Origin: a virus
Length of the DNA stretch: 64,000 nucleotides
Direction: 5' to 3' (one strand)
IMG/VR virus record: IMGVR_UViG_3300042827_000007
Location: 4,848 to 68,847 of that record
Shown in pieces: positions 1 to 64,000 of this stretch. Under the pieces are notes generated by a model, which was given only the letters and a program-made list of their open reading frames with translations, did not search any database and was not told the origin of the DNA. The number at the start of each line of letters is the position of its first letter. Within the stretch, counting starts at the first letter, position 1. A program made the position numbers and the translations under genes.

Positions 1-167
1 AGGGTGCCACAGATGGAGCACCGGGTCTCGTCGATCGGCTCGACCTCCGGCCAGGCGGAGATGTCCAGCGGCTCCGGGATGGCCTCGCCGGGCTCCGGCG
101 GGCGCGGCGCGCACCAGTAGATCCACGTCCCGTCGGCGGCACGGAACCAGCCCTCGTCGACGGTCAC
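1..167 (-). CDS. Hypothetical protein, truncated by window start
   Basis: GTG at 167 overlaps the stop of the upstream HTH gene (GTGA); open frame MTVDEGWFRAADGTWIYWC...CSICG to the edge. Confidence 0.5.
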   Translation of the reverse strand, partial: MTVDEGWFRAADGTWIYWCAPRPPEPGEAIPEPLDISAWPEVEPIDETRCSICGT

Positions 168-532
168 GCCGGCCGCCTCTCGTCCCACCAGTGGAGGTCA
201 CCCTCGGAGATCCGGACGTGGTGCGCGGTCCGGAGCCCGTGCGGCTCCAGGTCGCACGCCTTCCCGGAGTCGGGGTCGGTCACCCCGCACACGGTAGGGG
301 CGGGCGCGGCCGGCCGCGGGGTCTGGTCGAGCCACCGGATCACCGTGACCGCGTTCGACAGGTCGCAGTCCTCGCCGTTCTCGATCCGGGAGATCGTCGA
401 GTACGACAGGTGCAACTCGGCGGCGGCGGCACGCTGGGACAGTCCGCGGGCGCGGCGGGCCTCCCGCAGGATCAGGCCGAGGCGGGAGAGCAGGTCGGCG
501 ACCTCGGAGTACGGAGTCGGCCGGCCGCTCAT
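164..532 (-). CDS. XRE-family HTH protein with C-terminal Cys/His micro-domain
   Basis: LREARRARGLSQRAAAAELHLSYSTISRIENG is a canonical HTH_3 pattern; ATG at 532 overlaps upstream stop. Confidence 0.8.
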   Translation of the reverse strand: MSGRPTPYSEVADLLSRLGLILREARRARGLSQRAAAAELHLSYSTISRIENGEDCDLSNAVTVIRWLDQTPRPAAPAPTVCGVTDPDSGKACDLEPHGLRTAHHVRISEGDLHWWDERRPA

Positions 533-786
533 GCTGACACCGCCGGGGAAGTGACCAGGGCGGCGGGGCCGTCGGTGGACCCGTCGGGGCGGCGGAACGC
601 GGACGTCCCGCGGTGCTGGCACCCGCAGCCCTGCTCCCCGCCCTCGCACGTGGCGTGCAAGCGGTCGGCCTCGGCGACGGACGTCTTCCACTTCGCGATC
701 ACGCCGACGGGCTCGGTCTCGGCGGGGGGCTCGGGGGTGATGCTGGCCCGGAGGTCTGCTCCGGCCTTACAGTTTCGGCAGATCAT
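529..786 (-). CDS. Small Cys-rich hypothetical protein
   Basis: 85-aa ORF with CRNC and CEGGEQGCGCQH; ATGA coupling to the HTH gene. Confidence 0.6.
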   Translation of the reverse strand: MICRNCKAGADLRASITPEPPAETEPVGVIAKWKTSVAEADRLHATCEGGEQGCGCQHRGTSAFRRPDGSTDGPAALVTSPAVSA

Positions 787-840
787 GTGCGTGATCTCTC
801 TGGTCGGCAGGTGGTGCTTACCACCATGGTATGACGGAAG

Positions 841-1767
841 TTGGTTCCTGTGGAGAGGCTAATCGAGCGGGTAGTTCTTCCCCGCCACCCGCGGCTCGGC
901 CGCAACGTCAACCACGACAGCGAGTCCCGGCGCTTCCGGGTCGCCCCGCGGCACCTCGGCCAGATCCGCCCCGTGCGGCACGAGGCACACGTCCCGATCC
1001 TCGACCAGGGCTCCCTCGGCTCATGCACCGGGAACGCCGGGGTCGCCGCCCTCTACCGCCACCCGTACGTGGCCGGGGTCGTGAAGCCCTTCGGCACGTT
1101 CACCCCGAACGAGCCCGGCGCGGTCAACCTCTACACCGAGGCGACGAAGATCGACCCGTTCGCCGGGGAGATGCCGGCCGAGGACACCGGGTCGGATGGC
1201 CTGTCGATCGCGAAGGTACTCAAGCGGACCGGCGCGGTGTCCGGCTACCTGTGGGCGTTTACCCTCCTGGAGGCCCTGGCTCAGCTCGCCGAGACTCCCG
1301 TGATCACGGGTGTCCCGTGGCTGAACAGCATGTTCGACACGACGAACTCCGGGCACGCCGGCCACCTCGTGGTGCGCCAGGAGTCCGGCATGGCGGGCGG
1401 GCACGAGATCTGCGCGGACGAGGTGCTGACCCCCGCGGGGGCGGTCCTCGACGCGTCGGGGTCGGTGGACCTGTCTCAGGTGTGGGTCGGCGGGCCGAAC
1501 TCGTGGGGCACCTCGTGGGGCGACCAGGGTCGCTGGTACATGACGGCGGCGGAGTGGGGCTGGTTGCTCAGCCAGCAGGGCGACGTGACCGCGTTCGTCC
1601 CGGCGACGAAGCCTCAGCCGACCCCGACGCCGGCACCGAGCGGCGACGCGGCCGGGGATGCGCTGTGGTCGGCCACGAAGGCGTGGGCCGCCGCCCCGCA
1701 CACGGGCAGCAACGCGCGGGCGGCGAAGGCCGTCACGGCGTGGGCGAAGTCCACCGGCCGCGGGTGA
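841..1767 (+). CDS. Papain-like (C1A) cysteine peptidase with Pro/Thr linker and short C-terminal domain; candidate endolysin
   Basis: DQGSLGSCTGNA (oxyanion Gln, catalytic Cys), GGHEI (His), NSWGTSWGDQG (Asn); exact start uncertain. Confidence 0.88.
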   Translation: MVPVERLIERVVLPRHPRLGRNVNHDSESRRFRVAPRHLGQIRPVRHEAHVPILDQGSLGSCTGNAGVAALYRHPYVAGVVKPFGTFTPNEPGAVNLYTEATKIDPFAGEMPAEDTGSDGLSIAKVLKRTGAVSGYLWAFTLLEALAQLAETPVITGVPWLNSMFDTTNSGHAGHLVVRQESGMAGGHEICADEVLTPAGAVLDASGSVDLSQVWVGGPNSWGTSWGDQGRWYMTAAEWGWLLSQQGDVTAFVPATKPQPTPTPAPSGDAAGDALWSATKAWAAAPHTGSNARAAKAVTAWAKSTGRG

Positions 1768-2000
1768 TGGCCGCGTACGTGGTGGTCCTGGCGAAGGACC
1801 ACCCGGAGCGGGACGGGTGGGTCGACGACCAGGCCCGGACCGCCCCGCCCGGGGATCTCGTGCCAATCTCCGACGAGACGTATCAGGGACGCTGGCGGCT
1901 CCCTCTGCCTGAGCGGACCCTCGTCCACGTCTTCGCGGAGACCGGCGACGTCCCGGACCTGGAGCGGGCCGGCCTGGAGCGGGCGGGCGACGATGCCTGA
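1767..2000 (+). CDS. Hypothetical protein
   Basis: MAAYVVVLAKDH...GDDA; start overlaps peptidase stop; strong GC3 bias. Confidence 0.6.
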   Translation: MAAYVVVLAKDHPERDGWVDDQARTAPPGDLVPISDETYQGRWRLPLPERTLVHVFAETGDVPDLERAGLERAGDDA

Positions 2001-2442
2001 CTTCGTCACCGCGGGCCGCGGGTTCCGGGCCATGCTCACCGACCCGCACGACGGCGACACGTTCCGGGTCCTCACCGACGGCGGGTTCGACTCCCGCGCG
2101 GAGCCGTGGCTTCGGCTGTACGACACGCACGCCCCGGAACTGATCATGCGGCTCCCCCCGCGGGGTCAGGCGGGCGGCACGGAGACGACCGACTTCGTGA
2201 ACGACTGGCTCGCCAGGTCGGCCGACCGGCGGTTCCGGTGGCACCTGGCGGTCCTGGCGCACCTGACGACGACGATCGAGCCGAACGAGCGGACCACGTT
2301 CCGCCGGTACGTCGCCACGGTCTGGCGGCGCGCCGATTGGGTCCGGCCGTGGCAGGACCCGCCCCCGGCGTGGGGCCTGTCGCTGAACGCGGCCGTCGCG
2401 ACGTACCTCTCAGGTCATCCGGAGTGGCCGACCGGTGAGTGA
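1993..2442 (+). CDS. Staphylococcal-nuclease (thermonuclease)-like protein
   Basis: HDGDTFRV, LRLYDTHAPE and TFRRYVATVW match SNase DGDT / RL..idAPE / yGRyla motifs. Confidence 0.7.
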   Translation: MPDFVTAGRGFRAMLTDPHDGDTFRVLTDGGFDSRAEPWLRLYDTHAPELIMRLPPRGQAGGTETTDFVNDWLARSADRRFRWHLAVLAHLTTTIEPNERTTFRRYVATVWRRADWVRPWQDPPPAWGLSLNAAVATYLSGHPEWPTGE

Positions 2443-2896
2443 TCAAGCGTGGTGCCGGACGGACGGTGAGCCGGCCACCTTCCGGTGCCGGGAGCGTCTG
2501 CATGACGTCGCCGAGGGCGGCAAGGACGAACGCAAGCCCGGCCCGGTGGAGGCGGCGGTCGAGTCCGACATAGCGGCGATCGGCCGGATCGGGCTCGGCC
2601 GGGTCTTCATGGCGGAGAGCGCGCGGAAGCTGGCGCGGGCGATCGACGCCCGCGGGGACGACGAGGCCCCCTCGGCGCTGGCGAAGGCCGTCGACTCGCT
2701 GTTCAAGGTCATGAACGCCTTAGCGGCGAAGGACGATGGAGGCATGGATGACCGCAGCGAGCTTGAACGAGCGCTCGGGGTCTCTGACGATGGAAGCCCT
2801 GCGGTGTCCGCCCCGCTTCGGTACCCGCCGGAGACTCGACCGGCCAACGGTCGGGCCGGCAATCGGCCGCGTCGCAAGGGTGCTCGATCCGAGTAA
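2435..2896 (+). CDS. terS: Terminase small subunit (putative)
   Basis: Helical 153-aa ORF directly upstream of and overlapping terL; contains an in-frame TTA at 2720. Confidence 0.6.
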   Translation: MSDQAWCRTDGEPATFRCRERLHDVAEGGKDERKPGPVEAAVESDIAAIGRIGLGRVFMAESARKLARAIDARGDDEAPSALAKAVDSLFKVMNALAAKDDGGMDDRSELERALGVSDDGSPAVSAPLRYPPETRPANGRAGNRPRRKGARSE

Positions 2897-4379
2897 GCCC
2901 CCGCTCCCGCACCAGCAGTACATGTACGACGTGATCGGGGAGCTGGACCCGGAGACGGGCACGTTCGCGTACGACGATGTGACCCTGGTCGGGCCCCGGC
3001 AGGTCACCGGGAAGACCGAGTTCCTACTCCCTCACATGCTGTGGAGGTGCGTCGGGCTCGGGAAGGACGTCGCGGAGTACGCGCGCCGGGAGTTCGGGAT
3101 CGACGTCCCGGACCCCGGCCCGCAACGGGTGATGTATACGGCTCAGCGGGCCGAGGACGCCCGGCAGAAGTGGCGGGACGTCCACGTCGAGCGGATCAAG
3201 GCCAGCCCGTGGCGGGCGGAGTGGGCGAAGTCCCCGCGGCTCCGCCTGGCGGCCGAGGCGATGTTCTTCCGCAACGGGTCCGTGTGGGTTCCGGGGTCGA
3301 CGACCGGTAAGTCCGCGGGCACCGGCGACCAGCTCGACCACGGCGTGATCGACGAGATGTGGGCACAGACCGACGGGTCGACCGAGATCGGGATGCGGCC
3401 GACGATGCTCACGAGGCCGTGGCGGCAGTTGGTCCGGGCGTCGATGGTGCCGGGCCTGTCCCGGGTGTCGCCCGACAAGTGGGCGTACATGCGGTCGAAG
3501 ATGACGGCCGGCCGGTCGAAGGTGGAGACCGACGTCGGTCACGGCGGGGCCTACTTCGAGTGGTCCGCGCCGGAGAACGCCGACCCGGGCGACGAGGACG
3601 TGTGGTGGAACTGTATGCCCGCGCTCGGCTACACCGTGCCGATCAAGAACGTCCGGGAGGACTTCGGCGGCCTCGACCTGATCGACTTCATGGCCGAGTA
3701 TCTGGGCATCTGGCCGACGGGGAATCTCCCGCTGTGGACGACGATCCAGGAGCAGACCTGGCGGGACCTGTTCCACGGCGGGCAGTACCTCGAACCGATC
3801 GCGCTCGGCGTCGACGCGACCCCGGAGCTGACGGCCGCGTCTATCGGGATGGCCGCTCAGATCTCGGAGGGCGGAGACGTCCACCTGGAGCTAATTGATC
3901 GCAGGGCTGGCGTCAACTGGGTAGTAGAGGCGATCCTGTCCATATGCAGGTCACAGCCTGTGTGTGCGATCGGTATCGACAGGAACGGCCCGCTCGCTGG
4001 GATCGTGCAACCGTTGACGCGCGCAGCGGAAGAGCAGAATCTTGACATCACGATCGTGGGCGGCCAGGGACGAGGGCTCAACTCGGCCGAGGTCGCGGCG
4101 GCGTGCGCGACGATCTACAACGAGACCGGGGAGTACGACGATGACGATCCCGAGGCGGCGGCGGCCACGTTACGCCGTGTGCGTCACATCGGCCAGGAAG
4201 ACCTCACTACGTCGGTTGCGGGCGCTCTCAAGCACTACCAAGGCGACCGGTGGCGCTGGAACCGCACGGGCTCCGCGGTGGATGTCTCGCCTCTGTTCTC
4301 GGTCACCCTGGCTCGGTACGCCGGAGAGGTCGAGGAATGGATCGGCGGAGCGTACGACGCCCGGGAGTCGCTGGGATGA
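2790..4379 (+). CDS. terL: Terminase large subunit
   Basis: GPRQVTGKT Walker A, VIDEMW Walker B, LGVDATPE and DVSPLFSVTLA nuclease motifs; upstream of portal; start may be 2736. Confidence 0.92.
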   Translation: MEALRCPPRFGTRRRLDRPTVGPAIGRVARVLDPSKPPLPHQQYMYDVIGELDPETGTFAYDDVTLVGPRQVTGKTEFLLPHMLWRCVGLGKDVAEYARREFGIDVPDPGPQRVMYTAQRAEDARQKWRDVHVERIKASPWRAEWAKSPRLRLAAEAMFFRNGSVWVPGSTTGKSAGTGDQLDHGVIDEMWAQTDGSTEIGMRPTMLTRPWRQLVRASMVPGLSRVSPDKWAYMRSKMTAGRSKVETDVGHGGAYFEWSAPENADPGDEDVWWNCMPALGYTVPIKNVREDFGGLDLIDFMAEYLGIWPTGNLPLWTTIQEQTWRDLFHGGQYLEPIALGVDATPELTAASIGMAAQISEGGDVHLELIDRRAGVNWVVEAILSICRSQPVCAIGIDRNGPLAGIVQPLTRAAEEQNLDITIVGGQGRGLNSAEVAAACATIYNETGEYDDDDPEAAAATLRRVRHIGQEDLTTSVAGALKHYQGDRWRWNRTGSAVDVSPLFSVTLARYAGEVEEWIGGAYDARESLG

Positions 4380-4452
4380 GATCATCCGCACCCTCGGACC
4401 GACCCGCGTCCCGGAGCCGAAGCCGGTCACCCTGGAAGACCTCCAGGCTGTC

Positions 4453-4596
4453 ATGTTGCTGATCGAGGCGTTCGCGCCGGCTCCGGAGCCGATCTACCTC
4501 ACCCCGCGGTCGTACGACGCGCTCGCCGCGTGGCGGTACATGCCGATCATCACCCCGCCGTCGAGCCGGATCACGATCACCGGTGGTCTCACGTGA
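4453..4596 (+). CDS. Small hypothetical protein (start uncertain; coding-like bias begins near 4375)
   Basis: High-GC3 frame filling the gap after terL; stop overlaps next GTG. Confidence 0.35.
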   Translation: MLLIEAFAPAPEPIYLTPRSYDALAAWRYMPIITPPSSRITITGGLT

Positions 4597-5003
4597 CCCG
4601 CCCCGTCCCGGACACCGTCCGCCAGCTCCCGCAGGCCCGCGGGTCCATGCCGGGCCAGCTCGAACCGGCCCGGCCGTCCGAGGCCCTGCGGCTCCCCGTG
4701 GAGGTCCCCGACGACCGGGACCCGGAGCGGACGAAGGAGCACGTCTCGACGGTCCTGTCCACCGTGGCGATCCTCGCGATCGTCGTCGGCCTGACGTGGG
4801 GGCTGTGGCCGCACATCGGTCCCTGGTCGCTGTGCGCCGGGGGCGTCGCCCTGGCCGTCCTCGTCACGATCGCGGACTCCGCGCGCAAGCCCGACGCCCT
4901 CCCCGCCGTCGAGCCCGACCCGGAGCCCGTCACGAAGCCTCTCGTCCCCGGCCCCACCGACGCCGGCAACCTCCACGCGAAGGGACCGGGTGCTAGCGCA
5001 TGA
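4593..5003 (+). CDS. Membrane protein between terL and portal
   Basis: Two hydrophobic segments (VLSTVAILAIVVGLTWGLW; LCAGGVALAVLVTIA); coupled starts/stops on both sides. Confidence 0.7.
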   Translation: MTRPVPDTVRQLPQARGSMPGQLEPARPSEALRLPVEVPDDRDPERTKEHVSTVLSTVAILAIVVGLTWGLWPHIGPWSLCAGGVALAVLVTIADSARKPDALPAVEPDPEPVTKPLVPGPTDAGNLHAKGPGASA

Positions 5004-6403
5004 GCATGTGGCGTAGGGCCTACACGAACCCGAGGACCGCCGCGTCGGCCGGCATGACGCGCCGGGACTTCGAGGGCGTACCAGGGGCGAGCCTGCCCGG
5101 CGGCGGCCTGAACCTCCCCCCGCGGTCCAGCGGGAAGCACGGCGCGGTCAACGTGACCGAGGCTAAGGCCATGACGCACTCGGCCTACTTCGCGTGCCTG
5201 CGGCTCCGGGCGGACCTCGTGTCGACGTTCCCCGCGGACGTGTTCCGGGACGTCGACCTCGGGGACGGCCCGGTCGCTACGGAGATGCCGAAGCCCCCCG
5301 TCATGGTCGACCCGGGCGGCGTCGAATGGGACTTCACTGACTGGATGTGGGCCAGCCAGCGGGACCTCGACTCGACCGGCAACGCGATCGGTCTCATCCG
5401 GGAGCGGAACGCGGTCTCGACCCGCTACTACCCCGAGGGCCTACCGTCGCGGATCGAGCTGTTCGACACCCGCGGGTGCTCGATCATCAACCACAAGGGC
5501 TCCATGAAGTACCGCATCGACGGGCGGATCTACGACCCGTCGCAGGTCTACCACGAACGCCAGTACAGGATGTCCGGCTCCCCGGTGGGCCTGTCCCCGC
5601 TCATGATGGCGGCGGCCACGATCGGGGAGTACCTGTCGATGCAGGAGTACGGGCTCGACTGGTTCTCCCACGGCGGCATCCCGAAGGCGTGGATGCAGAA
5701 CACGGCGAAGCGGCTCGGCGACGAGGAACGCACGGCGGCGAAGTCGTGGTACGAGGACACCGTCCGGAACGGTGATCTCATGGTCACCGGCCGGGACTGG
5801 GAGTACAACATGATCCAGGCCGAGACCGCGGGCCTGGAGTGGCTGGAGGGCCGCCGGTACGGCATCGCCGAGGTCTGCCGGTTCCTGTCGGTCCCGCCGG
5901 AGATGGTCCACGGCGCGGTGTCCGGCCAGTCCGTGACGTACGCGAACGTGACTCAGGCGAACCTCCAATTCCTGATCATGCACCTCGCGCCGGCTGTGAT
6001 CCGCCGGGAGAAGAACCTGACGAAGCTCCTTCCGATGCCTCGGTACGTGAAGCTGAACACCGACGCGTTGCTCCGCATGGACCCGAAGACCCGCCAGGAC
6101 GTCCTGACGTCGCAGTTGGGCAACTGGCAATTGACCCTGTCCGAGGCCCGGAAGCTCGACAACCGCCAGGCCCTTAGCACTGCCGACATGGCCGAGATGA
6201 CGAAGATCTACGGGGCACCGCAGATCGGGAAGGGCCCGGCGGCACCCGCCCCGGACCCGGCGTCCGGTACGACTCAGCCCGACCAGGGCGACGCAGCCCC
6301 CGCGGTCCCGGCCGACGCCATGGCGTGGACCGACACGGACATGCGGGAGGCGGCGATCTTCGCGGAGCGTATGGAAGCGCTCGCGGAGCTGACGGCAGCG
6401 TAG
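5000..6403 (+). CDS. Portal protein (HK97-like)
   Basis: YFACLRLRADLVSTFP, STGNAIGLI, GLSPL, EVCRFLSVPPEMV, TYANV, TLSEARKLDN motifs; position after terL. Confidence 0.95.
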   Translation: MSMWRRAYTNPRTAASAGMTRRDFEGVPGASLPGGGLNLPPRSSGKHGAVNVTEAKAMTHSAYFACLRLRADLVSTFPADVFRDVDLGDGPVATEMPKPPVMVDPGGVEWDFTDWMWASQRDLDSTGNAIGLIRERNAVSTRYYPEGLPSRIELFDTRGCSIINHKGSMKYRIDGRIYDPSQVYHERQYRMSGSPVGLSPLMMAAATIGEYLSMQEYGLDWFSHGGIPKAWMQNTAKRLGDEERTAAKSWYEDTVRNGDLMVTGRDWEYNMIQAETAGLEWLEGRRYGIAEVCRFLSVPPEMVHGAVSGQSVTYANVTQANLQFLIMHLAPAVIRREKNLTKLLPMPRYVKLNTDALLRMDPKTRQDVLTSQLGNWQLTLSEARKLDNRQALSTADMAEMTKIYGAPQIGKGPAAPAPDPASGTTQPDQGDAAPAVPADAMAWTDTDMREAAIFAERMEALAELTAA

Positions 6404-6416
6404 GGAAGGCGAGGAC

Positions 6417-8246
6417 ATGGCGGAGAGCACCCACCGGCGAGCGCTGGCGGATCTGGTCGACTCGACGGCGGCGAGGATCGTCGAGCAAGCGACGGACGAC
6501 GGCGTACCGGTCGCGGAACTGCCCGGGATGCGGCTCCGCTGGTACACGATCGGGCAGACCCGGGCCGCGGAGCCCGGCACCACCGGCCGCGACGGTGAGC
6601 CGGCCCGGACCGAGACCAACGTCTACGTGTACGACCGCATCGGCGGGTCGATGGGCGTCAACGCGAGCGCGTTCGCGGCGGAGCTGGAGGACATCGACTC
6701 CGACGTGATCCACCTCCGGATCAACTCGCCGGGCGGGTCCGTGTTCGACGCGAAGTCCATCATGAACACCCTCCGGGCGCACCCGGCGTACGTCCACGCC
6801 CACATCGACGGGATGTCCGCCAGCGCGGCGACAGTCGTCATGCTCGGCGCGGACGAGATCACCGTGGAGCCGGGCGGGGAGGTCATGGTCCACCGGGCCT
6901 CGTCGGAGTACAGCGGCGACGACCTGTCTGCCGAGGCGTGGATGACGTGGCTCAAGCGCCAGACCGAGGACATCGCGAACCTCTACAGCCAGCGCTCCGG
7001 CCGGGACGCGGCCGAGTGGGACGAGATGATGACGGCCGAGACGTGGTTCTACGGCTCCGAGGCCGTCGATGCGGGCCTGGCGGACCGGGCGGCGACCCTG
7101 ACCCGGCCGATCCCCGCGGCCGACGAGGACGGGGTGGCCGAGCGCATGGCGCGCCGGCACATCCCGCGCGGCTACAAGTTCACCGGCCGGGCGGCGGCCG
7201 GCCCCCCGCGGTCGAAGCGGAAGCCGGCCCCGGTCACCACGACCAGGAGCACCCGCGGCGGGCGGGTCCCGTCGGAGGTCCGCGACGCCGGCCAGCTCCG
7301 CCAGCGGGCCCTCGGCCGGAACATGATGACCCGGTCCGCGCCGGCCGGCATCACCACGGCGGCGCGCCGGGCGGCACCGTCGGGGGACATCTCGCACGAG
7401 ACCGTGGAGCTACGCGGCCGGCAGATGTTCCGCACGCACGGCGCGTTCACCGTCTACGGGCGCGGCTACGAGATGTGGGACATGTACGGCCCGTACGTGG
7501 AGAAGGTCTATGCCGGCTCCGGTCAGCAGACCATCCACGGCGGCGACCTCGACTGTGTGTTCCTCCTGAACCACGCCGGCCTGTCCATGGCCCGGACCGC
7601 GGGCCCCTGGAACAAGTACCGGGGCACGCTGAACCTCGCGGAGAAGACCGACCACGCCTGGCACGAGGCGTTCCTGAACGTCGACCGGCTCGACGTCCAG
7701 GACATGATCCGGGCGATCGACGACGAGACCGTAACCGAGATGTCCTACGCCTTCATGATCCTTGACGGGCGCTGGAACGACGACATGACCGAGTACGGGA
7801 TCTACCTGTACGACATGAACCGCGGGGACGTGTCCGCGGTCAACTACGGGGCGAACCCGTTCACGGACATCACCGCCAGGGCGTCGGAGATCCTGGGGGA
7901 GCTGGAGCAGATGCCGGCGGGCGCGATCGGCGAGGCCGTCCGCATCCTGTCCCAGAGGGTCGGCACGTACGAGGCCCTGCTCCGGGAGGCCGACCCGGGC
8001 GCGCTGGCCCGTGTCGCCGAGCCTGCCCTGGCCTCCCGCGGGTCGGAGCCGGCCTCGGCCGACGACCGGGCGAGGGCCGACCGGTGGCTCAAGAACGCCA
8101 TCGGCGACGCTGACGTCCCGCCCGACCAGCGCGGCGACGACGACGATGAGGACCCCGACGAGGAAGAGATCATTGACAAGAACACCCCGCAAGGGCCTAC
8201 CGTTGCGGGGTACGAGGCACTTCTGAACAGCATCACCGCGAAGTAG
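6417..8246 (+). CDS. Head maturation protease: ClpP-type (S14) domain fused to HK97-type prohead protease domain
   Basis: N-half INSPGGSVFD..SASAAT..MVH..ETW; C-half FLLNH..EMSYAF..DVSAVNYGANPFT. Confidence 0.9.
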   Translation: MAESTHRRALADLVDSTAARIVEQATDDGVPVAELPGMRLRWYTIGQTRAAEPGTTGRDGEPARTETNVYVYDRIGGSMGVNASAFAAELEDIDSDVIHLRINSPGGSVFDAKSIMNTLRAHPAYVHAHIDGMSASAATVVMLGADEITVEPGGEVMVHRASSEYSGDDLSAEAWMTWLKRQTEDIANLYSQRSGRDAAEWDEMMTAETWFYGSEAVDAGLADRAATLTRPIPAADEDGVAERMARRHIPRGYKFTGRAAAGPPRSKRKPAPVTTTRSTRGGRVPSEVRDAGQLRQRALGRNMMTRSAPAGITTAARRAAPSGDISHETVELRGRQMFRTHGAFTVYGRGYEMWDMYGPYVEKVYAGSGQQTIHGGDLDCVFLLNHAGLSMARTAGPWNKYRGTLNLAEKTDHAWHEAFLNVDRLDVQDMIRAIDDETVTEMSYAFMILDGRWNDDMTEYGIYLYDMNRGDVSAVNYGANPFTDITARASEILGELEQMPAGAIGEAVRILSQRVGTYEALLREADPGALARVAEPALASRGSEPASADDRARADRWLKNAIGDADVPPDQRGDDDDEDPDEEEIIDKNTPQGPTVAGYEALLNSITAK

Positions 8247-8406
8247 GGCCCCTCCGAAGCCCCTCGCGGCACGCCTGATCAGGAGCACCGGTCAGCCCCT
8301 CCATAGCTACCGGGACGCCGACACGCACTGTCCACCCCCCTAACAGCGGGCACCGTGCGCGGCCGTCCATACCGGCAGCGGACCCCGGGGAAAGTCAACC
8401 GGGAGT

Positions 8407-9882
8407 ATGACCATGGCTGCAACCAGCCTCGAATCCCTCATCACTTCGATCGAGGTGGAGCGCGAGCACGCGAACCGCTCGAAGGAGCGCGCGACGCAGG
8501 CAATCGCGGGCATCCTCGCGTCCGCCCGTAAGGACGGCCGCTCCACCCTCAGCCCCGACGAGCAGACCGAGATCGACCGGGAGTTCCGCAACCACAAGAA
8601 CGCGGAGAACGACCTGACCGGTATCGAGGTCAAGCTCCGCAACGCCCGGAAGCTCCAGCAGATCGACATGGCGACCGACCTCCAGCTCCGCGACACGTCC
8701 GAGGTCGACGACGGCCCCACCGGCGGTCGCGGGGACATCGACGTCCAGAACAAGCGGCGCGGGCCGGCCTATGACGAGGTCGCCCGGATCGGCCAGGAGA
8801 AGCGGACCTACAACCCCGGCAACTGCCGGAAGGGTGCCGAGTTCCTCCAGGACGTGATCGCGTCGTACGCGCACCACGACGAGGAAGCCGGTTTCCGGCT
8901 CCGCGGTCACATGCGCGAAGAGCGGGTAGAGCGCGGGGCCTACCTGGAGAAGCGGGCGAACGTCGGTACGGGCAACTTCGCGGGCCTCGTGGTCCCGCAG
9001 TACCTCACCGACCTGTACGCGCCGGCCGTGGCTGCCCTGCGGCCGTTCGCCGACGTGTGCAACCAGCACGACCTCCCCGAGAACGGGATGACGGTCAACA
9101 TCTCCAGGATCACCACGACGACCAGCGTCGGTATCCAGACGGAAGGTAACGCGGCGCTGTCCACGGACATCGACGACACCCTCCTGACGGAGCAGGTCCA
9201 GACGGCGGCCGGCTACGCCGACCTCACCCGCCAGGCGATCGAGCGCGGAACGGGCGTCGAAGAGGTCACGATGGACGACCTCATGCGCCGGTACGCGACC
9301 AGCCTCGACGGGACCCTCCTGACGCAGGCGTCGACCGGCCTGACGAACGTCGCGGCGGCGACCACGTACGACGACACGTCCCCGACGGTCCCGGAGCTGT
9401 GGCCGAAGTTCCTCGGCGCGATGGCGAACGCGGAGGGCGCGCTCCTGGGCATGGCCTTCCCGGACTACGTGATCATGCACTCGCGGCGCTGGTACTGGCT
9501 CCAGAGCTACCTGTCGTCGACGTTCCCGTTCATCCAGCAGCCGAACATCGCGGGCAACGCGGGCGGCACCTCGAACGGCAGCGGCTACAACCAGGGCGTG
9601 CGCGGCGTGCTCCCGAACGGCCTCCGGGTCATCGTGGACAACAACATCGGAACCGGCGGCGGCGTCGGCACGAACCAGGATGAGATCTACGTGGTCGCGT
9701 CCTCGGAGTGCCACCTCTGGGAGGACCCGAACGCGCCGGTCTTCATCCGGGCGGAGCAGCCCCTCGCGCACCAGCTCGCCGTGCGGCTGGTCCTGTACGG
9801 GTACTTCGCGTACAGCTTCCGGCGCTACACGAACGGCCAGCAGAAGATCGCGGGCACCGGCCTGGTCACCCCGGCGTTCTGA
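8407..9882 (+). CDS. Major capsid protein (HK97 fold) with N-terminal coiled-coil delta-like domain
   Basis: 491 aa; GLVVPQYLTD, AGYADLTRQAIE, YVIMHSRRW motifs; position after protease. Confidence 0.95.
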   Translation: MTMAATSLESLITSIEVEREHANRSKERATQAIAGILASARKDGRSTLSPDEQTEIDREFRNHKNAENDLTGIEVKLRNARKLQQIDMATDLQLRDTSEVDDGPTGGRGDIDVQNKRRGPAYDEVARIGQEKRTYNPGNCRKGAEFLQDVIASYAHHDEEAGFRLRGHMREERVERGAYLEKRANVGTGNFAGLVVPQYLTDLYAPAVAALRPFADVCNQHDLPENGMTVNISRITTTTSVGIQTEGNAALSTDIDDTLLTEQVQTAAGYADLTRQAIERGTGVEEVTMDDLMRRYATSLDGTLLTQASTGLTNVAAATTYDDTSPTVPELWPKFLGAMANAEGALLGMAFPDYVIMHSRRWYWLQSYLSSTFPFIQQPNIAGNAGGTSNGSGYNQGVRGVLPNGLRVIVDNNIGTGGGVGTNQDEIYVVASSECHLWEDPNAPVFIRAEQPLAHQLAVRLVLYGYFAYSFRRYTNGQQKIAGTGLVTPAF

Positions 9883-9885
9883 GTC

Positions 9886-10425
9886 ATGAGGCTGATCCGG
9901 ACGTTCCCGGCGACGATCCCCTTCGGGCGGTCGTACGTCGTCGACGACATGGAACGGGTGGTCAATTCCGGCTACTCGTACCGGGGCCTCGCGGCCCTCG
10001 GCGATGACGTCGTCCATCTGGACTGGGATCAAGCCGTGGACCGGGCGGACCTCGTCCGGTTCGTCGACCGGGCGAAGGCTGACCCGGACCGGGCGCGCGT
10101 GGTTCCCGTCCTCGTGGACCTCGCCGCCCGGCCCGGACTGGCCGCCCCGGTCTGGAACTGCCGGGTCTACGTCGGCGACCGGCTCCGCTACGTGGAGCCC
10201 GGCGACGGCACCGCGGACCTGTTCGGGTTCGGCATGGTCTACCTACCGGGGAAGGCCCTCGCGGCGTTCGAGGACCAGTGGCGGGCGGAGCTGGACGACG
10301 GATCGGTCCGGTTCGACGACACCGGGTTCTCCGGCTGGTACTCGAAGGAGTACGGGCCGGCCGTCATCGACTGGGACCTCCACGCCGTGCACCTCCACTA
10401 CTCCGTGGCGGGGGTGCCGCTGTGA
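9886..10425 (+). CDS. GT-A fold glycosyltransferase-like protein
   Basis: VVHLDWD (DxD), GFGMVYL, FDDTGFS and terminal His pattern resemble short phage GT2-like enzymes. Confidence 0.55.
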   Translation: MRLIRTFPATIPFGRSYVVDDMERVVNSGYSYRGLAALGDDVVHLDWDQAVDRADLVRFVDRAKADPDRARVVPVLVDLAARPGLAAPVWNCRVYVGDRLRYVEPGDGTADLFGFGMVYLPGKALAAFEDQWRAELDDGSVRFDDTGFSGWYSKEYGPAVIDWDLHAVHLHYSVAGVPL

Positions 10426-11057
10426 CCCCGTGGACCGACGAACAGCACACCCTCCACGCGAGGGCGTGGCACGCGGCGCACGACGCGACGCAGCACCACC
10501 ACGCGAGCCAACGCTTCGACGAACTCGTGGGAATGCTGGACGTCGTCGGGGCCATGGTCCCGGAGCCGCGGGTCGTCGTGGAGATCGGCTGTGACGCGGG
10601 AGGCACCCTCTACGCGTGGCGGGCGATGTTCCCGGAGGCCGCCGTGTTCGGGGTGACCCTCGGGGACAACGGGCCGCACACGGGCGGGCAGGGCTACCCC
10701 CTGGTCGACCACGGCGCGACCGTCCTCGTCGGGGACTCCAGGGACCGGGCGACGCTCCAGCGGCTCAAGGACCAGTTAGGGCGGCGGCCGGTCGACGTGC
10801 TGTTCATCGACGGCGACCACACCGCCGAGGGCGTCGCCTCCGACTGGCAGATGTACGCCCCGCTCGTACGCCAGGGCGGGGTGACGATCTTCCACGACGT
10901 GGCGAACGACTCCCCCATGACCGCGGGCTCCGTGGCCGTGTGGGAGCAGATGAAGGCCGAGGCCGAGCGCTTCGGGGAACCAGTGATCGAGGTCGTGTCG
11001 AAGACTCACCGGCCGGTGGGCTTCGGGATTGTTCGGATGGCAGGAGAGCAGGCATGA
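10422..11057 (+). CDS. Class I SAM-dependent methyltransferase (Methyltransf_24-like)
   Basis: VVVEIGCDAGGT motif I; VDVLFIDGDHT..GGVTIFHD; in-frame TTA at 10776. Confidence 0.85.
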   Translation: MTPWTDEQHTLHARAWHAAHDATQHHHASQRFDELVGMLDVVGAMVPEPRVVVEIGCDAGGTLYAWRAMFPEAAVFGVTLGDNGPHTGGQGYPLVDHGATVLVGDSRDRATLQRLKDQLGRRPVDVLFIDGDHTAEGVASDWQMYAPLVRQGGVTIFHDVANDSPMTAGSVAVWEQMKAEAERFGEPVIEVVSKTHRPVGFGIVRMAGEQA

Positions 11058-11698
11058 CGCAGGACGGAGCCGACAAGGCTCACGCGAAGAAGGTCGACGA
11101 GACCGCCGACGGGGAACGCCTCGTCGAGCACTCGACGTTCACCGAGGGCGACCGGGACCTCCGGGAGGTCCAGGACGCGCTCGAAGTCGAGCGGGTCGCG
11201 GCGTACAAGGAATCCGGCTACGTGGCCGCTCCGGGCGTCGGCGACTACCACGCCACCCGCAGGGAGGCGAAGCACGCGAACGCGGCCTTCGTGACCCTCG
11301 GCGGCGGCACGGCGGACGACCCCTCGGCCGCTGTGGTCGACGGAGTCAGGGAGGCGGCGAAGGTGGTTCACCAGGACGCAGCGGCGGCGCGGCGCGCGGC
11401 CGGCGGCGGGCGCGGCACGGGACCGGCGAACCGCCAGTCACGGGCCGAGGTCATGCAGGGCGGCACGGGCGGAATCGTCCAGGGCACCGGCGAGGGCGTC
11501 GGCAAGTCGGCCAGCGGCACGACCACCGACACGACCGATCGGGGCATGGACGCGACGGTCGGCTCCGCGCCGGCCAACCCCGACCCGGGCACGGAGAACA
11601 CCCCGCAGGAGCGGCCGTCGAGCCAGGCGGCCAGCAAGAGCCAGGGCTCCAGCGGCTCGACGAAGCCGGCGAAGGCCACCGGGACGCGGGCTAGCTGA
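11054..11698 (+). CDS. Low-complexity virion-associated hypothetical protein
   Basis: 214 aa, Gly/Ala/Ser/Thr-rich C-terminus; ATGA coupling; RBS GGAGAG. Confidence 0.65.
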   Translation: MTQDGADKAHAKKVDETADGERLVEHSTFTEGDRDLREVQDALEVERVAAYKESGYVAAPGVGDYHATRREAKHANAAFVTLGGGTADDPSAAVVDGVREAAKVVHQDAAAARRAAGGGRGTGPANRQSRAEVMQGGTGGIVQGTGEGVGKSASGTTTDTTDRGMDATVGSAPANPDPGTENTPQERPSSQAASKSQGSSGSTKPAKATGTRAS

Positions 11699-11700
11699 CC

Positions 11701-12561
11701 GTGGCCGTGTACCGGGTGCTCCGCACCGCTAAGGCGACCCTGACGCGGACGTTCTACCTCGACGAGGTAGCGACGGACGCGTCAGGGACCGTCGGTGTGG
11801 CCGTCACCCGGGAGGACGGCACGGTCGTCCAGTCCGCGACGATCCTCGCCCCGGACGCGAACCACGGGTACAGCTTCACGTTCCAGGGCTCGGACGACCT
11901 GGACCGGCTGAACCTGACGTGGGTCGCGACGGTCGGCGGCGACGCGATCGTCCTCGACCAGGACGTGATCGAGGTCGTGGGCGGGTTCTTCCTCGGCCTC
12001 GGGGACATCCGGAACAACATCGACCCCGTGTTCAAGGACCAGAACCGTTACCCCACAACGGATCTGATCGAGCGGCGGATCGAGGTCGAGAACGAGTTCG
12101 AGCGGATCTGCGAGCAGGCGTTCGTCCCGCGGTTCGAGCGGGAGATCCTGTCCGGCCCGCGGTCCGGCCCGGTGCGGCTCAAGTGGCCTCGGCTCCGCCG
12201 GGTCCGGGCGATCAGTGTCGGCGGGGTGGCGTACCTCCCCGGCGCGCTGACCGCGTACGGGGCGGACCCGCTCGGCCTGCTCCGGCACCCGTCGGGGTGG
12301 CCGGCCGGCACGGGGAACGTGATCGTCGAGTACGAGCACGGCCTGGACCGCCCCCCGACGGACATCGTCCGGGCGTTCAAGCTCCGGATGAAGTCGTTCC
12401 TCCTGACGTCGAAGTCGCCCCTCCCGGACCGGGCGGAGCGGATCGCGACGACGGAGATCGGCCTCGTTCAGCTCGCGATTGCCGGCCGGGACCAGACCGG
12501 CATCCCGGAGGTCGACGCGGCCCTGTCGCGGTGGCTCACCCCTCGACCGAGCTTCGGGTGA
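11701..12561 (+). CDS. Head-to-tail adaptor
   Basis: ENEFERICEQAFVPR, VIVEYEHGLDRPPTDI, TGIPEVDAAL typical of actinophage adaptors; synteny. Confidence 0.7.
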   Translation: MAVYRVLRTAKATLTRTFYLDEVATDASGTVGVAVTREDGTVVQSATILAPDANHGYSFTFQGSDDLDRLNLTWVATVGGDAIVLDQDVIEVVGGFFLGLGDIRNNIDPVFKDQNRYPTTDLIERRIEVENEFERICEQAFVPRFEREILSGPRSGPVRLKWPRLRRVRAISVGGVAYLPGALTAYGADPLGLLRHPSGWPAGTGNVIVEYEHGLDRPPTDIVRAFKLRMKSFLLTSKSPLPDRAERIATTEIGLVQLAIAGRDQTGIPEVDAALSRWLTPRPSFG

Positions 12562-12565
12562 TCAC

Positions 12566-13078
12566 ATGACCGTCATCATGGCGTGGCCGCTCAAGCGGTC
12601 AGCGTTCGCCCGGATGCAGAAGATCGCGGCCGGGACCGTCCCCGCCCCCGGCGGGGCGGAGTTGCTGGTCTCGACCACCGACCGGCCCGTCCAGGTGGAG
12701 CTGTACCTCCCCGCGGAGCCTGACCGGATCTGCGTGTTCGGGACGCCACTGTCGGCCAGCCGGCGGGAGTTCACCGGGGAGACCGCGCGGGGTGCGTGGG
12801 CGAACAACATGATCGCGGTCGGCCAGGTCGAGACCGTCCGGCTGGAGGTCCGGGTCCGGGTGTACGAGCCCGGCGAGGACTTCGAGTCGGTGGACAAGAC
12901 CCTCGGCGACATGTGCTCCGCGGTCGCGACGGCGGTCCTGACGGCCCCGCTGTTCGAGCAGGGCCGGATCTACCTGTCCGGGGTGTCGCAGGACCCGACG
13001 GCCCTCGCACCGTCCCCGGAGCCGTCCGTGACGGGGAACGCGTCCCTCGTCTTCACAGCGGAGGTGATCACGTGGTGA
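12566..13078 (+). CDS. Tail completion/terminator protein (putative)
   Basis: Size and synteny only. Confidence 0.5.
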   Translation: MTVIMAWPLKRSAFARMQKIAAGTVPAPGGAELLVSTTDRPVQVELYLPAEPDRICVFGTPLSASRREFTGETARGAWANNMIAVGQVETVRLEVRVRVYEPGEDFESVDKTLGDMCSAVATAVLTAPLFEQGRIYLSGVSQDPTALAPSPEPSVTGNASLVFTAEVITW

Positions 13079-13371
13079 ACCGGGTCAGCGTCGAGGTCGA
13101 CGTTCATCACGGCGCGCTCGCTGAGATGGCGCGGGCGCACGACACGCGGGAGTTGGTCCTCCGGGTCGCCGAGGACATCGCCGAGGGGATGCGCGCGGGG
13201 GCCCCGGTACGCACGGGGGCCGGCCGGGCGTCGATCAGGGCGCACGCCGAGATGGGCTCGGATGGTTGGTACGCAACGGCGAGTTGGGACGAACGCCATT
13301 ACTACATGGGCATTCAGAACACCCGCCGTCACTTCGCGGAACCCGCACTCTCGCGGGTCCGCTACGTCTAA
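13072..13371 (+). CDS. HK97 gp10-like neck protein
   Basis: APVRTGAGRASI resembles the APVdTG.Lr.SI motif. Confidence 0.65.
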   Translation: MVNRVSVEVDVHHGALAEMARAHDTRELVLRVAEDIAEGMRAGAPVRTGAGRASIRAHAEMGSDGWYATASWDERHYYMGIQNTRRHFAEPALSRVRYV

Positions 13372-13388
13372 ACAGGAGGGATCGAGCG

Positions 13389-14060
13389 GTGGCACAAACA
13401 GACGCCGATCGAGAACTGATCGAGCTACAGCGCTCGCTCAGCGCAAGCGGCGCGGGCATCGCTGGTCTCCCGAGTGGGGCAGCGGTGGCGGCGGACCCGG
13501 AAGTCGTCCGGACGTGGGAGCTTCGCCGTGCGGCGCAAGCCGAGGCGTACGGCCAGTACGTGGCGGACGGGGACATCTACATCGGGAACGCGCTGACGTT
13601 CACGAACGGCCAGGCGGTCCCCCTGGAGCACGTGATCCGGTTCGAGCTGGAGGAACGCGGCCAGGTGAACCGGGTCGCTACCCCGGAGATGGCGAGGCTC
13701 GGACGCCGGTTCGAGACGAACGAAGAGTTCCTGACGGCGAACCCGAACCTCCGGCGGCGGCTCCAGTCCGGCCGGCCGGCGGGCGAGTTGCACCCGTCAG
13801 CGCTCGACCCCCGCGGGGGTGCGGCGGCCATCGACGACGCCCGCAAGGCCGGTAAGGACGTGGCCGCCCCGACGTACCCGGGTGACACGTCCGAGGACCG
13901 TCAGGAGGCCGTCCAGGTCGCCGCGGAGAAACTGCCGGACGGGTCGTCGACGACGGACCAGTCCAGCCCGAAGGACAGCGACGAGAGCGACGCGGACAAG
14001 GGCTCCGGCTCGAAGTCGCGGCGCGGCGGCCGGGCCTCCGGCAGCACGAAGGAGGACTGA
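13389..14060 (+). CDS. Hypothetical protein in tail module
   Basis: AGGAGG RBS before GTG 13389; acidic/Ser-rich tail. Confidence 0.65.
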   Translation: MAQTDADRELIELQRSLSASGAGIAGLPSGAAVAADPEVVRTWELRRAAQAEAYGQYVADGDIYIGNALTFTNGQAVPLEHVIRFELEERGQVNRVATPEMARLGRRFETNEEFLTANPNLRRRLQSGRPAGELHPSALDPRGGAAAIDDARKAGKDVAAPTYPGDTSEDRQEAVQVAAEKLPDGSSTTDQSSPKDSDESDADKGSGSKSRRGGRASGSTKED

Positions 14061-14063
14061 CCC

Positions 14064-14654
14064 ATGCCTACGGTGGCAACCCCGTATCTGATGCTCGACC
14101 CCGGGTTCCTGTGGCACGCCCCGGCGAACACGCTGTTCCCGGCCTCCGGCGGTACCGCCGCCGGGTCGATCTTCACCGACGCCCCGTCCGTGACGTGGTA
14201 CGAGATCGGCGCGACCGAGGCCGGCTACACGTTCAGCTACAGCCAGTCGATCGAGGCGATCAACGTCGCCGAGTTCGCCGACCCGGTGAAGTGGCGGACC
14301 ACGCAGCGTCAGGGCTCCATGGCGTTCAACATGGCCGACTTCACGCTGAAGAACCTCCAGCGGGCCATGAACGGCGGCACGCTGTCCACGGTCTCCGGCT
14401 CCGGTGCCACCCTGATCTCGAAGTGGACGCCCCCGGCGATCGGCTCCGAGAACCGGTCCGCGTTGCTGTGGCAGTCCCTCGACGGGACGCTCCGGATCTA
14501 CATGTACCAGACGGTCCAGGTGAACGAGATCGAGACGGCGTTCAAGAAGGCCCCGGACTACTCCGTCCTTCCGTGTGAGTTCCGATTCGAGATCGACGCG
14601 TCCGGCAACATCTTCGAGGTCTACTCGGCCGGCCCGACCCGGCTCGGGGCCTGA
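14064..14654 (+). CDS. Major tail (tube) protein
   Basis: WYEIGATEAGYTFSYS, FNMADFTLKNL, LPCEFRFE; position before chaperone and tape measure. Confidence 0.85.
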   Translation: MPTVATPYLMLDPGFLWHAPANTLFPASGGTAAGSIFTDAPSVTWYEIGATEAGYTFSYSQSIEAINVAEFADPVKWRTTQRQGSMAFNMADFTLKNLQRAMNGGTLSTVSGSGATLISKWTPPAIGSENRSALLWQSLDGTLRIYMYQTVQVNEIETAFKKAPDYSVLPCEFRFEIDASGNIFEVYSAGPTRLGA

Positions 14655-14680
14655 CCTACAGCACCGAAGGGGGCTACAGC

Positions 14681-15400
14681 ATGAGCAGGAGCAGGAAGCG
14701 GGGCGGTCGTGGCGGCGGCCGTCCCGGCGTCCAGATGGAACGGCCGAGCGACCGGGAGATGCCGCGGATCGTGCGCGGCGGCCAGGAGATCGACCTCGGG
14801 GACATCGACAGTCAGGTCCCCGACCGGCAGCCGGTCACGGCCGTGTTCCGCCTCGGCGGGGAACGGTTCCGGGTGAACCCCGACCTGTCCGAGGTCGACG
14901 CGATCGACTTCATGGACGAGGCCGAGCACGTCGACCCGCAGAACCCGGCGGCGATCACCCTCGTGAAGCGGTGGGCGAAGTCGACCGTCCACCCGGGGGA
15001 CTTCGACGCGTTCTGGAAGAAGGTCAGGGCGAAGGGCCTCGACTCGACCGGGATCATGTCCCTGATGTGGATCATCCTGGACGGGATCACCGACCTCCCT
15101 ACTGGGCCGCCCTCAAGCTCCTTCGATGGGCGGCAGAACACCAGCACGAACTCTCCGGCTGGCTCATCCGCGCCGGTCGCCGACCCGTCCACTCCGGACG
15201 TATACAGCCCGACGGACCTCTACGGGCCGGCGGCGGCGACACCGGTCGCGGACGGGGCAGAGGCGTTCCTCCGGCTGATCGACAAGTACCAGGCGCGGGG
15301 GGACGGCTACGGGGTCGTCATGGCGGCTCAGATCGCAACGATGGCCGAGGCCCGGGGGATCGACGTCTCACGCGGTCAGTCGGCCTCGCGTACGGCCTGA
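14681..15400 (+). CDS. Tail assembly chaperone (G-type, frame 0)
   Basis: Between tail tube and tape measure; ends in LPTGPPSSS-type segment followed by an unusual extension. Confidence 0.75.
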   Translation: MSRSRKRGGRGGGRPGVQMERPSDREMPRIVRGGQEIDLGDIDSQVPDRQPVTAVFRLGGERFRVNPDLSEVDAIDFMDEAEHVDPQNPAAITLVKRWAKSTVHPGDFDAFWKKVRAKGLDSTGIMSLMWIILDGITDLPTGPPSSSFDGRQNTSTNSPAGSSAPVADPSTPDVYSPTDLYGPAAATPVADGAEAFLRLIDKYQARGDGYGVVMAAQIATMAEARGIDVSRGQSASRTA

Positions 15401-15627
15401 CCCTGCGGGAGGTGTGCGACCTGGCGTACGTCGTCCAGGTCGAACAGATCGAAAGGCGGGCCCTGGCAGAGATGCAGCTCGCGCCGCACGTCGAGGACAG
15501 CTCGAAGATCGCAACCCCGGAGGTCGCGGTCGCCGAGTTCGACGCGTGGCTCATGGCACCACCGAACCACCTCAGCCGGCCGACGGCTGAGTCCGAGATC
15601 ATGGACCTGTTCCAGGGGGTGCGCTGA
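15097..15627 (+). CDS. Tail assembly chaperone -1 frameshift extension (GT-type)
   Basis: -1 frame reads PYWAALKLLRWAAEHQHELSGWLIRAG...LTLREVCDLAYVV...EFDAWL and stops just before the tape measure; no own start; CCCTAC at 15097-15102 is the inferred shift site. Confidence 0.6.
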   Translation, partial: PYWAALKLLRWAAEHQHELSGWLIRAGRRPVHSGRIQPDGPLRAGGGDTGRGRGRGVPPADRQVPGAGGRLRGRHGGSDRNDGRGPGDRRLTRSVGLAYGLTLREVCDLAYVVQVEQIERRALAEMQLAPHVEDSSKIATPEVAVAEFDAWLMAPPNHLSRPTAESEIMDLFQGVR

Positions 15628-15629
15628 GC

Positions 15630-18600
15630 ATGGCCGTGCAAACCCTGGCGGACGCTGCGATCGTTGTCCGCGCCGACTTCTCCCGCACCGGGGGTGAGGT
15701 GGAAGTCGGCGCGCGGCGCGTCGGTCGCAAGGCCGGTGACGCGGCGTCGAAGGGGTTCGTCGAACGGCTCAAGTCCGGGTTCGGCAAGGGCGGTAGCTCC
15801 GCGGCTGACTCGTTCGCGAAGGGCTTCGGGGACAACTCGGGGGCCTTCGGCCGGGTCATCGCGACGATGGCCGCGAAGGTCACGATCGCGGGTGCCGCTG
15901 TGGCCGCCGCCGCCCCCGGCGTCACCCAACTGACCGCCGCCCTGATCCCCGCGGCGGGCGCGGCCGTGGCCCTGCCGGCGGCTCTCCTGGCGGGCCGGGC
16001 CGCCGCCCTCACGTTCAAGGTCGCCGTGTCCGGGGTCGGCGACGCGATTCAGAAGGGCTTCACCGGCTCCGCGAAGGAAGCTCAGAAGGCCCTCGACCAG
16101 CTCCCGCCGTCGGCGCGCCGGTTCGCGTCCGCGATCATCGCCACCCGCAAGCCGATCGAGCAACTGAAAGCGTCGGTCGCGGGCCGGTTCTTCGGGCCCC
16201 TCCAGAACGAGGTGAAGCCCCTCGCGGACCTCTACATCCCGAACCTCCAGCGGAAGATGTCCGCCCTCGCCGGTGGCCTCGGCAACCTCGGGGAGCAGGT
16301 CGCACAGTCGGCCCGGAAGACCGCCGTGTTCAAGGCCGTGAACGCGGTCTTCGACTCCGCGACGGCGTCCGCGGGGCGGCTCCGCGCCGGCATCGACCCC
16401 CTGATGCGAGGGCTCGCGGCCGGCCTGCGGGCGACGGCCCCGCTCCTGCCGGGCCTGGCGTCCGGGCTGGCCCGGGTCGCGACGAACGTCGGGAACTACG
16501 TGCGCCAGGCGGCGGACTCCGGCCGCATCGTCCAGGTCTACCGGAACGCGGTCGGCGTGCTGCGCACCCTCGGCCAGATCGCGGGGAACGTCGGCTCGAT
16601 CCTGTCCACCGTGTGGAAGGCATCCGACCAGGCCGGCGGGAACCTGTTGACCCGCATCCGGGACCTGACCGGGCAGGCCCGCCGGTTCGTCGAGTCCGGC
16701 CAGGGCATGACGGCGATCACGGCCACGTTCAAGACGATGTCCTCGCTCGGGGACTCCCTCCGGACCGGGCTCGGCGCGGCACTGCCGGCCATCGCTCAGT
16801 CCGTGACGATCGCAGCCCCGGCGCTGTCCCGGTTCGCCGCCGCCGCCGCGGGCCTGGTCGTCCAGCTCGCCCCGTTGCTCCCGCACGTGACGCAACTCGC
16901 CGTGCAGATCCTCACCGCGCTACTGCCCGCGATCATCTCCCTGACCGGCTGGATGCAACGCAACCAGTCCACAGTGCAGAAACTCGCCCCGATCATCCTC
17001 GGGGCCACAGCGGCGATCTACGCGCACCGCGCGGCGATCCTCGTCGTGTCCGCAGCGACACGGGCATGGTCGATCGTGATGGGCGCGGCGAAGGTCGCAC
17101 AGGCCGGCTGGACGGCGATCTCGTGGCTCGCGTCCGCGCCCGTCGCGGCGCACACAGCGGCGATGCGGCTGTCCACCTCCACGATCGGGACGTGGGTCGG
17201 GGTGAAGGGGATCGAGGCCCGCGCGTGGCTCTCGTCGACCGCCTCGACCGTCCGGGACACGGCGGCGAAGGTCGGGAACCGCATCGCGACGGCGGCGACC
17301 ACCGTCGCCACCCTGGCCTCGGCGGCGGCGGCGAAGGCGTCGGCCATCGCGACGGCCACATGGTCCGCTGTGACGACCGGGGCGACGGCCGTCATGAAGG
17401 GTGTCCGTATCGCCGTCCTGGCCCTGAACGCGGCCATGCGGGCGAACCCGATCGGCGTGGTCATCACCGTGATCACGCTCCTGGTCGCCGCCCTCGTGGT
17501 GCTCTACAAGCGGAACGAGACCGTCCGCCGCATCGTCGACGCGTGCTGGAAGGGGATCAAGACCGCGATCTCCGCCGTCGGAGCCTGGTTCTCCGGGACC
17601 CTGATGCCGTCGATCAAGCGCGCGATCGACCAGGGCGCGACGGCGTTCCGCTTCATCCAGAAGGTCGCCTCGACGGTCTGGGGCGGCATCCGCGCGTACA
17701 TCGGCGCTCAGATCGGCCTCGTGATCAAGGTCTTCACGACCTTGAAGAGCTTCGTGACCGTGACCCTGCCGAACGCCTTCCGCTCAGGCGTCGGCGCGAT
17801 CCAGAAGTTCTGGGCCGGGCTCCAGGAGGCCGCCCGGAAGCCCGTCGCGTTCGTGGTCAACACCGTGATTAACCCCTTCCTCGCTGGCTTCCAGAAGATC
17901 GCGGGCGTGTTCGGCGTCAAGACCCCCGCCCCGATCCGCGGGTTCGCCACCGGCGGCCGGCTCGACGCCGAGGGCGGGCAGATCCCCGGCACACCGTCCA
18001 GCAAGGACAACCGCCTCGGCTGGCTCAAGGACAAGGCCGGCCGGACGATCGGCAACATCGCCGTAGCGACCGGCGAGTTCATCGTGAACGCCCGCGACAC
18101 GGCAAAAGCGTTGCCGCTACTGCGATGGATCAACGACGGCATGAAGGGCGGACCCGCGGACGTGGCCCGCCGGATCGGCCGGCGGCCGACGGACCGGATG
18201 GGCGACGGCTCCGAGGGATGGGCGTTCGCCGGTGGCGGCCTCGTCGGGTTTTTCAAGGACGTGTGGGGGGCGATCTCCGACCCGGTGAAGTTGGTCAAGC
18301 GGCCGTTTGAGGCGGCGCTCGGCCGCATCCCCGGCGGCGGCATGATCCGGGATCTGTTGCTGGGCATGGGCCGGAAGCTGATCGGCGGGGTCGTCGACTT
18401 CATCTCCGGCGGCGGCGGGTCCGTGGCCGGCGGCAACATCGGCAAGGCTCAGGCGTTCGTCCGCGCTCAGGCCGGCAAGCCCTACGTCTGGGCGTCGGCC
18501 GGGCCGGGCGGCTACGACTGCTCCGGCATCGTCTCCGCCGTCTACAACGTCCTCAAGGGCAAGAACCCGTACAGCCACACGTTCTCGACGGGCTCACTCC

Positions 18601-19088
18601 CCGGCCCGTTCTTCCGTGAGGGTCAGCGCGTCGGCCCCCTGGTCGCCGGATGGGCGCACCCCGGGCAGCGCGGCGCGTCCGCGAACGTCGGCCACATGGC
18701 CGGCATGATCGGCGGCCTGTCGTTCGAGAGCACCGGCTCCCGCGGTGTCCACGTCGGCACCGGCCGCAAGCCCTCCGACTTCGCGCACATCGGCGTGGCG
18801 AAGGCGAACGGCGGCCTCGTCGCCCTCCAGCGTCTCGCTAAGGCGACGGCGGCCGACACGGGCCGGGTCACCCTGGCCCCCGGCCAGAACCTCGTGTGGA
18901 ACGGCCTCGGCCGGCCGGAGCACCTGGAAGAGCACCGGCCCGGGACCGGCGCGCCGGCCCGGATGCACCCGGACGACATTGACGCGCTCGCCCGCGCGAT
19001 CGGCGACGTCCTCGGCCGGGCGTTGCTCGGCACCGTCCCCGCGACGAAGGTCGCCGCGCGGCAGGCCGGCAGGAGGCCCGGACGATGA
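15630..19088 (+). CDS. Tape measure protein with C-terminal NlpC/P60-like domain
   Basis: 1152 aa Ala/Gly-rich amphipathic repeats; FATGG and GEFIVNA motifs; GKPYVWASAGPGGYDCSGIVS. Confidence 0.95.
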   Translation: MAVQTLADAAIVVRADFSRTGGEVEVGARRVGRKAGDAASKGFVERLKSGFGKGGSSAADSFAKGFGDNSGAFGRVIATMAAKVTIAGAAVAAAAPGVTQLTAALIPAAGAAVALPAALLAGRAAALTFKVAVSGVGDAIQKGFTGSAKEAQKALDQLPPSARRFASAIIATRKPIEQLKASVAGRFFGPLQNEVKPLADLYIPNLQRKMSALAGGLGNLGEQVAQSARKTAVFKAVNAVFDSATASAGRLRAGIDPLMRGLAAGLRATAPLLPGLASGLARVATNVGNYVRQAADSGRIVQVYRNAVGVLRTLGQIAGNVGSILSTVWKASDQAGGNLLTRIRDLTGQARRFVESGQGMTAITATFKTMSSLGDSLRTGLGAALPAIAQSVTIAAPALSRFAAAAAGLVVQLAPLLPHVTQLAVQILTALLPAIISLTGWMQRNQSTVQKLAPIILGATAAIYAHRAAILVVSAATRAWSIVMGAAKVAQAGWTAISWLASAPVAAHTAAMRLSTSTIGTWVGVKGIEARAWLSSTASTVRDTAAKVGNRIATAATTVATLASAAAAKASAIATATWSAVTTGATAVMKGVRIAVLALNAAMRANPIGVVITVITLLVAALVVLYKRNETVRRIVDACWKGIKTAISAVGAWFSGTLMPSIKRAIDQGATAFRFIQKVASTVWGGIRAYIGAQIGLVIKVFTTLKSFVTVTLPNAFRSGVGAIQKFWAGLQEAARKPVAFVVNTVINPFLAGFQKIAGVFGVKTPAPIRGFATGGRLDAEGGQIPGTPSSKDNRLGWLKDKAGRTIGNIAVATGEFIVNARDTAKALPLLRWINDGMKGGPADVARRIGRRPTDRMGDGSEGWAFAGGGLVGFFKDVWGAISDPVKLVKRPFEAALGRIPGGGMIRDLLLGMGRKLIGGVVDFISGGGGSVAGGNIGKAQAFVRAQAGKPYVWASAGPGGYDCSGIVSAVYNVLKGKNPYSHTFSTGSLPGPFFREGQRVGPLVAGWAHPGQRGASANVGHMAGMIGGLSFESTGSRGVHVGTGRKPSDFAHIGVAKANGGLVALQRLAKATAADTGRVTLAPGQNLVWNGLGRPEHLEEHRPGTGAPARMHPDDIDALARAIGDVLGRALLGTVPATKVAARQAGRRPGR

Positions 19089-19477
19089 CCTCGGTCCAGT
19101 ACACGAAGATGTGGCTCACCTCCGTAGTCAGCCAGGAGTCCATCGGCGCGTGGACCGACGAGGACCGCGAATCGACGTACGGCGTCGCGGGTGAGATCCG
19201 CACCTATGCCGGCGGCCGTCAGCGGGCCGTGGGATCGGTCGGGGCGTCCGGGCAGTGGAAGCGGACCCTCGTCGAGCTGACCGCCGCGGACGTGGCTCTC
19301 CTGCGGACCTGGATGGAGAACGGGGTGACCGTGTTCGCCCGGGACCACCTCGGCCAGGCCATGTACGCGACGTTCTTCGACGTCGGCGTGAAGGAGAACA
19401 AGTCGCAGACCTGGCAGGCCGCGACGTTCCGCGCGGACATCACCCTCCAGCGGGTCGACGTGTCCGAGGGGGTCTAG
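19085..19477 (+). CDS. Distal tail protein (putative)
   Basis: Immediately after tape measure; beta-rich 130 aa. Confidence 0.55.
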   Translation: MTSVQYTKMWLTSVVSQESIGAWTDEDRESTYGVAGEIRTYAGGRQRAVGSVGASGQWKRTLVELTAADVALLRTWMENGVTVFARDHLGQAMYATFFDVGVKENKSQTWQAATFRADITLQRVDVSEGV

Positions 19478-20632
19478 GTGCAACCGCCGACCGACGGCCC
19501 GCGGGCAGGCTTCACCACGGCTCAGGTGGAGTACCTGATCGAGAACGCGTCCAGCTATGACGTGGGTATGGGCCTCGAACTCCTGGACGGCCTCGACACG
19601 ATGCAAGTCCAGGACGACCTGTCCGACTGGCTCACCGCCGCGACCGTGGGCCGGTCGAACTATGCGACGATCCACGGCTCCGCGACGTTCAGCCTCGACA
19701 CGCCGCTCTCCTGGGGGAACTCGATCGTCCGGCCGTACATGACCCTCACCGGGCCGATCTCGTCGCTGGCGACCAGCCTCACGACGATGAAGTTCTACCA
19801 GGGCGCGTACTTCGTCGACGCCCCCGAGGAAGACCTGGCACAGGACCCGCCGACGTGGGACGTCACCGGGTACGACGTCCTGTCCATCCTGGACGACCCG
19901 ATCGGCGATGACTTCTCCATCGACAAGGGGGTCTTGTACCTGGCGTTCGCGGAGCAGATCCTCATAGACCGCGGGATCACTCAGTACCACATCGACCAGG
20001 GCCAGGCGGCGGCCGTGGCCGCGTCGCCGAAGGTGTGGGCCCTCGACGAGAACCCGACGTGGCTGGAGGTCGTGAACTACTGCCTCGGCGCGGTCGGATA
20101 CCAGGGGATCTGGACGGACTGGAACGGGGCGTTCCAGCTCCGGGAGTACCTGTCGCCGACGGACCGCTCCCCGGAATGGTTGCTGACCGCGGACGTCGCG
20201 AACACCCTCCTGACGCAGCGGCGCAAACGGTCCCGGGACTACTACGACGCCCCGAACCGGTGGGTCTTCTACCAGTCGAACGTGACCGAGGAACAGCCCG
20301 TCGACGGCGACGGCCGGTACGAGTACGTGAACCAGTACGTCGGGGAGACCAGTGTGGAGGCCCGCGGCGGGCGGACCATCACCCGGCCGCCGGAGGGTGT
20401 CGACGTCGCCGACCATGCATCCCTTGTGCAGTACGCGAAACGGGTCATCGACGCGGACATTCTGATCCCGACGAAGGTCTCTATCGACGTGGCCCCGCTC
20501 CCCCTGATCTGGCACATGGACCGGTACTCCGTCTCCGATCCGGCGCTCGGCGCGGCCGTGGAAGTCCTCGGCGCGTCGTGGACGGCGAACCTCGACGGGT
20601 CCGACGTCACGCACGAGTGGAGCGTCCTCTGA
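19478..20632 (+). CDS. Minor tail / baseplate hub protein
   Basis: 384 aa; synteny; YDAPNRWVF motif typical of actinophage hub proteins. Confidence 0.7.
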   Translation: MQPPTDGPRAGFTTAQVEYLIENASSYDVGMGLELLDGLDTMQVQDDLSDWLTAATVGRSNYATIHGSATFSLDTPLSWGNSIVRPYMTLTGPISSLATSLTTMKFYQGAYFVDAPEEDLAQDPPTWDVTGYDVLSILDDPIGDDFSIDKGVLYLAFAEQILIDRGITQYHIDQGQAAAVAASPKVWALDENPTWLEVVNYCLGAVGYQGIWTDWNGAFQLREYLSPTDRSPEWLLTADVANTLLTQRRKRSRDYYDAPNRWVFYQSNVTEEQPVDGDGRYEYVNQYVGETSVEARGGRTITRPPEGVDVADHASLVQYAKRVIDADILIPTKVSIDVAPLPLIWHMDRYSVSDPALGAAVEVLGASWTANLDGSDVTHEWSVL

Positions 20633-21330
20633 TGCCGACGTACCCGGAGAGCCAGCTCGAACTGATCGACTCGCGTGTCCGCCTCGGGATGGCCCGCCTG
20701 ACGAAGATGGGCACGGTCGCGTGGCGGTCGTCGGGGTCGCTGGCCGGCGACCCCGGCATGTACGCGGCGAGTGTCGTCTTCGACGGCTCCAGCGGCACGG
20801 CTCAGCCGGTGAAGTGCTTCGAGTCCGTGATCGTGGACATCGGGGACCGGGTCGGGGTGGTCCGCTTCGAGAGCGAATGGATCATCGTCTCGAACTACAC
20901 CCTCCGCACCCTCGGCGACGCCTCGTACGAGGCCCCCGGCGCGAACGGCGGGACGACGGCGTCCGCGACGTACGTCGACATGCCCGGGTCGCCGTCGGCG
21001 ATCCTGAACACGAAGTACCGGGACGACACCCTGCTCCGGATCTCTATGGGCGTGTCGATGTACTCCACGGCCGTGACGACGATCATTGAGATCGCGGCGT
21101 ACGTGGCGTCGACGGACGGGTCCATCGCCTACGACCAGCGGGTGATCAAGTTCGGGATCAACCCGGCGAACGAGCACACCGACGCCACCGGGTGGACCAC
21201 GTCGGCTCCCCTGCCGGGCGGGGTCGGGTACGCGGTCACCGGCCGGTGGCGTCGGGTGTCCGGCACGGGCACGATGACCACCGACGGCAATGATCACTGC
21301 TACATCCGGGTCGAAGAGGTGGTTTCGTAA
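20632..21330 (+). CDS. Minor tail protein
   Basis: N-terminal OB-like segment (IVDIGDRVGVV) and beta-rich C-terminus; synteny. Confidence 0.65.
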   Translation: MPTYPESQLELIDSRVRLGMARLTKMGTVAWRSSGSLAGDPGMYAASVVFDGSSGTAQPVKCFESVIVDIGDRVGVVRFESEWIIVSNYTLRTLGDASYEAPGANGGTTASATYVDMPGSPSAILNTKYRDDTLLRISMGVSMYSTAVTTIIEIAAYVASTDGSIAYDQRVIKFGINPANEHTDATGWTTSAPLPGGVGYAVTGRWRRVSGTGTMTTDGNDHCYIRVEEVVS

Positions 21331-23960
21331 TGCCAACCGTGACCACGTCCACAGCGGACGGCGCTCTCCCACAGGGCGGCCTCGTCAGCTTCCCCCCGAT
21401 GACGCTCATGGAGCGGGCACCGGACACCGGCCACCTGTGGCTGATCTTCCGGACCACGACCACGACCGTGACCATCTACCGCTCGATCGACAATGCGGCC
21501 AGTTGGCAGGCTCAGGGCAGCTTCACCCGGGCCGGGCTCTACGACCTGTCGGACTTCTCCATCGACCAGGCCGGCGACCACATCCACATCGTCTACCTCG
21601 TGAACGAGTCCTCACAGGACCGGATGTTTTACAAGCGGATCGACATCCGCTCGGGGACCCCCTCGTTCTCCACCGGCGAAATGCAGATCACCGCCGGGAA
21701 CAACGGCGGCACCGCCCGGTCCTACTGGTACTCGGCGTGCATCTACGCCTACAAGAACCCTGACGGGACGTTCGCGATCCTGATCCCGGGGGCGTTCCAC
21801 CAGTCGTCGTACTCGGGGATCTACATCTACGGGGTCTCGATCAAAAACGACGCCGTGTTCTCGACGTACAAGAACGACGGGATCGTCCGCTCGACTCACC
21901 AGTACCGGCTCTCCGGCGACGACTCCGGCGGCCTGACCGTGTGCCGCGACGTCGAACACAACGGCGACGGCTACACCACGAAGACCCCGAACGTGTGGCT
22001 CGCGTTCCAGATCCACTCCACGTCGTACTGCCTCAAACTGACCTGGCAGGGCTACAAGACCGGATGGTCGTCGCCGACCAGCGCGCCGAGCATCGCAACG
22101 TCCCGCCTGTCGTCCCGTGACCTCCCGGCCCGGTGGGACGGGAAGCGGTTCGTCATCATGTCGACCAACCCGACCGACCCGACGAAGATGGACGTCTTCG
22201 AGCGGGACGCCGGCAACACGAAGAACGTCGTCAAGCGGACCAGCCCCACGCACCCGAACAACACCGGCACGATCAACGCGAACATGCTCAGCTACAACCA
22301 CGTCACGCAGGACTTCCGGCTGTTCGCCGTCGGCGTGTCACCCGGCCCGCTCTACTACGTCGACTTCATCCGCGCGTCGGGCACGTGGGGCACCTGGACG
22401 CAGGCCGAAGGCGCGACCTCGATCACCACCTCCGAATGGTCCGTACGTAGATCTACGTACGGCACGAACCAGTACGACGTCTACCGGACCACCGGCACGG
22501 CGAGCCCCTGGACGATGGGCACGTACGCCCTCGCCGTGAACTTCGCCCCGACGGCCCCGACGTGGGTCACCGGCACCGCGGGCACCCCGCCGACGAACGG
22601 GGCCGCGTTCGACGTCTCCGCGAGCCTCACCCTCGACTGGGTCCACAATGACCCGAACCTCACCGACGCGCAGACTCAGTACGCCCTCCAGCGGCAGATC
22701 GGGGCCGGCACCGTCCAGTGGTGGAGGACGTCCGACTCGACCTGGCAGACCGTGGAGACGTTCAACACCTCGGCCACGTCCGCGGTCACCCTGTCGGCCG
22801 CTCAGTGGGTCGGGGCCGGCGGCGCGGGCGACCCGGCGCACGTCTACAAGGTCGCGACGAAGGACACGGGCGGGCTCACGTCGCCGTACTCGTCCGGGCT
22901 CGGCGTGGTCCCGTCGACCCGGACCGACCCGACGTTGACGGCACCGACCGGCGGCGCGATCCTCAACACTGGTTTGGTCGTCGCGAACTGGACGTGCGCC
23001 GACCAGTCCGCGTACCGGGTCACGGTCACGAACACAGCGACGGGTGTCGTCGTCCACGACTCCGGGTGGCAGGCCGACCCCGCGGGGCAGACCTCCGGCT
23101 ACGTGGTGCCGGTCCTCCTGGCCGACGGGTTCACCGGGTCGCTGACCCTCCAGACGAAGAACGGCGAGGGTCTGTCGTCGGTGGTCCGGACGGCCGCGTT
23201 CACGATCGACTTTGTGGAGCCGGTGGCCCCCCTCGTGACGGGTCTCGTCCCGGCCCCGAACTCCGGCGGGATCAACGTCACCGTGACGCAGCCGGCCCCG
23301 ACCGGCACGCAGCCGGCCACGGTCCGGATGGACCTCTACCGGCGGAAGGCGACGGGCGTCCTCCCGACGAACTCGAACCCGTACTTCGAGACCAACCTGA
23401 ACGACTGGGGCCAGACCGGCTACAGCGTCACCGCCCGGTCGTCGACGTTCGCGCACACCGGGACGTGGTCGCTCCTGCTCACCCCGAACGGGGTCACGGC
23501 GTCGCCGTACACGCAGACCTCCACGATCTACCCGACGTCGACGGGGGCGGCCTGGACGGCGAACGGGTGGTTCCGGTCGACGACGGCGAACAAGACCGTG
23601 AGGCTGAAACTCCAGTGGTACAACGCATCCAGCGCGTTGATCTCCGAATCGGTGCGGGACTTCACCCCCGTAGCGGGGGTGTGGATCTGGATGTCCATGA
23701 CCGCGGGCGCGCCGGACCTCGCGACCGGGGTCCGGTGGGCGTGCGGGCAGACCGGCACCCCGGCCGCGGGTGACACGGTCTACCTCGACGAGGCCGTCCT
23801 CATGCCGGCGAACCAGGACGACGGCATCCGGACGAACTTCGATATAGCGTCCGGGGTGACGTACCTCGACTGGAGGGCCGTCACCGGCGTGGAGTACGAG
23901 TACCGCGTCTACGCCGAGGCAGCGAACGGGACGCGGGTCTACGGCCCGTGGCAGGCGTGA
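21330..23960 (+). CDS. Large tail-tip / receptor-binding protein (beta-rich N-terminus, FN3-like domains, CBM4/9-like module)
   Basis: 876 aa; APTAPTW..LDWVHND..QTQYALQ (FN3-like); NSNPYFETNLNDW..AHTGTWSL (CBM-like). Confidence 0.78.
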   Translation: MPTVTTSTADGALPQGGLVSFPPMTLMERAPDTGHLWLIFRTTTTTVTIYRSIDNAASWQAQGSFTRAGLYDLSDFSIDQAGDHIHIVYLVNESSQDRMFYKRIDIRSGTPSFSTGEMQITAGNNGGTARSYWYSACIYAYKNPDGTFAILIPGAFHQSSYSGIYIYGVSIKNDAVFSTYKNDGIVRSTHQYRLSGDDSGGLTVCRDVEHNGDGYTTKTPNVWLAFQIHSTSYCLKLTWQGYKTGWSSPTSAPSIATSRLSSRDLPARWDGKRFVIMSTNPTDPTKMDVFERDAGNTKNVVKRTSPTHPNNTGTINANMLSYNHVTQDFRLFAVGVSPGPLYYVDFIRASGTWGTWTQAEGATSITTSEWSVRRSTYGTNQYDVYRTTGTASPWTMGTYALAVNFAPTAPTWVTGTAGTPPTNGAAFDVSASLTLDWVHNDPNLTDAQTQYALQRQIGAGTVQWWRTSDSTWQTVETFNTSATSAVTLSAAQWVGAGGAGDPAHVYKVATKDTGGLTSPYSSGLGVVPSTRTDPTLTAPTGGAILNTGLVVANWTCADQSAYRVTVTNTATGVVVHDSGWQADPAGQTSGYVVPVLLADGFTGSLTLQTKNGEGLSSVVRTAAFTIDFVEPVAPLVTGLVPAPNSGGINVTVTQPAPTGTQPATVRMDLYRRKATGVLPTNSNPYFETNLNDWGQTGYSVTARSSTFAHTGTWSLLLTPNGVTASPYTQTSTIYPTSTGAAWTANGWFRSTTANKTVRLKLQWYNASSALISESVRDFTPVAGVWIWMSMTAGAPDLATGVRWACGQTGTPAAGDTVYLDEAVLMPANQDDGIRTNFDIASGVTYLDWRAVTGVEYEYRVYAEAANGTRVYGPWQA

Positions 23961-23970
23961 GGGGGCAGCG

Positions 23971-24444
23971 ATGACGGACCCGCTACCGGCACCACAGAGC
24001 ACCGGCGGCGAGGAACTGTCGGACCTCGTCGAGGTGACGTTCATCTACGATCCCGCGCTCGGGTCGCCGACCAGCACGCAGGCCCTCGGCGGGAAGGTCA
24101 TCGGTGTCCCGTCCACGTCGATCCCGTTGCCGTTGCGGGGGAAGCTACTCGGTCAGCCGGGTTTCGGCCGGCAGATGGTTGTCCCGGACCCGCAGGACCC
24201 CGCGTCGACGATCCACCGGTGGGAGTGGGTCCTCCAGGGCGGGACGGACCCGGTAGACACGTTCATCGACTCCCTGACGGGGCGGGGAGGCTGGGTCAAC
24301 GTCCAGGCCCGGACCGTGGTCAAGACGCTGGTTCAACGGCTCTTCTCCGCGGGCATATCACGGACGACAATCCAGACTCAGGTGCCGCAGCTCTACCAGG
24401 CGATAGCGGCCGAGGTGAGGGCACAGGACGCCCTCGGATCATAG
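23971..24444 (+). CDS. Hypothetical protein
   Basis: 157-aa ORF with RBS, between tail tip and holin. Confidence 0.6.
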   Translation: MTDPLPAPQSTGGEELSDLVEVTFIYDPALGSPTSTQALGGKVIGVPSTSIPLPLRGKLLGQPGFGRQMVVPDPQDPASTIHRWEWVLQGGTDPVDTFIDSLTGRGGWVNVQARTVVKTLVQRLFSAGISRTTIQTQVPQLYQAIAAEVRAQDALGS

Positions 24445-24453
24445 GGAGAGGCC

Positions 24454-24726
24454 ATGCGTACGGACAGGTACCCGATTGCTCGGGACATCATCGAACGGGT
24501 CGGGGCGACGTTCGTCCTGACCCTGCTCAGCCTGGCAACCGCCGACGGGATCAACTGGACCGACTGGGGCTCCATGGATAACTGGCGGGCGTGGGCAATC
24601 GCCGCGCTGACCGCCGCGTTCAGCCTCGTGAAGGGCATCATCGCGACCCGCTTCGGCCGCAAGTCCGCCAGCCTGGACCCGGCCGTCGGGCTCCAGCCGG
24701 TCAGCTCCGGGACGCCCGGGGTCTGA
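24454..24726 (+). CDS. Holin (r1t-like)
   Basis: 90 aa, two TM segments, IERVGATFV..AALTAAFSLVKGIIA..SASL pattern. Confidence 0.8.
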   Translation: MRTDRYPIARDIIERVGATFVLTLLSLATADGINWTDWGSMDNWRAWAIAALTAAFSLVKGIIATRFGRKSASLDPAVGLQPVSSGTPGV

Positions 24727-24740
24727 CCCACGGAACACAG

Positions 24741-24777
24741 CGAACGGCCCGCCCCTCGTCTCGGGGCGGGCCGTTCG
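24741..24777. terminator. Bidirectional hairpin between convergent blocks
   Basis: CGAACGGCCCGCCCC-TCGTCTC-GGGGCGGGCCGTTCG perfect 15-bp stem. Confidence 0.8.
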
Positions 24778-24832
24778 GCGTTCGGTCCGGCGCTCTGGGT
24801 CGCCGGGTAGAGATCTTGGCTTAGAAACGCTC

Positions 24833-25048
24833 TCAGCCGGTTTCAGCGACCCGGGCCAGGTGCTCGGACAGATCCTCGGGGAACTCCCCGTCGAGCTGGA
24901 CGACCAGGGTCGCGTACCGGACCTTGTCCCCGCCGCGGGTGCCGGTCTCGTCGACCTGGACGCGGACCTTATCCGGGCCGAACTCGTGGGTCTGGCCGGC
25001 CAGGGTCAGCCGGACCCCGTCGCCCTCGCGCATCGTGCGTCGCATCAT
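24833..25048 (-). CDS. Hypothetical protein
   Basis: 71-aa ORF, GGAGG RBS, last gene of - block. Confidence 0.65.
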   Translation of the reverse strand: MMRRTMREGDGVRLTLAGQTHEFGPDKVRVQVDETGTRGGDKVRYATLVVQLDGEFPEDLSEHLARVAETG

Positions 25049-25461
25049 TCCTCCGGGTGTGGGCCCTGGACCTCCTGGTCCAGGGGCGTTCCTGTGTCGG
25101 CGTGGTCGCGGTAGTCGTCCAGGGCGGCATCGAACGCGACGTACGCCTTCCGGGCCTCGGGGTCGTCGAGGGCGAAGGCGTCACGCCAGCGCTTGAGCCA
25201 CGCCTCGACGTCGGACCCGCGGCGGGCCTCGTGCGCCGGGCCAGCCGGCGGGACACCCCGACGGAGCCGGTCCACAGCGTCCCGGATCTCCGCGACCGAC
25301 TTCGGTCCCGTGTTCCGGCGCTCCAGGAGAGCGGCGTCGGAGGCGTTCTCCAGTTCCTCGACCGTCGTGTACGCCGGCCCCCACTTCTCCGCCCTGCGGA
25401 GCCCGTTGTACGTCCTGGTCGGCAGATACGGGAACAGTCGCTCGATCGGTGTCGTCGTCAT
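25045..25461 (-). CDS. RNA polymerase alpha-CTD-like domain protein
   Basis: LPTRTYNGLRR...TTVEELENASDAALLERRNTGPKSVAEIRDAV matches alpha-CTD (R-x-x-N-x-L; N-x-G-x-K-S-x-x-E-I). Confidence 0.72.
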   Translation of the reverse strand: MTTTPIERLFPYLPTRTYNGLRRAEKWGPAYTTVEELENASDAALLERRNTGPKSVAEIRDAVDRLRRGVPPAGPAHEARRGSDVEAWLKRWRDAFALDDPEARKAYVAFDAALDDYRDHADTGTPLDQEVQGPHPEE

Positions 25462-25748
25462 CGGACCGTCCGATCGGCGGCCTTGCCGACAAGGTTCTCC
25501 AGGCCCCGCGGGACCGGCCGGCCAGCGTGGACCGCGGTCTCCCCGGTGCCGTACACCGGGGCGGAACCGACCACGGCCGGCTCCTGGACGATCGTGAACT
25601 CCCACAGCCCGCCGACGGGGATGTGTCGGGTCTCGCCGCGCTTCCCCTTCTCCGCGAAGACGAGGCAGGAGTCCCGGACGTGGGCGTGCTCGCACTCGAT
25701 CACCTCGACCGGGCCGTCCTTGACCCGCTGGAACTTGACCTTCGTCAT
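25458..25748 (-). CDS. Hypothetical protein
   Basis: MTKVKFQRVKDG...; coupled ATGA overlaps. Confidence 0.65.
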   Translation of the reverse strand: MTKVKFQRVKDGPVEVIECEHAHVRDSCLVFAEKGKRGETRHIPVGGLWEFTIVQEPAVVGSAPVYGTGETAVHAGRPVPRGLENLVGKAADRTVR

Positions 25749-26131
25749 CGGACAGCCTCTCGTGACATCGGGTAGCCGACGTGGCTCAGTGCCTCGTCGG
25801 CGGGGACGAGGTGACGCCACCGGACGACCCGGGCCGGGGCGTACTCGGTCGCGGGGACCTCGATCGTCGGCTTCCCGCACCCGGGGTGCGAGCACGGCTC
25901 GACCCGGACGACCCGGCCCTCCGCGCTGTGCCGCTCGATCCAGGCGGCGAGGTCCGTGTAGAAACACTGGGCCCGGACGCTCTCCCCGACGCACGGGTGG
26001 TACCCCCACCAGAACGCCGTGAAGTGCGCGCGGCCGAGGTCGTCGACGTCCCGGCCGGCCCGGACCTGGACGTCGATCAGGACCGTCCCCGGGGGGAGCG
26101 CGTCGAAGACCTCACGCGGCGGGGTCAGCAC
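25745..26131 (-). CDS. Hypothetical protein
   Basis: High-GC3 frame VLTPPREVF...MSREAVR; start approximate. Confidence 0.6.
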   Translation of the reverse strand: MLTPPREVFDALPPGTVLIDVQVRAGRDVDDLGRAHFTAFWWGYHPCVGESVRAQCFYTDLAAWIERHSAEGRVVRVEPCSHPGCGKPTIEVPATEYAPARVVRWRHLVPADEALSHVGYPMSREAVR

Positions 26132-26652
26132 GACGCGCACCCGTTCGCGTCGAACCCCGGGAGCGGGTCGTCGGTGCCGACGGCGTACGCGTACGCGACC
26201 CGCTTCCCGTGGGCCTTCGCATACTCGATCTCCCGTGCGGTCGACTCCCCGACGTAGCCGTTCAGGTTGATGACCATCACCATGTCGGCGAGGTCGATCT
26301 TCCGGAGGTGCAACTCGTCGAGGCATTCCTTCACGGCGGCGGCCTGAACCGGGCTCGCGAACGTCCCCTCGGCCTCGCTCCACCACACCCCCGGGTTGAT
26401 CACGATGTGGCCGTCCATGGTCAGCTCCGACGTGACCCGGTCGAAGTCCGGCCGGAACTTCGTCGACCCGACCAGGGCGATGACCATCGGCCGGGTCACG
26501 TCGACGTGACGCTCCAGGGACACCCCGGCGGCGCGGGCGCGGGCGGTCACCGTCTCGACGAACTCGACGACCAGGGACTCCGCCGCTTCGTCGCCGTCCC
26601 ACGATTCCGGCATCTGAGCCATGACCCGCTCGATCAGATCCTCATGCGTCAC
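26125..26652 (-). CDS. Nucleoside 2-deoxyribosyltransferase-fold protein (DUF4406-like)
   Basis: IALVGSTKF, LHLRKIDLADMVMVIN, GYVGESTAREIEYA. Confidence 0.75.
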   Translation of the reverse strand: MTHEDLIERVMAQMPESWDGDEAAESLVVEFVETVTARARAAGVSLERHVDVTRPMVIALVGSTKFRPDFDRVTSELTMDGHIVINPGVWWSEAEGTFASPVQAAAVKECLDELHLRKIDLADMVMVINLNGYVGESTAREIEYAKAHGKRVAYAYAVGTDDPLPGFDANGCASC

Positions 26653-27199
26653 GGTCGGTCCCTTCGTCGTCGAGCGGGCCGACCAGGGCGGCCAGGGCGG
26701 AGGTCGGCACCATGAGCGCGGACGCCGTCGGTACCCGATTGATGAACTCCCGGGCCTCGGCCGTCTCCAGCCCGCGGGTCAGGAGGTCCGTCAGGAGGTC
26801 GTTCTCCGTGCGGGCCAGTTCGTGGTGCGCGCGGGACTCGACCGCGTCAATGTCGGCGAGGGCCTGCCGGCGGGCGGCGGCCTTCCGACCGGGGATCGGG
26901 TTCTTCACCTCGTGGATCGTGACCAGGGAGTAATCGGCCGTGTCCGGGTACTCCCCGCCGACGCTCTTCGCGACCTGGCGGTAGACGTCATTCGCCTTGC
27001 GGTTGCACTCGTCCCGGGCCTGTTCGATCAGGAACAGACTGTCGCTCCACGCCTTCTCCGCCTGGCCGAACTGGTCGTTCAGCCGGCGGTCGAGGTCCGC
27101 GATCATCTCGGCCTTCCGGGCGGCGATGTCCTGGCGGAGCAGCTTGAACCGCTGACGGACGAGGGACGTCAACGCGTCCCGTTCAGCTTTGGTCATCAT
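26642..27199 (-). CDS. Coiled-coil hypothetical protein
   Basis: 185 aa helical; RBS GAGAGG. Confidence 0.7.
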   Translation of the reverse strand: MMTKAERDALTSLVRQRFKLLRQDIAARKAEMIADLDRRLNDQFGQAEKAWSDSLFLIEQARDECNRKANDVYRQVAKSVGGEYPDTADYSLVTIHEVKNPIPGRKAAARRQALADIDAVESRAHHELARTENDLLTDLLTRGLETAEAREFINRVPTASALMVPTSALAALVGPLDDEGTDRDA

Positions 27200-27923
27200 T
27201 GCCGGCAGTCTTCCTCTCGGGTGTGGTGGACCGCGTCCAGACTCTCTGATGCGCGGCGTGGACCTTCGGGAGTTGCTTCATCATCCAGTCGATGATCGAG
27301 GCCGACGGGGGGTAGTCCTCGCCGAGCCCCTTCTTCAACCGGGCCGCGTCGATGAACGTCTGGCACGCCTGGTACCAGCCGAGCAGGACCAGCCGGGCGG
27401 CCTCGGCGTTGTCGTGCGACTTGTGCGCGGCGTCGAGCCGGTCCTCCAGGTCCCGCAGGATCTCGCCGTGGACCTCACAGTCCGTCGAGCGGGCCATGGC
27501 CCGGCGCACCTGGCGGTCCTTGTCGACGTGCTCCGAGGACCAGGCGTCGCGCCAGCGTTCCGTCTCGTCGACCATGAGGTGAAGGGCCTCGACGAGTTCG
27601 GCGTGGATGGCGTTGCCGGGCTCCCGGGTGGCGAGGATGCGCCGGGCCGCGTCGCGGGTCTTCGCGCCGACCCCGCCCTCCAGGCGGACCTGTAGCCACC
27701 GGAGCCGGGTGTCGCCGTTCGGGGTGATGTCCGACCCGGACCGGGGGTGCCCGGCCGGGGGCTCTTGCCAGGCCCCGCGGTCGCCCTCCTTCCAGACGAC
27801 GTCGACCTCCCCGTTCGCGTCCCGGTGGAAGTGGCTCAGGTTCCGGTGGTCCTTGAGGCCGGCACAGTCGACCTCGACCCCCTCGGGGGTGCGGTAGCGC
27901 CAGGTGCAACCGACGGAGGTCAC
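27183..27923 (-). CDS. Hypothetical protein with N-terminal Cys/His micro-domain and coiled coil
   Basis: GTG 27923 overlaps upstream stop. Confidence 0.65.
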   Translation of the reverse strand: MTSVGCTWRYRTPEGVEVDCAGLKDHRNLSHFHRDANGEVDVVWKEGDRGAWQEPPAGHPRSGSDITPNGDTRLRWLQVRLEGGVGAKTRDAARRILATREPGNAIHAELVEALHLMVDETERWRDAWSSEHVDKDRQVRRAMARSTDCEVHGEILRDLEDRLDAAHKSHDNAEAARLVLLGWYQACQTFIDAARLKKGLGEDYPPSASIIDWMMKQLPKVHAAHQRVWTRSTTPERKTAGNDDQS

Positions 27924-28408
27924 TCTTCCTCCCGCGGGGGGTCGTCGTCGAGTCGGATCGGCTGACCGCCGATGGAGATCGAGCCGTCCGCCTCGGGGAA
28001 CCACAGCCCCTCCGCGACGGCGGTCTCCCGCGCTTGCTGGATGATCCGCCGGGTCCGGACGCGCCGGACGGCGTGCGCGCGGACCCGACGGCGGGCCTCC
28101 CACCGGAGGGCCTTCACCGGCAGGACGAGGCCGAGCGCGACGTACAGCGGGCCGGCCCCGCCGTGAAGCACCTCGAACCAGGCGAGGAACACGGCGGCGG
28201 CGAGGAAGCTCACCCGGAGCTTGAGCGTGAACGGCACGTAGCCGGCCGGGCGGCGACGAGAGGGCCGGCCGTAGTAGCCGGCGGCGACCCGCTCGTACGC
28301 CGATTCGACCTCGCGCTCCGAGATCGGGGAGTACCCCGGCCCGGTCTGGACGGTCACCCGGTACCAGGCGTCGCCCTCGTTCCGGTCGTCCCAGATGTCC
28401 CGGCTCAC
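27920..28408 (-). CDS. Membrane protein
   Basis: Two TM segments (VSFLAAAVFLAWF; LYVALGLVLPV); GTGA coupling. Confidence 0.65.
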   Translation of the reverse strand: MSRDIWDDRNEGDAWYRVTVQTGPGYSPISEREVESAYERVAAGYYGRPSRRRPAGYVPFTLKLRVSFLAAAVFLAWFEVLHGGAGPLYVALGLVLPVKALRWEARRRVRAHAVRRVRTRRIIQQARETAVAEGLWFPEADGSISIGGQPIRLDDDPPREEE

Positions 28409-28812
28409 CGTGCGGCCCTCCGGCGGAGCGCGAGCGTCGCCTGGCGGGCGGTCAGGTCGGCGCGGCCGATCGCGACCCGCTCGACCTCGATCCCGTCCGT
28501 GCGCTCGTAGTTGACGCGGAGGACGACCGTCGCGCCGGCCCGGCCGACGTTCGTCAGGTAGACCCGCTCGGCGACCATGGACTCCACGTCGTAGCCGAGG
28601 CGGGCCAGCTCCCGGACGAGTTCCTTCGTCCACCGGTCCGAGGACCGCCAGGTCGAGTCGATCTGCTCACGGGTCGTCGGGACACGCCGGACGACGCGCT
28701 CGCCGAGGTCCCGGCGGCCGGTCGGGGCGTGCGGGTTGTCCGTGCGGTCGGTCCCGCCGAGGCGGAGGACGTCGTGTGCGGCAAGCTCTCGAATGTCCCA
28801 CTCGCGGCTCAT
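28405..28812 (-). CDS. Hypothetical protein
   Basis: MSREWDIREL...; GGAGGG RBS downstream of a promoter-like motif. Confidence 0.7.
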   Translation of the reverse strand: MSREWDIRELAAHDVLRLGGTDRTDNPHAPTGRRDLGERVVRRVPTTREQIDSTWRSSDRWTKELVRELARLGYDVESMVAERVYLTNVGRAGATVVLRVNYERTDGIEVERVAIGRADLTARQATLALRRRAAR

Positions 28813-28830
28813 GGTCAGGTTCCCTCCAGC

Positions 28831-28877
28831 GTCGGCAGTCGTCGTTACCTCCACAGGATAACACCCCGTGCGTGATC
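28831..28877 (-). promoter_or_regulatory. Degenerate member of the repeated promoter family plus ACTGCCGAC leader
   Basis: Minus strand TCACGCACGGGGTG-TTATCCT-GTGGAGGTAACGACGACTGCCGAC; TGn extended -10. Confidence 0.55.
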
Positions 28878-29036
28878 CAGGGAAGCCCCCGCGGTCTCGT
28901 ACTTCCGGCGGAGCCGAGCCTTCGACGCCCGGCTGTTCTGGCGCTCCGGGTCGTACCACGGGCACGCCGGCCGGTGGCCGCGCTTGCGGGCCGTCCGGCG
29001 GCGGCACCCGCACTCCAGGCGGGACGCGGCCATCAC
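28845..29036 (-). CDS. Small basic Cys/His protein
   Basis: 63 aa, CGC..HRPAC; ATGA coupling; end overlaps the promoter motif. Confidence 0.5.
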   Translation of the reverse strand: MMAASRLECGCRRRTARKRGHRPACPWYDPERQNSRASKARLRRKYETAGASLDHARGVILWR

Positions 29037-29818
29037 TCGTCACCGTCATAACGGTGGTCGTGCGGCTCCGACGCCCAGCCCTGCTCCGGGACGACGTCGG
29101 ACTTGCCGGCGGCGGCCAGCCGGTCCAGGTGAGGGAACTCGGTACTCGGGACGGCCAGGGCGGACACCGCCAGGAACACCCCGCGGTCGTCGTCCCGGCG
29201 GTCGACCTTCGCCGCGACCGTGTACCGCTCCCCGACGAGGATCGGCGTCATCGTCGCCTCCAGTACGACCGGCGGGATCTCGATCTCGACGTTCCCGTAC
29301 GGCAGGCGGAACAGCCCGCGGGCGACCTCGCGGCCCTGGAAAGTCGGCTCCCGGCGAAGCGACCCGATGACCCCCGTCAGGACCACCTCCGCGCCGTCGG
29401 CCTCGTGCTCGATCTCCCGCGGCTCCCGGCGGTACAGCTCCGGGTGAGCCTCGAACCGGCGGGCGTGCTGGCGGGCCAGCTCCAGATCGGCGACGAACCC
29501 GTCCAGGTTCGTGATCGTGTACGCGCCGGCCTGGATGGCGTGGAGCACGAGACACCCGGCCTCGTCGACGGCGATGTCCAGCCCGCCGACGCGGGTCGTC
29601 GAGGCGTAGACGTCGAACTCCCGCGGGTGGACCGGCTGGCGCACGGCGCGCGTGTTCGCCGGGGCGGTCGTGCGGTGCCGGGCGCGGGCCTGGCCGCACA
29701 GTGCGGTCCCGAGGTTCGTCCCGTCGATCAGGTGCTCACACCGCGGGGCGTCCGGGTTCCGGGCCTCGAACGGGTGATCGAGATCGGGCATGGTCTTGCG
29801 CTGGTCGATGGTCATCAT
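29033..29818 (-). CDS. Protein with C-terminal OB fold resembling the DnaE (Pol III alpha) OB domain
   Basis: VVLTGVIGSLRREPTFQGREVA..GNVEIEIPP..YTVAAKVDRRDD. Confidence 0.6.
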   Translation of the reverse strand: MMTIDQRKTMPDLDHPFEARNPDAPRCEHLIDGTNLGTALCGQARARHRTTAPANTRAVRQPVHPREFDVYASTTRVGGLDIAVDEAGCLVLHAIQAGAYTITNLDGFVADLELARQHARRFEAHPELYRREPREIEHEADGAEVVLTGVIGSLRREPTFQGREVARGLFRLPYGNVEIEIPPVVLEATMTPILVGERYTVAAKVDRRDDDRGVFLAVSALAVPSTEFPHLDRLAAAGKSDVVPEQGWASEPHDHRYDGDE

Positions 29819-29928
29819 TTCCTCCTGGCGTAGTAGCACATCACGGCGAAGGCCGCGACGACGAAGAGAGAGCACACGATCAGGACGGGGTCGTTCTTCG
29901 GCCACGTGCTGACGACGATGCCGATCAC
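29815..29928 (-). CDS. Small single-pass membrane protein
   Basis: 37 aa, VLIVCSLFVVAAFAVMCYY followed by ARRK; coupled both sides. Confidence 0.55.
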   Translation of the reverse strand: MIGIVVSTWPKNDPVLIVCSLFVVAAFAVMCYYARRK

Positions 29929-30239
29929 TTCCGGGCCTCGCCGCACTGCGGGGATGCACCGGACCGGCAGATCTGCTCCGTGAGCTTGAGCTGTTCGGCA
30001 CCCTTGCGGAGCCAGTCGGCCCGGCGCTCGGCGTGCGAGGTGCGGGAGTCGGCGATGGGGCCGACGTTGCCGAAGTCCTTCGGGTGGCGGGGGTCGTACG
30101 ACTTCGCGTAGGTCCACCACGCGCGCCACACCCGGGCGTGCTCGCCGCAGAGGTCGGCCGGCGGCCGGCGGGTCTGGGGGAACTCGGGGACGGCCAGTAG
30201 GCCGGCGGCGCGGAGGGCTGGTACCTGTTCCTCGGGCAT
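29925..30239 (-). CDS. Hypothetical protein
   Basis: 104 aa; GGAG RBS. Confidence 0.7.
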   Translation of the reverse strand: MPEEQVPALRAAGLLAVPEFPQTRRPPADLCGEHARVWRAWWTYAKSYDPRHPKDFGNVGPIADSRTSHAERRADWLRKGAEQLKLTEQICRSGASPQCGEARK

Positions 30240-30251
30240 CGTTGCTCCAGG

Positions 30252-30297
30252 GTCGGCAGCGGTCGTTACGCGCTCAGAATAACAGCCGGGCCGTGAT
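30252..30297 (-). promoter_or_regulatory. Degenerate member of the repeated promoter family plus leader
   Basis: Minus strand TCACGGCCCGGCTG-TTATTCT-GAGCGCGTAACGACCGCTGCCGAC. Confidence 0.55.
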
Positions 30298-30301
30298 CAA
30301 G

Positions 30302-30535
30302 CTAGAGGTACTTCGGGTCGGCCCGGACCGTGACCGCCCACTCATGATCGGAGAACCACCCGAACGTCGGGACGTCGAACTCCCCCGGGCGATGCCAGGA
30401 CGGCCGGTCCAGCCGATGGACCGGGGCCACCGCGGGCCGGCCGGCCTCCAGGTCTTCGCGCCACTTCCGCCACCGCTCGATCTCCGCGTCCCAGTCGTCG
30501 AGGTACGCGCGGTCCGGGCCGTCCTCCATGGTCAT
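30302..30535 (-). CDS. Hypothetical protein
   Basis: MTMEDGPD..., GGGGAG RBS. Confidence 0.65.
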   Translation of the reverse strand: MTMEDGPDRAYLDDWDAEIERWRKWREDLEAGRPAVAPVHRLDRPSWHRPGEFDVPTFGWFSDHEWAVTVRADPKYL

Positions 30536-30561
30536 CTCCCCATCGGCAGTAGGGTCATCAC

Positions 30562-31659
30562 GTGAGCGTAAACCCCGACGACTGGAGCCTCCGCCGCTCC
30601 GCACCCGTCGATCTGTTCGACGACTACTCCGGCCGGCGGCGGCGGCCGGAAGGCATCCACGAGGCCGACGAGGGCGCGATCCAGGGCCACCGGCGACCCG
30701 TCGAGCTGGTCCCGACCGGGCCCCGACTGATCACCGCGACGGCGGTCGCGACGGCCGCCCTCGTCCTGCCCGGTGCGATCGTCCTCGACGGCGGCGGCCA
30801 CGGGCACCAGGCGGACGCCGCGCTCGGCGAGGCCCCGCAAGTCGCCCCGGGCCTGCCGGCCACACCGCCGCCCGGCCAGCCGTTGACCGAGCCCGTCCCG
30901 GCTGGCAGCGTGAAGCGCATCCCGGCGGGCCAGGCCGTCACCTACCCGGCGGGCGGGTCGGCCCCCGCTCCCGCCGTCACGGCCCCCGCGGACACGGAAG
31001 CGGGGCCGACCCAACCAGGGCCGACCCCGCCACGAACCGGTGAGGCTACGAGGCCCCCGACCGATCGTCCGTCTCATCCGGCCCCGGCTCAGCCTCCGCG
31101 GGCGACCCCGGATCGGCCGGCACATCCGGAGCACCCGGCGCACCCGGCGACTCCGCCGGACGCGTCCCCTCGGCCGCCGGAGGTTGTTCCCGACCAGGGC
31201 CCGCCGGGTCTGACCCGCTCGACGCCTCCAGGGCACGCGAAGCGCGCCACGCCAGGAACGGAGCCTCGACGCCGGCCGGCAGGACGACCGACCCCGGAGA
31301 CACCCGCGGGCCGTCCGGGTGCTGAGCGTTCCACGCCCTCGCCTCGTCGGGCAGGACCAGCAACTCCCCCGGCCGCCGCTCGGCACCACGCGGAGGAACC
31401 ACCGGCTGACCGGTCCGAGGGCCGGCGGCACGGTGAAGGGAGGACAGCCCCCGAGCGAGCGAATCGGCCAGCCCGCGGAGAAGATGCTCCGGGAAGATCG
31501 GAGTCGGCACCGTCACGCGCGGGACGCGGAGGTCACCGAGACCCGATGCGGCCCCTTGCGGAACCAGAGGCCGAGCACCGGCCAGGAGATCGAGCGGGTG
31601 AGTCCGCGTCGTCGATCCTTGACCGGCTCCAGCGCGAGCGAGACGCGCGGCGCGGATAA
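30562..31659 (+). CDS. Single-pass membrane protein with long Pro-rich tail, antisense to surrounding block
   Basis: TM LITATAVATAALVLPGAIVL; strong GC3 to ~31020; TAGGGT 6 nt before GTG suggests a leaderless mRNA. Confidence 0.55.
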   Translation: MSVNPDDWSLRRSAPVDLFDDYSGRRRRPEGIHEADEGAIQGHRRPVELVPTGPRLITATAVATAALVLPGAIVLDGGGHGHQADAALGEAPQVAPGLPATPPPGQPLTEPVPAGSVKRIPAGQAVTYPAGGSAPAPAVTAPADTEAGPTQPGPTPPRTGEATRPPTDRPSHPAPAQPPRATPDRPAHPEHPAHPATPPDASPRPPEVVPDQGPPGLTRSTPPGHAKRATPGTEPRRRPAGRPTPETPAGRPGAERSTPSPRRAGPATPPAAARHHAEEPPADRSEGRRHGEGRTAPERANRPARGEDAPGRSESAPSRAGRGGHRDPMRPLAEPEAEHRPGDRAGESASSILDRLQRERDARRG

Positions 31660-31810
31660 GCGTCAACCACTCCACACGCACCCGAGGCATGACGGCCGCC
31701 AGCGCTCCAGCGAGCGCGGCGGCCGTCGACGTGTCCCGGACCGTGACCTCCGTCGTCGGGCCGAGGTTCGAGAACGGCCCTTCTTCGATCCTGATCGTTA
31801 CGCGGGTCAT
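31046..31810 (-). CDS. Hypothetical protein overlapping the convergent + strand ORF
   Basis: GGAGG RBS, ATGA coupling with upstream gene, high GC3 in first ~40 codons. Confidence 0.55.
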   Translation of the reverse strand: MTRVTIRIEEGPFSNLGPTTEVTVRDTSTAAALAGALAAVMPRVRVEWLTLIRAARLARAGAGQGSTTRTHPLDLLAGARPLVPQGAASGLGDLRVPRVTVPTPIFPEHLLRGLADSLARGLSSLHRAAGPRTGQPVVPPRGAERRPGELLVLPDEARAWNAQHPDGPRVSPGSVVLPAGVEAPFLAWRASRALEASSGSDPAGPGREQPPAAEGTRPAESPGAPGAPDVPADPGSPAEAEPGPDETDDRSGAS

Positions 31811-32277
31811 CCCCGCCTCCCCTCACAGCGGAACCGGCGGGTCTCGCCGGACCCCTCGTCCAGGACGTACCGGTCGACGTGCGGGCCGTGCTCGCGGGCG
31901 ACCCCGTCCGCGTCGGCGTCGCCGCACCACGACGGGCCCCACTCCCGGACCGGGCCCCCGCGGTAGTCCCCGCGGCGGCGTCGGCGGCCGTCGGCGTCGC
32001 ACTGCCGGCGGTACGTGACCTGATCGACCCACCGGCCCCCGATCGAGACCGGGGGCGGCGGGTACTCGGCGTTCTCTTCGGCGACCCGGGCTCGGTAGCC
32101 GGCCTCGTAGCCGGACCGCCAGGACAGCTCCGAGGGCTCACCCTCGACGGCCTCCCGTGCCCACCGGGCGGCCTCCCCCATGAGGTACGCGACCTGTTCC
32201 CGGGTGAACAGGTGGTCGGGGTCGGCGAGGGCGGCCTGGAGCCGGTCGATCGGCGTTGCGTCGGCAGTGATCGTCAT
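31807..32277 (-). CDS. Hypothetical protein
   Basis: MTITADATPIDRL...; coupled overlaps. Confidence 0.7.
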   Translation of the reverse strand: MTITADATPIDRLQAALADPDHLFTREQVAYLMGEAARWAREAVEGEPSELSWRSGYEAGYRARVAEENAEYPPPPVSIGGRWVDQVTYRRQCDADGRRRRRGDYRGGPVREWGPSWCGDADADGVAREHGPHVDRYVLDEGSGETRRFRCEGRRG

Positions 32278-32666
32278 GCGCTGAACCATCCGTAGACGAA
32301 GGCGTACCCGAACAGGAGACCCAACACGCCGACGAAACGCAAGCCGAGGGGTGACTCCGTCATCCACCACTTGACCCCGTCGACGAGATACCGGAACACC
32401 CCGACGTGGATCGGGACCCGGGCCGGCAGGGGCGGCGGGAGCGGCAGGCACATCCGCCAGTTGTGCGCCAGCCACCGGATCTCGTCCGGGGACCAGGCCC
32501 ACCACTCCGGGTCGACTTGCATGGTCACTCCGACCCGGCAGCGCGCGACGGCCAGGGTCACTCCTTCCTCGTGCGCGCGGACAGCGTCGGCGTACGTCGG
32601 TGCGGTGCGCTCGGCGGCGCGGCACGCCGGGCAGTACGCCGGCCGGTCAACGTGGTCAGTCTCCAC
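32274..32666 (-). CDS. Protein with CxxC and C-terminal TM segment
   Basis: YCPACR; FVGVLGLLFGYAFVYGWF. Confidence 0.65.
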   Translation of the reverse strand: METDHVDRPAYCPACRAAERTAPTYADAVRAHEEGVTLAVARCRVGVTMQVDPEWWAWSPDEIRWLAHNWRMCLPLPPPLPARVPIHVGVFRYLVDGVKWWMTESPLGLRFVGVLGLLFGYAFVYGWFSA

Positions 32667-33063
32667 CGGAGATCACCCCCTTGTAACGGATCTGGTTCGC
32701 GATCGGGTTCTTCGTGCGGACCCGCTGTTTCTCGATCGCCTTCGCGATCTCCTTCGAGCGGTACCACGTGACCCGGGAGGGCCACATGTTCGCCTGGACG
32801 GCGGGGTCCGCGTCCCACCACCACCGGCGCGGGTGGCCGGGCGGGAGCTTGCTCTGGTACTGGACGTGCCGCTTCATCCGCTTAGCGACGTCGGAGCACT
32901 CGCCGATGTAGAGCAGCGACCCGTCCTCCGTGTCGATCTCGTAGACCCAGTGACCCTCTGACGTGAAGTTCAGGACCGCCCACCGGACCAGGAAGACGAG
33001 GGCGAGGACGACCACGGCGAAGACGAAGGCCCCGCCGAGGTCGCCCCACCGGAAGTCGTTCAT
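32656..33063 (-). CDS. GIY-YIG-family nuclease with N-terminal membrane anchor
   Basis: TM GGAFVFAVVVLALVFLVRWAVL then WVYEI..LLYIGEC..KRMKRH..E..NPIAN. Confidence 0.75.
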   Translation of the reverse strand: MNDFRWGDLGGAFVFAVVVLALVFLVRWAVLNFTSEGHWVYEIDTEDGSLLYIGECSDVAKRMKRHVQYQSKLPPGHPRRWWWDADPAVQANMWPSRVTWYRSKEIAKAIEKQRVRTKNPIANQIRYKGVISGGD

Positions 33064-33452
33064 GCCCACGGGCTCCAGAGGGAGAGCCAGCCCGTCGCCC
33101 CGAGCAGGACGACGGAGCCGGCCACCGCCCACCCGAGGCCGAACCCCGGGCGGGTCGAGGTCCCGCGGGCCCTCGCGGACATGCGGGCCTGGAGGCTGTT
33201 CCGCTGGCCGTTGACCGCCAGCCACCCGATCGTGATCGCGGCGGCCAGGACCAGCGCGCCGACGCCGAGCTTCACGTGATCGACGTACAGCCACAGGGCC
33301 ATGAGGCCGGCGACGGCGGCGGCCAGGATGACCAACTTCGACATGAGCGGACCCGCGATGATCCACCACGGGTGACGCCGCGCGATGGTGCGGTGCGCTT
33401 CGTGCTGCATGATCCGCCACTTCGTGTCGGAGTCCAGCCGTCGCCGTGCCAT
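33060..33452 (-). CDS. Three-TM membrane protein (Spd-like position)
   Basis: Three hydrophobic segments; co-oriented directly downstream of traB/traA-like genes. Confidence 0.7.
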   Translation of the reverse strand: MARRRLDSDTKWRIMQHEAHRTIARRHPWWIIAGPLMSKLVILAAAVAGLMALWLYVDHVKLGVGALVLAAAITIGWLAVNGQRNSLQARMSARARGTSTRPGFGLGWAVAGSVVLLGATGWLSLWSPWA

Positions 33453-33464
33453 GGTCCTACCTCC

Positions 33465-33842
33465 TTAGCCGTCGACTTCGAGGGTTCCCGAGTCCGTGGC
33501 GTTCTCCGCCTGGCGGATCGGTTCGATGTAGAGCACTTCGAGACGACGGATGAAGATCGTCATGTTCCGTGCGCAGTTGTAGAGATCCTGTGCGGCGGCG
33601 CGCAGGGGCTCGCAGATCTGCGTGGCGGCGTGGTTCGCGTCGCCGCCGTGGAGGAAGCGGGAGCGGTAGCCCCCGCCGTCGAGGCCCTTCGAGCGGAGCC
33701 CCTTGACGAGGCGGCCGTGAAGGGGGATCGCCATGTTCGCCAGGGCGTCCGAGCCCTGGATCGCGGCGGCGCGGAACGCCTCCGCGTAGCGCTTCCATTC
33801 GCTGGTTTTGGTCCCGGGCTGGCCGGGGGGCATCTGCGGCAT
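33465..33842 (-). CDS. TraA-like helical plasmid-transfer accessory protein
   Basis: 125 aa helical, adjacent to traB; AATQICEPLRAAAQDL..NMTIFIRRLE recalls actinomycete plasmid TraA; weak. Confidence 0.5.
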   Translation of the reverse strand: MPQMPPGQPGTKTSEWKRYAEAFRAAAIQGSDALANMAIPLHGRLVKGLRSKGLDGGGYRSRFLHGGDANHAATQICEPLRAAAQDLYNCARNMTIFIRRLEVLYIEPIRQAENATDSGTLEVDG

Positions 33843-33848
33843 GAGTGG

Positions 33849-36248
33849 TCAGCTCTCCTTCCGGGCCCCACCGCGCGGGCGGGGCGACGGGCCGGTCTTG
33901 TGGATCTGGAAGCGTCCGAATCCCAGACGCTCCAGGGTGTAGCCGTGGGGCAGGATGCGCGTACCTTCGCACACCGCGGACAGCCGGCGGGACATGGTGG
34001 GGTCGGACCAGGCGTACTCCATTTCGTCGTGGACGTCCTGGTTCGTGATCGTCGTCTTCCCCTTCGCGTACAGCCGGACGATCGCGGCGTCGAACGCGGC
34101 CTCGGCCTGTTCATTGTTCGGGGCGACGGGCTTCGTCTCGGGGAGGTCCGTGTCGAACCCGCCGACGTCGATCCCGACCCGCGGGTCCACCGCTTCCTCG
34201 TCGAGGCCGGGGTGAGCCATGGTCGACACCTCCCCGATCCCGCCCTCGCCGTCCGGCAGGGTCGAGCCCTCCGGGGTCTTCGTGACTGCTTCCACTTCGC
34301 GTCCTTCCTCGGTCTCGAACCCGGCTCCGGGCTGGTTCCGGATCACCCGCCGGATCTGCTGTGTCTGCTCCATGTCGCCCTCGGCGTTCGCGTCGTCGGG
34401 CTCGTACACACCGGTCTCCGGCGTCTCCGGCTGGCTCTCCGGCCGGGCCTTACGGGCTCCCTTCTTCTTCGGCTGGTCGGCTTCGGCCGCGCGCTCCGCG
34501 TCGGCCTGGTCGGCGGCTTCCTCCGCGGCGGCCATGACCGCCTCGGGGTCCGGGCCGTCCTCGTGCTTCGGCGCGGACCGCCGGAGCCCGATCAGAACGT
34601 CCGGGGTGATCTGGTCGTACAGGTCTCCCATCGCGGCGACGGCACCCGCGGAGAGAGTCATCGGCGTGAACGTCGACCGGGCCTGGAGGACCCGGTTCCG
34701 CAGGGCCCGCCGTTCCGACTTGAACGTCCGGCAGAGGATCGGCCAGCGCTCCTGGGGGATGCCCGGGGCGGAGTCGAGGTAGTGGAGGCCGGGGAGCCGC
34801 AGGGCGGACGGGTCCGCTCCCGCTTCCTCCGCGATCTTCGACAGGGAAAAGTCCCCGCTGTACTTGTCGCCGATCGCGAACGTCTTCCAGGTCGCCAGCG
34901 ACGAACGGAGCTTCGCCGTGATCTCACCCGTCGAGGCCCGCGGGAGGGACGGCTCCAGGAAGATCCCGAGGGACCGTCCGCGGGCACCCAACCACTCCCA
35001 CTCCTTCGTCATGATGTACTCGTCCGCCTCGTCGGCGATGACGAGGATCGCGGCCTCCCCGGTCTGCTGAGCCAGCTCCGGGGTCCACTCCCGGCCGACC
35101 TCCATGTCCTCGTCCTCGTTCAGCATTGCGTCGAGCGACACCTGGCCGAACAGCTCCACCCGGTACTCGGCGATGCGGCGCAACGCGAGCGCAACCTTCC
35201 GCGGAGTTGCGCCGTTCGGCCTTTCGCTGGGCCGGTCACATGCGCCGAACGCGAGCATGTCGGCGCACCACCCGACGTTCTGGCGAAACTTCGAGATGTC
35301 CAGCCACACGAGCAGCGCATCGCAACGCGTCAGCGTCTCCGCCGCGACGTTGTTCAGTTCGCCGCTCTTGCCGGAGCCGGTCGTCCCCTGGAGGCCGACG
35401 AACGTAGCTTGCGGCGCACGGAACGACGTCAGCGGCGACGTAACTTGCGCCTTGACGAACCCGAACCATTGATCTTCGCCGTCCTCGTAGTACGCCGTAC
35501 GGAACGGGTAGGCGAAGGACATCCCCGGGTGCGACGGGCCGGGCCAGGTGCGCCACTCCGAGACGAACGGGTCGGCCATGAGCATCCGGATCTGGGAGCT
35601 TCCGCCCCGGTGGTCCGGCTGAGTCACGGTGGTCCGGCCGACGACCGCGCCGGCCGCGTCGGCGAGTTTCTTCGCCCCGTTCTGGACGTTCTCGACGGTC
35701 TCGCCCGGCCCGTGCTCGACGTCGATCACGACGTGGGTCGGGGTCGTGGTGACCTTCTTCGGCCGGGACTTCGCGAGGCCGATCACGTCCGCCCAACCGT
35801 CGGAGGACTCGCCCTTAGCGGCGGCCCGGAAGACGTCGATCCGGTAGAGCATCCAGGACCCCCACACGATCGCGGTCGTGAACACGGCCGTGACGTTCAG
35901 GAACCGGTGGTGCCATCCGAGGAACGTGAACAGGTTCCCGCCGAGGCCGACCAGGAACAGGGTCGCCGCGACGTGCTTGATCACGAAACTGATCCGCTTC
36001 GCGCGGAACAGGCCGACGCCGATCGCGATGACGGAGATCAGGCACCCGGAGATCAGCCAGGCGTCCGCGATCAGGACCCCGGTCGCCGGGTCCCACAGCA
36101 TGATCCCGCGGGAGGCCGCGAACAGGGCCGGCAGGACGAGGAACGCGACCATGAGCGACGCCAGGAACGGGGTCGCGCGCTTCTTCGTGGGGCGGACGTG
36201 GACGGACACGCCCTCGTGGTCTTCGCGCCGCTCAGCCTTCGTGCTCAT
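33849..36248 (-). CDS. traB: TraB-like FtsK/SpoIIIE-family conjugal DNA translocase
   Basis: Four N-terminal TMs; WPGPSHPG..YYEDG; Walker A GTTGSGKS; Walker B IADEA; GRSLGIFL..PRAS; C-terminal wHTH-like segment. Confidence 0.85.
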   Translation of the reverse strand: MSTKAERREDHEGVSVHVRPTKKRATPFLASLMVAFLVLPALFAASRGIMLWDPATGVLIADAWLISGCLISVIAIGVGLFRAKRISFVIKHVAATLFLVGLGGNLFTFLGWHHRFLNVTAVFTTAIVWGSWMLYRIDVFRAAAKGESSDGWADVIGLAKSRPKKVTTTPTHVVIDVEHGPGETVENVQNGAKKLADAAGAVVGRTTVTQPDHRGGSSQIRMLMADPFVSEWRTWPGPSHPGMSFAYPFRTAYYEDGEDQWFGFVKAQVTSPLTSFRAPQATFVGLQGTTGSGKSGELNNVAAETLTRCDALLVWLDISKFRQNVGWCADMLAFGACDRPSERPNGATPRKVALALRRIAEYRVELFGQVSLDAMLNEDEDMEVGREWTPELAQQTGEAAILVIADEADEYIMTKEWEWLGARGRSLGIFLEPSLPRASTGEITAKLRSSLATWKTFAIGDKYSGDFSLSKIAEEAGADPSALRLPGLHYLDSAPGIPQERWPILCRTFKSERRALRNRVLQARSTFTPMTLSAGAVAAMGDLYDQITPDVLIGLRRSAPKHEDGPDPEAVMAAAEEAADQADAERAAEADQPKKKGARKARPESQPETPETGVYEPDDANAEGDMEQTQQIRRVIRNQPGAGFETEEGREVEAVTKTPEGSTLPDGEGGIGEVSTMAHPGLDEEAVDPRVGIDVGGFDTDLPETKPVAPNNEQAEAAFDAAIVRLYAKGKTTITNQDVHDEMEYAWSDPTMSRRLSAVCEGTRILPHGYTLERLGFGRFQIHKTGPSPRPRGGARKES

Positions 36249-36270
36249 GGCCGCCTCCCTTCACTGTCCG

Positions 36271-36358
36271 TAGATGATCTGTGAAATTGCACCGTTGGAT
36301 CTTGCAATCTTGCAACCTGGACGAACTGCGTTTTTCAGGCGTGAAATTTCAGTGATCA
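36271..36358. promoter_or_regulatory. AT-rich intergenic segment with short repeats upstream of traB (candidate tra promoter/operator or clt)
   Basis: GTGAAATT at 36281 and 36341; tandem ATCTTGCA at 36299 and 36307; palindrome TGAAATTTCA. Confidence 0.45.
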
Positions 36359-37474
36359 TGCTTCGGATCTCTTAGGCACCGGGGCGTCTGTAGCCACCGG
36401 GCCACCCTGCAAGATTTCACCGTCATCCGCGGGCGTCGGCGTCGCAGCGCGTGACGTCACCGCGCGTGCCTCGCGCTCCTTCGAGACCCACAACTGAGCC
36501 GTGCGGGGCTTCACGCCGAGGGCCTGGCCGACGGTCTTCGCGTCCTCCGGCGGGTCAGCGTCAAGGCACCGCTTGATCACGTCGCCCCACCGCGGGTCGC
36601 GCGGGCCGGCCTGGCGGCCACCTCGTGCGGGCGCGGCCGGGGCGGGCCGGCGGGCCGCCCGCCGGGCGGCGCGGGCCGCGCGGGCGGCCTCCCTCTGCTC
36701 CGCGCCGACCTGAGCGGCGAGCACCGGGCCGAGGGCTTCGGCGGCCTCGATCTGCTCCGGGGTGAGCACCGACGGGCCAGCCGGCCAGGGCTCGGCGGCC
36801 GGCTCCGGGGCGGCCTCGACCGCGGGCGGCGGGGCCAGCTCAGCGACGGCGACCGGCAGCGGCAGGGACGGCACCTCGACCGGCTGGCGGGACGCGATGG
36901 CGTGGGCCGTCGCGAAGGCCAGGGACGGCCGGGCGGCGGGGGCGGCCAGGGCGTCGGCCAGGGCGTCGGCGACCAACCGCGGGGCCCGCCAGGCACGCCA
37001 CCGGGCCACGAGGCCGGGCCGGCGGGCGGCCACCTCGACGGGCTCGACGGCGGCCAGGCTGTGCTCCCGGCGGCGGGCGACGATGATCAGGGCGTGGAGG
37101 CTGGCGGCCAGGAAGACCGCGGGGAAGATCGAGGCGACCCGGCCCCACACGCTCCAGCGCTCATGGTCGGCGAAGCCCTCCGACGCGCCGACCTGAGCGG
37201 CGATGGCGACGCCGAGCCAGAACCAGGCGTACGCCCGGGTGCGCCAGTGTGCGTTACGCAGGTGGTACGTGAGGACCATCATCGTTACGGCGAAGACGTC
37301 CAGCGCAACCGGCGCACCCCACGGGAGCGGGTGGCGCAACTTCCACACCTTGTCGGCGAAGCCGTACGCCATCCACGCCTGGATGGCGAACTGCGTCAGC
37401 GCATTTGCGCCGATCAGCAACGCAACCGGGACGGGGATGCGCCGCAGCGAAGTAGAGCGAGTGTCGGCAGACAT
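36356..37474 (-). CDS. DUF2637-like (SpdA-like) four-TM protein with Pro/Ala linker and C-terminal HTH
   Basis: APVALDVFAV..AYAW..PAVFLAASLHAL; EDAKTVGQALGVKPRTAQLWV; TGC-TACGGT 7 nt before ATG (leaderless). Confidence 0.75.
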   Translation of the reverse strand: MSADTRSTSLRRIPVPVALLIGANALTQFAIQAWMAYGFADKVWKLRHPLPWGAPVALDVFAVTMMVLTYHLRNAHWRTRAYAWFWLGVAIAAQVGASEGFADHERWSVWGRVASIFPAVFLAASLHALIIVARRREHSLAAVEPVEVAARRPGLVARWRAWRAPRLVADALADALAAPAARPSLAFATAHAIASRQPVEVPSLPLPVAVAELAPPPAVEAAPEPAAEPWPAGPSVLTPEQIEAAEALGPVLAAQVGAEQREAARAARAARRAARRPAPAAPARGGRQAGPRDPRWGDVIKRCLDADPPEDAKTVGQALGVKPRTAQLWVSKEREARAVTSRAATPTPADDGEILQGGPVATDAPVPKRSEA

Positions 37475-37597
37475 GCGACGCACCGTAGCACGGATTGCGC
37501 CGCCGTGGTTACGCCGGGGGGATGACATGCGCCGATGCGTTTTGCACCGGGCGTGCGCCGGCCCCCGTGCGCTGGTTGCGCCGGGGGCCGGGGTGCG

Positions 37598-37870
37598 TCA
37601 GTCCATGTCGCCGGGCTTCGCGTACCACATGCTCTCCCAGATCTCCCGGGGAGTGCTCCCGTCGCGGAGGTCGTAGCCGACCCACACGCGGCAGTTGTTG
37701 TACGTCCAGTTCGCCGGGTCCTTCGCGAAGGCCAGGGCGTCGGCCTCGGTCCGGAAGCGCCGGCCCTCGACGCTGGCCGGGTGGATCGCGTTCCGGAAGC
37801 GGACCACGAACGGCCGACGCTGGGCCGAGGTGAGGCGGGCGGCGGGGGCGGGGGTGATGGTCTCGATCAT
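37598..37870 (-). CDS. Hypothetical protein driven by repeat promoter copy A
   Basis: 90 aa; GAGG RBS downstream of promoter at 37922-37965. Confidence 0.7.
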   Translation of the reverse strand: MIETITPAPAARLTSAQRRPFVVRFRNAIHPASVEGRRFRTEADALAFAKDPANWTYNNCRVWVGYDLRDGSTPREIWESMWYAKPGDMD

Positions 37871-37921
37871 GTCTGCCTCGATCTCTCTGGAGTTTTCAGG
37901 TCGTGCCTTGCTTGTACCCAT

Positions 37922-37965
37922 AGCCTAACCCCCGGGGCGTGACTGGCGCAACCCCCCGGGCGTGA
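37922..37965 (-). promoter_or_regulatory. Repeated promoter/operator, copy A
   Basis: TCACGCCCGGGGGG-TTGCGC-18 nt-TAGGCT on minus strand. Confidence 0.85.
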
Positions 37966-38015
37966 AAATCTTGGCTGGCCGCTCGGCCGCAGCTCAAGGC
38001 CCGGATGTGCCACCC

Positions 38016-38059
38016 TAACGCCCGGGGGGTTGACAGCCTCACCCCCGGGGCGTTAGGCT
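38016..38059 (+). promoter_or_regulatory. Repeated promoter/operator, copy B
   Basis: TAACGCCCGGGGGG-TTGACA-18 nt-TAGGCT. Confidence 0.85.
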
Positions 38060-38150
38060 GATGGCACAACACCACACAGGGAGCCGGAGCCGCAGCCCGG
38101 AGCAGGACCACCGCCCGCCGCGCCCCTCCCCCGAGAACCTGGAGCACACG

Positions 38151-38774
38151 ATGACCGAGACCACCGCCCCCGCGATCACCACCGCCGAGCGCAACTACCG
38201 CACCGTCAAGGCCATCTCGACCGGCTACACCGTCGCCACCCTCGGGGTCTCCGCCTTCCACCTCGTGGAGCTGTCGATCCACTTCGGCGGGGGCTGGCAG
38301 TCCTTCCTTGCGCCGGCCCTGGTCGACGGGTTCGTGATCCTCGGCAAGCTCGGCGACCGGCCCGGCATCGTCAAGTCCGCCCGCACCGCCTCCCGCGCCG
38401 TCTCGATCATCGCCGGGTCAGTCTCCCTGGCCGCGAACATCGCGATCGGGATCATCGACCACGCCCCCGCGGTCTCCCTGATCGGCGCGCTCGCCGTGAT
38501 CGGGTTCTGGGTCGCCGAGTTCCTGTCCCACAAGCTCCGCCCGACCACGAAGCGGCCGGCCGCCCCGAAGCCCGCCCCGAAGCCCGCCCCGGCCGCCGCC
38601 GCCCCGGCCGCCCCGGTCAAGTCCGCGAAGGACCCGAAGCGCGTCGAGGCCGCCCGCAAGGCCGCCGCCACCCGGGCCGCCCGCAAGGCCGCCCCGGTCG
38701 CCCCGGTCGCCCCGGTCAGCCACCCGGACGCCGCCGCCCTGGTCGACCACCGCACCCCCGCCGCCTACATCTGA
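38151..38774 (+). CDS. Second DUF2637-like membrane protein with Ala/Pro/Lys tail
   Basis: SAFHLVELS..GWQSFLAPALVDGF..VSLAANIA; four TMs; GGAG RBS. Confidence 0.7.
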   Translation: MTETTAPAITTAERNYRTVKAISTGYTVATLGVSAFHLVELSIHFGGGWQSFLAPALVDGFVILGKLGDRPGIVKSARTASRAVSIIAGSVSLAANIAIGIIDHAPAVSLIGALAVIGFWVAEFLSHKLRPTTKRPAAPKPAPKPAPAAAAPAAPVKSAKDPKRVEAARKAAATRAARKAAPVAPVAPVSHPDAAALVDHRTPAAYI

Positions 38775-38780
38775 CCGGCC

Positions 38781-38802
38781 GGCCCGCCCTCCGGGGCGGG
38801 CC
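38781..38802 (+). terminator. Cassette-closing hairpin
   Basis: GGCCCGCCC-TCCG-GGGCGGGCC just after stop. Confidence 0.65.
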
Positions 38803-38828
38803 CTCCCCCGGAAGAATCTTGACCCGGA

Positions 38829-38871
38829 TCACGCCCGGGGGGTTGCGCTCTCACCCCCCGGGCGTTAGGCT
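38829..38871 (+). promoter_or_regulatory. Repeated promoter/operator, copy C
   Basis: TCACGCCCGGGGGG-TTGCGC-17 nt-TAGGCT. Confidence 0.85.
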
Positions 38872-38904
38872 AGTGGTATCACCCCAACCGACCGGGAGGT
38901 CACC

Positions 38905-39270
38905 ATGAACGCCACCACCACCGCCCCGATCACCTTCTCCGCCGCCATCCCGGCGGTCTCCTTCCAGACGGTGGCCGGCGGCCGGGCGGTCCGGGTGCGG
39001 CGCGAGGGCAAGGGCGACACCTTCCTCCTGGTCCGCGACGACCGGGCGCGCTCGTACGACGTCTACCTCCTGGTCATGCAGGGTCAGGGCGTCGTCGGCC
39101 GGGTGGCGTGCGTCGACGGTGAGTGGATCTGGGAGCACGGCGTGTTCCGCAACTGGGAGGCCACCGGCACCCCGTTCCAGGTCTTCCCCTCGTCCACGGT
39201 CGAGACCCGGTGGGGCTTCGCGAACCGCGAGGACGCCGTGGCCGAGGCCGCCCTCTACTGGCTCTCCTGA
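38905..39270 (+). CDS. Hypothetical early protein
   Basis: 121 aa beta-rich; GGAGG RBS; sole gene of cassette C. Confidence 0.75.
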   Translation: MNATTTAPITFSAAIPAVSFQTVAGGRAVRVRREGKGDTFLLVRDDRARSYDVYLLVMQGQGVVGRVACVDGEWIWEHGVFRNWEATGTPFQVFPSSTVETRWGFANREDAVAEAALYWLS

Positions 39271-39275
39271 GCCGA

Positions 39276-39318
39276 TCACGCCCGGGGGGTTGACGCCTCA
39301 CCCCCCGGGCGTTACGCT
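39276..39318 (+). promoter_or_regulatory. Repeated promoter/operator, copy D
   Basis: TCACGCCCGGGGGG-TTGACG-17 nt-TACGCT. Confidence 0.85.
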
Positions 39319-39357
39319 TGACCCATACCGCACCGCTACTGCCGACAGGAGCCAGCC

Positions 39358-40374
39358 ATGAACCAGCTCGACGACGAGACCCGGGGAGACGCCCTCGGGG
39401 TCCGCGACCTCGGCCGCCGGTCCGTCGCCTTCGACCGCTTCCGCAAGCTGGCCGAGCGCAACGGCTACGAAGGTCGCCCCGGCGGATGGATCTACGACAC
39501 CCGCCGCCCCGGCGCGCCGGCCATCACGCAAGGCTGGCAGAAGTTCGCCCTCTACGTGCTGAACCAGGCCGTCCGCTTCCAGACCGCCGCCGAGTTCGAC
39601 GCCGCCGAGGCCGCCCTCCCGACCCCCGCCGCGCCGGCCCCCGCCGCCGCGCCGGTCGCCTGCCTTCACGCCGGATGCCACCCGGGCCGCTGCGTCTACG
39701 GCCGGCCGGTCACCCCGTCCGACCACGCGAACGACGTCGCCGCCACCCTGGCCGCCGCGCTCGGGGGCCGGTACGCCGTCCGGGTCGACGCCCGCGGACC
39801 GAACGGGTTCGCCGTGGTCGAGGACCACGAGACCCGGGACAACGCGGCCGTGTTCACCGGCCCGGACGCCGCGGAGCAGGCCGAGGACACGGCCGCCCGG
39901 CTCCGCGCCGGGGAGGACTACGTCGCCCGCCTGGTCGGCGGGACGACCGGCTCCGGCAAGACCACCGCCCCGGAGCCGACGCCCGGCGAGGTCGCGGAGG
40001 ACGTCCTCCGCGTCCTGGTCGACGACCTGGCCGCCACCGGGTGCGACACGGCCGCCCTGAACGTCACGCAGGCCGCGCGCCGGCTGTTCGGCCTCGACCT
40101 GGAGCGCGAGCGGCACCGCGGGACGGCCCGGTTCCACCACGACCGCCAGGTCCGGGAGAACACCCGACGCCCGGCCGGCCTGCCGGCTGGCGTCGCCGAC
40201 TACCGCCAGCCGTTGACCCCCGGCGAGCGCGCCGCGGGCGTGCTGGCCGTCGAGGACGGGCCCCGACCGACCCCGCTGTGCCTGCGGGCCGACGGGGAGC
40301 ACTGCCTCCACATGGCCGCCGTGACCCCGGCGTGCCGCGACCTGACCGACGACGACGCCGAGGCCGACATCTGA
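39358..40374 (+). CDS. Mosaic hypothetical early protein containing an isolated P-loop-like GTTGSGKT
   Basis: 338 aa; AGGAG RBS. Confidence 0.7.
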   Translation: MNQLDDETRGDALGVRDLGRRSVAFDRFRKLAERNGYEGRPGGWIYDTRRPGAPAITQGWQKFALYVLNQAVRFQTAAEFDAAEAALPTPAAPAPAAAPVACLHAGCHPGRCVYGRPVTPSDHANDVAATLAAALGGRYAVRVDARGPNGFAVVEDHETRDNAAVFTGPDAAEQAEDTAARLRAGEDYVARLVGGTTGSGKTTAPEPTPGEVAEDVLRVLVDDLAATGCDTAALNVTQAARRLFGLDLERERHRGTARFHHDRQVRENTRRPAGLPAGVADYRQPLTPGERAAGVLAVEDGPRPTPLCLRADGEHCLHMAAVTPACRDLTDDDAEADI

Positions 40375-40431
40375 CCGCCCTCCCGGGGGCCGGCCGCCGC
40401 CGGTCCCCGCCGCCCCTCCCTGGAGGAAGCC

Positions 40432-40668
40432 ATGAGCAAGATCCTTGTCGTCAGCGACGACGAGACCGCCCGCGTCGAGGTGATGACCCTCGCCGACCCG
40501 ACCGCCCCCGACGACCAGGACGAGCACCCGACGTTCCTCGCTCAGTGCCGGACCCCGGGGTGCGCGTGGAACAGCTTCGTCGACGAGAACACCGTCCACC
40601 TGTTCGAGGCGGACGCGATCAACGATGCGGAGATGCACCTCGACGAACACGAACACGCGGAAGCCTGA
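40432..40668 (+). CDS. Small acidic protein with Cys/His ligands
   Basis: 78 aa; CRTPGC..HLDEH; GGAGG RBS. Confidence 0.7.
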   Translation: MSKILVVSDDETARVEVMTLADPTAPDDQDEHPTFLAQCRTPGCAWNSFVDENTVHLFEADAINDAEMHLDEHEHAEA

Positions 40669-40674
40669 GAAGGA

Positions 40675-40718
40675 TCACGCCCCGGGGGTTGACGGACTCA
40701 CCCCCCGGGCGTTAGACT
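40675..40718 (+). promoter_or_regulatory. Repeated promoter/operator, copy E
   Basis: TCACGCCCCGGGGG-TTGACG-18 nt-TAGACT. Confidence 0.85.
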
Positions 40719-40724
40719 CGTGGT

Positions 40725-41021
40725 ATGACGACGACGCGGACCCGGATCACCTTCACCGCCTGCCCCGAGTGCCAGATCCCGACCGGGGTCCGCGGGCTCG
40801 CCCGGCACCGCGAAGCCGCTCACAACGTCGCCCCGGCGGTCAAGGGCCGCAAGGTCCGCCCGCTGGACCGGGCCGAGCGCGCCGTCCTGACCGAGGCCGC
40901 CGCCGGAGAGATCTCCGCCGCCCGGCTGGCCTACCGGACCACGATCACCAAACTGACCCGGGCCGGCTACCTCGCCGCTGACCTGACCATCACCGACGCG
41001 GGCCGCGCCCGTCTCTCCTGA
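40725..41021 (+). CDS. C2H2-type zinc finger + winged-helix-like small protein (leaderless)
   Basis: CPEC..LARHREAAH; TITKLTRAGYL..ITDAGRA; ATG 6 nt after -10. Confidence 0.7.
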   Translation: MTTTRTRITFTACPECQIPTGVRGLARHREAAHNVAPAVKGRKVRPLDRAERAVLTEAAAGEISAARLAYRTTITKLTRAGYLAADLTITDAGRARLS

Positions 41022-41075
41022 TCCACCCGCCGGGCGGGCCGGGAGGTCCGCCCCTCACCCCGGGAGTCTGCCGAC

Positions 41076-41312
41076 ATGTCCCGCCGCCGCTCCACCCGCT
41101 CGACCCACCGCGCCGGCTCCGCCGCCGCCTCCTTCCTGTTCGTCCTCGCCGTGGTCCTGGCGTGCGGCTCCCTCGCCGCCTGGACGCCCGCGCCGGACGG
41201 CCTGATCGGCTTCCTGGCCGTGGCCCTGGTCCTCGTGGGCGGGCTCGCCAGCGGCGGCCACTCCCGCGGGCACAGCCGGAGCCGGTCGCGCTCCCGCCGC
41301 CGCTACCGCTGA
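41076..41312 (+). CDS. Two-TM membrane protein with basic termini
   Basis: 78 aa; FLFVLAVVLACG; LIGFLAVALVLVGG. Confidence 0.65.
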   Translation: MSRRRSTRSTHRAGSAAASFLFVLAVVLACGSLAAWTPAPDGLIGFLAVALVLVGGLASGGHSRGHSRSRSRSRRRYR

Positions 41313-41327
41313 AACAATCTTGAGGAA

Positions 41328-41370
41328 TCACGCCCCGGGGGTTGCATCCTCACGCCCCGGGCGTTAGGCT
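41328..41370 (+). promoter_or_regulatory. Repeated promoter/operator, copy F
   Basis: TCACGCCCCGGGGG-TTGCAT-17 nt-TAGGCT. Confidence 0.85.
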
Positions 41371-41405
41371 ATGAGTATCAGCAAGACAGGGAACGAGATC
41401 CGGGA

Positions 41406-41939
41406 GTGATTCAGATGACGAAGGCCACCACCGCCCCCCGCAAGAGCCGCTACACCGACGAAGAGCGCGAGGCGTTCAAGGCTCAGCGCGCCGCCTACGT
41501 GGCCGCCCTCGACACCTTCGAGATCGAGCCGGAGACGGCGACCGAGATCGCGTTCGAGCGGCTGACCGAGCGCTACAGCGAGCGGAACTCCATGCTGATC
41601 CTGATCCAGTGCCCGGCCAGCTTCGGCGACGTCAAGGCCATGAGCAAGTGGAACGAGGACGGCCGGAAGATCAAGAAGGGCGCGAAGTCGATCTACATCC
41701 TGGCCCCGGCCGGCGACAAGCGGGCGGACGTCGAGATCGCCGACAAGCCCGCCGCCGACGCGAAGCCCGGCGAGGCCCCCTCGAAGAAGCGGTTCATCTG
41801 GGTCCGGGTCTTCGACCGCAGCCAGACCGAGCCCCTTCCGAGCGACTGGAAGCCCCGCACCCCGCGGGCCCCGCGCGCCGCGAAGGCCGCCCCGGTCGCC
41901 GCCACCCGGACCGCCGCCCTGGACGACTTCCTCTCCTGA
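41406..41939 (+). CDS. ArdC N-terminal-like ssDNA-binding (antirestriction-family) protein
   Basis: YSERNSMLILIQCP..KWNEDGRKIKKGAKSIYILAP..VFDRSQTE. Confidence 0.78.
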   Translation: MIQMTKATTAPRKSRYTDEEREAFKAQRAAYVAALDTFEIEPETATEIAFERLTERYSERNSMLILIQCPASFGDVKAMSKWNEDGRKIKKGAKSIYILAPAGDKRADVEIADKPAADAKPGEAPSKKRFIWVRVFDRSQTEPLPSDWKPRTPRAPRAAKAAPVAATRTAALDDFLS

Positions 41940-41945
41940 CCACCC

Positions 41946-41973
41946 GGGCCCGGCCCCCGCGGGGGCCGGGCCC
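41946..41973 (+). terminator. Hairpin after ArdC-like gene
   Basis: GGGCCCGGCCCCC-GC-GGGGGCCGGGCCC. Confidence 0.6.
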
Positions 41974-41995
41974 CTCTGTCCCGAAGGGGGACGGC

Positions 41996-42415
41996 ATGAC
42001 GAAGATCCAAGACATCGCGAACGCCCCGAAGATCCTCCAGCGCCAGGCGGAGCACGCCCTCACGGCCGCGTACGCCTCCAGCGCTCGACTGACGAAGATC
42101 CGCGAAGCCCTCGGCGTCACCGGGAAGACGTACCTCGGGGAGGTCGTCACCCTGGACGGCTCCGCCCTGGACGACGACGACCCGGAGAGCTACCGGGCCG
42201 GGGTCTACGCGGTCGAGACGCACGGGAGCGGGTTCGGGACCGCCTGGACCACCCTCGTCCGCGGGCACACCGACCACATGCATTTCACCGGCCAGGCCGC
42301 CCGCTGGTCCGCGATCTTGCACGCTATCGCCCTGGTCCACGGCGACGGCGACTCGCACGCGACCGGCGCGTTCTACGCCGGCCGGGTCCTCGGCCTCCCG
42401 CAGGACCAGCCGTGA
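41996..42415 (+). CDS. Hypothetical protein
   Basis: MTKIQDIANAP...; AAGGGGG RBS. Confidence 0.7.
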   Translation: MTKIQDIANAPKILQRQAEHALTAAYASSARLTKIREALGVTGKTYLGEVVTLDGSALDDDDPESYRAGVYAVETHGSGFGTAWTTLVRGHTDHMHFTGQAARWSAILHAIALVHGDGDSHATGAFYAGRVLGLPQDQP

Positions 42416-42771
42416 CCGGCGACGACCTGGAGCCCTACGACGACGAGGGAGTCCCGGAGATCACCGGCTCCGACCTACTCGGCCCGGACGGGCCGCGGGT
42501 CCTAGATCAGAAGTGCCCGACGTGCATCTTCCGCCCGGGGAACCCGATGAAGCTCCGGCCCGGCCGGGTCCACGGCATGGTGGAGGACAGCCTCCGCGGG
42601 GGCGGGTTCATCACCTGTCACCAGACCCTCCCGTACGGCGGTCACGGCGACGTCCGGCCGGCCGTGTGCCGCGGGTTCTTCGACGCGCACGGGGAGCGCT
42701 CGAACCTGCTCCGGGTGTGGAGCAGGCTCGGCGGGTTCGACTTCGTCCCGCCGCCGGCCGACCACGACTGA
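42412..42771 (+). CDS. Cys-rich hypothetical protein
   Basis: CPTCIFRPGN..TCHQT..VCRGFFDAH. Confidence 0.75.
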   Translation: MTGDDLEPYDDEGVPEITGSDLLGPDGPRVLDQKCPTCIFRPGNPMKLRPGRVHGMVEDSLRGGGFITCHQTLPYGGHGDVRPAVCRGFFDAHGERSNLLRVWSRLGGFDFVPPPADHD

Positions 42772-42776
42772 ACGAA

Positions 42777-42819
42777 TCACGCCCGGGGGGTTGCGCTCTC
42801 ACCCCCCGGGCGTTAGACT
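42777..42819 (+). promoter_or_regulatory. Repeated promoter/operator, copy G
   Basis: TCACGCCCGGGGGG-TTGCGC-17 nt-TAGACT. Confidence 0.85.
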
Positions 42820-42848
42820 GTGGGTACAACACCAGAGAGGAACCCGAG

Positions 42849-43001
42849 ATGCGCGAGATCAAGATCGTCCAGCGGAACTACGACGGTCAGGGGAACGACC
42901 GGACTTTCCGGTTCTGGCGCAAGGCCGACGAGGTGGACACCTTCGTCGAGCGCAAGTCCCGGGCCTTCAACATGGCCCGGACCACGATCACCGTTCGCTG
43001 A
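42849..43001 (+). CDS. 50-aa hypothetical early protein
   Basis: MREIKIVQRNYDG...; GAGAGGA RBS; followed by hairpin. Confidence 0.65.
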   Translation: MREIKIVQRNYDGQGNDRTFRFWRKADEVDTFVERKSRAFNMARTTITVR

Positions 43002-43008
43002 GCCTCGG

Positions 43009-43033
43009 TCCGGCCGGTCACGAACCGGCCGGA
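43009..43033 (+). terminator. Hairpin after 50-aa gene
   Basis: TCCGGCCGGT-CACGA-ACCGGCCGGA. Confidence 0.55.
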
Positions 43034-43062
43034 GCCGTAGCCCAAACGAAAGGACCCCGATC

Positions 43063-43827
43063 ATGAAGCACGGAGACATCCAGGCCGACGGCACCGTCTA
43101 CTGGTACGACAAGCGGCAGGACTGGGGGAAGTACATCAGCCCCGCCTACGACCGCGGGCCGGTCGTCCGCGTCGGCACCGAGCGCTACGAGGGCGGCTCC
43201 GGGCGCTGGTCCCGCAGCGCCAGCGACTACTACGCCGACCCGAAGGGGAAGTACGTCAAGGTCCAGCCGATGGCCGTCGACGGCACCACGCCGGACGGGA
43301 ACCCGCGGTTCGTCCTCACGGCGCACATCCGCGACACGTACTCCGCCGTGAAGGAGCGGTACAACCTCGCCGCCGAGGCCGAGGCCCGCCGCGAGGCCGA
43401 CCGCGCGGCGAAGGCCGACGACGCCGCCCGCCGGGCGAAGGCCCTCCGCGCGAGGCTCGCCGCCCTGGACCTCCTGGACGCCGTCCGGGTCACCTCGACC
43501 GACGGGAAGGCGTGGGGCACGACCCCGGGCGTCCGGGTCGAGTGGTGCCGCGCGGCCGAGAGTGCCCTCTCCGACGTCCTCGACCGCCTGGAGGCGAAGA
43601 CCGACGACGCCGCATGGCGCGCCGGCTACGCCGAGGGGGAGCTGGTCGCCGACGCCGCCCGGGACGCCGCCCTCGGCTACACCCTTCGGCCGGAGCAGGC
43701 CGCCGCGCTGGCCCGCGCCGAGGAAGGACTCCGCACGGCCCCGCCGTCGGCCCGGCCCGTCGAGCGGGTCGCGAAGTATGACCCGGAGTTCGCCGACCGC
43801 CTGGCGAACGGCGCGTACGAGCACTGA
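43063..43827 (+). CDS. Hypothetical protein (beta-rich N-terminus, helical C-terminus)
   Basis: GAAAGGA RBS; 254 aa. Confidence 0.7.
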   Translation: MKHGDIQADGTVYWYDKRQDWGKYISPAYDRGPVVRVGTERYEGGSGRWSRSASDYYADPKGKYVKVQPMAVDGTTPDGNPRFVLTAHIRDTYSAVKERYNLAAEAEARREADRAAKADDAARRAKALRARLAALDLLDAVRVTSTDGKAWGTTPGVRVEWCRAAESALSDVLDRLEAKTDDAAWRAGYAEGELVADAARDAALGYTLRPEQAAALARAEEGLRTAPPSARPVERVAKYDPEFADRLANGAYEH

Positions 43828-43832
43828 GAAAG

Positions 43833-43875
43833 TCACGGCCGGGGGGTTGTGCCATCACCCCCCGGCGGTTATTCT
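43833..43875 (+). promoter_or_regulatory. Repeated promoter/operator, copy H
   Basis: TCACGGCCGGGGGG-TTGTGC-17 nt-TATTCT. Confidence 0.8.
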
Positions 43876-43967
43876 GAGAGGGTAAGCAAGGCCGGGGGAT
43901 ACGCGACCAGGGGCACCCGCCCTACCGACTCGCTTCCCCCGGCCACCCGAACCGACAGAGACAGGAG

Positions 43968-44321
43968 GTGACAGCTCAGATGCCAGGCCGAGACCCCGAA
44001 GCCGCGGAGCGGTCCTCGCGCGTAGCCGATGCAATTCGCGCCGAGATGAAGCATCAGGGCCTAACCGGTGCAGGGCTGCGAGACAAGCTCCGCGAGGCCG
44101 GGGTCCAGGTCCCGAACGACATGTGGATCACCCGCCGGCTGACCGGCCAGGTGAACCTCGTCGAGCCGGTCCGGGTCGTCTACGGGCCGAGCGATGACCT
44201 CGAAGCCATCGCCTCGGTCCTCAAGGTCGACCCGGCCCGGTTCGTTCGGGTCCTGAACCGCAACGCCAGCAAGACCAGCAAGGACAGCAAGCCCGCTCCG
44301 TCGGCCGCCGCCGACAAGTAA
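43968..44321 (+). CDS. HTH (XRE/Cro-like) transcriptional regulator
   Basis: VADAIRAEMKHQGLTGAGL..WITRRLTGQV..DLEAIASVLKV. Confidence 0.7.
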   Translation: MTAQMPGRDPEAAERSSRVADAIRAEMKHQGLTGAGLRDKLREAGVQVPNDMWITRRLTGQVNLVEPVRVVYGPSDDLEAIASVLKVDPARFVRVLNRNASKTSKDSKPAPSAAADK

Positions 44322-44335
44322 CCACAGGAGAACCC

Positions 44336-45607
44336 GTGGAACTCACCGCCCGCAACACCGACCTCCAGACCCTCGCCGACCTTCTCCGCACGCAGGAGGG
44401 CGCGAAGGCGGACGCGATCATCGCCGGCTCGAAGATCGAGGCCACCCGCGACGGGAAGATCCGGATCTCGGACACGGTCCCGCTGGAGGTCGCCGAGGCT
44501 CAGTTCGACGAGAACGGCGTGACCCCCGCCCGGTACCTCGACATGAACGGCGAGTACGAACTGACGGACATCGCCCTCGGCCACTTCGCCGAGCGTCTGG
44601 GCATCGACCGCCGGTACCTCCGCAAGCTGGCCGACAAGCGGCCGGACATCCTGGCCGCGAACATCAATGGCTGGCTGTCCGGCTCCGTCATGCCGAACGT
44701 CGAGGGCTTCGAGGCCGCCGACCCCGACGGCCGGGCGTTCACCGTCCGCTCGTTCCAGACCCCCGACGGCAACCTGTTCCGGGGCCTGCTCTCCGACCGG
44801 TACTCCGTGATCGACAACCTCGACACCATGAACGCGGTCTTCGAGGGCATCCGGGCCGCCGGGTTCAGCCGGGACGACCTGGAGATCTCCGGGTGCGACC
44901 TGACCGAGAACCGGATGCGTGTCCGGGTCCTCGTCCCCGCCGCCGTCATCGCCGCACCGAAGCTGTTCGAGGGCTACCGGAACCCGTTCGAGGGCCGGGA
45001 CGTCCGGGTCGGCGGGCGGGGCGGCTGGACGATCGAGCAGGCCCGCGCCGCCGCCGAGCGCGAGGGCCAGGGCTACACCCCCGGGTCGGAGCCGATCATG
45101 TGGGCCGGGTTCGAGTTCGGGAACGGCGAACTCGGCGACGCCGCGACGTACGTCCTCCCGCGGGCCGAGGCCCGGATCTGCCGGAACGGCCTCGTCCTCC
45201 CGCTGGACGTCTCCCGGAAGCAGCACGTCGGCGAGCGCCTGGACGAGGGCGTGATCGACTGGTCCGCCGAGACCCGGAAGCGCCAGCTCGCCCTGATCAC
45301 CTCGAAGGTCTCCGACGCCGTCCGCAAGTTCTCGTCCGTCGAGTTCTGGACGGCGAAGGTCGCGGAGCTGGAAGAGCAGGCCGCGAAGCCCGTCACCGAC
45401 GCCGACAAGACGATCAAGGCCGTGAGTAAGGCCCTGCGGTACAGCGAGGCGGAGCAGACCTCCATCCTGGACATGTTCATCCACGGCGGGCAGATGACCG
45501 CCGGTGGCGTGATGAACGCCGTCACGGCCGCCGCGCAGACCATCGCCGACCCCGACCGGGCGGCCGAGATCGAGCGGACCGCGGTCCGGGCCCTCGCCGC
45601 CGTCTGA
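44336..45607 (+). CDS. DUF932/DUF945-like protein
   Basis: RGLLSDRYSVIDN..FEFGNGELG..ICRNGL..GVMNAVTAAAQ. Confidence 0.75.
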   Translation: MELTARNTDLQTLADLLRTQEGAKADAIIAGSKIEATRDGKIRISDTVPLEVAEAQFDENGVTPARYLDMNGEYELTDIALGHFAERLGIDRRYLRKLADKRPDILAANINGWLSGSVMPNVEGFEAADPDGRAFTVRSFQTPDGNLFRGLLSDRYSVIDNLDTMNAVFEGIRAAGFSRDDLEISGCDLTENRMRVRVLVPAAVIAAPKLFEGYRNPFEGRDVRVGGRGGWTIEQARAAAEREGQGYTPGSEPIMWAGFEFGNGELGDAATYVLPRAEARICRNGLVLPLDVSRKQHVGERLDEGVIDWSAETRKRQLALITSKVSDAVRKFSSVEFWTAKVAELEEQAAKPVTDADKTIKAVSKALRYSEAEQTSILDMFIHGGQMTAGGVMNAVTAAAQTIADPDRAAEIERTAVRALAAV

Positions 45608-45613
45608 TCCACC

Positions 45614-45646
45614 GGGGCCCGCCCGTGGAGGGGACGGGCGGGCCCC
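45614..45646 (+). terminator. Hairpin after DUF932-like gene
   Basis: 13-bp stem GGGGCCCGCCCGT / ACGGGCGGGCCCC. Confidence 0.65.
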
Positions 45647-45688
45647 CTTCCCGTAGGACGCCGCCGGGTTCGATCCCCGGCCGGGAAG
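45647..45688 (+). ncRNA. tRNA-like minihelix (acceptor-like stem + T-arm, no D or anticodon arm)
   Basis: CTTCCCG/CGGGAAG 7-bp stem; TAG after 5' strand; GCCGGG-TTCGATC-CCCGGC T-arm. Confidence 0.4.
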
Positions 45689-45734
45689 CGCAAGAGCACT
45701 GCCGAACAGCACGCACCCGAGGAAAGGATCAGTC

Positions 45735-45914
45735 GTGCGCTCTCTCGAAACCGTCGCCGCGTACCTCCGGGCCTGGCTCACCGGCCGGACCCGCCCGTAC
45801 GCCGGCCGCCGCCGCCGCGTCGAGGCCCCCGCCCCGCCGCCGCCGGCCGGCTCGTACATCGAACTCCCGAAGGCCGCCGCCGCCCGCCGTGCTCGCCAGG
45901 CCGGACGCTCCTGA
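45735..45914 (+). CDS. 59-aa basic hypothetical protein
   Basis: GAAAGGA RBS before GTG; MRSLETVAAYLRAW...; not in supplied ORF track. Confidence 0.55.
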   Translation: MRSLETVAAYLRAWLTGRTRPYAGRRRRVEAPAPPPPAGSYIELPKAAAARRARQAGRS

Positions 45915-45915
45915 C

Positions 45916-46158
45916 ATGGCCGCCGCAGCATCCACCGCCGAGGCCGTCGACCGGATCATGTGCGCCGTCGACTCCCTCGGCCCCTGGAACGACCAGGACC
46001 ACGCCGACACGTTCGAGGCCACCGTCCACCGCGGGGTGGCGTGGGGCCTCACCGTGGAGCAGGCCCTCGACCTGGCGACGGCCTCGTTCGCCGTCGGCCG
46101 GCTCGAAGGGGACGCCGACGCAACCGCCGCCGCCGCCGCAGAAAGGGCCGGTGACTGA
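45916..46158 (+). CDS. Hypothetical protein
   Basis: MAAAASTAEAVDR...; high GC3. Confidence 0.6.
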   Translation: MAAAASTAEAVDRIMCAVDSLGPWNDQDHADTFEATVHRGVAWGLTVEQALDLATASFAVGRLEGDADATAAAAAERAGD

Positions 46159-46160
46159 CC

Positions 46161-47126
46161 ATGCCGCGTATCGCCTACGAACCGAACACCATGCGCCCGG
46201 ACGCGCTCGCCATCGCGGAGCAGGCCGCCACGATCGCCCGGGAGTACGCCGCCGCCGGCTACGACCTGACCCTCCGCCAGCTCTACTACCAGTTCGTCGC
46301 CCGCGGGCTCACCTCGCCGTGGGCCACCGGCCACAACACGGAGCGGTCGTACAAGCGTCTCGGCTCGATCGTCGACAAGGCCCGCATGTGCGGGATCATC
46401 GACTGGTACCACATCACCGACCGGACCAGGCACGCGAACGCCGGCCAGTCCCACCACGAGAGCCCCGCGGACATCATCGCGACCGCCGCGAACGGCTACC
46501 ACCTCGACAAGTGGGAGGGCCAGGCGAACCGCTGTGAGCTGTGGGTCGAGAAGGAAGCCCTCGCCGGCATCCTCGGCCAGGTCGCGTACGAGCGGGATGT
46601 GAACTACCAGGCGTGCCGGGGGTACATGTCGTCGTCGGCGATGTGGCGTTCCGCGCGCCGGCTCGGCTACGAGGCCAGCGACGGGCACGACGTCTACGTC
46701 TTCCACCTCGGCGACCACGACCCGTCGGGGATCGACATGACCCGCGACAACCAGGAACGGCTCCTTACCATGATCGGGCACGACTTCGGGTGGCAGGCCG
46801 CCGACCGGCTCCACTTCGAGCGGATCGCCCTGAACATGGATCAGGTCACCCGGTACGACCCGCCGCCGAACCCGGCGAAGCTCACCGACTCCCGGAGCGG
46901 GCCGTACGTCGAGGCGTACGGGTCGTCCTCGTGGGAGCTGGACGCGCTCCCCCCGAACGTCCTCGTCGACCTCCTGAACTCCCACATCGACCGGGTCATC
47001 GACCAGGACGTCTGGGACGACCGGAACGCCGCCGAGGAAGCGGACCGCCAGCGGCTCCAGCTCGCCGCGACCAACTGGGCGGCCGTCGCCGAGCACGTCG
47101 ACGCCACGTACGGCGATGACGACTGA
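46161..47126 (+). CDS. Topoisomerase VI subunit A / Spo11-like protein (wHTH + TOPRIM; Mini-A-like)
   Basis: LTLRQLYY (catalytic Tyr position), WVEKEAL, RGY, LGDHDPSG (DxD), RIALN. Confidence 0.8.
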   Translation: MPRIAYEPNTMRPDALAIAEQAATIAREYAAAGYDLTLRQLYYQFVARGLTSPWATGHNTERSYKRLGSIVDKARMCGIIDWYHITDRTRHANAGQSHHESPADIIATAANGYHLDKWEGQANRCELWVEKEALAGILGQVAYERDVNYQACRGYMSSSAMWRSARRLGYEASDGHDVYVFHLGDHDPSGIDMTRDNQERLLTMIGHDFGWQAADRLHFERIALNMDQVTRYDPPPNPAKLTDSRSGPYVEAYGSSSWELDALPPNVLVDLLNSHIDRVIDQDVWDDRNAAEEADRQRLQLAATNWAAVAEHVDATYGDDD

Positions 47127-47391
47127 CCTCGTTCCCGTGCGGGTCGGCCGGCTCCGTGAGCCGGCCGGCCCCGAACGCCAGGCGTTCCGGGACCAGATGA
47201 TCGAGTACCGCCAGCGGGTCCAGGACGCGTACGACGCGGCCGAGGCCCTGACCCGGGCGACCGACCAGGCCGCCGTATACACCCGGTACGGGGCCGAGGT
47301 CCCGAAGTCACTCCGGGACCAGATCTCCGACCTCGACAAGAAGTGGGAGGCCGCCCGATGCAAGATCCCGTACGCGACCAGGCGTTCCTGA
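47116..47391 (+). CDS. Helical hypothetical protein
   Basis: 91 aa; overlaps neighbours. Confidence 0.6.
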   Translation: MTTDLVPVRVGRLREPAGPERQAFRDQMIEYRQRVQDAYDAAEALTRATDQAAVYTRYGAEVPKSLRDQISDLDKKWEAARCKIPYATRRS

Positions 47392-47804
47392 TGAAGACCG
47401 TCCTCCAGGTGTCGGTGCCGATGTGGCTCCTTCGCCTCCAGGACTTCGCCGAGGACACGCAGGACGACGAGGCCGCCCGGTGGGCCCACGACGCGGCGGA
47501 CGTCGTCGCGTCGAAGGGCGACGTCCTCCAGTACGGCGGACCGGACACCGCGGGGGCGTTCAACGCCATGAGCCGGGGGCTCGCCGCCCTGGCGACCGCC
47601 CCCGGCGGGGTCCGCTTCCTCGGCCTCCTGTGGTGCGTCGAGCACTCGCCGGGCGGCCGGGACGCGGAGTCCGGGGAGAACGTGTGCCGGTACTGCGTCT
47701 CCGACGAGGAACCGGTGAACGACGACGCGATCCCCCTCGTCCGCGCCCGTGTCGACCTGACCCGCAACGCCCGCCGTCTCGCCCCGATGGGGAGGTACCT
47801 CTGA
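47358..47804 (+). CDS. Hypothetical protein
   Basis: GGAGG RBS; C-terminal C..H..CRYC. Confidence 0.65.
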   Translation: MQDPVRDQAFLMKTVLQVSVPMWLLRLQDFAEDTQDDEAARWAHDAADVVASKGDVLQYGGPDTAGAFNAMSRGLAALATAPGGVRFLGLLWCVEHSPGGRDAESGENVCRYCVSDEEPVNDDAIPLVRARVDLTRNARRLAPMGRYL

Positions 47805-48397
47805 TGTCTGATCACTGCCGGTTCCTGTTCGTCCCCGCGGGCGGCTCCGCCCGGATCATCGACTCGCACCCGCGGCCGGACGTCGTCTCGGACCTACTCG
47901 GCGGGGCGTTCGCCGCCCCGGTGATCCTCCCGTCCGGGCGGGTCGCCGCGTGGGTCCGGGAGACGTGCGCGACCGAGGGCCAGCCGCGGAACGTCCTCGC
48001 GTCGGTCCTCGCGATGATCCTCGGCGGGCCGCGCCCGATCCCGATCCTCGGCCCGTGCGCGCTGACCATGCTCGTGTGGACGTCGAACCCTGGCGACCCG
48101 TACCCGGTCGGGACGGCCGAGGGGTTCCCCGGCGGGGACGAGATCGAGCGGTTCCGCCGGCTGACCGAGGACGTCGAGCGGGCCCTGGCCGGCTACAGCT
48201 ACGGGTTCCAGTACGACCACCTCGACGAGGCGTGGGCGGAGGCGGTCCGCGGGGCGGCCGAGACGTGCCGGACCATGCCGATCCCCGACGGGTGGCCGAA
48301 CGTGGCCCGCCAGGACGGGTCGGACGAGGTCGCGCTCCTGATGCGCCGGCTCGGCCTCGGACAGATGTTCGCACCCGTCCCGATCTCGGCGAACTGA
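47804..48397 (+). CDS. Hypothetical protein (DUF3846-like N-terminus)
   Basis: SDLLGG..AWVRE..PRNVLAS..PILGP; GGAGG RBS. Confidence 0.6.
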   Translation: MSDHCRFLFVPAGGSARIIDSHPRPDVVSDLLGGAFAAPVILPSGRVAAWVRETCATEGQPRNVLASVLAMILGGPRPIPILGPCALTMLVWTSNPGDPYPVGTAEGFPGGDEIERFRRLTEDVERALAGYSYGFQYDHLDEAWAEAVRGAAETCRTMPIPDGWPNVARQDGSDEVALLMRRLGLGQMFAPVPISAN

Positions 48398-48427
48398 CCC
48401 GATCGGGCACCCGCAAACCCTGGCGTT

Positions 48428-48474
48428 TCTAACGGCCTCTAGGTTATTCTGAGCAGGTAATCACTACTGCCGAC
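48428..48474 (+). promoter_or_regulatory. Degenerate member of the repeated promoter family plus ACTGCCGAC leader
   Basis: TAACGGCCTCTAGG-TTATTCT-GAGCAGGTAATCACTACTGCCGAC. Confidence 0.55.
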
Positions 48475-48488
48475 CTGGAGGCCGTTCC

Positions 48489-48794
48489 ATGCCTACCGAG
48501 ACCCCGAGCACCGCGACCGCGGAGGCCCCGCTGGTCAAGCTCTACCCGACGAAGACCCGGATCTCCCTGCTCCGCCTCGTCGCGGACGGCCAGATCTACG
48601 AGCCCACGTGGAACCCGCAGACCTTCCGCGGGGTCGACGGCGGGACGTACACCGAGCGCGTGAAGGAACTCCGCCGCGCCGGCTGGATCGAGCTGGTCCC
48701 GGCGACCCGCGACTCCGGCGTCCGGCTCCGCCAGGCCGTCCCGACGACCCTCGGACGCGGGGTCCTGGCCGAGCACGCCGACGGCGGCCGGTGA
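48489..48794 (+). CDS. Winged-helix-like hypothetical protein
   Basis: VKELRRAGWIEL..PTTLGRGVL; GGAGG RBS. Confidence 0.6.
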   Translation: MPTETPSTATAEAPLVKLYPTKTRISLLRLVADGQIYEPTWNPQTFRGVDGGTYTERVKELRRAGWIELVPATRDSGVRLRQAVPTTLGRGVLAEHADGGR

Positions 48795-49267
48795 TGGCAG
48801 GCCGGTACGCCGAGACGACCTCGGTCAGCTCCGAACAGTCCCGCATGTCGATCGAGCGGGTCCTGACCGACCACGGCGCGGACACCGTCGCCGCCGTCAC
48901 CGGCCGCGGGGAGGCCCGGATCATGTTCGAGATGGCGGGCCGCCGGATCATGTTCCGGCTCACCCTGCCGGACCGCAACGCCCGGGAGTTCACGCACACC
49001 CCGTCCCGCGGGACGCCCCGCTCGACGACCGCCCGCGCCGAGGCGTACGAGCAGGCCGTCCGCCAGCGCTGGCGGGCCCTGTACCTCGTGATCCGCGCCC
49101 GGCTCGAAGCAGTCGAGGCGGGGATCGAGACGTTCGAGGACGCGTTCCTCGCACACGTGGTCCTCCCGACCGGGGAGACCGTCGGGGAGGCCACCGCGCC
49201 GGCCATCGCCGAGGCGTACGCCGGCCGGCCGATGCCCGCGCTCCTGCCCGGGACCGGCACCCGATGA
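48794..49267 (+). CDS. Conserved phage hypothetical protein
   Basis: YAETTSVS..S..IERVL..HGA..QRWRAL..LEAVEAGIETFEDAFLAH pattern common in phages. Confidence 0.75.
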   Translation: MAGRYAETTSVSSEQSRMSIERVLTDHGADTVAAVTGRGEARIMFEMAGRRIMFRLTLPDRNAREFTHTPSRGTPRSTTARAEAYEQAVRQRWRALYLVIRARLEAVEAGIETFEDAFLAHVVLPTGETVGEATAPAIAEAYAGRPMPALLPGTGTR

Positions 49268-49416
49268 AGACCTGGCCGGCCTGGCTCCGGTGCCGCGAAT
49301 GGGTCTGGCCCGACGCCCGCAACTGGGGAGCCGAGTTCCGTTGCTACCGCCTCCGGTGGCACTGGGGCCCCCACCGGGACGACCACGGCGACGCGTGGGA
49401 AGGCAAGCACCGGTGA
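49264..49416 (+). CDS. 50-aa Trp/Cys/His-rich protein
   Basis: C..C..HWGPH; coupled both sides. Confidence 0.55.
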   Translation: MKTWPAWLRCREWVWPDARNWGAEFRCYRLRWHWGPHRDDHGDAWEGKHR

Positions 49417-49595
49417 GCTTCGTCGACCGGATGGCCGCCGCCGAGGCCATCGCCGCCCGGTACCGCGCCGGGGAGATCGACCGGGAGACAGCCGAGGTCG
49501 AGATCTTCCTGGCGTGGGAGGGCACCCTCGCCGCCACCGACAACGCCGTCCGTTCCTACCTGAACGACTGGCACCCCGCACCGAAGGAGGACTGA
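49413..49595 (+). CDS. Hypothetical protein
   Basis: MSFVDRMAAAE...; GTGA coupling. Confidence 0.55.
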   Translation: MSFVDRMAAAEAIAARYRAGEIDRETAEVEIFLAWEGTLAATDNAVRSYLNDWHPAPKED

Positions 49596-49597
49596 CC

Positions 49598-50494
49598 GTG
49601 CGACCGCAACTCAAGCGCGCCGGCCGGAACCGCTGGTACGTCGACCTCGACTCCCCGGTCCCCGGCCAGGCCGCCGACCTCGACCCGAAGAAGGTCAAGT
49701 ACCAGCGCATCCCCGGCGTGACGACGATCGTCCGGAACGGGATGCCGAAGGAAGCGCTCATGAACTACGCGGGCACGGCGACCGCGGACTACGCCGTGAA
49801 CAACTGGGAAGAGCTGAGCGCGCTCCCCGCGGCCGAGCGGCTGTCCCGGCTGAACAAGGGCCGGTACGAGTCCCGGGACAACGCCGCACAGCGCGGCCAG
49901 CAAGTCCACCAACTCGCGCAGAAACTCGTCCGAGACCAGGAGGTCCCCGTCCCGCCGGAGCTGGAGGGCTACGTCGCCGCCGCCGTCCGGTTCATGGACG
50001 AGTTCGCGATCGAGCCGATCGTGGAAGAGCTGACCGTGTTCTCCCCGAAGCACTACTACTGCGGGACACTCGACCTCGGCGCGTACTGCGAGATCCCCGA
50101 CCTGGCCGAGTACGAGTGGATTCCCCTCATGGAGGACGGCCGCGCCCGGGGCCTGTTCGACTACAAGCTGAGCCGGTCCGGGATCTGGGGCGACGTCGCG
50201 TACCAGCTCGCGCCGTACCGGTTCGCCGAGTTCTGCCTCATGCCTGACGGCGAGGGCGGGTTCGAGATCGACTCCGTCCCCGAGTTCGACTTCGCCGCCG
50301 GGGTCCACCTCCGGCCCGACGGCACGTACTCCGTGATCCCCGTCGAGTGCGAGATCCAGCAGTTCGAGGACTTCCTGACGATCATGGCTAACGCCGCAGT
50401 CGTCGACCGCTCGAAGGATCTCATCCTGTCCGAGATCATCCCGCCGCGGACCTCCCGGTTCCGCCTGACGAAGACTGCCGAGGCCGCATCATGA
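49598..50494 (+). CDS. PD-(D/E)XK exonuclease (Cas4/RecE-like recombination nuclease)
   Basis: PGVTTIV, RGQQVH, E..YCGTLD, FDYK, YQLAPY. Confidence 0.85.
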   Translation: MRPQLKRAGRNRWYVDLDSPVPGQAADLDPKKVKYQRIPGVTTIVRNGMPKEALMNYAGTATADYAVNNWEELSALPAAERLSRLNKGRYESRDNAAQRGQQVHQLAQKLVRDQEVPVPPELEGYVAAAVRFMDEFAIEPIVEELTVFSPKHYYCGTLDLGAYCEIPDLAEYEWIPLMEDGRARGLFDYKLSRSGIWGDVAYQLAPYRFAEFCLMPDGEGGFEIDSVPEFDFAAGVHLRPDGTYSVIPVECEIQQFEDFLTIMANAAVVDRSKDLILSEIIPPRTSRFRLTKTAEAAS

Positions 50495-51396
50495 CCGAGC
50501 CCGTCCAGGGCCACCCCCTGATGAAGATCACGCCGGAGCTGTGCGCCGCCCTGGCGAAGCTCCAGGCCGACCTCCCGAAGATCGACCGAGACCGTGAGGT
50601 CGAGGTCGAGACGAAGGGCGACAAGCCGAACTACTCGTACAGCTACGCCACCCTCGCGCACGTCACACAGAAGATCATGCCGGAGCTGGCGAAGAACGGC
50701 CTCTCGTACTCGGCGTACCCGGGGATGTCCGTCGACGGCAAGGGGATGTGCCTGCGGTACTTCCTGCTCCACGAGTCCGGCGGGTACATCGGCGGGGAGT
50801 TCCCCATCGCCGGGGAGGGCGGCATCCAGGGCGTCGGCGGACGGATCACGTACGCGAAGCGGTACGCGCTCCTGGCCGTGACCGGACTCGCCGCCGAGGA
50901 AGACGACGACGCCGCCCGCGCTCAGGCCGAGGACGACGCGAACGCGAAGCCCGGCACCGCCCGGCGCAACCCGCGGGCGGCCGAGGCCCGGACCGAGCGG
51001 GCCGCCGCGAACACGGCGAAGCGCAACCAGCGCGGCGCGTCGCCGACCTCGCCCGCGCCGGCCGGGGCCGAGGGCGACCAGGGCCCGCGGGAGGTCCGCA
51101 ACCCCGACGACGGGGTGTCCGGCGACCAGCAAACGAAGCTGATCATGCAGTTCAAGGATCTTGCCGAGCGGACCGGGGCCGGAGCGTCCAGGGAGCAGCG
51201 ACTCGCGATGGTCTCGACGTTGCTCGGCTTCCAGGTCGGGTCGATCACGGAGCTGACGAAGGGCCAGGCCCACGAACTGATCTCGACCGTGGACTCCGCG
51301 CTCGCGACGGACGACCCGCTCGGCGTCCTCCGCCGCGTCGGTGAGGACGTCGCGAACCGCCAGGCCGAATCCACGCACGCAGGGAGCCCCGAGTGA
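50491..51396 (+). CDS. erf: ERF-family single-strand annealing protein
   Basis: LAKLQADLP..YSYATL..GLSY..GRITYAKRYAL..G..AEEDDDA. Confidence 0.9.
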   Translation: MTEPVQGHPLMKITPELCAALAKLQADLPKIDRDREVEVETKGDKPNYSYSYATLAHVTQKIMPELAKNGLSYSAYPGMSVDGKGMCLRYFLLHESGGYIGGEFPIAGEGGIQGVGGRITYAKRYALLAVTGLAAEEDDDAARAQAEDDANAKPGTARRNPRAAEARTERAAANTAKRNQRGASPTSPAPAGAEGDQGPREVRNPDDGVSGDQQTKLIMQFKDLAERTGAGASREQRLAMVSTLLGFQVGSITELTKGQAHELISTVDSALATDDPLGVLRRVGEDVANRQAESTHAGSPE

Positions 51397-51707
51397 TGAC
51401 CACCGCGATCAACCCGGCGAAGGCGTACGCGAGCCTGATCGACGTCGCCGCGACCAGCCTGGAGAACGGCGACCAGGGCGCGACCGTGACCGTGTCCGCG
51501 TGGGACCTCGCCGCCGTGCTCCGCGAGGCCGGCCGGCAGTGGTCCGAGATCGCCAGCTCGCACACCGACCAGGACGACCCGAAGGTGATCCTCGCCGCCG
51601 GCCGGATCGACCCGGCGGTCCGGATCGCGAACGACCTCGCCGACCGGGAGCCCGGCCAGGGCCCCACCGGCGGGGACGACCGCCCGCACCTGGAGCCGGT
51701 CCGATGA
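51393..51707 (+). CDS. Hypothetical protein
   Basis: 104 aa; coupled. Confidence 0.65.
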   Translation: MMTTAINPAKAYASLIDVAATSLENGDQGATVTVSAWDLAAVLREAGRQWSEIASSHTDQDDPKVILAAGRIDPAVRIANDLADREPGQGPTGGDDRPHLEPVR

Positions 51708-52291
51708 CGATCCCCGAGGTGATCGGCATCGACCCGTCGCTCAAGGCCACCGGGTTCTGTGGGTCGGACGGGACGACGTTCACGCTGACGACCGGCGACG
51801 CGAAGCGCGGGGACACCCGGCTCCACGACCTCCGGAAGATGCTCCGCTACTACCTCCGGGCGAACCCCGCCCGGCTGGCCGTGGTCGAGGTCCCCGCCCG
51901 GTTCCAGTCGGGGGACGCCGCGCTCGCCGCCGGCATGGCTCAGGGCATCGTCCGGGAGATCCTGGTCGAGTTCGCGATCCCGTTCGGGAAGCTGAACCCG
52001 ACCCTCGTGAAGAAGTTCGCGACCGGCCGCGGGGACGCCGACAAGGGGGCGATGGTCGCCGCCGCGAACCGCCACCGGCTGGCCGCTCACACCTCGAAGG
52101 CCGTCGGCGACCGGATGTACGACGACCTCACCGACGACAACCAGGCCGACGCGTGGTGGCTCCGCCAGATGGGGCTGTGGCACCTCGGGGTCAAGACCCT
52201 GGACCCGGGTCAGGACGAGGTCGTCGGCTCGAACGCCATCCGGGACACCGTCATCCGCCCTGCGAAGGGCGCGAAATGGCCCGGCCGGTAA
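51704..52291 (+). CDS. ruvC: RuvC-like Holliday junction resolvase
   Basis: VIGIDPSLKATG, AVVE, VKKFATGRGDADK..M, DNQADA. Confidence 0.9.
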   Translation: MTIPEVIGIDPSLKATGFCGSDGTTFTLTTGDAKRGDTRLHDLRKMLRYYLRANPARLAVVEVPARFQSGDAALAAGMAQGIVREILVEFAIPFGKLNPTLVKKFATGRGDADKGAMVAAANRHRLAAHTSKAVGDRMYDDLTDDNQADAWWLRQMGLWHLGVKTLDPGQDEVVGSNAIRDTVIRPAKGAKWPGR

Positions 52292-52345
52292 GCGCATCCG
52301 CCGAGACGCTTACCGCCGGGCCACCCGCCAGCCGATAACCGGCTG
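52277..52345 (+). other. Two adjacent hairpins between ruvC and whiB
   Basis: 17-bp bulged stem 52277-52323 covering the ruvC stop, then CAGCCG/CGGCTG stem. Confidence 0.5.
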
Positions 52346-52408
52346 ACATGCCGTCCTCACCGCCCGCACGCTGACCAAACCGCACTACCAGGAGAGAAAC
52401 GATCAGCC

Positions 52409-52888
52409 ATGAGCATAGACGCTGAGACCAGAGACCAGGGCCTTGCGGCACAGCGCGCGTACCTCGCCCGGGTCGGCGTGCCGCAGATCCCCGCGTGGCG
52501 GTACGAGCAGGAGGGCGGCCGGGCCTGGACCCGGTGGGCCCGGTGCGGCCAGCACAACGCGGACGCGCCGGACCCCGAACTGTTCTTCGCGCTGTTCGCG
52601 GACAGCACCGACACGTACGCCGCTCAGGCGTACTGCCGGGAGTGCCCGGTCCGGGAGGTGTGCGACGAGACCGCGACGCGCGCCGGCTGGTCCGGGGTGT
52701 GGGGCGGGATCTACCGGGACGGCCACGGCCGCCGGTCCCCGCTGTGCACGTCGATCGGGTGCATGAGCTACCGGCTCCCCGGGCGGGACATGTGCACCGG
52801 GTGTTCGCGGCGCGCCGCGAACGCCGCCGAGGCCGACGTCCCCGCGGCCGTGGTCACCGGCCCGGTTAGGGAGGTGGTGCCCGTATGA
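52409..52888 (+). CDS. whiB: WhiB-family Fe-S transcription factor with extra C-terminal Cys4 finger
   Basis: ARC..PELFF..CRECPVREVC..GVWGG; then CTSIGC..CTGC. Confidence 0.9.
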   Translation: MSIDAETRDQGLAAQRAYLARVGVPQIPAWRYEQEGGRAWTRWARCGQHNADAPDPELFFALFADSTDTYAAQAYCRECPVREVCDETATRAGWSGVWGGIYRDGHGRRSPLCTSIGCMSYRLPGRDMCTGCSRRAANAAEADVPAAVVTGPVREVVPV

Positions 52889-53127
52889 CGTCGGCCCGGT
52901 GCCGGTGGTGCGGCCGGCCGGCCGCCGACCAGTGCCGGGCGAAGGGGAACGGCCAGCCGGTCGTGGTCCCCTACTGCGGTCCAGACACCGAGTGTTGGGA
53001 GCGCACGTACCAGGAGGTCCGCCGGTACCCCGAGCGGACATGGAGCGGGATCGAGCGGCCGAAGCGCCGGGCACAGTCCGGGCCGGACCTGTTCGACCTA
53101 CTACCAGAAGGGCAGAAACCCGCATGA
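52885..53127 (+). CDS. Small zinc-finger protein
   Basis: CRWC..YC..C. Confidence 0.65.
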   Translation: MTSARCRWCGRPAADQCRAKGNGQPVVVPYCGPDTECWERTYQEVRRYPERTWSGIERPKRRAQSGPDLFDLLPEGQKPA

Positions 53128-53867
53128 GCGGATCACAGTTCAGCAGCGAGGTCCCGAAGGGCGACGCGTGGGGCGTCGAACACGCCCTCGATCAGGCCGC
53201 CCGCGAGTTCGAGGAAACGGGCCACAGCCCCATGATCCCCTGTATCGCCGTGCTCGGCGTGAAGGAGGTCAAGCTGATCCAGGGCGACGACGGCCCCGCC
53301 CGGAAGATCGTCGCGAAGCTGTTCCGGGTCAACGCGCTGACGACCCCGCAGGCCATCCGCGACGGCCAGAAGTTGATCCTCCGCGCGCTCGGCGACCAGC
53401 AGGGCCGGGGCGACTCGCCGCCGATCCTGCCGTTCGAGACGAAGGACGTCCTCGAAATGGCGTTCGGGAGCCTGAACGTGAAGGAGATCGAGCAGGACGA
53501 ACGGGAGGCCATGGAAGATCAGAACATGGACGACCCGCAGCGTCTCCGCCGGCACCTCGTGGCCGTCCACAAGATGACCCCGGACGAGGTCGAGGGCATG
53601 GAGTGGGTCGACGTCCAGACCCGCCACAAGTCCGACCACGACCGGCCGGCCGAGGACGGGCTCCCGCCGCACGACGTGGAGTCCTGGATCTGGCGGCGGG
53701 TTGACCTCGAAGCCGCCGAGGCGGAGTCTGACGGGACGCCCGACGGCGACGAGGACCAGGACGCCGCCGAGGACGAGGACGACACTGCCGACGGAGCCGG
53801 AGACGAGGACAGCGGGGCACCCGCGGTCAACTTCCAGGCACCTGCCGACGGAGACCAGGAGGACTGA
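53124..53867 (+). CDS. Hypothetical protein with acidic tail
   Basis: 247 aa; includes LRRHLVAVH..HKSDH. Confidence 0.7.
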   Translation: MSGSQFSSEVPKGDAWGVEHALDQAAREFEETGHSPMIPCIAVLGVKEVKLIQGDDGPARKIVAKLFRVNALTTPQAIRDGQKLILRALGDQQGRGDSPPILPFETKDVLEMAFGSLNVKEIEQDEREAMEDQNMDDPQRLRRHLVAVHKMTPDEVEGMEWVDVQTRHKSDHDRPAEDGLPPHDVESWIWRRVDLEAAEAESDGTPDGDEDQDAAEDEDDTADGAGDEDSGAPAVNFQAPADGDQED

Positions 53868-53870
53868 CTG

Positions 53871-54182
53871 ATGCGCTGGACCGAGATCGAGGCCCACGCC
53901 GCGGAGCGGGAGATCCCGACGCCGACGTACCGACTCATGGACAAGTGGACCCGGGAGGGCCTGCTCACGTCCGAGAACCGGGGCGACCGGCACGGCCGCT
54001 ACCGGTGGTGGCCGCCCGCCGAGGTCGAGGTGGCCCTGGCCGTCGCCCGGCTGACCGCGGTCGGACTGACCGTCGAACTCGCGTTCACGCTCGCCCGCAT
54101 GGAGCCTGACAGCACCGGAGCCCGCACGGCCGTCGACGTGTCCGCACGCCCGCCGGTCACGGTCTCCGTGTCCTGGGGCTGA
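53871..54182 (+). CDS. MerR-like HTH protein
   Basis: TYRLMDKWTREGLL..GRYRWW..EV..VARL..GL. Confidence 0.7.
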   Translation: MRWTEIEAHAAEREIPTPTYRLMDKWTREGLLTSENRGDRHGRYRWWPPAEVEVALAVARLTAVGLTVELAFTLARMEPDSTGARTAVDVSARPPVTVSVSWG

Positions 54183-54195
54183 CCGACCTTCGCAC

Positions 54196-54225
54196 GATGC
54201 CGGGCCCCCGCCGGGGCCCGGCATC
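54196..54225 (+). terminator. Hairpin
   Basis: GATGCCGGGCCCC-CGCC-GGGGCCCGGCATC. Confidence 0.6.
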
Positions 54226-54246
54226 ATCCCCGAGAGGAACTGACCA

Positions 54247-55062
54247 ATGGGAGACCATTCCACGATCGAGTGGACCGAGGCCACGTGGAACCCCGTCACC
54301 GGGTGCGACACCGTCTCGCCCGGCTGCGATCACTGCTACGCCCGGACCCTGGCCGCCAGGCTCAAGGCCATGGGCCAGGCCCGGTACCAGGCCGACGGCG
54401 ACCCCGTCACCTCCGGTCCCGGGTTCCGGGTGACGCTCCAGCCGGACCAGCTCGACCTCCCGAATCACTGGGCGAAACCCCGGATGATCTTCGTCAACTC
54501 CATGAGCGACCTGTTCCACAAGGACGTGCCGGACGCCTACGTCGCCGACGTGTTCGGGGTCATCGCCCGCAACCAGCGGCACACCTTCCAGGCCCTCACG
54601 AAGCGGCACGGCCGGATGCGTTCGCTCCTGCGGTCGGACGAGTTCATCGCCGCCGTAGCCCGCCGCTCCGGCGTCCAGGAGTGGCCGCTCCGGAACCTCT
54701 GGCTCGGCGTGTCCGCCGAAGACCAGGCCCGCGCGGATCTCCGCCTCGGCCACTTGCTCGACACCCCGGCGTGGGTCCGGTGGGTCTCCCTGGAGCCGTT
54801 GCTCGGCCCGGTCCGCCTCGGCGACGCCGACCAGGACGCCCTAAACGACGGCGGCCTGAACTGGGTCGTCGTCGGCGGGGAGTCCGGGGCCGGCCACCGC
54901 CCGATCGACCCCCGGTGGGCCGCCGACCTCCGGGACGAATGCGTCGACGCCGGGGTCCCGTTCTTCTTCAAGCAATGGGGAGGGATCAGGCCGAAGTCCG
55001 GCGGCCGGCTACTCGACGGCCGCACATGGGACGAACTCCCGCTCGCCGCCGCCGCGCACTGA
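54247..55062 (+). CDS. DUF5131 (phage Gp37Gp68, radical-SAM-related) protein
   Basis: IEWTEATWNPVTGC..VSPGCDHCYA, IFVNSMSDLFH, LTKR, WLGVS, SLEPLL, WVVVGGESG, FFKQWGG. Confidence 0.92.
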   Translation: MGDHSTIEWTEATWNPVTGCDTVSPGCDHCYARTLAARLKAMGQARYQADGDPVTSGPGFRVTLQPDQLDLPNHWAKPRMIFVNSMSDLFHKDVPDAYVADVFGVIARNQRHTFQALTKRHGRMRSLLRSDEFIAAVARRSGVQEWPLRNLWLGVSAEDQARADLRLGHLLDTPAWVRWVSLEPLLGPVRLGDADQDALNDGGLNWVVVGGESGAGHRPIDPRWAADLRDECVDAGVPFFFKQWGGIRPKSGGRLLDGRTWDELPLAAAAH

Positions 55063-55072
55063 GGAACAGATC

Positions 55073-56503
55073 ATGAGCCGAGACGCCGATATCGGAATCC
55101 ACGTCCCCGAAGACCCATGGGAGGGGATGATCGACCCGGAGACCGGGGCCCCGTTCGAGCCACCGGACGACGACGTTACCGCGGTCACCCCGCAGGAACG
55201 GCGGGCCCTCGACCCCGACGAGTTCTGGGACGCCCGTCCCATGTTTCGGCACCTCCACACCTTCGCCCGCGCGAGGATGGTCGGCCCGTGGGCCGTCCTC
55301 GGCGCGGCGATGACCCGCGTCATGGCGGCCGTGTCCCCGAACGTCCAGCTCCCCGCCACGATCGGCTCGTACGCCAGCCTGAACCTGTTCGTCGGCCTGG
55401 TCGGCTACTCCGGCGATGGCAAGGACGCCGCTCAGGGCGTGGCCGCCGAAGCGCTCTACATCCCCGAGCCCCCGTTCAAGGTCTCCCCGCTCGGCTCCGG
55501 CGAGGGCTTGTCGCACATGTTCATGCGCCAGGTCAAGGCCACGAAGGAGGTCCCGTACCCGGAGCCGGAGCAGTACCAGCGGGCCGCCCTCGTCACGATC
55601 GGCGAGATCGACTCCATGGCCGCCCTCGTGTCCCGCCAGGCGTCGACCCTGACCAGCCAGCTACGGCAGGCCGCGATGGGCCAGCAACTCGGGTTTTTCT
55701 ACGCCGACCAGGCGAAGCGGATGATCGTCCCGGAGCACGCGTACCGGCTGTGCCTGATCGCGGGCATCCAGCCGGAGAAGTCCGGCGTCCTCCTGAACGA
55801 CGCCGCCGGGGGCACCCCGCAGCGGTTCGTCTGGTTGCCGGCCGGCGACCCGGGCGGCGGCCGGGAGCACCGCCGGGAGGGCCTGTCCCCGATGGTGTGG
55901 CGCTCCCCGGACTGGATGGCCGCCCGGCGCGCCGAGGACCAGAACCAGCCCCGGCTCCTGCTCACCGAACCGGAGGCGTGCGTCGACGCGATCCTGTCGG
56001 CCCGGGAAACCCGGATGCGGGCGAACGCCGCCGACGGCGCGGCGAACACCCTCGACTCCCACGCCGTGCTGACCCGGACGAAGGTCGCCGGGTGCCTCGC
56101 CATCATGGACGGCCGGGTCGAGATCACCGACGAGGACTGGGACCTGTCCGGGGTCGTAATGCACGTCAGCGACACACAGCGGGCCCTCTGCCTCCGGGTC
56201 CTCCAGCGGGAGCGGGAGAAGGAGAACGTCGGGAAGGCCATCGCCGAGGCCGCCCGGTCCCTGGTCGTGGAGGAACACATCGACAGGGAGAAGGTCGGCA
56301 AGTGCGCTGACGCTGTGAAGCGTCAGCTCCGCCTGGCCGGGGGCGAATGGGTCGCCGGGGCGGACCTCCGCCGGAAGATCCGCGCGAACCACCGCGAGCA
56401 CCTGGACGCGGCCCTCGACGCCCTGATCCTGTCGAACGAGGTCGAGGCCGAGCGGGGCGAGCGGAGCGGCCAGAAGGTCGCCCGGTACAAGATCCGCCCG
56501 TGA
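55073..56503 (+). CDS. Replication-associated P-loop ATPase (DUF3987/helicase-like) with C-terminal wHTH
   Basis: FVGLVGYSGDGKD, GSGEG, IGEID, GTPQRF; directly followed by iterons. Confidence 0.75.
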   Translation: MSRDADIGIHVPEDPWEGMIDPETGAPFEPPDDDVTAVTPQERRALDPDEFWDARPMFRHLHTFARARMVGPWAVLGAAMTRVMAAVSPNVQLPATIGSYASLNLFVGLVGYSGDGKDAAQGVAAEALYIPEPPFKVSPLGSGEGLSHMFMRQVKATKEVPYPEPEQYQRAALVTIGEIDSMAALVSRQASTLTSQLRQAAMGQQLGFFYADQAKRMIVPEHAYRLCLIAGIQPEKSGVLLNDAAGGTPQRFVWLPAGDPGGGREHRREGLSPMVWRSPDWMAARRAEDQNQPRLLLTEPEACVDAILSARETRMRANAADGAANTLDSHAVLTRTKVAGCLAIMDGRVEITDEDWDLSGVVMHVSDTQRALCLRVLQREREKENVGKAIAEAARSLVVEEHIDREKVGKCADAVKRQLRLAGGEWVAGADLRRKIRANHREHLDAALDALILSNEVEAERGERSGQKVARYKIRP

Positions 56504-56662
56504 GGGGTGTACGGGTGTACGCGGTACACCCCTCCCCGCGAGAAACCCCCAAAATGCAAGATCATGCATATGTGCTCTGAGCAGGGAAAACAAACAAAAA
56601 AGGGTTTTATATATAAGGGGGGTGCCGCGGGGGGGGGTGTACGCGGTACACCCGTACACCCC
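56504..56662. other. Putative replication origin: six GGGTGTAC/GTACACCC octamers in two mirror clusters around an AT-rich core
   Basis: 56504-56532 and 56634-56662 are near-perfect inverted copies; core AAAACAAACAAAAAAGGGTTTTATATATAAG. Confidence 0.75.
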
Positions 56663-56704
56663 TCCAGGGACACCCCCGAGGGACACCGACCGAAGGCAGG
56701 CGAC

Positions 56705-56959
56705 ATGGACGACGCTCCAGCTCCGATGAGCACTCGCGAGGCCGAGTGGCAGAGGATCGCAGCGACGACGAAGGACGAGGAACTACGGCTCTCGCTCTGG
56801 GCGCAAACGCCCGTCCTGGCGAAGGTCAGCCAGGCCGAATGGGACCGCGACCACACCGGCACGTGCGGCACGTGCGGCGCGCCGGCCCGGTTCTACCCCC
56901 TCGGGTGGGCGTGCGAGGACCACAAGCCCGGAGGGGCACACGATGACGGACCCCGGTGA
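56705..56959 (+). CDS. Small protein with C-terminal zinc ribbon
   Basis: CGTCGAPARFYPLGWACEDH. Confidence 0.7.
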   Translation: MDDAPAPMSTREAEWQRIAATTKDEELRLSLWAQTPVLAKVSQAEWDRDHTGTCGTCGAPARFYPLGWACEDHKPGGAHDDGPR

Positions 56960-57770
56960 TACCCTCCCGCGCATGACTGCCGATCCTGTAGACGACTCTG
57001 CGCACGGGCGCATGGTCGACACCGAACACGGCCCGCTGTTCCAGGACAGCGGGCCAGGCGACGGGTGGTACTCCATCGGGGCCGCGACGCCGCCCGACGT
57101 GAGCCTGACCGCCGCCGAGACCGCAGACGGGGGCGTGATCACCCTCGACATGTCGTACCTGTACCAGCGGGCCCTCGAACGGCTGGCCGCCGCCGGCAAG
57201 CCGCTTCCCGACGGGATCACCGTCGAGTCGCTGGCGGAGTGGCGCGTCGAGCACCCCGATTACGACCCGTCGCTCCCCCTGGCCGGGATGCCGATCCCCG
57301 AGGGCGTGGACGTCACGGTCGAGGACGGGAAGTCGTACGGGCCGGTCCCGGTCGACTACCCGGTGACGCCGGCTCCCGACCTGGACGAGATCCAGGATCG
57401 GGACTACCGGCTCCCCGTGCTCGCGCCCGACGTGGCCCGCCCGGTCGACCGCCTCACGATGACCCGGGCCGACTTCGACCGGGGCGAGGTCGTCCTGTCG
57501 CCGTACGCCATGGGCGGGGAGATCGAGGTCGTCGCCGTCGAGCCGGACGCCCGGTGCCTCGCCTCGACCGGCGCGCCCGTCGACGCCGAGCGGCAATGCA
57601 AGGTCCACGCCGACGGGTCGCACCGGTGCTACCAGGGCCCCGGGCATCAGGGCGCGAAGGCTCCCGCGCCGGTCGTCATGGCCCGCTGTAGCCACGTCGT
57701 CCCGGAGTGGGCGACGCACTCGTGTGACTGCGGGTTCGCGTGGACGAACGTGGTCCAGGTGTCCGCATGA
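56943..57770 (+). CDS. Acidic hypothetical protein with Cys/His-rich C-terminus
   Basis: 275 aa; GGAGG RBS. Confidence 0.7.
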   Translation: MTDPGDTLPRMTADPVDDSAHGRMVDTEHGPLFQDSGPGDGWYSIGAATPPDVSLTAAETADGGVITLDMSYLYQRALERLAAAGKPLPDGITVESLAEWRVEHPDYDPSLPLAGMPIPEGVDVTVEDGKSYGPVPVDYPVTPAPDLDEIQDRDYRLPVLAPDVARPVDRLTMTRADFDRGEVVLSPYAMGGEIEVVAVEPDARCLASTGAPVDAERQCKVHADGSHRCYQGPGHQGAKAPAPVVMARCSHVVPEWATHSCDCGFAWTNVVQVSA

Positions 57771-57808
57771 GATTCTTCCAGACCCGACCGGACCAGGAGG
57801 TCCACCAC

Positions 57809-58504
57809 GTGAGCACAGACACCCGCCCCGAGGACACCGGGGCGCACCTCGAAGCCGAAGCCCCCATTCACCGCCCGGACTGCCGGGCCTGCCTCGGAAC
57901 GGGGAAGACACTGCGCACCGCCGACTGGCTCCGCAAGGCCGTAGAGATCCTGCCGACCGAGCCCGCCGACCTGGACGGGTTCGTCGCCGAGTTCTACCGC
58001 CGCCTCGTCGCCCGGGACCAGACCGGCGGGCCGGTCGTCGACGGCCAGCCGACCCCGAAGCCGCTCGGCGACCAGCTCGCCCCGCTGTTCCCCTCGGACC
58101 TCACCACGGGCGACGCCCTGAACAGCAAGGGCCACCGCCAGCGGGACATGCTCCTGAACGCCCTCGTCGGCCTGCTCTCCACGTACGACCCGGACCGGCC
58201 GGACACCGCGGACATGCGACGCCTCGTCCAGGTGCTCCAGAAGGCCGGCCGTGATCACTCCGCGTTCCGCCGGCCGGACGGCACGGTCCGCGGGGCGACG
58301 GCCGCCGAGTACGACGAGGTGTTCGCCGTGCTGGCCGGCCTGCTCCACGACGTGTTCGGCGACCGGTGGCTCCCCGAGTTCGATGGGGCCCTGGCCGCCG
58401 CGTACGCGTTCGCCGTCGACGTGATGCGGGGGGCGGCGGCACTGTTCCACCCGCCCGGCGCGGCCGACCCCGGGTTCGGCCGGACCGTCCGGGCCGCCCG
58501 GTGA
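57809..58504 (+). CDS. Single-domain globin (flavohaemoglobin-type globin fold) with N-terminal CxxCxG
   Basis: FVAEFYRRL, LAPLFP, QRDMLLNAL, LQKAGRDH (proximal His), EYDEV, RWLPE, AAAYAFAVDVM; AGGAGG RBS. Confidence 0.82.
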   Translation: MSTDTRPEDTGAHLEAEAPIHRPDCRACLGTGKTLRTADWLRKAVEILPTEPADLDGFVAEFYRRLVARDQTGGPVVDGQPTPKPLGDQLAPLFPSDLTTGDALNSKGHRQRDMLLNALVGLLSTYDPDRPDTADMRRLVQVLQKAGRDHSAFRRPDGTVRGATAAEYDEVFAVLAGLLHDVFGDRWLPEFDGALAAAYAFAVDVMRGAAALFHPPGAADPGFGRTVRAAR

Positions 58505-58746
58505 GGCCCGGACCGAACGCCCGCGCGAAGCGGCAGAAGCGGCGCGACACCCGCGCGCACGCCACGAAGCCGATCACGGCGGCGAAGATCGAGCGGACCC
58601 TGGAGACGAACAGCCTCTCGGGTGCGATCCTCGGCGGACGCCAGCGGACCCGGCGTGTCCCCGCGTACGTGATCCGTCAGCGGGTCATCACCCCGCCGCC
58701 GTTCGTCGAGGCGTGGCGCGCGTACCGCAACCGGGGCGCGAAGTGA
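58501..58746 (+). CDS. Basic hypothetical protein
   Basis: GTGA coupling. Confidence 0.6.
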   Translation: MRPGPNARAKRQKRRDTRAHATKPITAAKIERTLETNSLSGAILGGRQRTRRVPAYVIRQRVITPPPFVEAWRAYRNRGAK

Positions 58747-58976
58747 ACGGCCGCCGCGCCCGTCACATCCGGTGGTACGCGGACGAGGCGTGCCGGGAGC
58801 AGGGCGTCCAGGACTTCGGGGACAAGACCCGCCCGCGGGAGATCCGCAACCGCGCCGGCAACGTCGTTCACCGGTACCCCGAGGTTCGGCTCATGCCCGG
58901 CCCGCGGTACCTGGCCCGGCGCATCCGGCGGATCTACACCCGGACCGGCCGGTACCCGGTGGTCGTCGAGCAGTGA
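58743..58976 (+). CDS. Basic hypothetical protein
   Basis: GTGA coupling. Confidence 0.6.
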   Translation: MNGRRARHIRWYADEACREQGVQDFGDKTRPREIRNRAGNVVHRYPEVRLMPGPRYLARRIRRIYTRTGRYPVVVEQ

Positions 58977-59101
58977 ACGAGATCCGGGACCGCCTGGCGA
59001 GCGACCCACGTGCGGCCGAGATGCTGGCGTGGGTCGCTCGCTGGTGGTGGGCGGTCCTGATCGTCGTCGCCCTGGCCCTGATCGGGCCCCGCAGATCATG
59101 A
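58973..59101 (+). CDS. Small membrane protein
   Basis: WWWAVLIVVALALI. Confidence 0.55.
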   Translation: MNEIRDRLASDPRAAEMLAWVARWWWAVLIVVALALIGPRRS

Positions 59102-59117
59102 ACGGAAGGACCGCAGC

Positions 59118-59531
59118 ATGAGCACTGACCCGACCCCCGCGGACGACTCGGAGCTGAGAGAGGCCCCGGGCATCCCCGAGGGGATGTTCCTCGCCCTGCC
59201 ACAGCCGACCGTCCCGGGTGAGGTCGTCCCGCCGATCCCGTGTGAGTTCGGCGTCGGCCTGACCGACAAGGACGCGAAGGGCCACCGGTGGGCCATCCTC
59301 CAGGCCACCGACGGCACCGTGTCCGCGTCGTTCCGCATCCCGTGGCAGTTGGCCGCTCAGGTCGGCGCGCAACTCGCGAACGGGCTCGCCGCGATGCAGC
59401 AGAAGGCGGCCAGCGAAGAGAACGGCGGCCTCGTGGTCCCCGGCAAGCCCGCGGGCGGCGGCCTGTTCATCCCCGGTCCCGGCCAGCGCACCCCGGGGCC
59501 GATCCCCCCGCTGAACGGCTCCGCCCGGTGA
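59118..59531 (+). CDS. Hypothetical protein
   Basis: GAAGGA RBS; 137 aa. Confidence 0.7.
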   Translation: MSTDPTPADDSELREAPGIPEGMFLALPQPTVPGEVVPPIPCEFGVGLTDKDAKGHRWAILQATDGTVSASFRIPWQLAAQVGAQLANGLAAMQQKAASEENGGLVVPGKPAGGGLFIPGPGQRTPGPIPPLNGSAR

Positions 59532-59818
59532 CCGAGACGGACGAGGTCGCGATAGTCCGGGAGGCGGACGGGACCCTCCGCTTGGAGGGCGACGACCCGC
59601 CCCCGGTCTTCGTGGCGTTCCAGCCGGAACTCCTGGACATGCTCCGCCGGTCCGGCTGTGCCTGGACGTCGCTCGACGGCGACACGGTCACGATGCGGGT
59701 CAAGCCGGAGCCCCTGTACTACCGGCTCACGGGGGAGACTGATCTGGGCGGCGGCCACGTCGCCCGGAGGATGACCCACGACGGGAAGGTGTGGACCCAT
59801 GCCGATGCTGATCGTTGA
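59528..59818 (+). CDS. Hypothetical protein
   Basis: GTGA coupling. Confidence 0.6.
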   Translation: MTETDEVAIVREADGTLRLEGDDPPPVFVAFQPELLDMLRRSGCAWTSLDGDTVTMRVKPEPLYYRLTGETDLGGGHVARRMTHDGKVWTHADADR

Positions 59819-60335
59819 CCGCGAGCGTTTCCGCGACCCGACACGCGTCGTCGTCGAGGCCCTGGACGAGATCCAGTGGCGCACGATCGTCGAGATCTCG
59901 TGGGGGCCGTACACCGTCCCCGCCGGCTACGTGACGGACTTCCTGTCGATCCCCCGGGTCGCTTCGTGGCTGGCCCCCCGGTACGCCCGGTACACCCCGG
60001 CCGGCATCCTCCACGACTACCTCCTGACGGAGTACGTCGCGAAGGGACGCCTCTCGTCCGTCGACGCCGACGCGATTTTCCGGCTCGCCCTGATCGAGTT
60101 GGGTACCGACCCGGTCCGGGTGGAGCTGCTGTGGACCGGCGTCCGGTGGGGGGCCGCCTCGTCGAAGTACCGCCGGGCCGGGTGGTGGTCGACGTTCCCG
60201 AAGGTCGCCGCGATGACCCTGTACGCCCTGCCTCACGGCGTGGTCATGGCCGTGGTCGCCCTCGGGATCGCGTACCACAACCTGTCGGTACTGGTCGTCA
60301 CCCGCGGCCGGAGGTCGGCCTCGTTCAAGACGTGA
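59799..60335 (+). CDS. DUF1353-family protein with C-terminal TM
   Basis: VPAGYVTDFLSIPR..AGILHDYL..DADAIF..VRWG. Confidence 0.85.
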   Translation: MPMLIVDRERFRDPTRVVVEALDEIQWRTIVEISWGPYTVPAGYVTDFLSIPRVASWLAPRYARYTPAGILHDYLLTEYVAKGRLSSVDADAIFRLALIELGTDPVRVELLWTGVRWGAASSKYRRAGWWSTFPKVAAMTLYALPHGVVMAVVALGIAYHNLSVLVVTRGRRSASFKT

Positions 60336-60403
60336 CCCTTGCGCCGCGCCCGGCGTGACGGTGTGATCTACGCAAGCGCGCGACCAGCGAAAGGACCCGC
60401 ACC

Positions 60404-60763
60404 ATGGCGAACGTCGACCCCCTGAACCTCACCCCGCTCTCCAGTCAGTACGGCTCGATCACGGCCGGCCAGGTCGTCACACCGGTGACGCCGGCCGGTG
60501 GTGGTGACGCCGTCGGGCTCCAGGGCGCGTACACCCTGCTCCGCTTCCAGACGACCGGTACCGCGTCGACGATCACGTTCGATTCCGTCCAGCTCTCCAG
60601 CTTCGGCACGGACGTGGACATCACGATCGCGATGGCCGCGACGCAGATCCGGAAGGTCGCGATCAAGAACGATTCGCGGTTCGTCAACGCGGCGACGGGC
60701 CGCCTCGGCGTCTCGTACTCGTCGGTCGTGGGTCTGACCATGGAGGCGGAGTACATCGCCTGA
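60404..60763 (+). CDS. Beta-rich virion-like protein
   Basis: MAN start, Thr/Gly/Ser-rich beta strands; GAAAGGA RBS. Confidence 0.6.
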   Translation: MANVDPLNLTPLSSQYGSITAGQVVTPVTPAGGGDAVGLQGAYTLLRFQTTGTASTITFDSVQLSSFGTDVDITIAMAATQIRKVAIKNDSRFVNAATGRLGVSYSSVVGLTMEAEYIA

Positions 60764-60998
60764 CCCGGACGGCGTACCGTCCCCGGAGAACCCCCCGCGC
60801 GGCCCCGGCCATCCTCACCCCGGCCGGGGTCGCACCATGTCCGGGCCGAAACCGGCTCAGAGCCAATCTGAGCCAAGATCAGAACCCCGGGCCCCCGAGT
60901 GCCGGACGAACGGGGGGTTCGGCCCGCCCTGGAGACGCTGGCCCGGTCGCCGCCCGGTTTCCTTGCGGACCCCGTCATCCCCGATGCAGGATGGCGGC

Positions 60999-61196
60999 AT
61001 GGCCGTCCCGCGTAGCGACTCACCGACTGGCGACCCTGTCGACGAAGACTCCAGCGCGGGACGGCCACTCCACGAGGACCACCGGTGGTTACGCGACGAC
61101 GACCCCGACGAGGAACCCCGCCGCCCCACGGTCAAGGTCGCGCGAGCACCGCACCCCCGGGTCCGTCTCGCCCGCGGGGCGCGGAAGCGGGCCTGA
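60999..61196 (+). CDS. Small hypothetical protein (probably leaderless)
   Basis: CAGGAT 6 nt before ATG; in-frame TTA at 61089. Confidence 0.45.
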   Translation: MAVPRSDSPTGDPVDEDSSAGRPLHEDHRWLRDDDPDEEPRRPTVKVARAPHPRVRLARGARKRA

Positions 61197-61235
61197 CCCT
61201 GGCCTCTGCCTGGCCGAACGTGCGACGATCGGCCG

Positions 61236-61571
61236 GTGATCGTTGAACTCAAGCCGGAGCCGGTCGTCTACGTCTGTGGACACCGGCCCGCGTGTGCGTC
61301 CCGGATGCCCGTCGCCCCTGCCGACCGGCGCGTCCCGATGCACAACTGTCCGGCCGCCGCGCTCATGTCCCTGCCGATGATCCGTGAAGGTGAGACCGCC
61401 GACGTCCGCCTGATCGAGCGAGAGGACTACGTCGGGGCCGATACCGGACTGGTACGGACCGACGCAGAGGGGCGCGTGTTCATGCGTGCCGAGGTCGAGC
61501 GGCAAGACGGCCGCGTCGACGTCTGGGTCTACGCGCCGACCGCGGTAGTGAACGCGGAGGCGCACGCCTGA
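61236..61571 (+). CDS. Hypothetical protein
   Basis: 111 aa; C..C..HNC. Confidence 0.65.
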   Translation: MIVELKPEPVVYVCGHRPACASRMPVAPADRRVPMHNCPAAALMSLPMIREGETADVRLIEREDYVGADTGLVRTDAEGRVFMRAEVERQDGRVDVWVYAPTAVVNAEAHA

Positions 61572-61583
61572 GAGGCGGGCAGG

Positions 61584-61856
61584 GTGAGCAGTAGGGCGGA
61601 CAGCGCGTACCGAGCGCACGACGCCGGGGCGTCCACGCAGGACGGCCAGGCGGCCGAGCGGCCGGCAACGCGAGACGAGACCGAATACCTGGAGGCCCGG
61701 GTCGAAGAGACCCGCGCGGCCGTGACGAAGATCAAGGGCCAGATCAAGGGCCTGGAGGGCAGCCTCAAGACTGCCGAGCGGGACCTGGCCGACGCGGAGC
61801 AGAGCCTCGCCGCCGGCCGCGACCTCCCCGCCGTTCAGAAGCGGAGGGCCCGGTAA
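61584..61856 (+). CDS. Coiled-coil hypothetical protein
   Basis: LEARVEE..IKGQIKGLEGSL heptads. Confidence 0.65.
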   Translation: MSSRADSAYRAHDAGASTQDGQAAERPATRDETEYLEARVEETRAAVTKIKGQIKGLEGSLKTAERDLADAEQSLAAGRDLPAVQKRRAR

Positions 61857-62335
61857 TGGCATGGACTCAGTCGCGAGTCTTCCAGGAGTGGATCTCGCAG
61901 ATGTACCAGGCGTCCGGTACCGGGTACACCGGCATCGACTCCGACACGATCAACGCCGCGCTGTTCAACAACACCCCGACCCCGGACGCGACCGCCGCCG
62001 TCGCGCTGACCGCCTACAACACCGGCCAATTCGTCGTGGCGAACGAGGTCACCGACGCCACGAACTGGGTCGCCGGTGGCCGGGCCCTCGCCGGGAAGAC
62101 GTTCACCTTCCCCGCCGGTGGGACGTTCATGTTCGACGCGACCGACCTCGCCGGTGGCGGGAACATGACCGTCGCGAACGTCTACGGGACGCAGCTCTAC
62201 GACAACACGATCAGCGGCGGAACCGTTGCGAAGCAAGGACTCTCGTACCACTACTTCGGTGGTCCGCAGGGGGTCTCGGCCGGGACGTTCACGATCGTCT
62301 GGAACGTCCTCGGCATCCACCGCGCCACGGTCTGA
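61856..62335 (+). CDS. Virion structural-like protein (decoration/minor tail type)
   Basis: DTINAAL..NEV..NWVAGGRAL..FDATD..GTFTIVW. Confidence 0.65.
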   Translation: MAWTQSRVFQEWISQMYQASGTGYTGIDSDTINAALFNNTPTPDATAAVALTAYNTGQFVVANEVTDATNWVAGGRALAGKTFTFPAGGTFMFDATDLAGGGNMTVANVYGTQLYDNTISGGTVAKQGLSYHYFGGPQGVSAGTFTIVWNVLGIHRATV

Positions 62336-62350
62336 TCGGGGGCCTGAGCG

Positions 62351-62926
62351 ATGGGTATGCAGAGCTGGCAATCGGTCCTGATCACACAGCAGGTCGACGG
62401 CCCCACCGTGGCGAACTCCACCGTCGAGGCGACGCTGGTCGCCGCGCAGGCCCGGTACAACCTCCCGGCGAACGCCTTCACGTACGCCGGCCAGGCGTTG
62501 CGGTTCCGGGCCATGGGCCGGGTCTCGAACATCGTCACCACGCCGGGGACCCTGACGTTCCGCATCCGCTTCGGCGGGGTCGCCGCGGGTGCCATCGTCG
62601 CGAACTCCGGCGCGCTGGCCCTGAACACGGCCGCGAAGACGAACGTGACATGGATTCTCGACTGGGACCTGAACCTCCGCGGGGCCCCGGGCACGGCCGC
62701 GTCGATGATGTTCTCCGGCCAGTGGCAATCGGAGTCCGTGATCGGGTCGCCGGCCGCGGGTGCCGGTGGCGCGTCGTCGCACATCTTCCCGGCGTCCGCG
62801 CCGGCCGTCGGTGCCACCTTCGACTCGACCGTGTCTCAGGTGATCGACCTGTCCGCACAGTGGTCCGTGGCGAACGCCGGCAACTCGATCCAGATGCACA
62901 CGTACAAGCTCGAATCCCTGAACTGA
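62351..62926 (+). CDS. Beta-sandwich virion-like protein
   Basis: LPANAFTYAGQALRFRAMG..TLTFRI..SQVIDLSAQWSVAN. Confidence 0.6.
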   Translation: MGMQSWQSVLITQQVDGPTVANSTVEATLVAAQARYNLPANAFTYAGQALRFRAMGRVSNIVTTPGTLTFRIRFGGVAAGAIVANSGALALNTAAKTNVTWILDWDLNLRGAPGTAASMMFSGQWQSESVIGSPAAGAGGASSHIFPASAPAVGATFDSTVSQVIDLSAQWSVANAGNSIQMHTYKLESLN

Positions 62927-62939
62927 CCGGGAGGTCACC

Positions 62940-63269
62940 ATGGAGCAACCACGTACGGGCGGCGGCGGCGGACCGATCCAGACCCCCTGGGTTCAGCAGT
63001 TCGAGGACTACGTAGGCGCGGCCATCCGCATCACGGTCGACTTCGACAACACGACCCGGGCCATCACCGGCGGCACCGCGTACCGGGACGCGTCGTGCCT
63101 CATGACCAAGATCCTGATCGGGCTCGGCCCGGACGGCACGCCCGACACGACCGAGACTCAGTTCACCGTCCCGGCCGGCACGACCGAGATCCCCGGCTCG
63201 GCGTTCTCTGACCTCGGCCTGTCCACGATCGAGGATGTCCTGGCCCTCCAGATCACCGCGGGACTCTGA
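62940..63269 (+). CDS. Tandem paralog 1 (virion-like)
   Basis: PWVQQFEDYVG..RITV..TRAITG..YRDA.CL..ILIGLG..GLSTIED..ITAG. Confidence 0.75.
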   Translation: MEQPRTGGGGGPIQTPWVQQFEDYVGAAIRITVDFDNTTRAITGGTAYRDASCLMTKILIGLGPDGTPDTTETQFTVPAGTTEIPGSAFSDLGLSTIEDVLALQITAGL

Positions 63270-63272
63270 GCC

Positions 63273-63593
63273 ATGGGGACAGGCGTACCGGTCACCTCGC
63301 CGTGGGTCCAGGAGTTCACGGACTACGTCGGCCGGGCCGTGCGGATCACGGTCACGTTCAATGAAGCGACCCGGGCCATAACCGGGATCACGACGTACCG
63401 GGACGCCGGGTGCCTGTTCCCTAACATCCTGATCGGGCTCGGCACCGACGGAATCCCCGACTCCACAGACAAGGCCATCGCCGTACCCGAGGGGACCACG
63501 ATCCTGACGAACCAGCGGATCAACCAGCTCGCGACCCGCGGCCTCTCCACGATCGAGGACATCACCGCCCTGAACATCACCGCCGGCCGGTAG
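63273..63593 (+). CDS. Tandem paralog 2 (virion-like)
   Basis: Same motifs as paralog 1; about 58 identical residues over ~96 by manual count. Confidence 0.75.
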   Translation: MGTGVPVTSPWVQEFTDYVGRAVRITVTFNEATRAITGITTYRDAGCLFPNILIGLGTDGIPDSTDKAIAVPEGTTILTNQRINQLATRGLSTIEDITALNITAGR

Positions 63594-63606
63594 CCGGGCC
63601 GCCGCC

Positions 63607-64000
63607 GTGGGGAACCTCGTACTCGACGCCAGCTCCCCGACCATCGCCTACATCGGGGCGACGTCGACGACCACGACGGCATCGTTCACGCCCCCGGCGA
63701 ACTCTCGGCTCCTGGCGATGTCCGCCCTCAACACCGGGGCCGGGAACCAGCCAGGCCCGCCGACCATCACCGGCGGCGGGCTCACCTGGACCCTGCTCCA
63801 GCACAACAAACTCCCCGACGTCACCCTGAGCGTGGACGGCCAGGTCGCCGTCTGGACCGCGGTCGTCACCACGTCGGCCGCGATGACCGTCGCCGTCACG
63901 AACACCGACCCGGCGACCGGCCAGTCCGTCAAGGTCCAGGTCTGGACCGACGACTCCGGCGGGGTGCCCGGGATCGGGGCCACGAAGGAGAACGCCCGCG
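63607..64000 (+). CDS. Tail-fibre/minor-tail-like protein, truncated by window end
   Basis: Open Thr/Ala-rich frame MGNLVLDASSPT..FTPPANSRLL..GGGLTWT..; not in supplied ORF track. Confidence 0.6.
   Translation, partial: MGNLVLDASSPTIAYIGATSTTTTASFTPPANSRLLAMSALNTGAGNQPGPPTITGGGLTWTLLQHNKLPDVTLSVDGQVAVWTAVVTTSAAMTVAVTNTDPATGQSVKVQVWTDDSGGVPGIGATKENAR

Follow-up and report, generated by a model that had tools for sequence, protein, structure and literature searches.

Plasmid double-stranded DNA (dsDNA) is transferred by TraB alone, and Spd proteins spread the plasmid through cross-walls (PMC4447253). The TraB proteins of Streptomyces conjugative plasmids and AICEs (pSVH1, pIJ101 Tra/KilA, and pSAM2 TraSA) have a transmembrane (TM) anchor, an FtsK-type motor, the signature WPGPSHPG, and a linker followed by a winged helix. 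Small, translationally coupled membrane-protein genes lie downstream, and an array of short repeats adjoins the gene; the clt, a cis site near tra, contains 8-bp repeats that TraB recognizes. These motors form hexameric pores that bind peptidoglycan and use ATP to move dsDNA. The Spd and DUF2637/SpdB_N proteins of actinomycete plasmids are small, diverse membrane proteins whose genes show stop/start overlaps near traB, and a DUF2637-type protein with a helix-turn-helix (HTH) is encoded directly upstream of traB. On the Streptomyces plasmid-phages pZL12, pFP4, and pCQ4 (85 to 90 kb), traB shares a single high-GC replicon with a full siphophage virion module and WhiB-type genes.

We analyzed a 64,000-nucleotide stretch of a viral contig (the window, to which all coordinates refer) together with the complete contig, its relatives, and these plasmid systems. 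The joint reading that we prefer, tentatively and at a probability of roughly 0.4, is that the contig represents the whole genome of a siphophage that infects a soil actinomycete and does not integrate, and that its leftward early operon may encode a conjugation-type DNA transfer apparatus, native to the phage lineage, that carries phage dsDNA from one hyphal compartment or cell to another with no virions involved. This reading draws on sequence comparison, predicted structures, and analogy with the plasmid systems.

The contig is that of a siphophage, is 76.4 kb long, and was scored as 100% complete by CheckV; its first 176 bp were found again at its end (98.9% identity). Matches to PHROGs included TerL, portal, protease, major head protein, adaptor, major tail protein, and tape measure genes. 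The original prediction of a complete siphophage with an intact virion gene set was therefore borne out, as was the lack of a tyrosine or serine integrase, seen first in the 64 kb and now across the full 76 kb. The contig has a high GC content and carries WhiB-type genes and an ArdC-like antirestriction gene. Soil metagenomes and metatranscriptomes were the only sources in which this DNA turned up.

The putative transfer operon lies on the minus strand from 37921 to 31807, and its genes are tightly coupled, with gaps of 6 to 12 nt or overlaps of 10 to 16 nt at the junctions. The gene order described earlier, from a DUF2637-like gene through traB and the next gene to a TM protein, a TM-GIY-YIG protein, and another TM protein, was present. 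The borders first drawn for the module (32274 to 38774) fitted less well: they enclosed operon genes, but the operon reaches leftward to 31807, and the gene at 38061 to 38774 lies outside it. The first operon gene (37598 to 37870, minus strand) encodes a soluble protein of 90 amino acids, or 107 from an upstream ATG at 37921, with no match in Pfam, PHROG, or NCBIfam.

Immediately upstream of that ATG, at 37922 to 37965 (minus strand), we read a predicted leftward promoter/operator that is one of eight copies of an early promoter cassette, in which two AACCCCCGGGGCGT boxes flank the −35 element and the −10 element is TAGGCT. The box had 21 matches (2.3 expected), all inside 37.9 to 43.9 kb. A divergent copy at 38016 to 38060 (plus strand; TTGACA, 18-nt spacer, TAGGCT) faces rightward, so the operon and the early genes have one promoter/operator type in common. 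Contigs from RNA libraries spanned traB and the genes upstream of it, and their depth was enriched over the early region, although DNA carry-over is possible. The promoter copy and the RNA-library contigs suggest that this is an early operon. Plasmid TraB systems differ in being under GntR TraR (kil-kor) control; a six-frame search of the contig found no GntR TraR, whereas a GntR gene was present in a plasmid-side relative (L020) and in pCQ4.

The central gene, traB (33849 to 36248, minus strand), encodes a predicted TraB-family dsDNA translocase of 799 amino acids, an identification drawn from profile matches, a structural model, fold matches, alignments, and trees. The only meaningful NCBIfam match was to NF041214 (plasmid_TraB; E = 2.1 × 10−46, 158.7 bits, residues 106 to 612); the score is below the equivalog cutoff of 800 bits, which makes the protein a homologue and not an equivalog. 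The Pfam FtsK_SpoIIIE model, by comparison, gave no score. Four TM helices (26 to 145) precede a small alpha/beta domain (160 to 230), an FtsK-type motor (240 to 555), a disordered linker, and a C-terminal winged helix (712 to 784). The motor carries Walker A (288 to 295), Walker B (402 to 409), and a PRAS motif with Arg437, and the sequence includes WPGPSHPG, YYEDG, GTTGSGKS, and VIADEAD; the WPGPSHPG(G)S signature, which precedes Walker A, aligned with P0051 to P0055 and with pCQ4 TraB. The AlphaFold model (pLDDT 75) showed the four TM helices, the motor, and the winged HTH. Searched with Foldseek, it matched the FtsK motor best in the PDB (E = 4 × 10−13; 6T8B and 2IUS) and pSAM2 TraSA best in Swiss-Prot (E = 1.8 × 10−16), and pIJ101 Tra aligned with it across the TM region. 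The translocase proposed from the sequence, with its four TM helices, motifs, and winged HTH, thus held up.

The resemblance to FtsK/SpoIIIE extends from the motor fold to the arrangement of anchor, linker, and winged helix, which follows the FtsK gamma-domain/KOPS logic. The phage protein nonetheless differs in having no Pfam or NCBIfam FtsK match, another N-terminal domain, the TraB-specific signature, and an early phage promoter. Compared with plasmid and AICE TraB, to which it is 25 to 29% identical, it has PRAS instead of QR(P/A)S. The original caveat that this residue reads PR and not QR was correct, but it does not signify damage: the sensor-position Gln of FtsK and TraB is Pro or Ser throughout the phage clade, and the Arg is invariant. 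Across 35 orthologues (33 to 80% identity), the Walker A Lys, the Walker B Asp-Glu, and Arg437 were invariant, and the winged-helix recognition helix "SRRL" was almost so. As judged from profiles and the model, the TraB identity is real but divergent.

In an unrooted tree built without an FtsK outgroup, with named plasmid proteins forming the plasmid side, the phage TraBs formed a clade of their own, sister to plasmid TraB (the separating branch had an SH-like and SH-aLRT support of 100), and were not nested within plasmid or AICE TraB. The activity of the phage TraB may have diverged, because its score falls far below the equivalog cutoff and its clade is sister to plasmid TraB. The clade has deep branches and conserved synteny: the operon held the same position in all of the roughly 12 related phage loci that we inspected (TraB identities of 26 to 80%), and phage context was verified for G000, L001 to L005, L013, L014, L015, L017, and L019. 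An integrase-bounded AICE inserted in the phage was considered and rejected, since there is no integrase and the synteny of the module holds throughout the lineage, with no patchy distribution; its GC3 also resembles that of the genome, and relatives carry it at the same site.

These observations bear equally on whether traB could be passive cargo, that is, a piece of a plasmid or AICE picked up recently, or a gene in decay, that does nothing for the phage. The missing Pfam FtsK_SpoIIIE score and the replaced sensor Gln would fit decay, but canonical TraBs likewise have no Pfam matches, the catalytic residues are invariant, the GC3 of traB (0.92) is like that of the rest of the genome, neither an integrase nor att borders were found, and the clade is phage only, deeply branched, and syntenic. 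We consider the passive-cargo explanation close to refuted. On sequence grounds, the operon is old and conserved, native to the phage lineage, and not plasmid or AICE cargo.

Directly 3′ of traB, in this and every other phage-clade locus, lies a gene (33465 to 33842, minus strand) for a 125-amino-acid protein with an MPQMPP N terminus, a GLDG turn, and a confidently predicted two-helix hairpin (pLDDT 84). It had been labeled TraA-like; that assignment failed and was rejected (BLASTP against pCQ4 TraA, E = 1; no NCBIfam match). Its best fold matches were weak ones to WXG100/EsxB, PE, and EspC, which raises the alternative of a minimal type VII secretion (T7SS)-like unit, in which an FtsK/EccC-type membrane ATPase exports the adjacent WXG100-like hairpin protein. 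The motor does have fold matches to EssC and EccC. They ranked below FtsK, TraSA, and Tra, however, and no EccC or EssC family matched in NCBIfam at E ≤ 1, against 2 × 10−46 for TraB. In addition, the hairpin matches were not significant (PDB E ≥ 1.1), the hairpin protein has no WXG or YxxxD/E signal, and the ATPase combines a single P-loop domain with a winged helix of the DNA type, where EccC has three ATPase domains. We judge such a secretion unit very improbable. Taken with the NCBIfam result, the TraSA fold match, and WPGPSHPG, the data place the protein with plasmid TraB and not with nonconjugative FtsK or T7SS ATPases.

The remaining operon genes encode putative accessory proteins. Upstream of traB, the gene at 36356 to 37420 (minus strand) encodes a membrane protein with an N-terminal multi-TM domain, a Pro/Ala-rich linker, and an HTH-like C-terminal end. 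The nearest atlas clusters were DUF2637+HTH_23 and SpdB_N+HTH (scores of 0.87 to 0.91, a language-model lead only). Its earlier description as DUF2637-like is favored by architecture, position, and this lead but not by Pfam DUF2637 (PF10935), which gave no match at E ≤ 10; the same Pfam family did match the gene at the equivalent position in L015 and a gene in the same operon of L019. Its likeness to the plasmid DUF2637/SpdB_N proteins is accordingly one of position, architecture, and language-model score only. Downstream of the hairpin gene, and all on the minus strand, are genes for a 130-amino-acid membrane protein with two to three TM segments (33060 to 33452; Spd-like by position only, conserved in L002 and L003), a membrane-anchored GIY-YIG nuclease-domain protein of 137 amino acids (32656 to 33069; conserved in L002, L003, and L014), a 130-amino-acid protein with a C-terminal TM segment in a TM scan (32274 to 32666; weak homologue in L002), and a soluble 160-amino-acid protein (31807 to 32289; conserved in L002 and L003). 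The last overlaps the upstream gene by 16 nt and is the last clearly coupled gene. Pfam (E = 3.9 × 10−6) and a TM segment at residues 15 to 33 confirmed the predicted TM-GIY-YIG gene, which has no counterpart in the spd set of pSVH1. For none of the accessory proteins did we detect a homologue among the known Spd or TraA proteins, in line with the expectation of a set unlike textbook spd operons.

A second DUF2637-like membrane protein is encoded by the first rightward early gene (38061 to 38774, plus strand), which is not part of the operon. It was placed by the atlas in a viral DUF2637 cluster (score 0.90; structural TM scores 0.54/0.59) and keeps the P-x-L-V-D-G hallmark. DUF2637 membrane proteins of this cluster are common in actinophages without TraB, a point that could favor a pump that acts on DNA but does not export the phage genome, serving instead in superinfection exclusion, host DNA handling, or prespore loading in the manner of FtsK/SpoIIIE. 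Early expression, the membrane anchor, and a winged helix predicted to bind DNA would be equally at home in such a role, and a membrane-tethered GIY-YIG nuclease would be well placed to destroy DNA at the membrane, whether incoming or of the host. Against this, PADLOC assigned no module protein to any known family of defense or exclusion proteins, the one exception being a marginal match for GIY-YIG, and the nearest sequence homologues of the phage TraB are all conjugative TraBs.

The AT-rich spacer upstream of traB (36249 to 36355, minus strand) holds TTGCAAGA twice in tandem, TGAAATTTCA, and TGCAATTTCA, and one further repeat copy lies at 36408 to 36420. TGCAA/TTGCA occurred 6 times in 260 bp (0.09 expected, P = 9 × 10−10). 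A TGCAA(G) array was present upstream of traB in 6/6 close relatives (P from 8 × 10−4 to 3 × 10−31), with 15 copies in L001, 10 in L002, 3 in L003, and 6 each in L013 and L014; the motif array was absent from distant clade members and from plasmids, and unbiased 8-mer scans revealed no TRS-like 8-mer cluster. We regard this array as the best candidate for a cis site (a clt/TRS array), and it may instead be a promoter or a tra operator. That the phage's own DNA carries a conserved array next to traB suggests cis action on the phage genome, which argues further against a pump devoted to other DNA; we consider that role quite unlikely.

The original prediction also envisaged a phage-plasmid of the pZL12/pFP4/pCQ4 kind, a repressed, self-replicating episome that conjugates through TraB and occasionally forms virions. 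In pCQ4, traA-traB lies beside terminase, portal, and capsid genes. The eight early promoters, each with paired palindromic boxes, are what global control by one repressor would produce, but no repressor was identified. The predicted iteron-type origin is real (GGGTGTAC octamer repeats) and, like the ArdC-like gene, could be counted in favor; an iteron origin beside a primase/helicase gene is ordinary in phages. A search of the full contig for parAB and an integrase returned neither, and no integrase, ParA/ParB, or toxin-antitoxin system was recognized in six complete genomes (G000 and five relatives). Small Streptomyces plasmids are likewise not known to have par genes. pCQ4, in contrast, encodes ParB, a ParA-type AAA ATPase, a tyrosine recombinase, a Phd antitoxin, GntR, and a canonical traA-traB, none of which the contig has; its TraB lies on the opposite side of the tree, and it shares only TraB (27% identity) and a peptidase with the contig. 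Moreover, pCQ4 was discovered as a plasmid of an isolate, whereas all members of the phage clade are metagenomic: a pattern scan of 185k species genomes and searches of isolates, PLSDB, nr/UniRef, and cultured phages yielded no copy of phage-clade traB, which uncultured hosts could explain. The phage-plasmid lifestyle is thus unsupported, and we regard it as unlikely.

Under the reading of virion-independent spread, the operon would be turned on at the same time as the early genes. The membrane-anchored motor, which presumably forms a hexameric ring as FtsK and TraB do, would dock through its C-terminal winged helix on a cis site, for which the TGCAA(G) array is the candidate. The DUF2637-type membrane/HTH protein, the hairpin protein, and three to four small membrane proteins, including the GIY-YIG nuclease, would take the role of the Spd proteins, to which they are not recognizably homologous. 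The apparatus would then pump replicating phage dsDNA through septal cross-walls or hyphal contacts into neighboring compartments or cells, the replicon being here a virus. What we infer is that DNA is transferred at all, which DNA is moved and in what direction, and that the host is mycelial, although it need not be. Because the phage encodes a motor related to the TraB with which Streptomyces plasmids move dsDNA between hyphae, its genome may have a second, particle-free way of passing between cells, and a single adsorption could take over a mycelium beyond the first compartment with neither virions nor a stable plasmid state. If this is true, the phage genome would gain a virion-independent route of spread through the mycelium.

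The virus record from which the window is drawn (contig G000) is 76,412 bp long with a G+C content of about 70%, and the window corresponds to its bases 4848 to 68847. CheckV rated the record 100% complete, and contig bases 1 to 176 are repeated directly at 76237 to 76412 (98.9% identity, two mismatches). The assembly is therefore terminally redundant or circularly closed at about 76.2 kb, despite its IMG/VR label of linear, and the imperfect terminal repeat is probably an overlap between strain variants. Gene calling based on GC3 distinguished three blocks: a plus-strand virion block (850-24726) with PHROG matches that include a peptidase, TerL, portal, protease, major head protein, adaptor, major tail protein and tape measure; a minus-strand leftward block (24833-37921); and a plus-strand early/replication block from 38061 onward, encoding ArdC-like anti-restriction and Topo VI-A-like proteins, an exonuclease with Erf, RuvC, WhiB, DUF5131 and a primase/helicase-type ATPase. 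An endolysin candidate of 587 aa lies beyond the window (contig 72056-73819, or L009:4057-5820; endolysin PHROG match, E = 2e-30), and the tape measure (15630-19088) contains an endolysin-like domain, so lysis candidates are not limited to the papain-like peptidase at 850-1767. Virion genes, completeness, end repeat and endolysin candidate together bear out the original prediction of a complete siphophage.

Other features of these blocks were also recorded. Within the leftward block, no frame of a 1.27-kb stretch at 30536-31806 (75% G+C) reads cleanly as coding; one on the plus strand, starting at 30562, shows the right GC-by-position pattern up to about 30900 and would give a product with a TM segment ahead of a Pro-rich tail, and 31046-31810 on the minus strand is another possible ORF. 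The same block encodes a 138-aa stand-alone alpha-CTD-like protein (25045-25461, minus strand; Pfam RNA polymerase alpha C-terminal domain, E = 2.4e-7). Among the early genes, 41406-41939 (plus strand) encodes a 177-aa protein matching an ArdC-like anti-restriction PHROG (E = 7e-7), a type of gene typical of both conjugative plasmids and phages, and 46161-47126 (plus strand) encodes a 321-aa Topo VI-A/Spo11-like protein ("DNA topoisomerase" PHROG, E = 4e-96), with no B subunit seen. A globin-like gene at 57767-58504, which has no Pfam match, has homologues in the complete relatives L001 and L004, and a Pfam Bac_globin occurs in a distant phage that also bears TraB (L017:13262-13645), so globins may recur across this phage group.

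Next, we looked into the putative transfer operon, a tightly packed minus-strand run from 37870/37921 down to 31807, in which intergenic gaps of 6 to 12 nt and overlaps of 10 to 16 nt are interrupted by only two spacers. It begins with a gene for a 90-aa protein (starting at 37870/37921), followed by a 354-aa protein (36356-37420) whose N-terminal multi-TM domain is joined by a Pro/Ala linker to an HTH-like C-terminus. After an AT-rich spacer of 107 bp come the 799-aa TraB-like protein (33849-36248), a 125-aa protein directly behind it, a 130-aa protein with two to three TM segments, a 137-aa protein in which a single TM segment accompanies a GIY-YIG domain (Pfam, 3.9e-6), another 130-aa protein whose TM segment is C-terminal and, ending at 31807, a 160-aa soluble protein. 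All the motifs quoted in the original prediction were found in the window, and the gene content it described held overall, except that the DUF2637 label of the 354-aa protein derives from position only and the TraA-like label of the 125-aa protein failed.

A Pfam search with the 354-aa protein gave no match. Its nearest language-model clusters were DUF2637+HTH_23 and SpdB_N+HTH, and it aligned weakly with the DUF2637 proteins of the distant phage loci L015 and L019; the first rightward early gene (38061-38774) encodes a second, better preserved DUF2637-like protein. We found no homology between the 125-aa protein and TraA, nor between it and the ORFs that follow plasmid traB genes, the latter fitting the report that spd genes are too diverse to be matched across plasmids (PMC4447253). 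Its model (pLDDT 84) is a two-helix hairpin whose sole fold resemblances, to WXG100/EsxB and PE/EspC, were not significant. PADLOC assigned none of the module proteins to a known defence family.

The 799-aa protein matched the NCBIfam plasmid_TraB model over residues 106 to 612 (E = 2.1e-46, 158.7 bits, far under the 800-bit equivalog cut-off), while no NCBIfam FtsK or EccC model matched at an E value of 1 or less. Of the two family assignments proposed for it, TraB was thus recovered; Pfam FtsK_SpoIIIE matched neither the protein nor the six-frame translation, a null result that is uninformative because canonical database TraBs also lack a Pfam domain. Matches in PLSDB (tblastn) were limited to Streptomyces-type TraB genes at 25 to 29% identity, and a PDB sequence search gave none. 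In the AlphaFold model (35 orthologues, pLDDT 75), four TM helices lead into a small alpha/beta domain and the motor, after which a disordered linker connects to a C-terminal winged helix. Foldseek ranked FtsK motor domains first in the PDB (E = 4e-13), followed by TcpA, EssC/EccC and HerA, and pSAM2 TraSA first among Swiss-Prot models (E = 1.8e-16), with pIJ101 Tra aligning from the TM region onward. That the motor serves T7SS-like secretion is very improbable, given the absence of an EccC match and the nonsignificant WXG100/EsxB resemblance of the hairpin.

We then placed the protein among its homologues. A word-indexed search returned about 50 orthologues (33 to 80% identity), all metagenomic and many on contigs of 60 to 80 kb, and an exhaustive profile search returned 575 representatives with continuously declining scores. 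In unrooted trees built with FastTree (164 sequences) and IQ-TREE (47 sequences), a branch with support of 100 parted the verified-phage TraBs from every named plasmid TraB; the TraB of the Streptomyces plasmid-phage pCQ4 sat among the latter in both trees. Of the 164 best representatives at 50% identity, about 64 fell into the phage-only clade, and these are exclusively metagenomic. Phage contexts were verified for five complete IMG/VR genomes (three with terminal repeats), two NCBI metagenome contigs and deep branches at 26 to 33% identity, whose loci also carry holin, amidase or GH25 lysin, tail genes and even globin. At every verified phage locus the operon separates the late module from the early one and is transcribed towards the late genes, with a membrane/HTH protein gene before traB and the 125-aa protein gene after it. 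Pfam assigned DUF2637 to the membrane/HTH protein preceding traB in L015, and in L019 a DUF2637 gene lies further upstream within the operon. The phage-only clade and the conserved position and neighbours rule out a recently inserted AICE or plasmid fragment. As judged by these sequence comparisons, the transfer module is genuinely of the TraB type and belongs natively to a lineage of phages.

The phage protein shares the WPGPSHPG signature and Walker A/B motifs with canonical TraBs, whereas the QR(P/A)S motif of plasmid TraBs is replaced in the phage clade by PRAS or SRAV. The PR-for-QR substitution flagged by the original prediction is real, but it is clade-wide with an invariant Arg, and therefore a trait under selection rather than a lesion. 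The invariant Arg, the depth of the clade and the conserved operon position also make it extremely improbable that the module is passive cargo. Furthermore, the "SRRL" motif of the winged-helix recognition helix is almost invariant over the clade.

In searching for a cis site, we screened for clt-like 8-mers by over-representation, local clustering and sharing with relatives, and obtained only coding low-complexity repeats and generic GC-rich words. Multi-copy 11-mers in relatives were confined to an intergenic cluster in L002 and a tRNA array in L015; the latter (L015:2100-5700, upstream of the traB operon) holds about 20 tRNA-like T-arm motifs (GGATTCGAACC and variants) and is probably a large tRNA gene cluster. 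In the AT-rich spacer that separates the membrane/HTH gene from traB we read two tandem copies of TTGCAAGA as well as TGAAATTTCA and TGCAATTTCA, and the 260 bp preceding traB hold six copies of TGCAA/TTGCA (0.09 expected, P value = 9e-10). Such an array precedes traB in 6/6 members with a TraB identity of at least 41%: L001 has 15 copies, mostly in one orientation (consensus YTGCAAGY, P value = 3e-31), L002 has 10, L003 has 3, and the metagenome contigs L013 and L014 have 6 each. It was absent upstream of traB in the distant phage members and in plasmids. The TGCAA(G) array could serve the clade as a clt/TRS array, as an operator or as an internal promoter.

We also evaluated how the operon is controlled. 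A 14-nt box, AACCCCCGGGGCGT, has 21 matches in the window (2.3 expected), all within 37.9-43.9 kb, and eight promoter-like cassettes at 37922-43870 each have their -35 bracketed by paired boxes. One cassette points leftward into the transfer operon (37922-37965, minus strand) and its mirror starts the rightward early genes (38016-38060, plus strand), so that the transfer operon has the promoter wiring of an early gene. One candidate regulator of the boxes is the C-terminal HTH of the 36356-37420 protein. DNA of this phage is confined to metagenomes and metatranscriptomes from soil. Three RNA libraries yielded near-identical contigs that span traB, the two upstream genes and the early genes, with a depth several-fold greater over 36.7-42 kb than over 24-33 kb, whereas a DNA run was flat. 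Because these contigs carry no strand information and DNA carry-over is possible, the pattern is no more than suggestive.

Whether the phage might also persist as a plasmid of the pZL12 type was assessed from its gene content and distribution. Six-frame family searches of the contig found no Tyr or Ser integrase, ParB, ParA (AAA_31, CbiA) or GntR, including a GntR-type TraR, and similar searches of the five complete relatives found no integrase or ParA/ParB. In contrast, pCQ4 encodes ParB, an AAA ATPase, a Tyr recombinase, Phd, GntR and traA-traB adjoining terminase, portal and capsid genes, and shares with our phage only TraB (27%) and one peptidase. GntR is also present in a plasmid-side relative, the 63.9-kb JGI contig L020, which carries GntR/UTRA, HTH_17 (excisionase-type), HNH and DUF4326 genes like pCQ4 and may be another such plasmid-phage. 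The predicted iteron-type origin is real in that octamer repeats adjoin the primase/helicase gene, an arrangement ordinary in phages. Members of the TraB clade were absent from PLSDB, nr/UniRef, cultured phages and 185,579 species genomes (the last by pattern scan). Moreover, 50,697 phage records gave no match by megablast or tblastn, even at an E value of 1 or less and with a distant clade member as query; single-protein locus scans gave none either, and an alignment-based scan gave loci in viral contigs and none in genomes. Nothing here supports a pZL12-type plasmid state, and a true phage-plasmid is rather unlikely, although par genes are missing from small Streptomyces plasmids as well, the pairing of the operator boxes is what a global repressor would call for, and the hosts may not be in culture.

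The best reading, to which we give a probability of about 0.4, is that phage dsDNA spreads in the course of infection, independently of virions, from one hyphal compartment or cell to another. A conjugation-derived TraB/Spd-like machine would pump the replicating dsDNA of the phage across septal walls and hyphal contacts, infection would thereby cross a multicellular bacterium without an extracellular step, and the TraB winged helix would read the TGCAA(G) repeats to guide the machine. In its fuller form, a virulent or non-lysogenic tailed phage lineage with a TraB/Spd-like "movement apparatus" directed by that array, the proposal is tentative; plant-virus movement proteins would be its functional analogue. 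Another DNA-handling role for the pump, such as exclusion or spore loading, is quite unlikely. Plasmid-phages provide an experimental precedent for the idea (PMC4170104, PMC4487206). A literature search on DUF2637, TraB in phage-plasmids and phage spread across cross-walls found nothing directly relevant.

The TraB motor described here is that of a deep phage-only clade, at one fixed genomic position and with early-promoter wiring, in phages with no apparent means of integrating or of being maintained as plasmids. To our knowledge, TraB-driven dsDNA conjugation is known only from actinomycete plasmids, AICEs and a few plasmid-phages. The natural variants, with their PRAS sensor motif, conserved recognition helix and candidate TGCAAG site, offer material for dissecting DNA recognition by a poorly understood motor. 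If this TraB moves phage DNA, phages would spread independently of virions inside multicellular bacteria, which would bear on how phages cope with hyphal compartmentalisation, on the relation of plaques to "pocks" and on the evolutionary traffic between conjugation and viruses.

Follow-up and report, generated by a model that had tools for sequence, protein, structure and literature searches.

Background

In T4-type myoviruses, promoter-early stem-loop (PeSL) cassettes (Arbiol et al., 2010, PMC2839356; Comeau et al., 2014, PMC4122927) combine a repeated, strong host-sigma early promoter with a G-run/C-run stem-loop placed between -35 and -10 or overlapping them. They are concentrated in a plastic, ORFan-rich region, where the element bounds indels and replacements between relatives and each cassette comes with a promoter and an insulator of its own. 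The operators of restriction-modification controller (C) proteins (e.g., C.Esp1396I and C.AhdI) are adjacent pairs of quasi-palindromic dimer sites with 'dual symmetry' in the -35 region, bound by a pair of small Xre-fold dimers that are encoded just downstream and autoregulatory; the tetramer on two adjacent operators occludes -35 (PMC3351150). In lambdoid phages, the 17-bp quasi-palindromic sites of OR and OL, which serve Cro and CI, lie over -35 and -10 of strong early promoters, including a divergent pair; one of these promoters expresses a small HTH protein. Lambda CII sites (TTGC-N6-TTGC) are 4-bp direct repeats on both sides of a poor, activator-dependent -35. The stoperators of cluster A phages are 13-bp sites, single and asymmetric, that occur throughout the genome. 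Cluster O mycobacteriophages have leaderless SigA-type promoters and a 17-bp dyad repeat, present more than 30 times per genome and not coupled to promoters (PMC4351075). Like stoperators, these repeats are short conserved sites, many per actinobacteriophage genome, presumed to serve one phage protein.

The window analysed here is 64,000 nt of virus record IMGVR_UViG_3300042827_000007 (positions 4,848 to 68,847), from an uncultivated, high-GC actinomycete siphophage in which repeated units head small early genes. The units share the PeSL features given above, and the comparison with T4-type promoter/stem-loop cassettes made in a first-pass annotation holds well. Unlike PeSLs, they belong to an unrelated lineage and host and have no sequence relation to them; their arms straddle -35, are 13 bp long and nearly fixed in sequence, are kept across strongly diverged phages and are each quasi-palindromic; they lack an AT-rich upstream region, bar a short AAGAATCTT in some copies; and a conserved HTH gene lies behind the last unit. 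PeSL promoter, terminator and mini-circle activities are described, whereas the units here are known from sequence. We conclude that this new phage lineage has a PeSL-like system of promoter/hairpin cassettes, whose units probably also have a dedicated operator function.

The paired sites also resemble C-protein operators, and C proteins are the best structural matches of F10, the candidate regulator. However, the unit sites are 17 bp long, lie 22-23 bp apart centre to centre, are GC-rich, reach -10 and recur at 8-12 promoters, not one. There is no C-box and F10 is only a weak HTH profile match, so the likeness is not one of sequence-level membership, and binding of F10 to the units is putative. 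As in lambdoid operators, 17-bp quasi-palindromic sites lie over -35 and -10, a divergent promoter pair is included and a gene for a small HTH protein lies behind one promoter. In contrast to them, there are two sites per promoter rather than three and the arrangement recurs many times along the array. Nothing points to lysogeny, and neither an integrase nor a long CI-like repressor was seen. The sites are short, conserved and repeated, like stoperators and cluster O repeats, but they are paired and built into each promoter. Lambda CII sites and the units both have repeated boxes on either side of -35. The analogy with lambda CII drawn in the annotation is nevertheless not supported, because the 17-bp boxes co-vary as an inverted pair and most -35 hexamers are good.

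Anatomy of the repeat units

All eight annotated copies, of 43-44 bp, lie at their annotated positions (Table 1); pattern searches covered the window and the 76,412-bp virus record. They stand at the heads of small early-gene cassettes and are always oriented with the downstream gene. Each has -35 TTGNNN, a spacer of 17-18 nt and -10 TAGRCT, all within two boxes whose starts are 22-23 nt apart. Spacer and box distance were as annotated; the repeat itself was also correctly seen, but its box, described as 14 nt, is better given as 17 nt (TMAC-S-CCC-S-GGG-S-GTTR). Each box is quasi-palindromic, and a second symmetry axis relates box 1 to box 2. GTAY, said to follow often 4 nt past -10, does so in 5/8 units. 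The proximity of units to the previous stop codon was confirmed: in the six that follow a gene, box 1 starts 5-54 nt past the stop (5-6 nt in four, including 5 nt in unit 3; 15 and 54 nt in the other two). Units 6 and 2 are identical over 41 nt. Unit 7 has a 5' UTR of ~98 nt, and its counterparts in several relatives are likewise degenerate.

Table 1. Positions of repeat units, hairpins and genes in the window.
Feature	Coordinates	Strand	Description
Half-unit	28841-28897	-	Box 2-like site; -10 TATCCT; same conserved leader as 30262-30320; upstream of leftward ORF
Half-unit	30262-30320	-	Box 2-like site; -10 TATTCT; conserved leader; directly past stop codon; precedes leftward ORF starting 30239
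Leftward unit	37922-37965	-	Box 1 37965-37949; box 2 37942-37926; -10 TAGGCT 37927-37922; predicted start near 37915; heads 90-aa ORF (ATG 37870) and leftward block
Rightward unit 1	38016-38059	+	-35 TTGACA, 18-nt spacer, -10 TAGGCT; heads 207-aa membrane protein 38151-38774
Small early genes	38151-43827	+	13 genes in six cassettes; one ArdC-N-like product, the others lacking a significant family match
Stand-alone hairpin	38775-38828	+	GC-rich; after first gene
Unit 2	38829-38871	+	Perfect 13-bp arms; heads 121-aa ORF 38905-39270
Unit 3	39276-39318	+	Heads ORFs 39358-40374 (338 aa) and 40432-40668 (78 aa)
Stand-alone hairpins	40375-40431, 41022-41075, 41940-41995, 43002-43062		In intra-cassette gaps; similar to 38775-38828 hairpin
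Unit 4	40675-40718	+	TTGACG, 18 nt, TAGACT, 6 nt, ATG 40725; heads 40725-41021 and 41076-41312
Unit 5	41328-41370	+	Weakest hairpin, two arm mismatches; heads 41415-41939, 41996-42415 and 42412-42771
Unit 6	42777-42819	+	Heads 42849-43001 (50 aa) and 43063-43827 (254 aa)
Unit 7	43833-43875	+	Degenerate boxes (ACGGCC, CCGGCGG); predicted promoter of candidate regulator and long replication operon
Candidate regulator F10	43980-44321	+	113-aa Xre/controller-protein-like HTH; first gene behind last, degenerate unit
ERF-family single-strand annealing recombinase	50491-51396	+	PF04404, E 8e-16

With up to two mismatches, the 17-nt box pattern matched 25 times in the window (0.21 expected from shuffles), and all matches bar one weak one fall within 37926-43871. 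The paired-box pattern matched seven times in the whole record, always in the array (reversed-pattern control: 0). No full units beyond the eight were found in the record, and the paired unit was not found in 185,579 prokaryote genomes. Two half-units consist of box 2 and -10 only, in the same fixed register; without box 1, a hairpin is impossible.

Inverted symmetry and hairpins

The two boxes pair with each other in 93.9% of alignment cells, and about 10 of the roughly 36 non-Watson-Crick cells are G-U. Inter-box covariation is 0.113, against 0.049 in shuffles (0/500 reach 0.113); as the units are paralogous and evolve in concert, a few events of spread, not selection, may account for it. 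The same analysis found no covariation of the intra-box palindrome. Taken as a pair, the boxes co-vary like a single large inverted repeat and not like direct repeats.

The 13-bp stems of the arms have energies of -21 to -37 kcal/mol. Rightward unit 1 has the strongest hairpin potential (-36.6 kcal/mol, z -4.5), and in three of the eight units the energy is barely beyond that of GC-matched shuffles (z -0.7 to -1.4). No U tract follows the unit stem. The stand-alone hairpins (-25 to -45 kcal/mol) all differ from one another in sequence. Every gene of the array has a strong hairpin, stand-alone or the unit's, within a few nt of its 3' end. The annotated cassettes "often closed by a hairpin" are thus partly borne out: hairpins are present, but the stand-alone ones lie inside cassettes or after the first gene, and most cassettes end with no hairpin other than the inverted repeat of the unit itself.

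Promoter prediction and RNA contigs

In hexamers and spacer the units look like actinomycete housekeeping-sigma promoters, as previously suggested. Start sites of S. coelicolor have -10 TANNNT at 80% and -35 NTGACC at 59%, leaderless mRNAs make up 21%, and actinomycete promoters are frequently without -35 (PMC4895711). At three units (40725 here and two in the relative G001) an ATG lies exactly 7 nt past -10, which would imply leaderless mRNAs. Numbered from ATG 40725, the box centres of unit 4 are at -42 and -19. A scan with the E. coli consensus called only 1/8 units a promoter, which speaks against the promoter reading.

Metatranscriptome contigs from four soil runs give weak support to the predicted starts: they begin 8-22 nt downstream of them at 6/8 units, although contigs are poor markers of RNA ends and repeats can break assemblies. 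Contigs start at 38083 (rightward unit 1), 38896 (unit 2), 40747 (unit 4) and 41393 (unit 5), and one ends at 37907, by the leftward unit. At unit 7, contigs of the four runs start at 43867, 43890, 43891 and 43896, one of them 15 nt upstream of the predicted start. The only contig running through a unit (40747-41429) passes unit 5.

Variation among related phages

The unit is present in about nine metagenomic phages related to this one. Core genes flanking the array are conserved, and the interior varies in cassette number (from 1-2 to about 12 units), content and order. Cassettes are gained, lost and in one case reordered, and the junctions of these differences fall at units, in agreement with the cassette exchange proposed in the annotation. 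Homology to L038 jumps within a single unit: on its upstream side the match is to the gene before unit 42777, on its downstream side to the gene after unit 39276. Several "one-sided" homologies between relatives at the nucleotide level reflect fast divergence, not non-homology.

Units are more alike within genomes (80.4%) than between them (73.1%; permutation p < 0.0002), and variants particular to one lineage have come to occupy most of the units in a genome. Concerted evolution of the units within genomes is therefore demonstrable. About ten phage genomes, with coding DNA just 63-75% identical, retain the arm ACGCCC-S-GGGCGT. Both boxes persist at divergent promoters, where there is no upstream gene to terminate, and distant relatives have kept the boxes and lost the -35 TTG.

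Candidate regulator

Of three HTH candidates put forward as binding partners, the gene annotated at 43968 (43980 here) is conserved in every relative (21 homologues, 49-75% identity; 71% in G001). Its product, F10, matches the profile phrog_4583 'transcriptional repressor' (E 6e-4). The best folds for its AF2 model are C.BclI, C.Esp1396I, Xre regulators and lambda cI NTD, with the BldD DNA-binding domain also among the matches, all at weak E-values (0.08-0.6) on a model of pLDDT 69. The homodimer model scored 0.69 (best control 0.00), a mark reached by 21/30 solved homodimers and 0/23 solved monomers. The closest complete relative, with the same units, lacks the Xre candidate at 164. In the conserved candidate at 53871-54182 (49% identical in G001) no DNA-binding domain is recognisable. 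That a single regulator acts on all units is plausible. Alternative binders to F10 could be the conserved protein 53871-54182 or a host factor.

Proposed function and alternatives

We hold, with moderate confidence, that the unit is a composite module (promoter, bipartite operator, hairpin and recombination joint) that heads one early transcription unit each in this siphophage of soil actinomycetes. Host RNA polymerase with the housekeeping (HrdB-type) sigma factor would start transcription on the A of the conserved GTAY, ~7 nt past -10. The promoter would lie inside the dyad, whose 17-bp boxes, centred near -42 and -19, form the putative bipartite operator. Two dimers of F10 may bind there and turn the early cassettes off once F10 accumulates. 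The boxes of F10's own promoter are weakened, which would leave the regulator-replication operon active. When transcripts of the upstream gene read through, the dyad in the RNA would fold into a 13-bp GC hairpin a few nt past the stop codon. Inside cassettes, stand-alone hairpins hold this slot; a further role of the dyad is therefore probably to insulate or stabilise the transcript upstream of it. With ~44 bp of nearly identical sequence repeated from cassette to cassette, the units would serve as exchange points where cassettes are gained, lost and re-ordered via homologous recombination, perhaps by the phage ERF protein.

A pure PeSL-type module without a dedicated DNA-binding protein, with the hairpin as terminator, attenuator or 3' stabiliser and uniformity arising from concerted evolution, is a less likely reading. 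It would account for the strong 13-bp stems, the hairpin close behind every array gene, the G-U cells, the weakest hairpin being the one passed by RNA and the concerted evolution of units. The same GGGG...CCCC stems occur in T4-type PeSLs, where experiments have shown terminator activity (PMC2839356). However, the half-units, which cannot form a hairpin, still keep box 2 in register with -10. The arm sequence is conserved across diverged phages, although the stand-alone hairpins, all different, indicate that any GC stem would serve. The boxes persist at divergent promoters, and the stem without a following U tract also speaks against a hairpin function alone. We prefer the operator reading, which is further supported by boxes kept in relatives without the -35 TTG and by inter-box covariation above shuffles.

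The bound protein might instead be chiefly an activator, or a controller-like activator turned repressor, with a box 1 dimer recruiting sigma region 4 and box 2 repressing later. The centre of box 1 relative to the leaderless ATG (-42) is the class II and lambda PRM activator position, distant relatives have boxes without a -35 TTG, and the controller proteins closest in fold to F10 work exactly so. This is nevertheless improbable: -35 hexamers are good in the phage and its nearest relatives (TTGACN/TTGCNN), early genes must fire ahead of any phage protein, the spacer is filled by box 2, a typical repressor position, and a missing -35 is common in actinomycete promoters anyway (PMC4895711).

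Imperfect palindromes between ORF cassettes whose content varies among relatives could also be dedicated sites of recombination or mobile elements (integron attC-like, or a MITE/REP-like palindrome), their promoter likeness being incidental. We regard this as very improbable, as no integrase or transposase was recognised in the searched parts of the record, the units follow the direction of the downstream gene and keep hexamers, spacer length and, in three cases, an ATG at +1, and the paired unit is absent from the 185,579 prokaryote genomes searched. Least probable of all is binding by a host transcription factor rather than a phage protein: the outer TNAC...GTNA of the box recalls actinomycete regulators such as BldD, whose DNA-binding domain is among the F10 fold matches, but these outer bases are 9 nt apart, not 5, and the single box has 87 matches scattered over all phyla in 596 Gb (185,579 genomes), with no actinomycete enrichment and no host regulon.

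Cassette genes and exchange

No significant family match was found for 12 of the 13 cassette proteins; the product of 41415-41939 has an ArdC-N/anti-restriction-like match. The description of these genes as a "host-takeover battery" is not supported, because it was based on position only. The ERF recombinase encoded downstream is a plausible engine for exchange between units of 40-60 bp.

Anatomy of the repeat unit

We identified eight copies of a 43-44 bp unit within 37800-44100 (seven plus-strand, one minus-strand), at exactly the positions reported in the first-pass annotation. With up to two mismatches, the 17-nt box pattern matches the window 25 times (0.21 expected from shuffles), and all matches but a single weak one lie inside 37926-43871. 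The units are confined to 6 kb, and in the 76,412-bp IMG/VR record of this phage, which is complete according to CheckV, the paired box pattern occurs at the array positions only.

Each unit consists of box 1 (TMAC-S-CCC-S-GGG-S-GTTG), 5-6 nt, box 2 (TMAC-S-CCC-S-GGG-S-GTTA) and the remainder of the -10 element. The TTG of the -35 element forms the final three bases of box 1, and the TA of the -10 element (TAGRCT) the final two bases of box 2. The previously described spacings (22-23 nt for the boxes and a 17-18 nt spacer) were reproduced, and the GTAY said to follow the -10 element is present in five of the eight copies. Six units follow a gene; in four of these, box 1 starts 5-6 nt downstream of the gene's stop codon. 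Upstream of three of the eight units is a short AAGAATCTT-like motif; the remaining units abut a stop codon.

An AT-rich, short palindromic motif, AAGAATCTTG (inverted sense TCAAGATTT), is found a few nucleotides 5' of box 1 in some units (38812-38821, 41313-41322 and 37966-37975), as well as in the related metagenomic phages and loci G001, L037, L040, L041 and L043. It matches the window eight times (0.58 expected), takes the place of box 1 in some half-units (box 2 and the -10 element only) of relatives, and could be an UP-like element or a second binding site. A conserved transcript leader 3' of the -10 element, GGTAA(C/G)(G/C)AC..CTGCCGAC..GGAG, is common to both half-units of the window (28841-28860(-) and 30262-30280(-)) and many units of distant relatives (L040, L041, L042), and its GTAAGCA also occurs at unit 43833. 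This leader might mark the +1 context or represent a shared 5' end read by some factor.

Repeat units, genes and related features of the window
Feature	Position	Strand	Remarks
Leftward unit	37922 (start)	-	
Unit 1	38016 (start)	+	
Unit 2	38829 (start)	+	
Unit 3	39276 (start)	+	
Unit 4	40675 (start)	+	
Unit 5	41328 (start)	+	
Unit 6	42777 (start)	+	
Unit 7	43833 (start)	+	
Half-unit	28841-28897	-	box 2 in register with -10, box 1 absent
Half-unit	30262-30320	-	box 2 in register with -10, box 1 absent
Xre protein	164-691	-	175 aa, clear HTH_31/HTH_3
DUF2637/SpdB-like protein	36356-37528	-	390 aa, adjoins array, conserved in relatives
ArdC N-terminal/anti-restriction-like cassette protein	41415-41939		phrog_7245 E 7e-7; Pfam ArdcN E 0.005, below cut-off
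119-aa gene	42412-42771		
5' UTR of candidate regulator	43882-43979		98 nt
Candidate regulator	43980-44321	+	first gene behind last unit, 113 aa, conserved Xre fold
ERF recombinase	50491-51396		annealing protein
WhiB-like protein	52409-52888		
DUF5131 protein	54247-55062		

Promoter signals and transcription

The arrangement TTGNNN, 17-18 nt, TAGRCT is present in all eight units. In Streptomyces coelicolor, TANNNT is found at 80% of start sites and an NTGACC -35 element at 59%, and 21% of mRNAs are leaderless (PMC4895711). Since the unit hexamers match these actinomycete elements, the units fit host housekeeping promoters. An E. coli-type promoter scan, the consensus of which is ill-suited to actinomycete signals, passed one unit of eight, and an E. 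coli-type terminator scan, also ill-suited to actinomycetes, detected no relevant U-tract terminator. At unit 40675 only 6 nt separate the -10 element from the ATG of ORF 40725-41021, so a leaderless mRNA is predicted; the same arrangement recurs at two units of G001. With leaderless numbering, the centres of the two boxes lie at -42 (box 1) and -19 (box 2).

Parts of 37000-45000 are represented, at 95-100% identity, in five soil metatranscriptome runs drawn from different studies, and the phage or its close kin thus appears to be transcribed in soils. Contigs from four of the five runs were placed on the region. Of the eight predicted start sites, six have contig ends 8-22 nt downstream (38083, 38896, 40747, 41393, 43890, 43891 and 43896, and 37907 leftward), although contigs cannot establish RNA ends and DNA may be present. 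Two contigs deviate: the first begins at 43867, which is 15 nt before the start predicted for unit 7, and the second (40747-41429) runs across the unit that has the weakest hairpin. Contig depth is greatest over the operon behind the last unit. The contig ends thus lend weak support to the promoters, and overall we consider it highly probable that the units are real and function as promoters. The contigs also display strain variation at the SNP level, and one run has 9 nt deleted at 37837.

Symmetry of the boxes

For this phage and its relatives together, 33-42 units were compared for symmetry. Position i of box 1 is complementary to position 18-i of box 2 in 93.9% of cells (33 units), and covariation between the boxes is 0.113, compared with 0.049 after shuffling; none of 500 shuffles reached the observed score. 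The centre pair flips, being G-C in 15 units and C-G in 10. The covariation may rest on few events, given the concerted evolution of the units described below. Symmetry within each box was rejected as the selected feature, as the intra-box palindrome breaks at positions 5 and 13 and does not covary. A direct-repeat arrangement of the lambda CII type fits worst and is ruled out on the same two positions. Thus, each unit is best described as a single large inverted repeat whose 13-bp arms, each itself quasi-palindromic, are separated by a 9-10 nt loop that contains most of the -35 element.

RNA hairpin or DNA operator

The inverted repeat could act in RNA or be recognized in DNA. The folding energies of the units as RNA are -21 to -37 kcal/mol, with stems of 11-13 bp (perfect 13-bp stems in three units) and z-scores of -0.7 to -4.5. 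A stand-alone GC hairpin (-25 to -45 kcal/mol) directly follows the stop codon in every intergenic gap inside the cassettes, and at most cassette ends the unit dyad fills this same slot. This suggests an additional role for the dyad in read-through RNA, namely insulation or 3' stabilization, as in the promoter/stem-loop cassettes (PeSLs) of T4-type phages. Over the units, an Rfam search of 37000-45000 returned sub-threshold miRNA-hairpin noise alone.

Several features argue for sequence-specific recognition at the DNA level. Each stand-alone hairpin has a different sequence, whereas the unit arms are near-invariant among phages that share 63-75% identity in coding DNA. Half-units, found in two relatives and twice in the window, keep box 2 in its register with the -10 element although without box 1 they are unable to form the hairpin. 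Both boxes are kept at divergent promoters that have no upstream gene to terminate, and they persist in distant relatives even where the -35 TTG has been lost. A search of 185,579 prokaryote genomes (596 Gb) with the single box yielded 87 matches scattered across all phyla and no host regulon, which also counts for DNA-level recognition. The two 17-bp boxes are consistent with an operator pair, that is, quasi-palindromic sites of 14-20 bp over a core promoter. On balance, the odds slightly favor the units doubling as operators for the Xre-like protein of the candidate regulator gene (43980-44321); that they double as RNA hairpin insulators is an even call.

Candidate regulators

The candidate regulator of the units is the controller-protein-like helix-turn-helix (HTH) gene behind unit 7. 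We identified 21 homologues at 49-75% identity, one in each relative seen, and a weak match to a PHROG annotated as transcriptional repressor. In its AF2 model, of moderate quality (pLDDT 69), the best structural matches are restriction-modification controller proteins, Xre regulators, ClgR and the N-terminal domain of lambda cI (TM 0.7-0.78 by target, E 0.08-0.6). The homodimer model scored 0.69 compared with 0.00 for the best of three controls; among solved structures, 21 of 30 homodimers and none of 23 monomers reached this mark.

The arms of the regulator's own unit are degenerate, as are those of its counterparts in several relatives, so that the regulator operon would stay on while the other units are shut. 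No integrase was identified among the proteins searched within the window and both record ends, which makes temporal early shut-off likelier than lysogenic immunity. The regulator's 5' UTR folds as a long hairpin, GGCCGGGGGA...TCCCCCGGCC (-41 kcal/mol), and has no Rfam match. The UTR begins with GGCCGGGG, a stretch also conserved in L035, L038 and L039, and in L040 a related 32-mer is tandemly duplicated.

Two other HTH genes had been proposed in the first-pass annotation. The Xre protein near the left end was rejected as the shared regulator, because G001 has units and no homologue of it; the gene is accessory and outside the shared control circuit. The protein at 53871 (103 aa) is conserved, but a DNA-binding domain is not recognizable.

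Probable cassette exchange at the units

Relatives were recovered by pattern scans and by look-ups via the conserved gene behind the last unit. They comprise the complete phage G001 (79,451 bp, approximately 12 units), metagenome contigs L035-L038 and loci L039-L045. The paired unit is absent from the 185,579 prokaryote genomes, and hence no prophage copy or host was found. Near and distant DNA searches of GenBank phages gave no match; there is no isolated relative for comparison. Among GenBank phage proteins, the terminase reaches at most 26% identity and the cassette proteins have no match.

All relatives share a left flank, a leftward-transcribed gene for a DUF2637/SpdB-like membrane protein, and a right flank composed of a variable 200-330-aa protein, a unit, the HTH gene and a 420-aa phrog_1362 protein. 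Between them, gene families vary by phage, and array size ranges from just 1-2 units and three small genes in L043 up to 8-12 units in this phage, G001 and L038. The cassette gain and loss suggested earlier is borne out, as cassette number, content and, in one case, order differ among relatives with junctions at units. For example, the 119-aa gene precedes the o50/254-aa cassette in this phage, L042 and L044, and in L038 the cassette of a 338-aa gene comes next instead; in this phage the latter cassette lies 3 kb upstream, reversing the order. Nucleotide homology to L038 changes partner inside a single unit. One-sided nucleotide homology as proof of non-homology was partly rejected, since homologues at the protein level may also lack a blastn hit, as does the fast-evolving family before the last unit.

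Units are more similar within a genome (80.4%) than between genomes (73.1%; permutation p < 0.0002), and lineage-specific variants extend over most units of a genome, such as a box 1 shorter by 1 nt in L038 and the TTGTGATC loop in L035 and L037. Such concerted evolution provides direct evidence for recombination or conversion between units. We conclude that the units probably bound exchangeable cassettes. The G001 record (IMGVR_UViG_3300034031_000020) ends (79392-79451) in a long C homopolymer within the array, between units 78908 and 302. Probably the record is circularly permuted there or its assembly is broken, which may leave one cassette incomplete.

Comparison with known systems

The PeSLs are the closest described system. 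In PeSLs, a repeated sigma-70 early promoter carries a G-run/C-run stem-loop that lies over or between its hexamers; these elements cluster among ORFans in hyperplastic regions, where they act as recombination joints (PMC2839356, PMC4122927). The earlier analogy to them holds in sequence and comparative features: promoter consensus, stem-loop, plastic ORFan region, and insertions, deletions and replacements between related phages that are bounded by units. Unlike PeSLs, the units occur in a phage lineage and host unrelated to the T4-like, have arms that straddle the -35 element and are strongly conserved in sequence with dual symmetry, and are accompanied by a conserved HTH gene. The proposed operator logic resembles that of lambdoid operators and of controller-protein operators, and for the latter dual symmetry is described (PMC3351150). 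The parallel drawn to lambda CII sites fails, as those are short direct repeats around the weak -35 element of activator-dependent promoters, whereas the boxes here covary as inverted repeats and this phage has good -35 hexamers. Mycobacteriophage stoperators are numerous in a genome, each being a single, asymmetric 13-bp site that follows the direction of transcription and binds the immunity repressor; the sites here are symmetric, paired and restricted to promoters. N4-type hairpin promoters probably do not match either. Integron attC sites can be dismissed, as they involve an IntI-type integrase and promoterless cassettes ending in attC, whereas no integrase is among the proteins searched and the units contain promoter sequences in the same orientation as the gene that follows.

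A more speculative possibility, which we consider less likely than not, is a self-contained, plug-and-play early-gene system in which one 44-bp module would be promoter, operator, insulator and recombination patch. The host promoter would contain a dual-symmetry operator for a dedicated dimer pair of the controller-protein-like regulator, the hairpin would insulate the upstream transcript, and unit homology would let ERF-type recombination swap ORFan cassettes between co-infecting phages. If so, PeSL-like shuffling with its own master switch would have evolved independently in actinomycete siphophages. Such modular shuffling has hitherto been described for T4-like myoviruses of Gram-negative hosts. 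The same logic in unrelated, uncultivated soil actinomycete phages (a repeated early promoter with an embedded stem-loop, bounding ORFan cassettes that vary among relatives) suggests a convergent, general route by which phages maintain rapidly evolving early genes that are both expressed and exchangeable. As the arms have a conserved sequence and double symmetry and are accompanied by a small, conserved HTH protein, a single site may serve both regulation and recombination. The unit may also be viewed as a compact Streptomyces-type promoter and insulator, probably strong and possibly repressible.

Cassette genes and neighboring genes

Twelve of the 13 cassette proteins have no significant family match (Pfam, PHROGs). 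The ArdC-N-like match of the remaining protein is the sole functional hint among the early cassette genes, and the earlier label of host takeover is otherwise one of position. The variable cassettes define a place to search for anti-defence or host-takeover genes.

The 390-aa protein left of the array resembles DUF2637/SpdB-like membrane proteins with HTH_23 from actinomycete plasmids, a lead from language-model features (0.87-0.92) that agrees with a plasmid-transfer-like module noted separately in the first-pass annotation. ERF recombinase, WhiB-like and DUF5131 genes are present elsewhere in this phage. The relative L039 encodes additional SsgA and CsrA-like genes (6036-6806), and the SsgA gene, together with WhiB genes in relatives, points to a sporulating actinomycete host.
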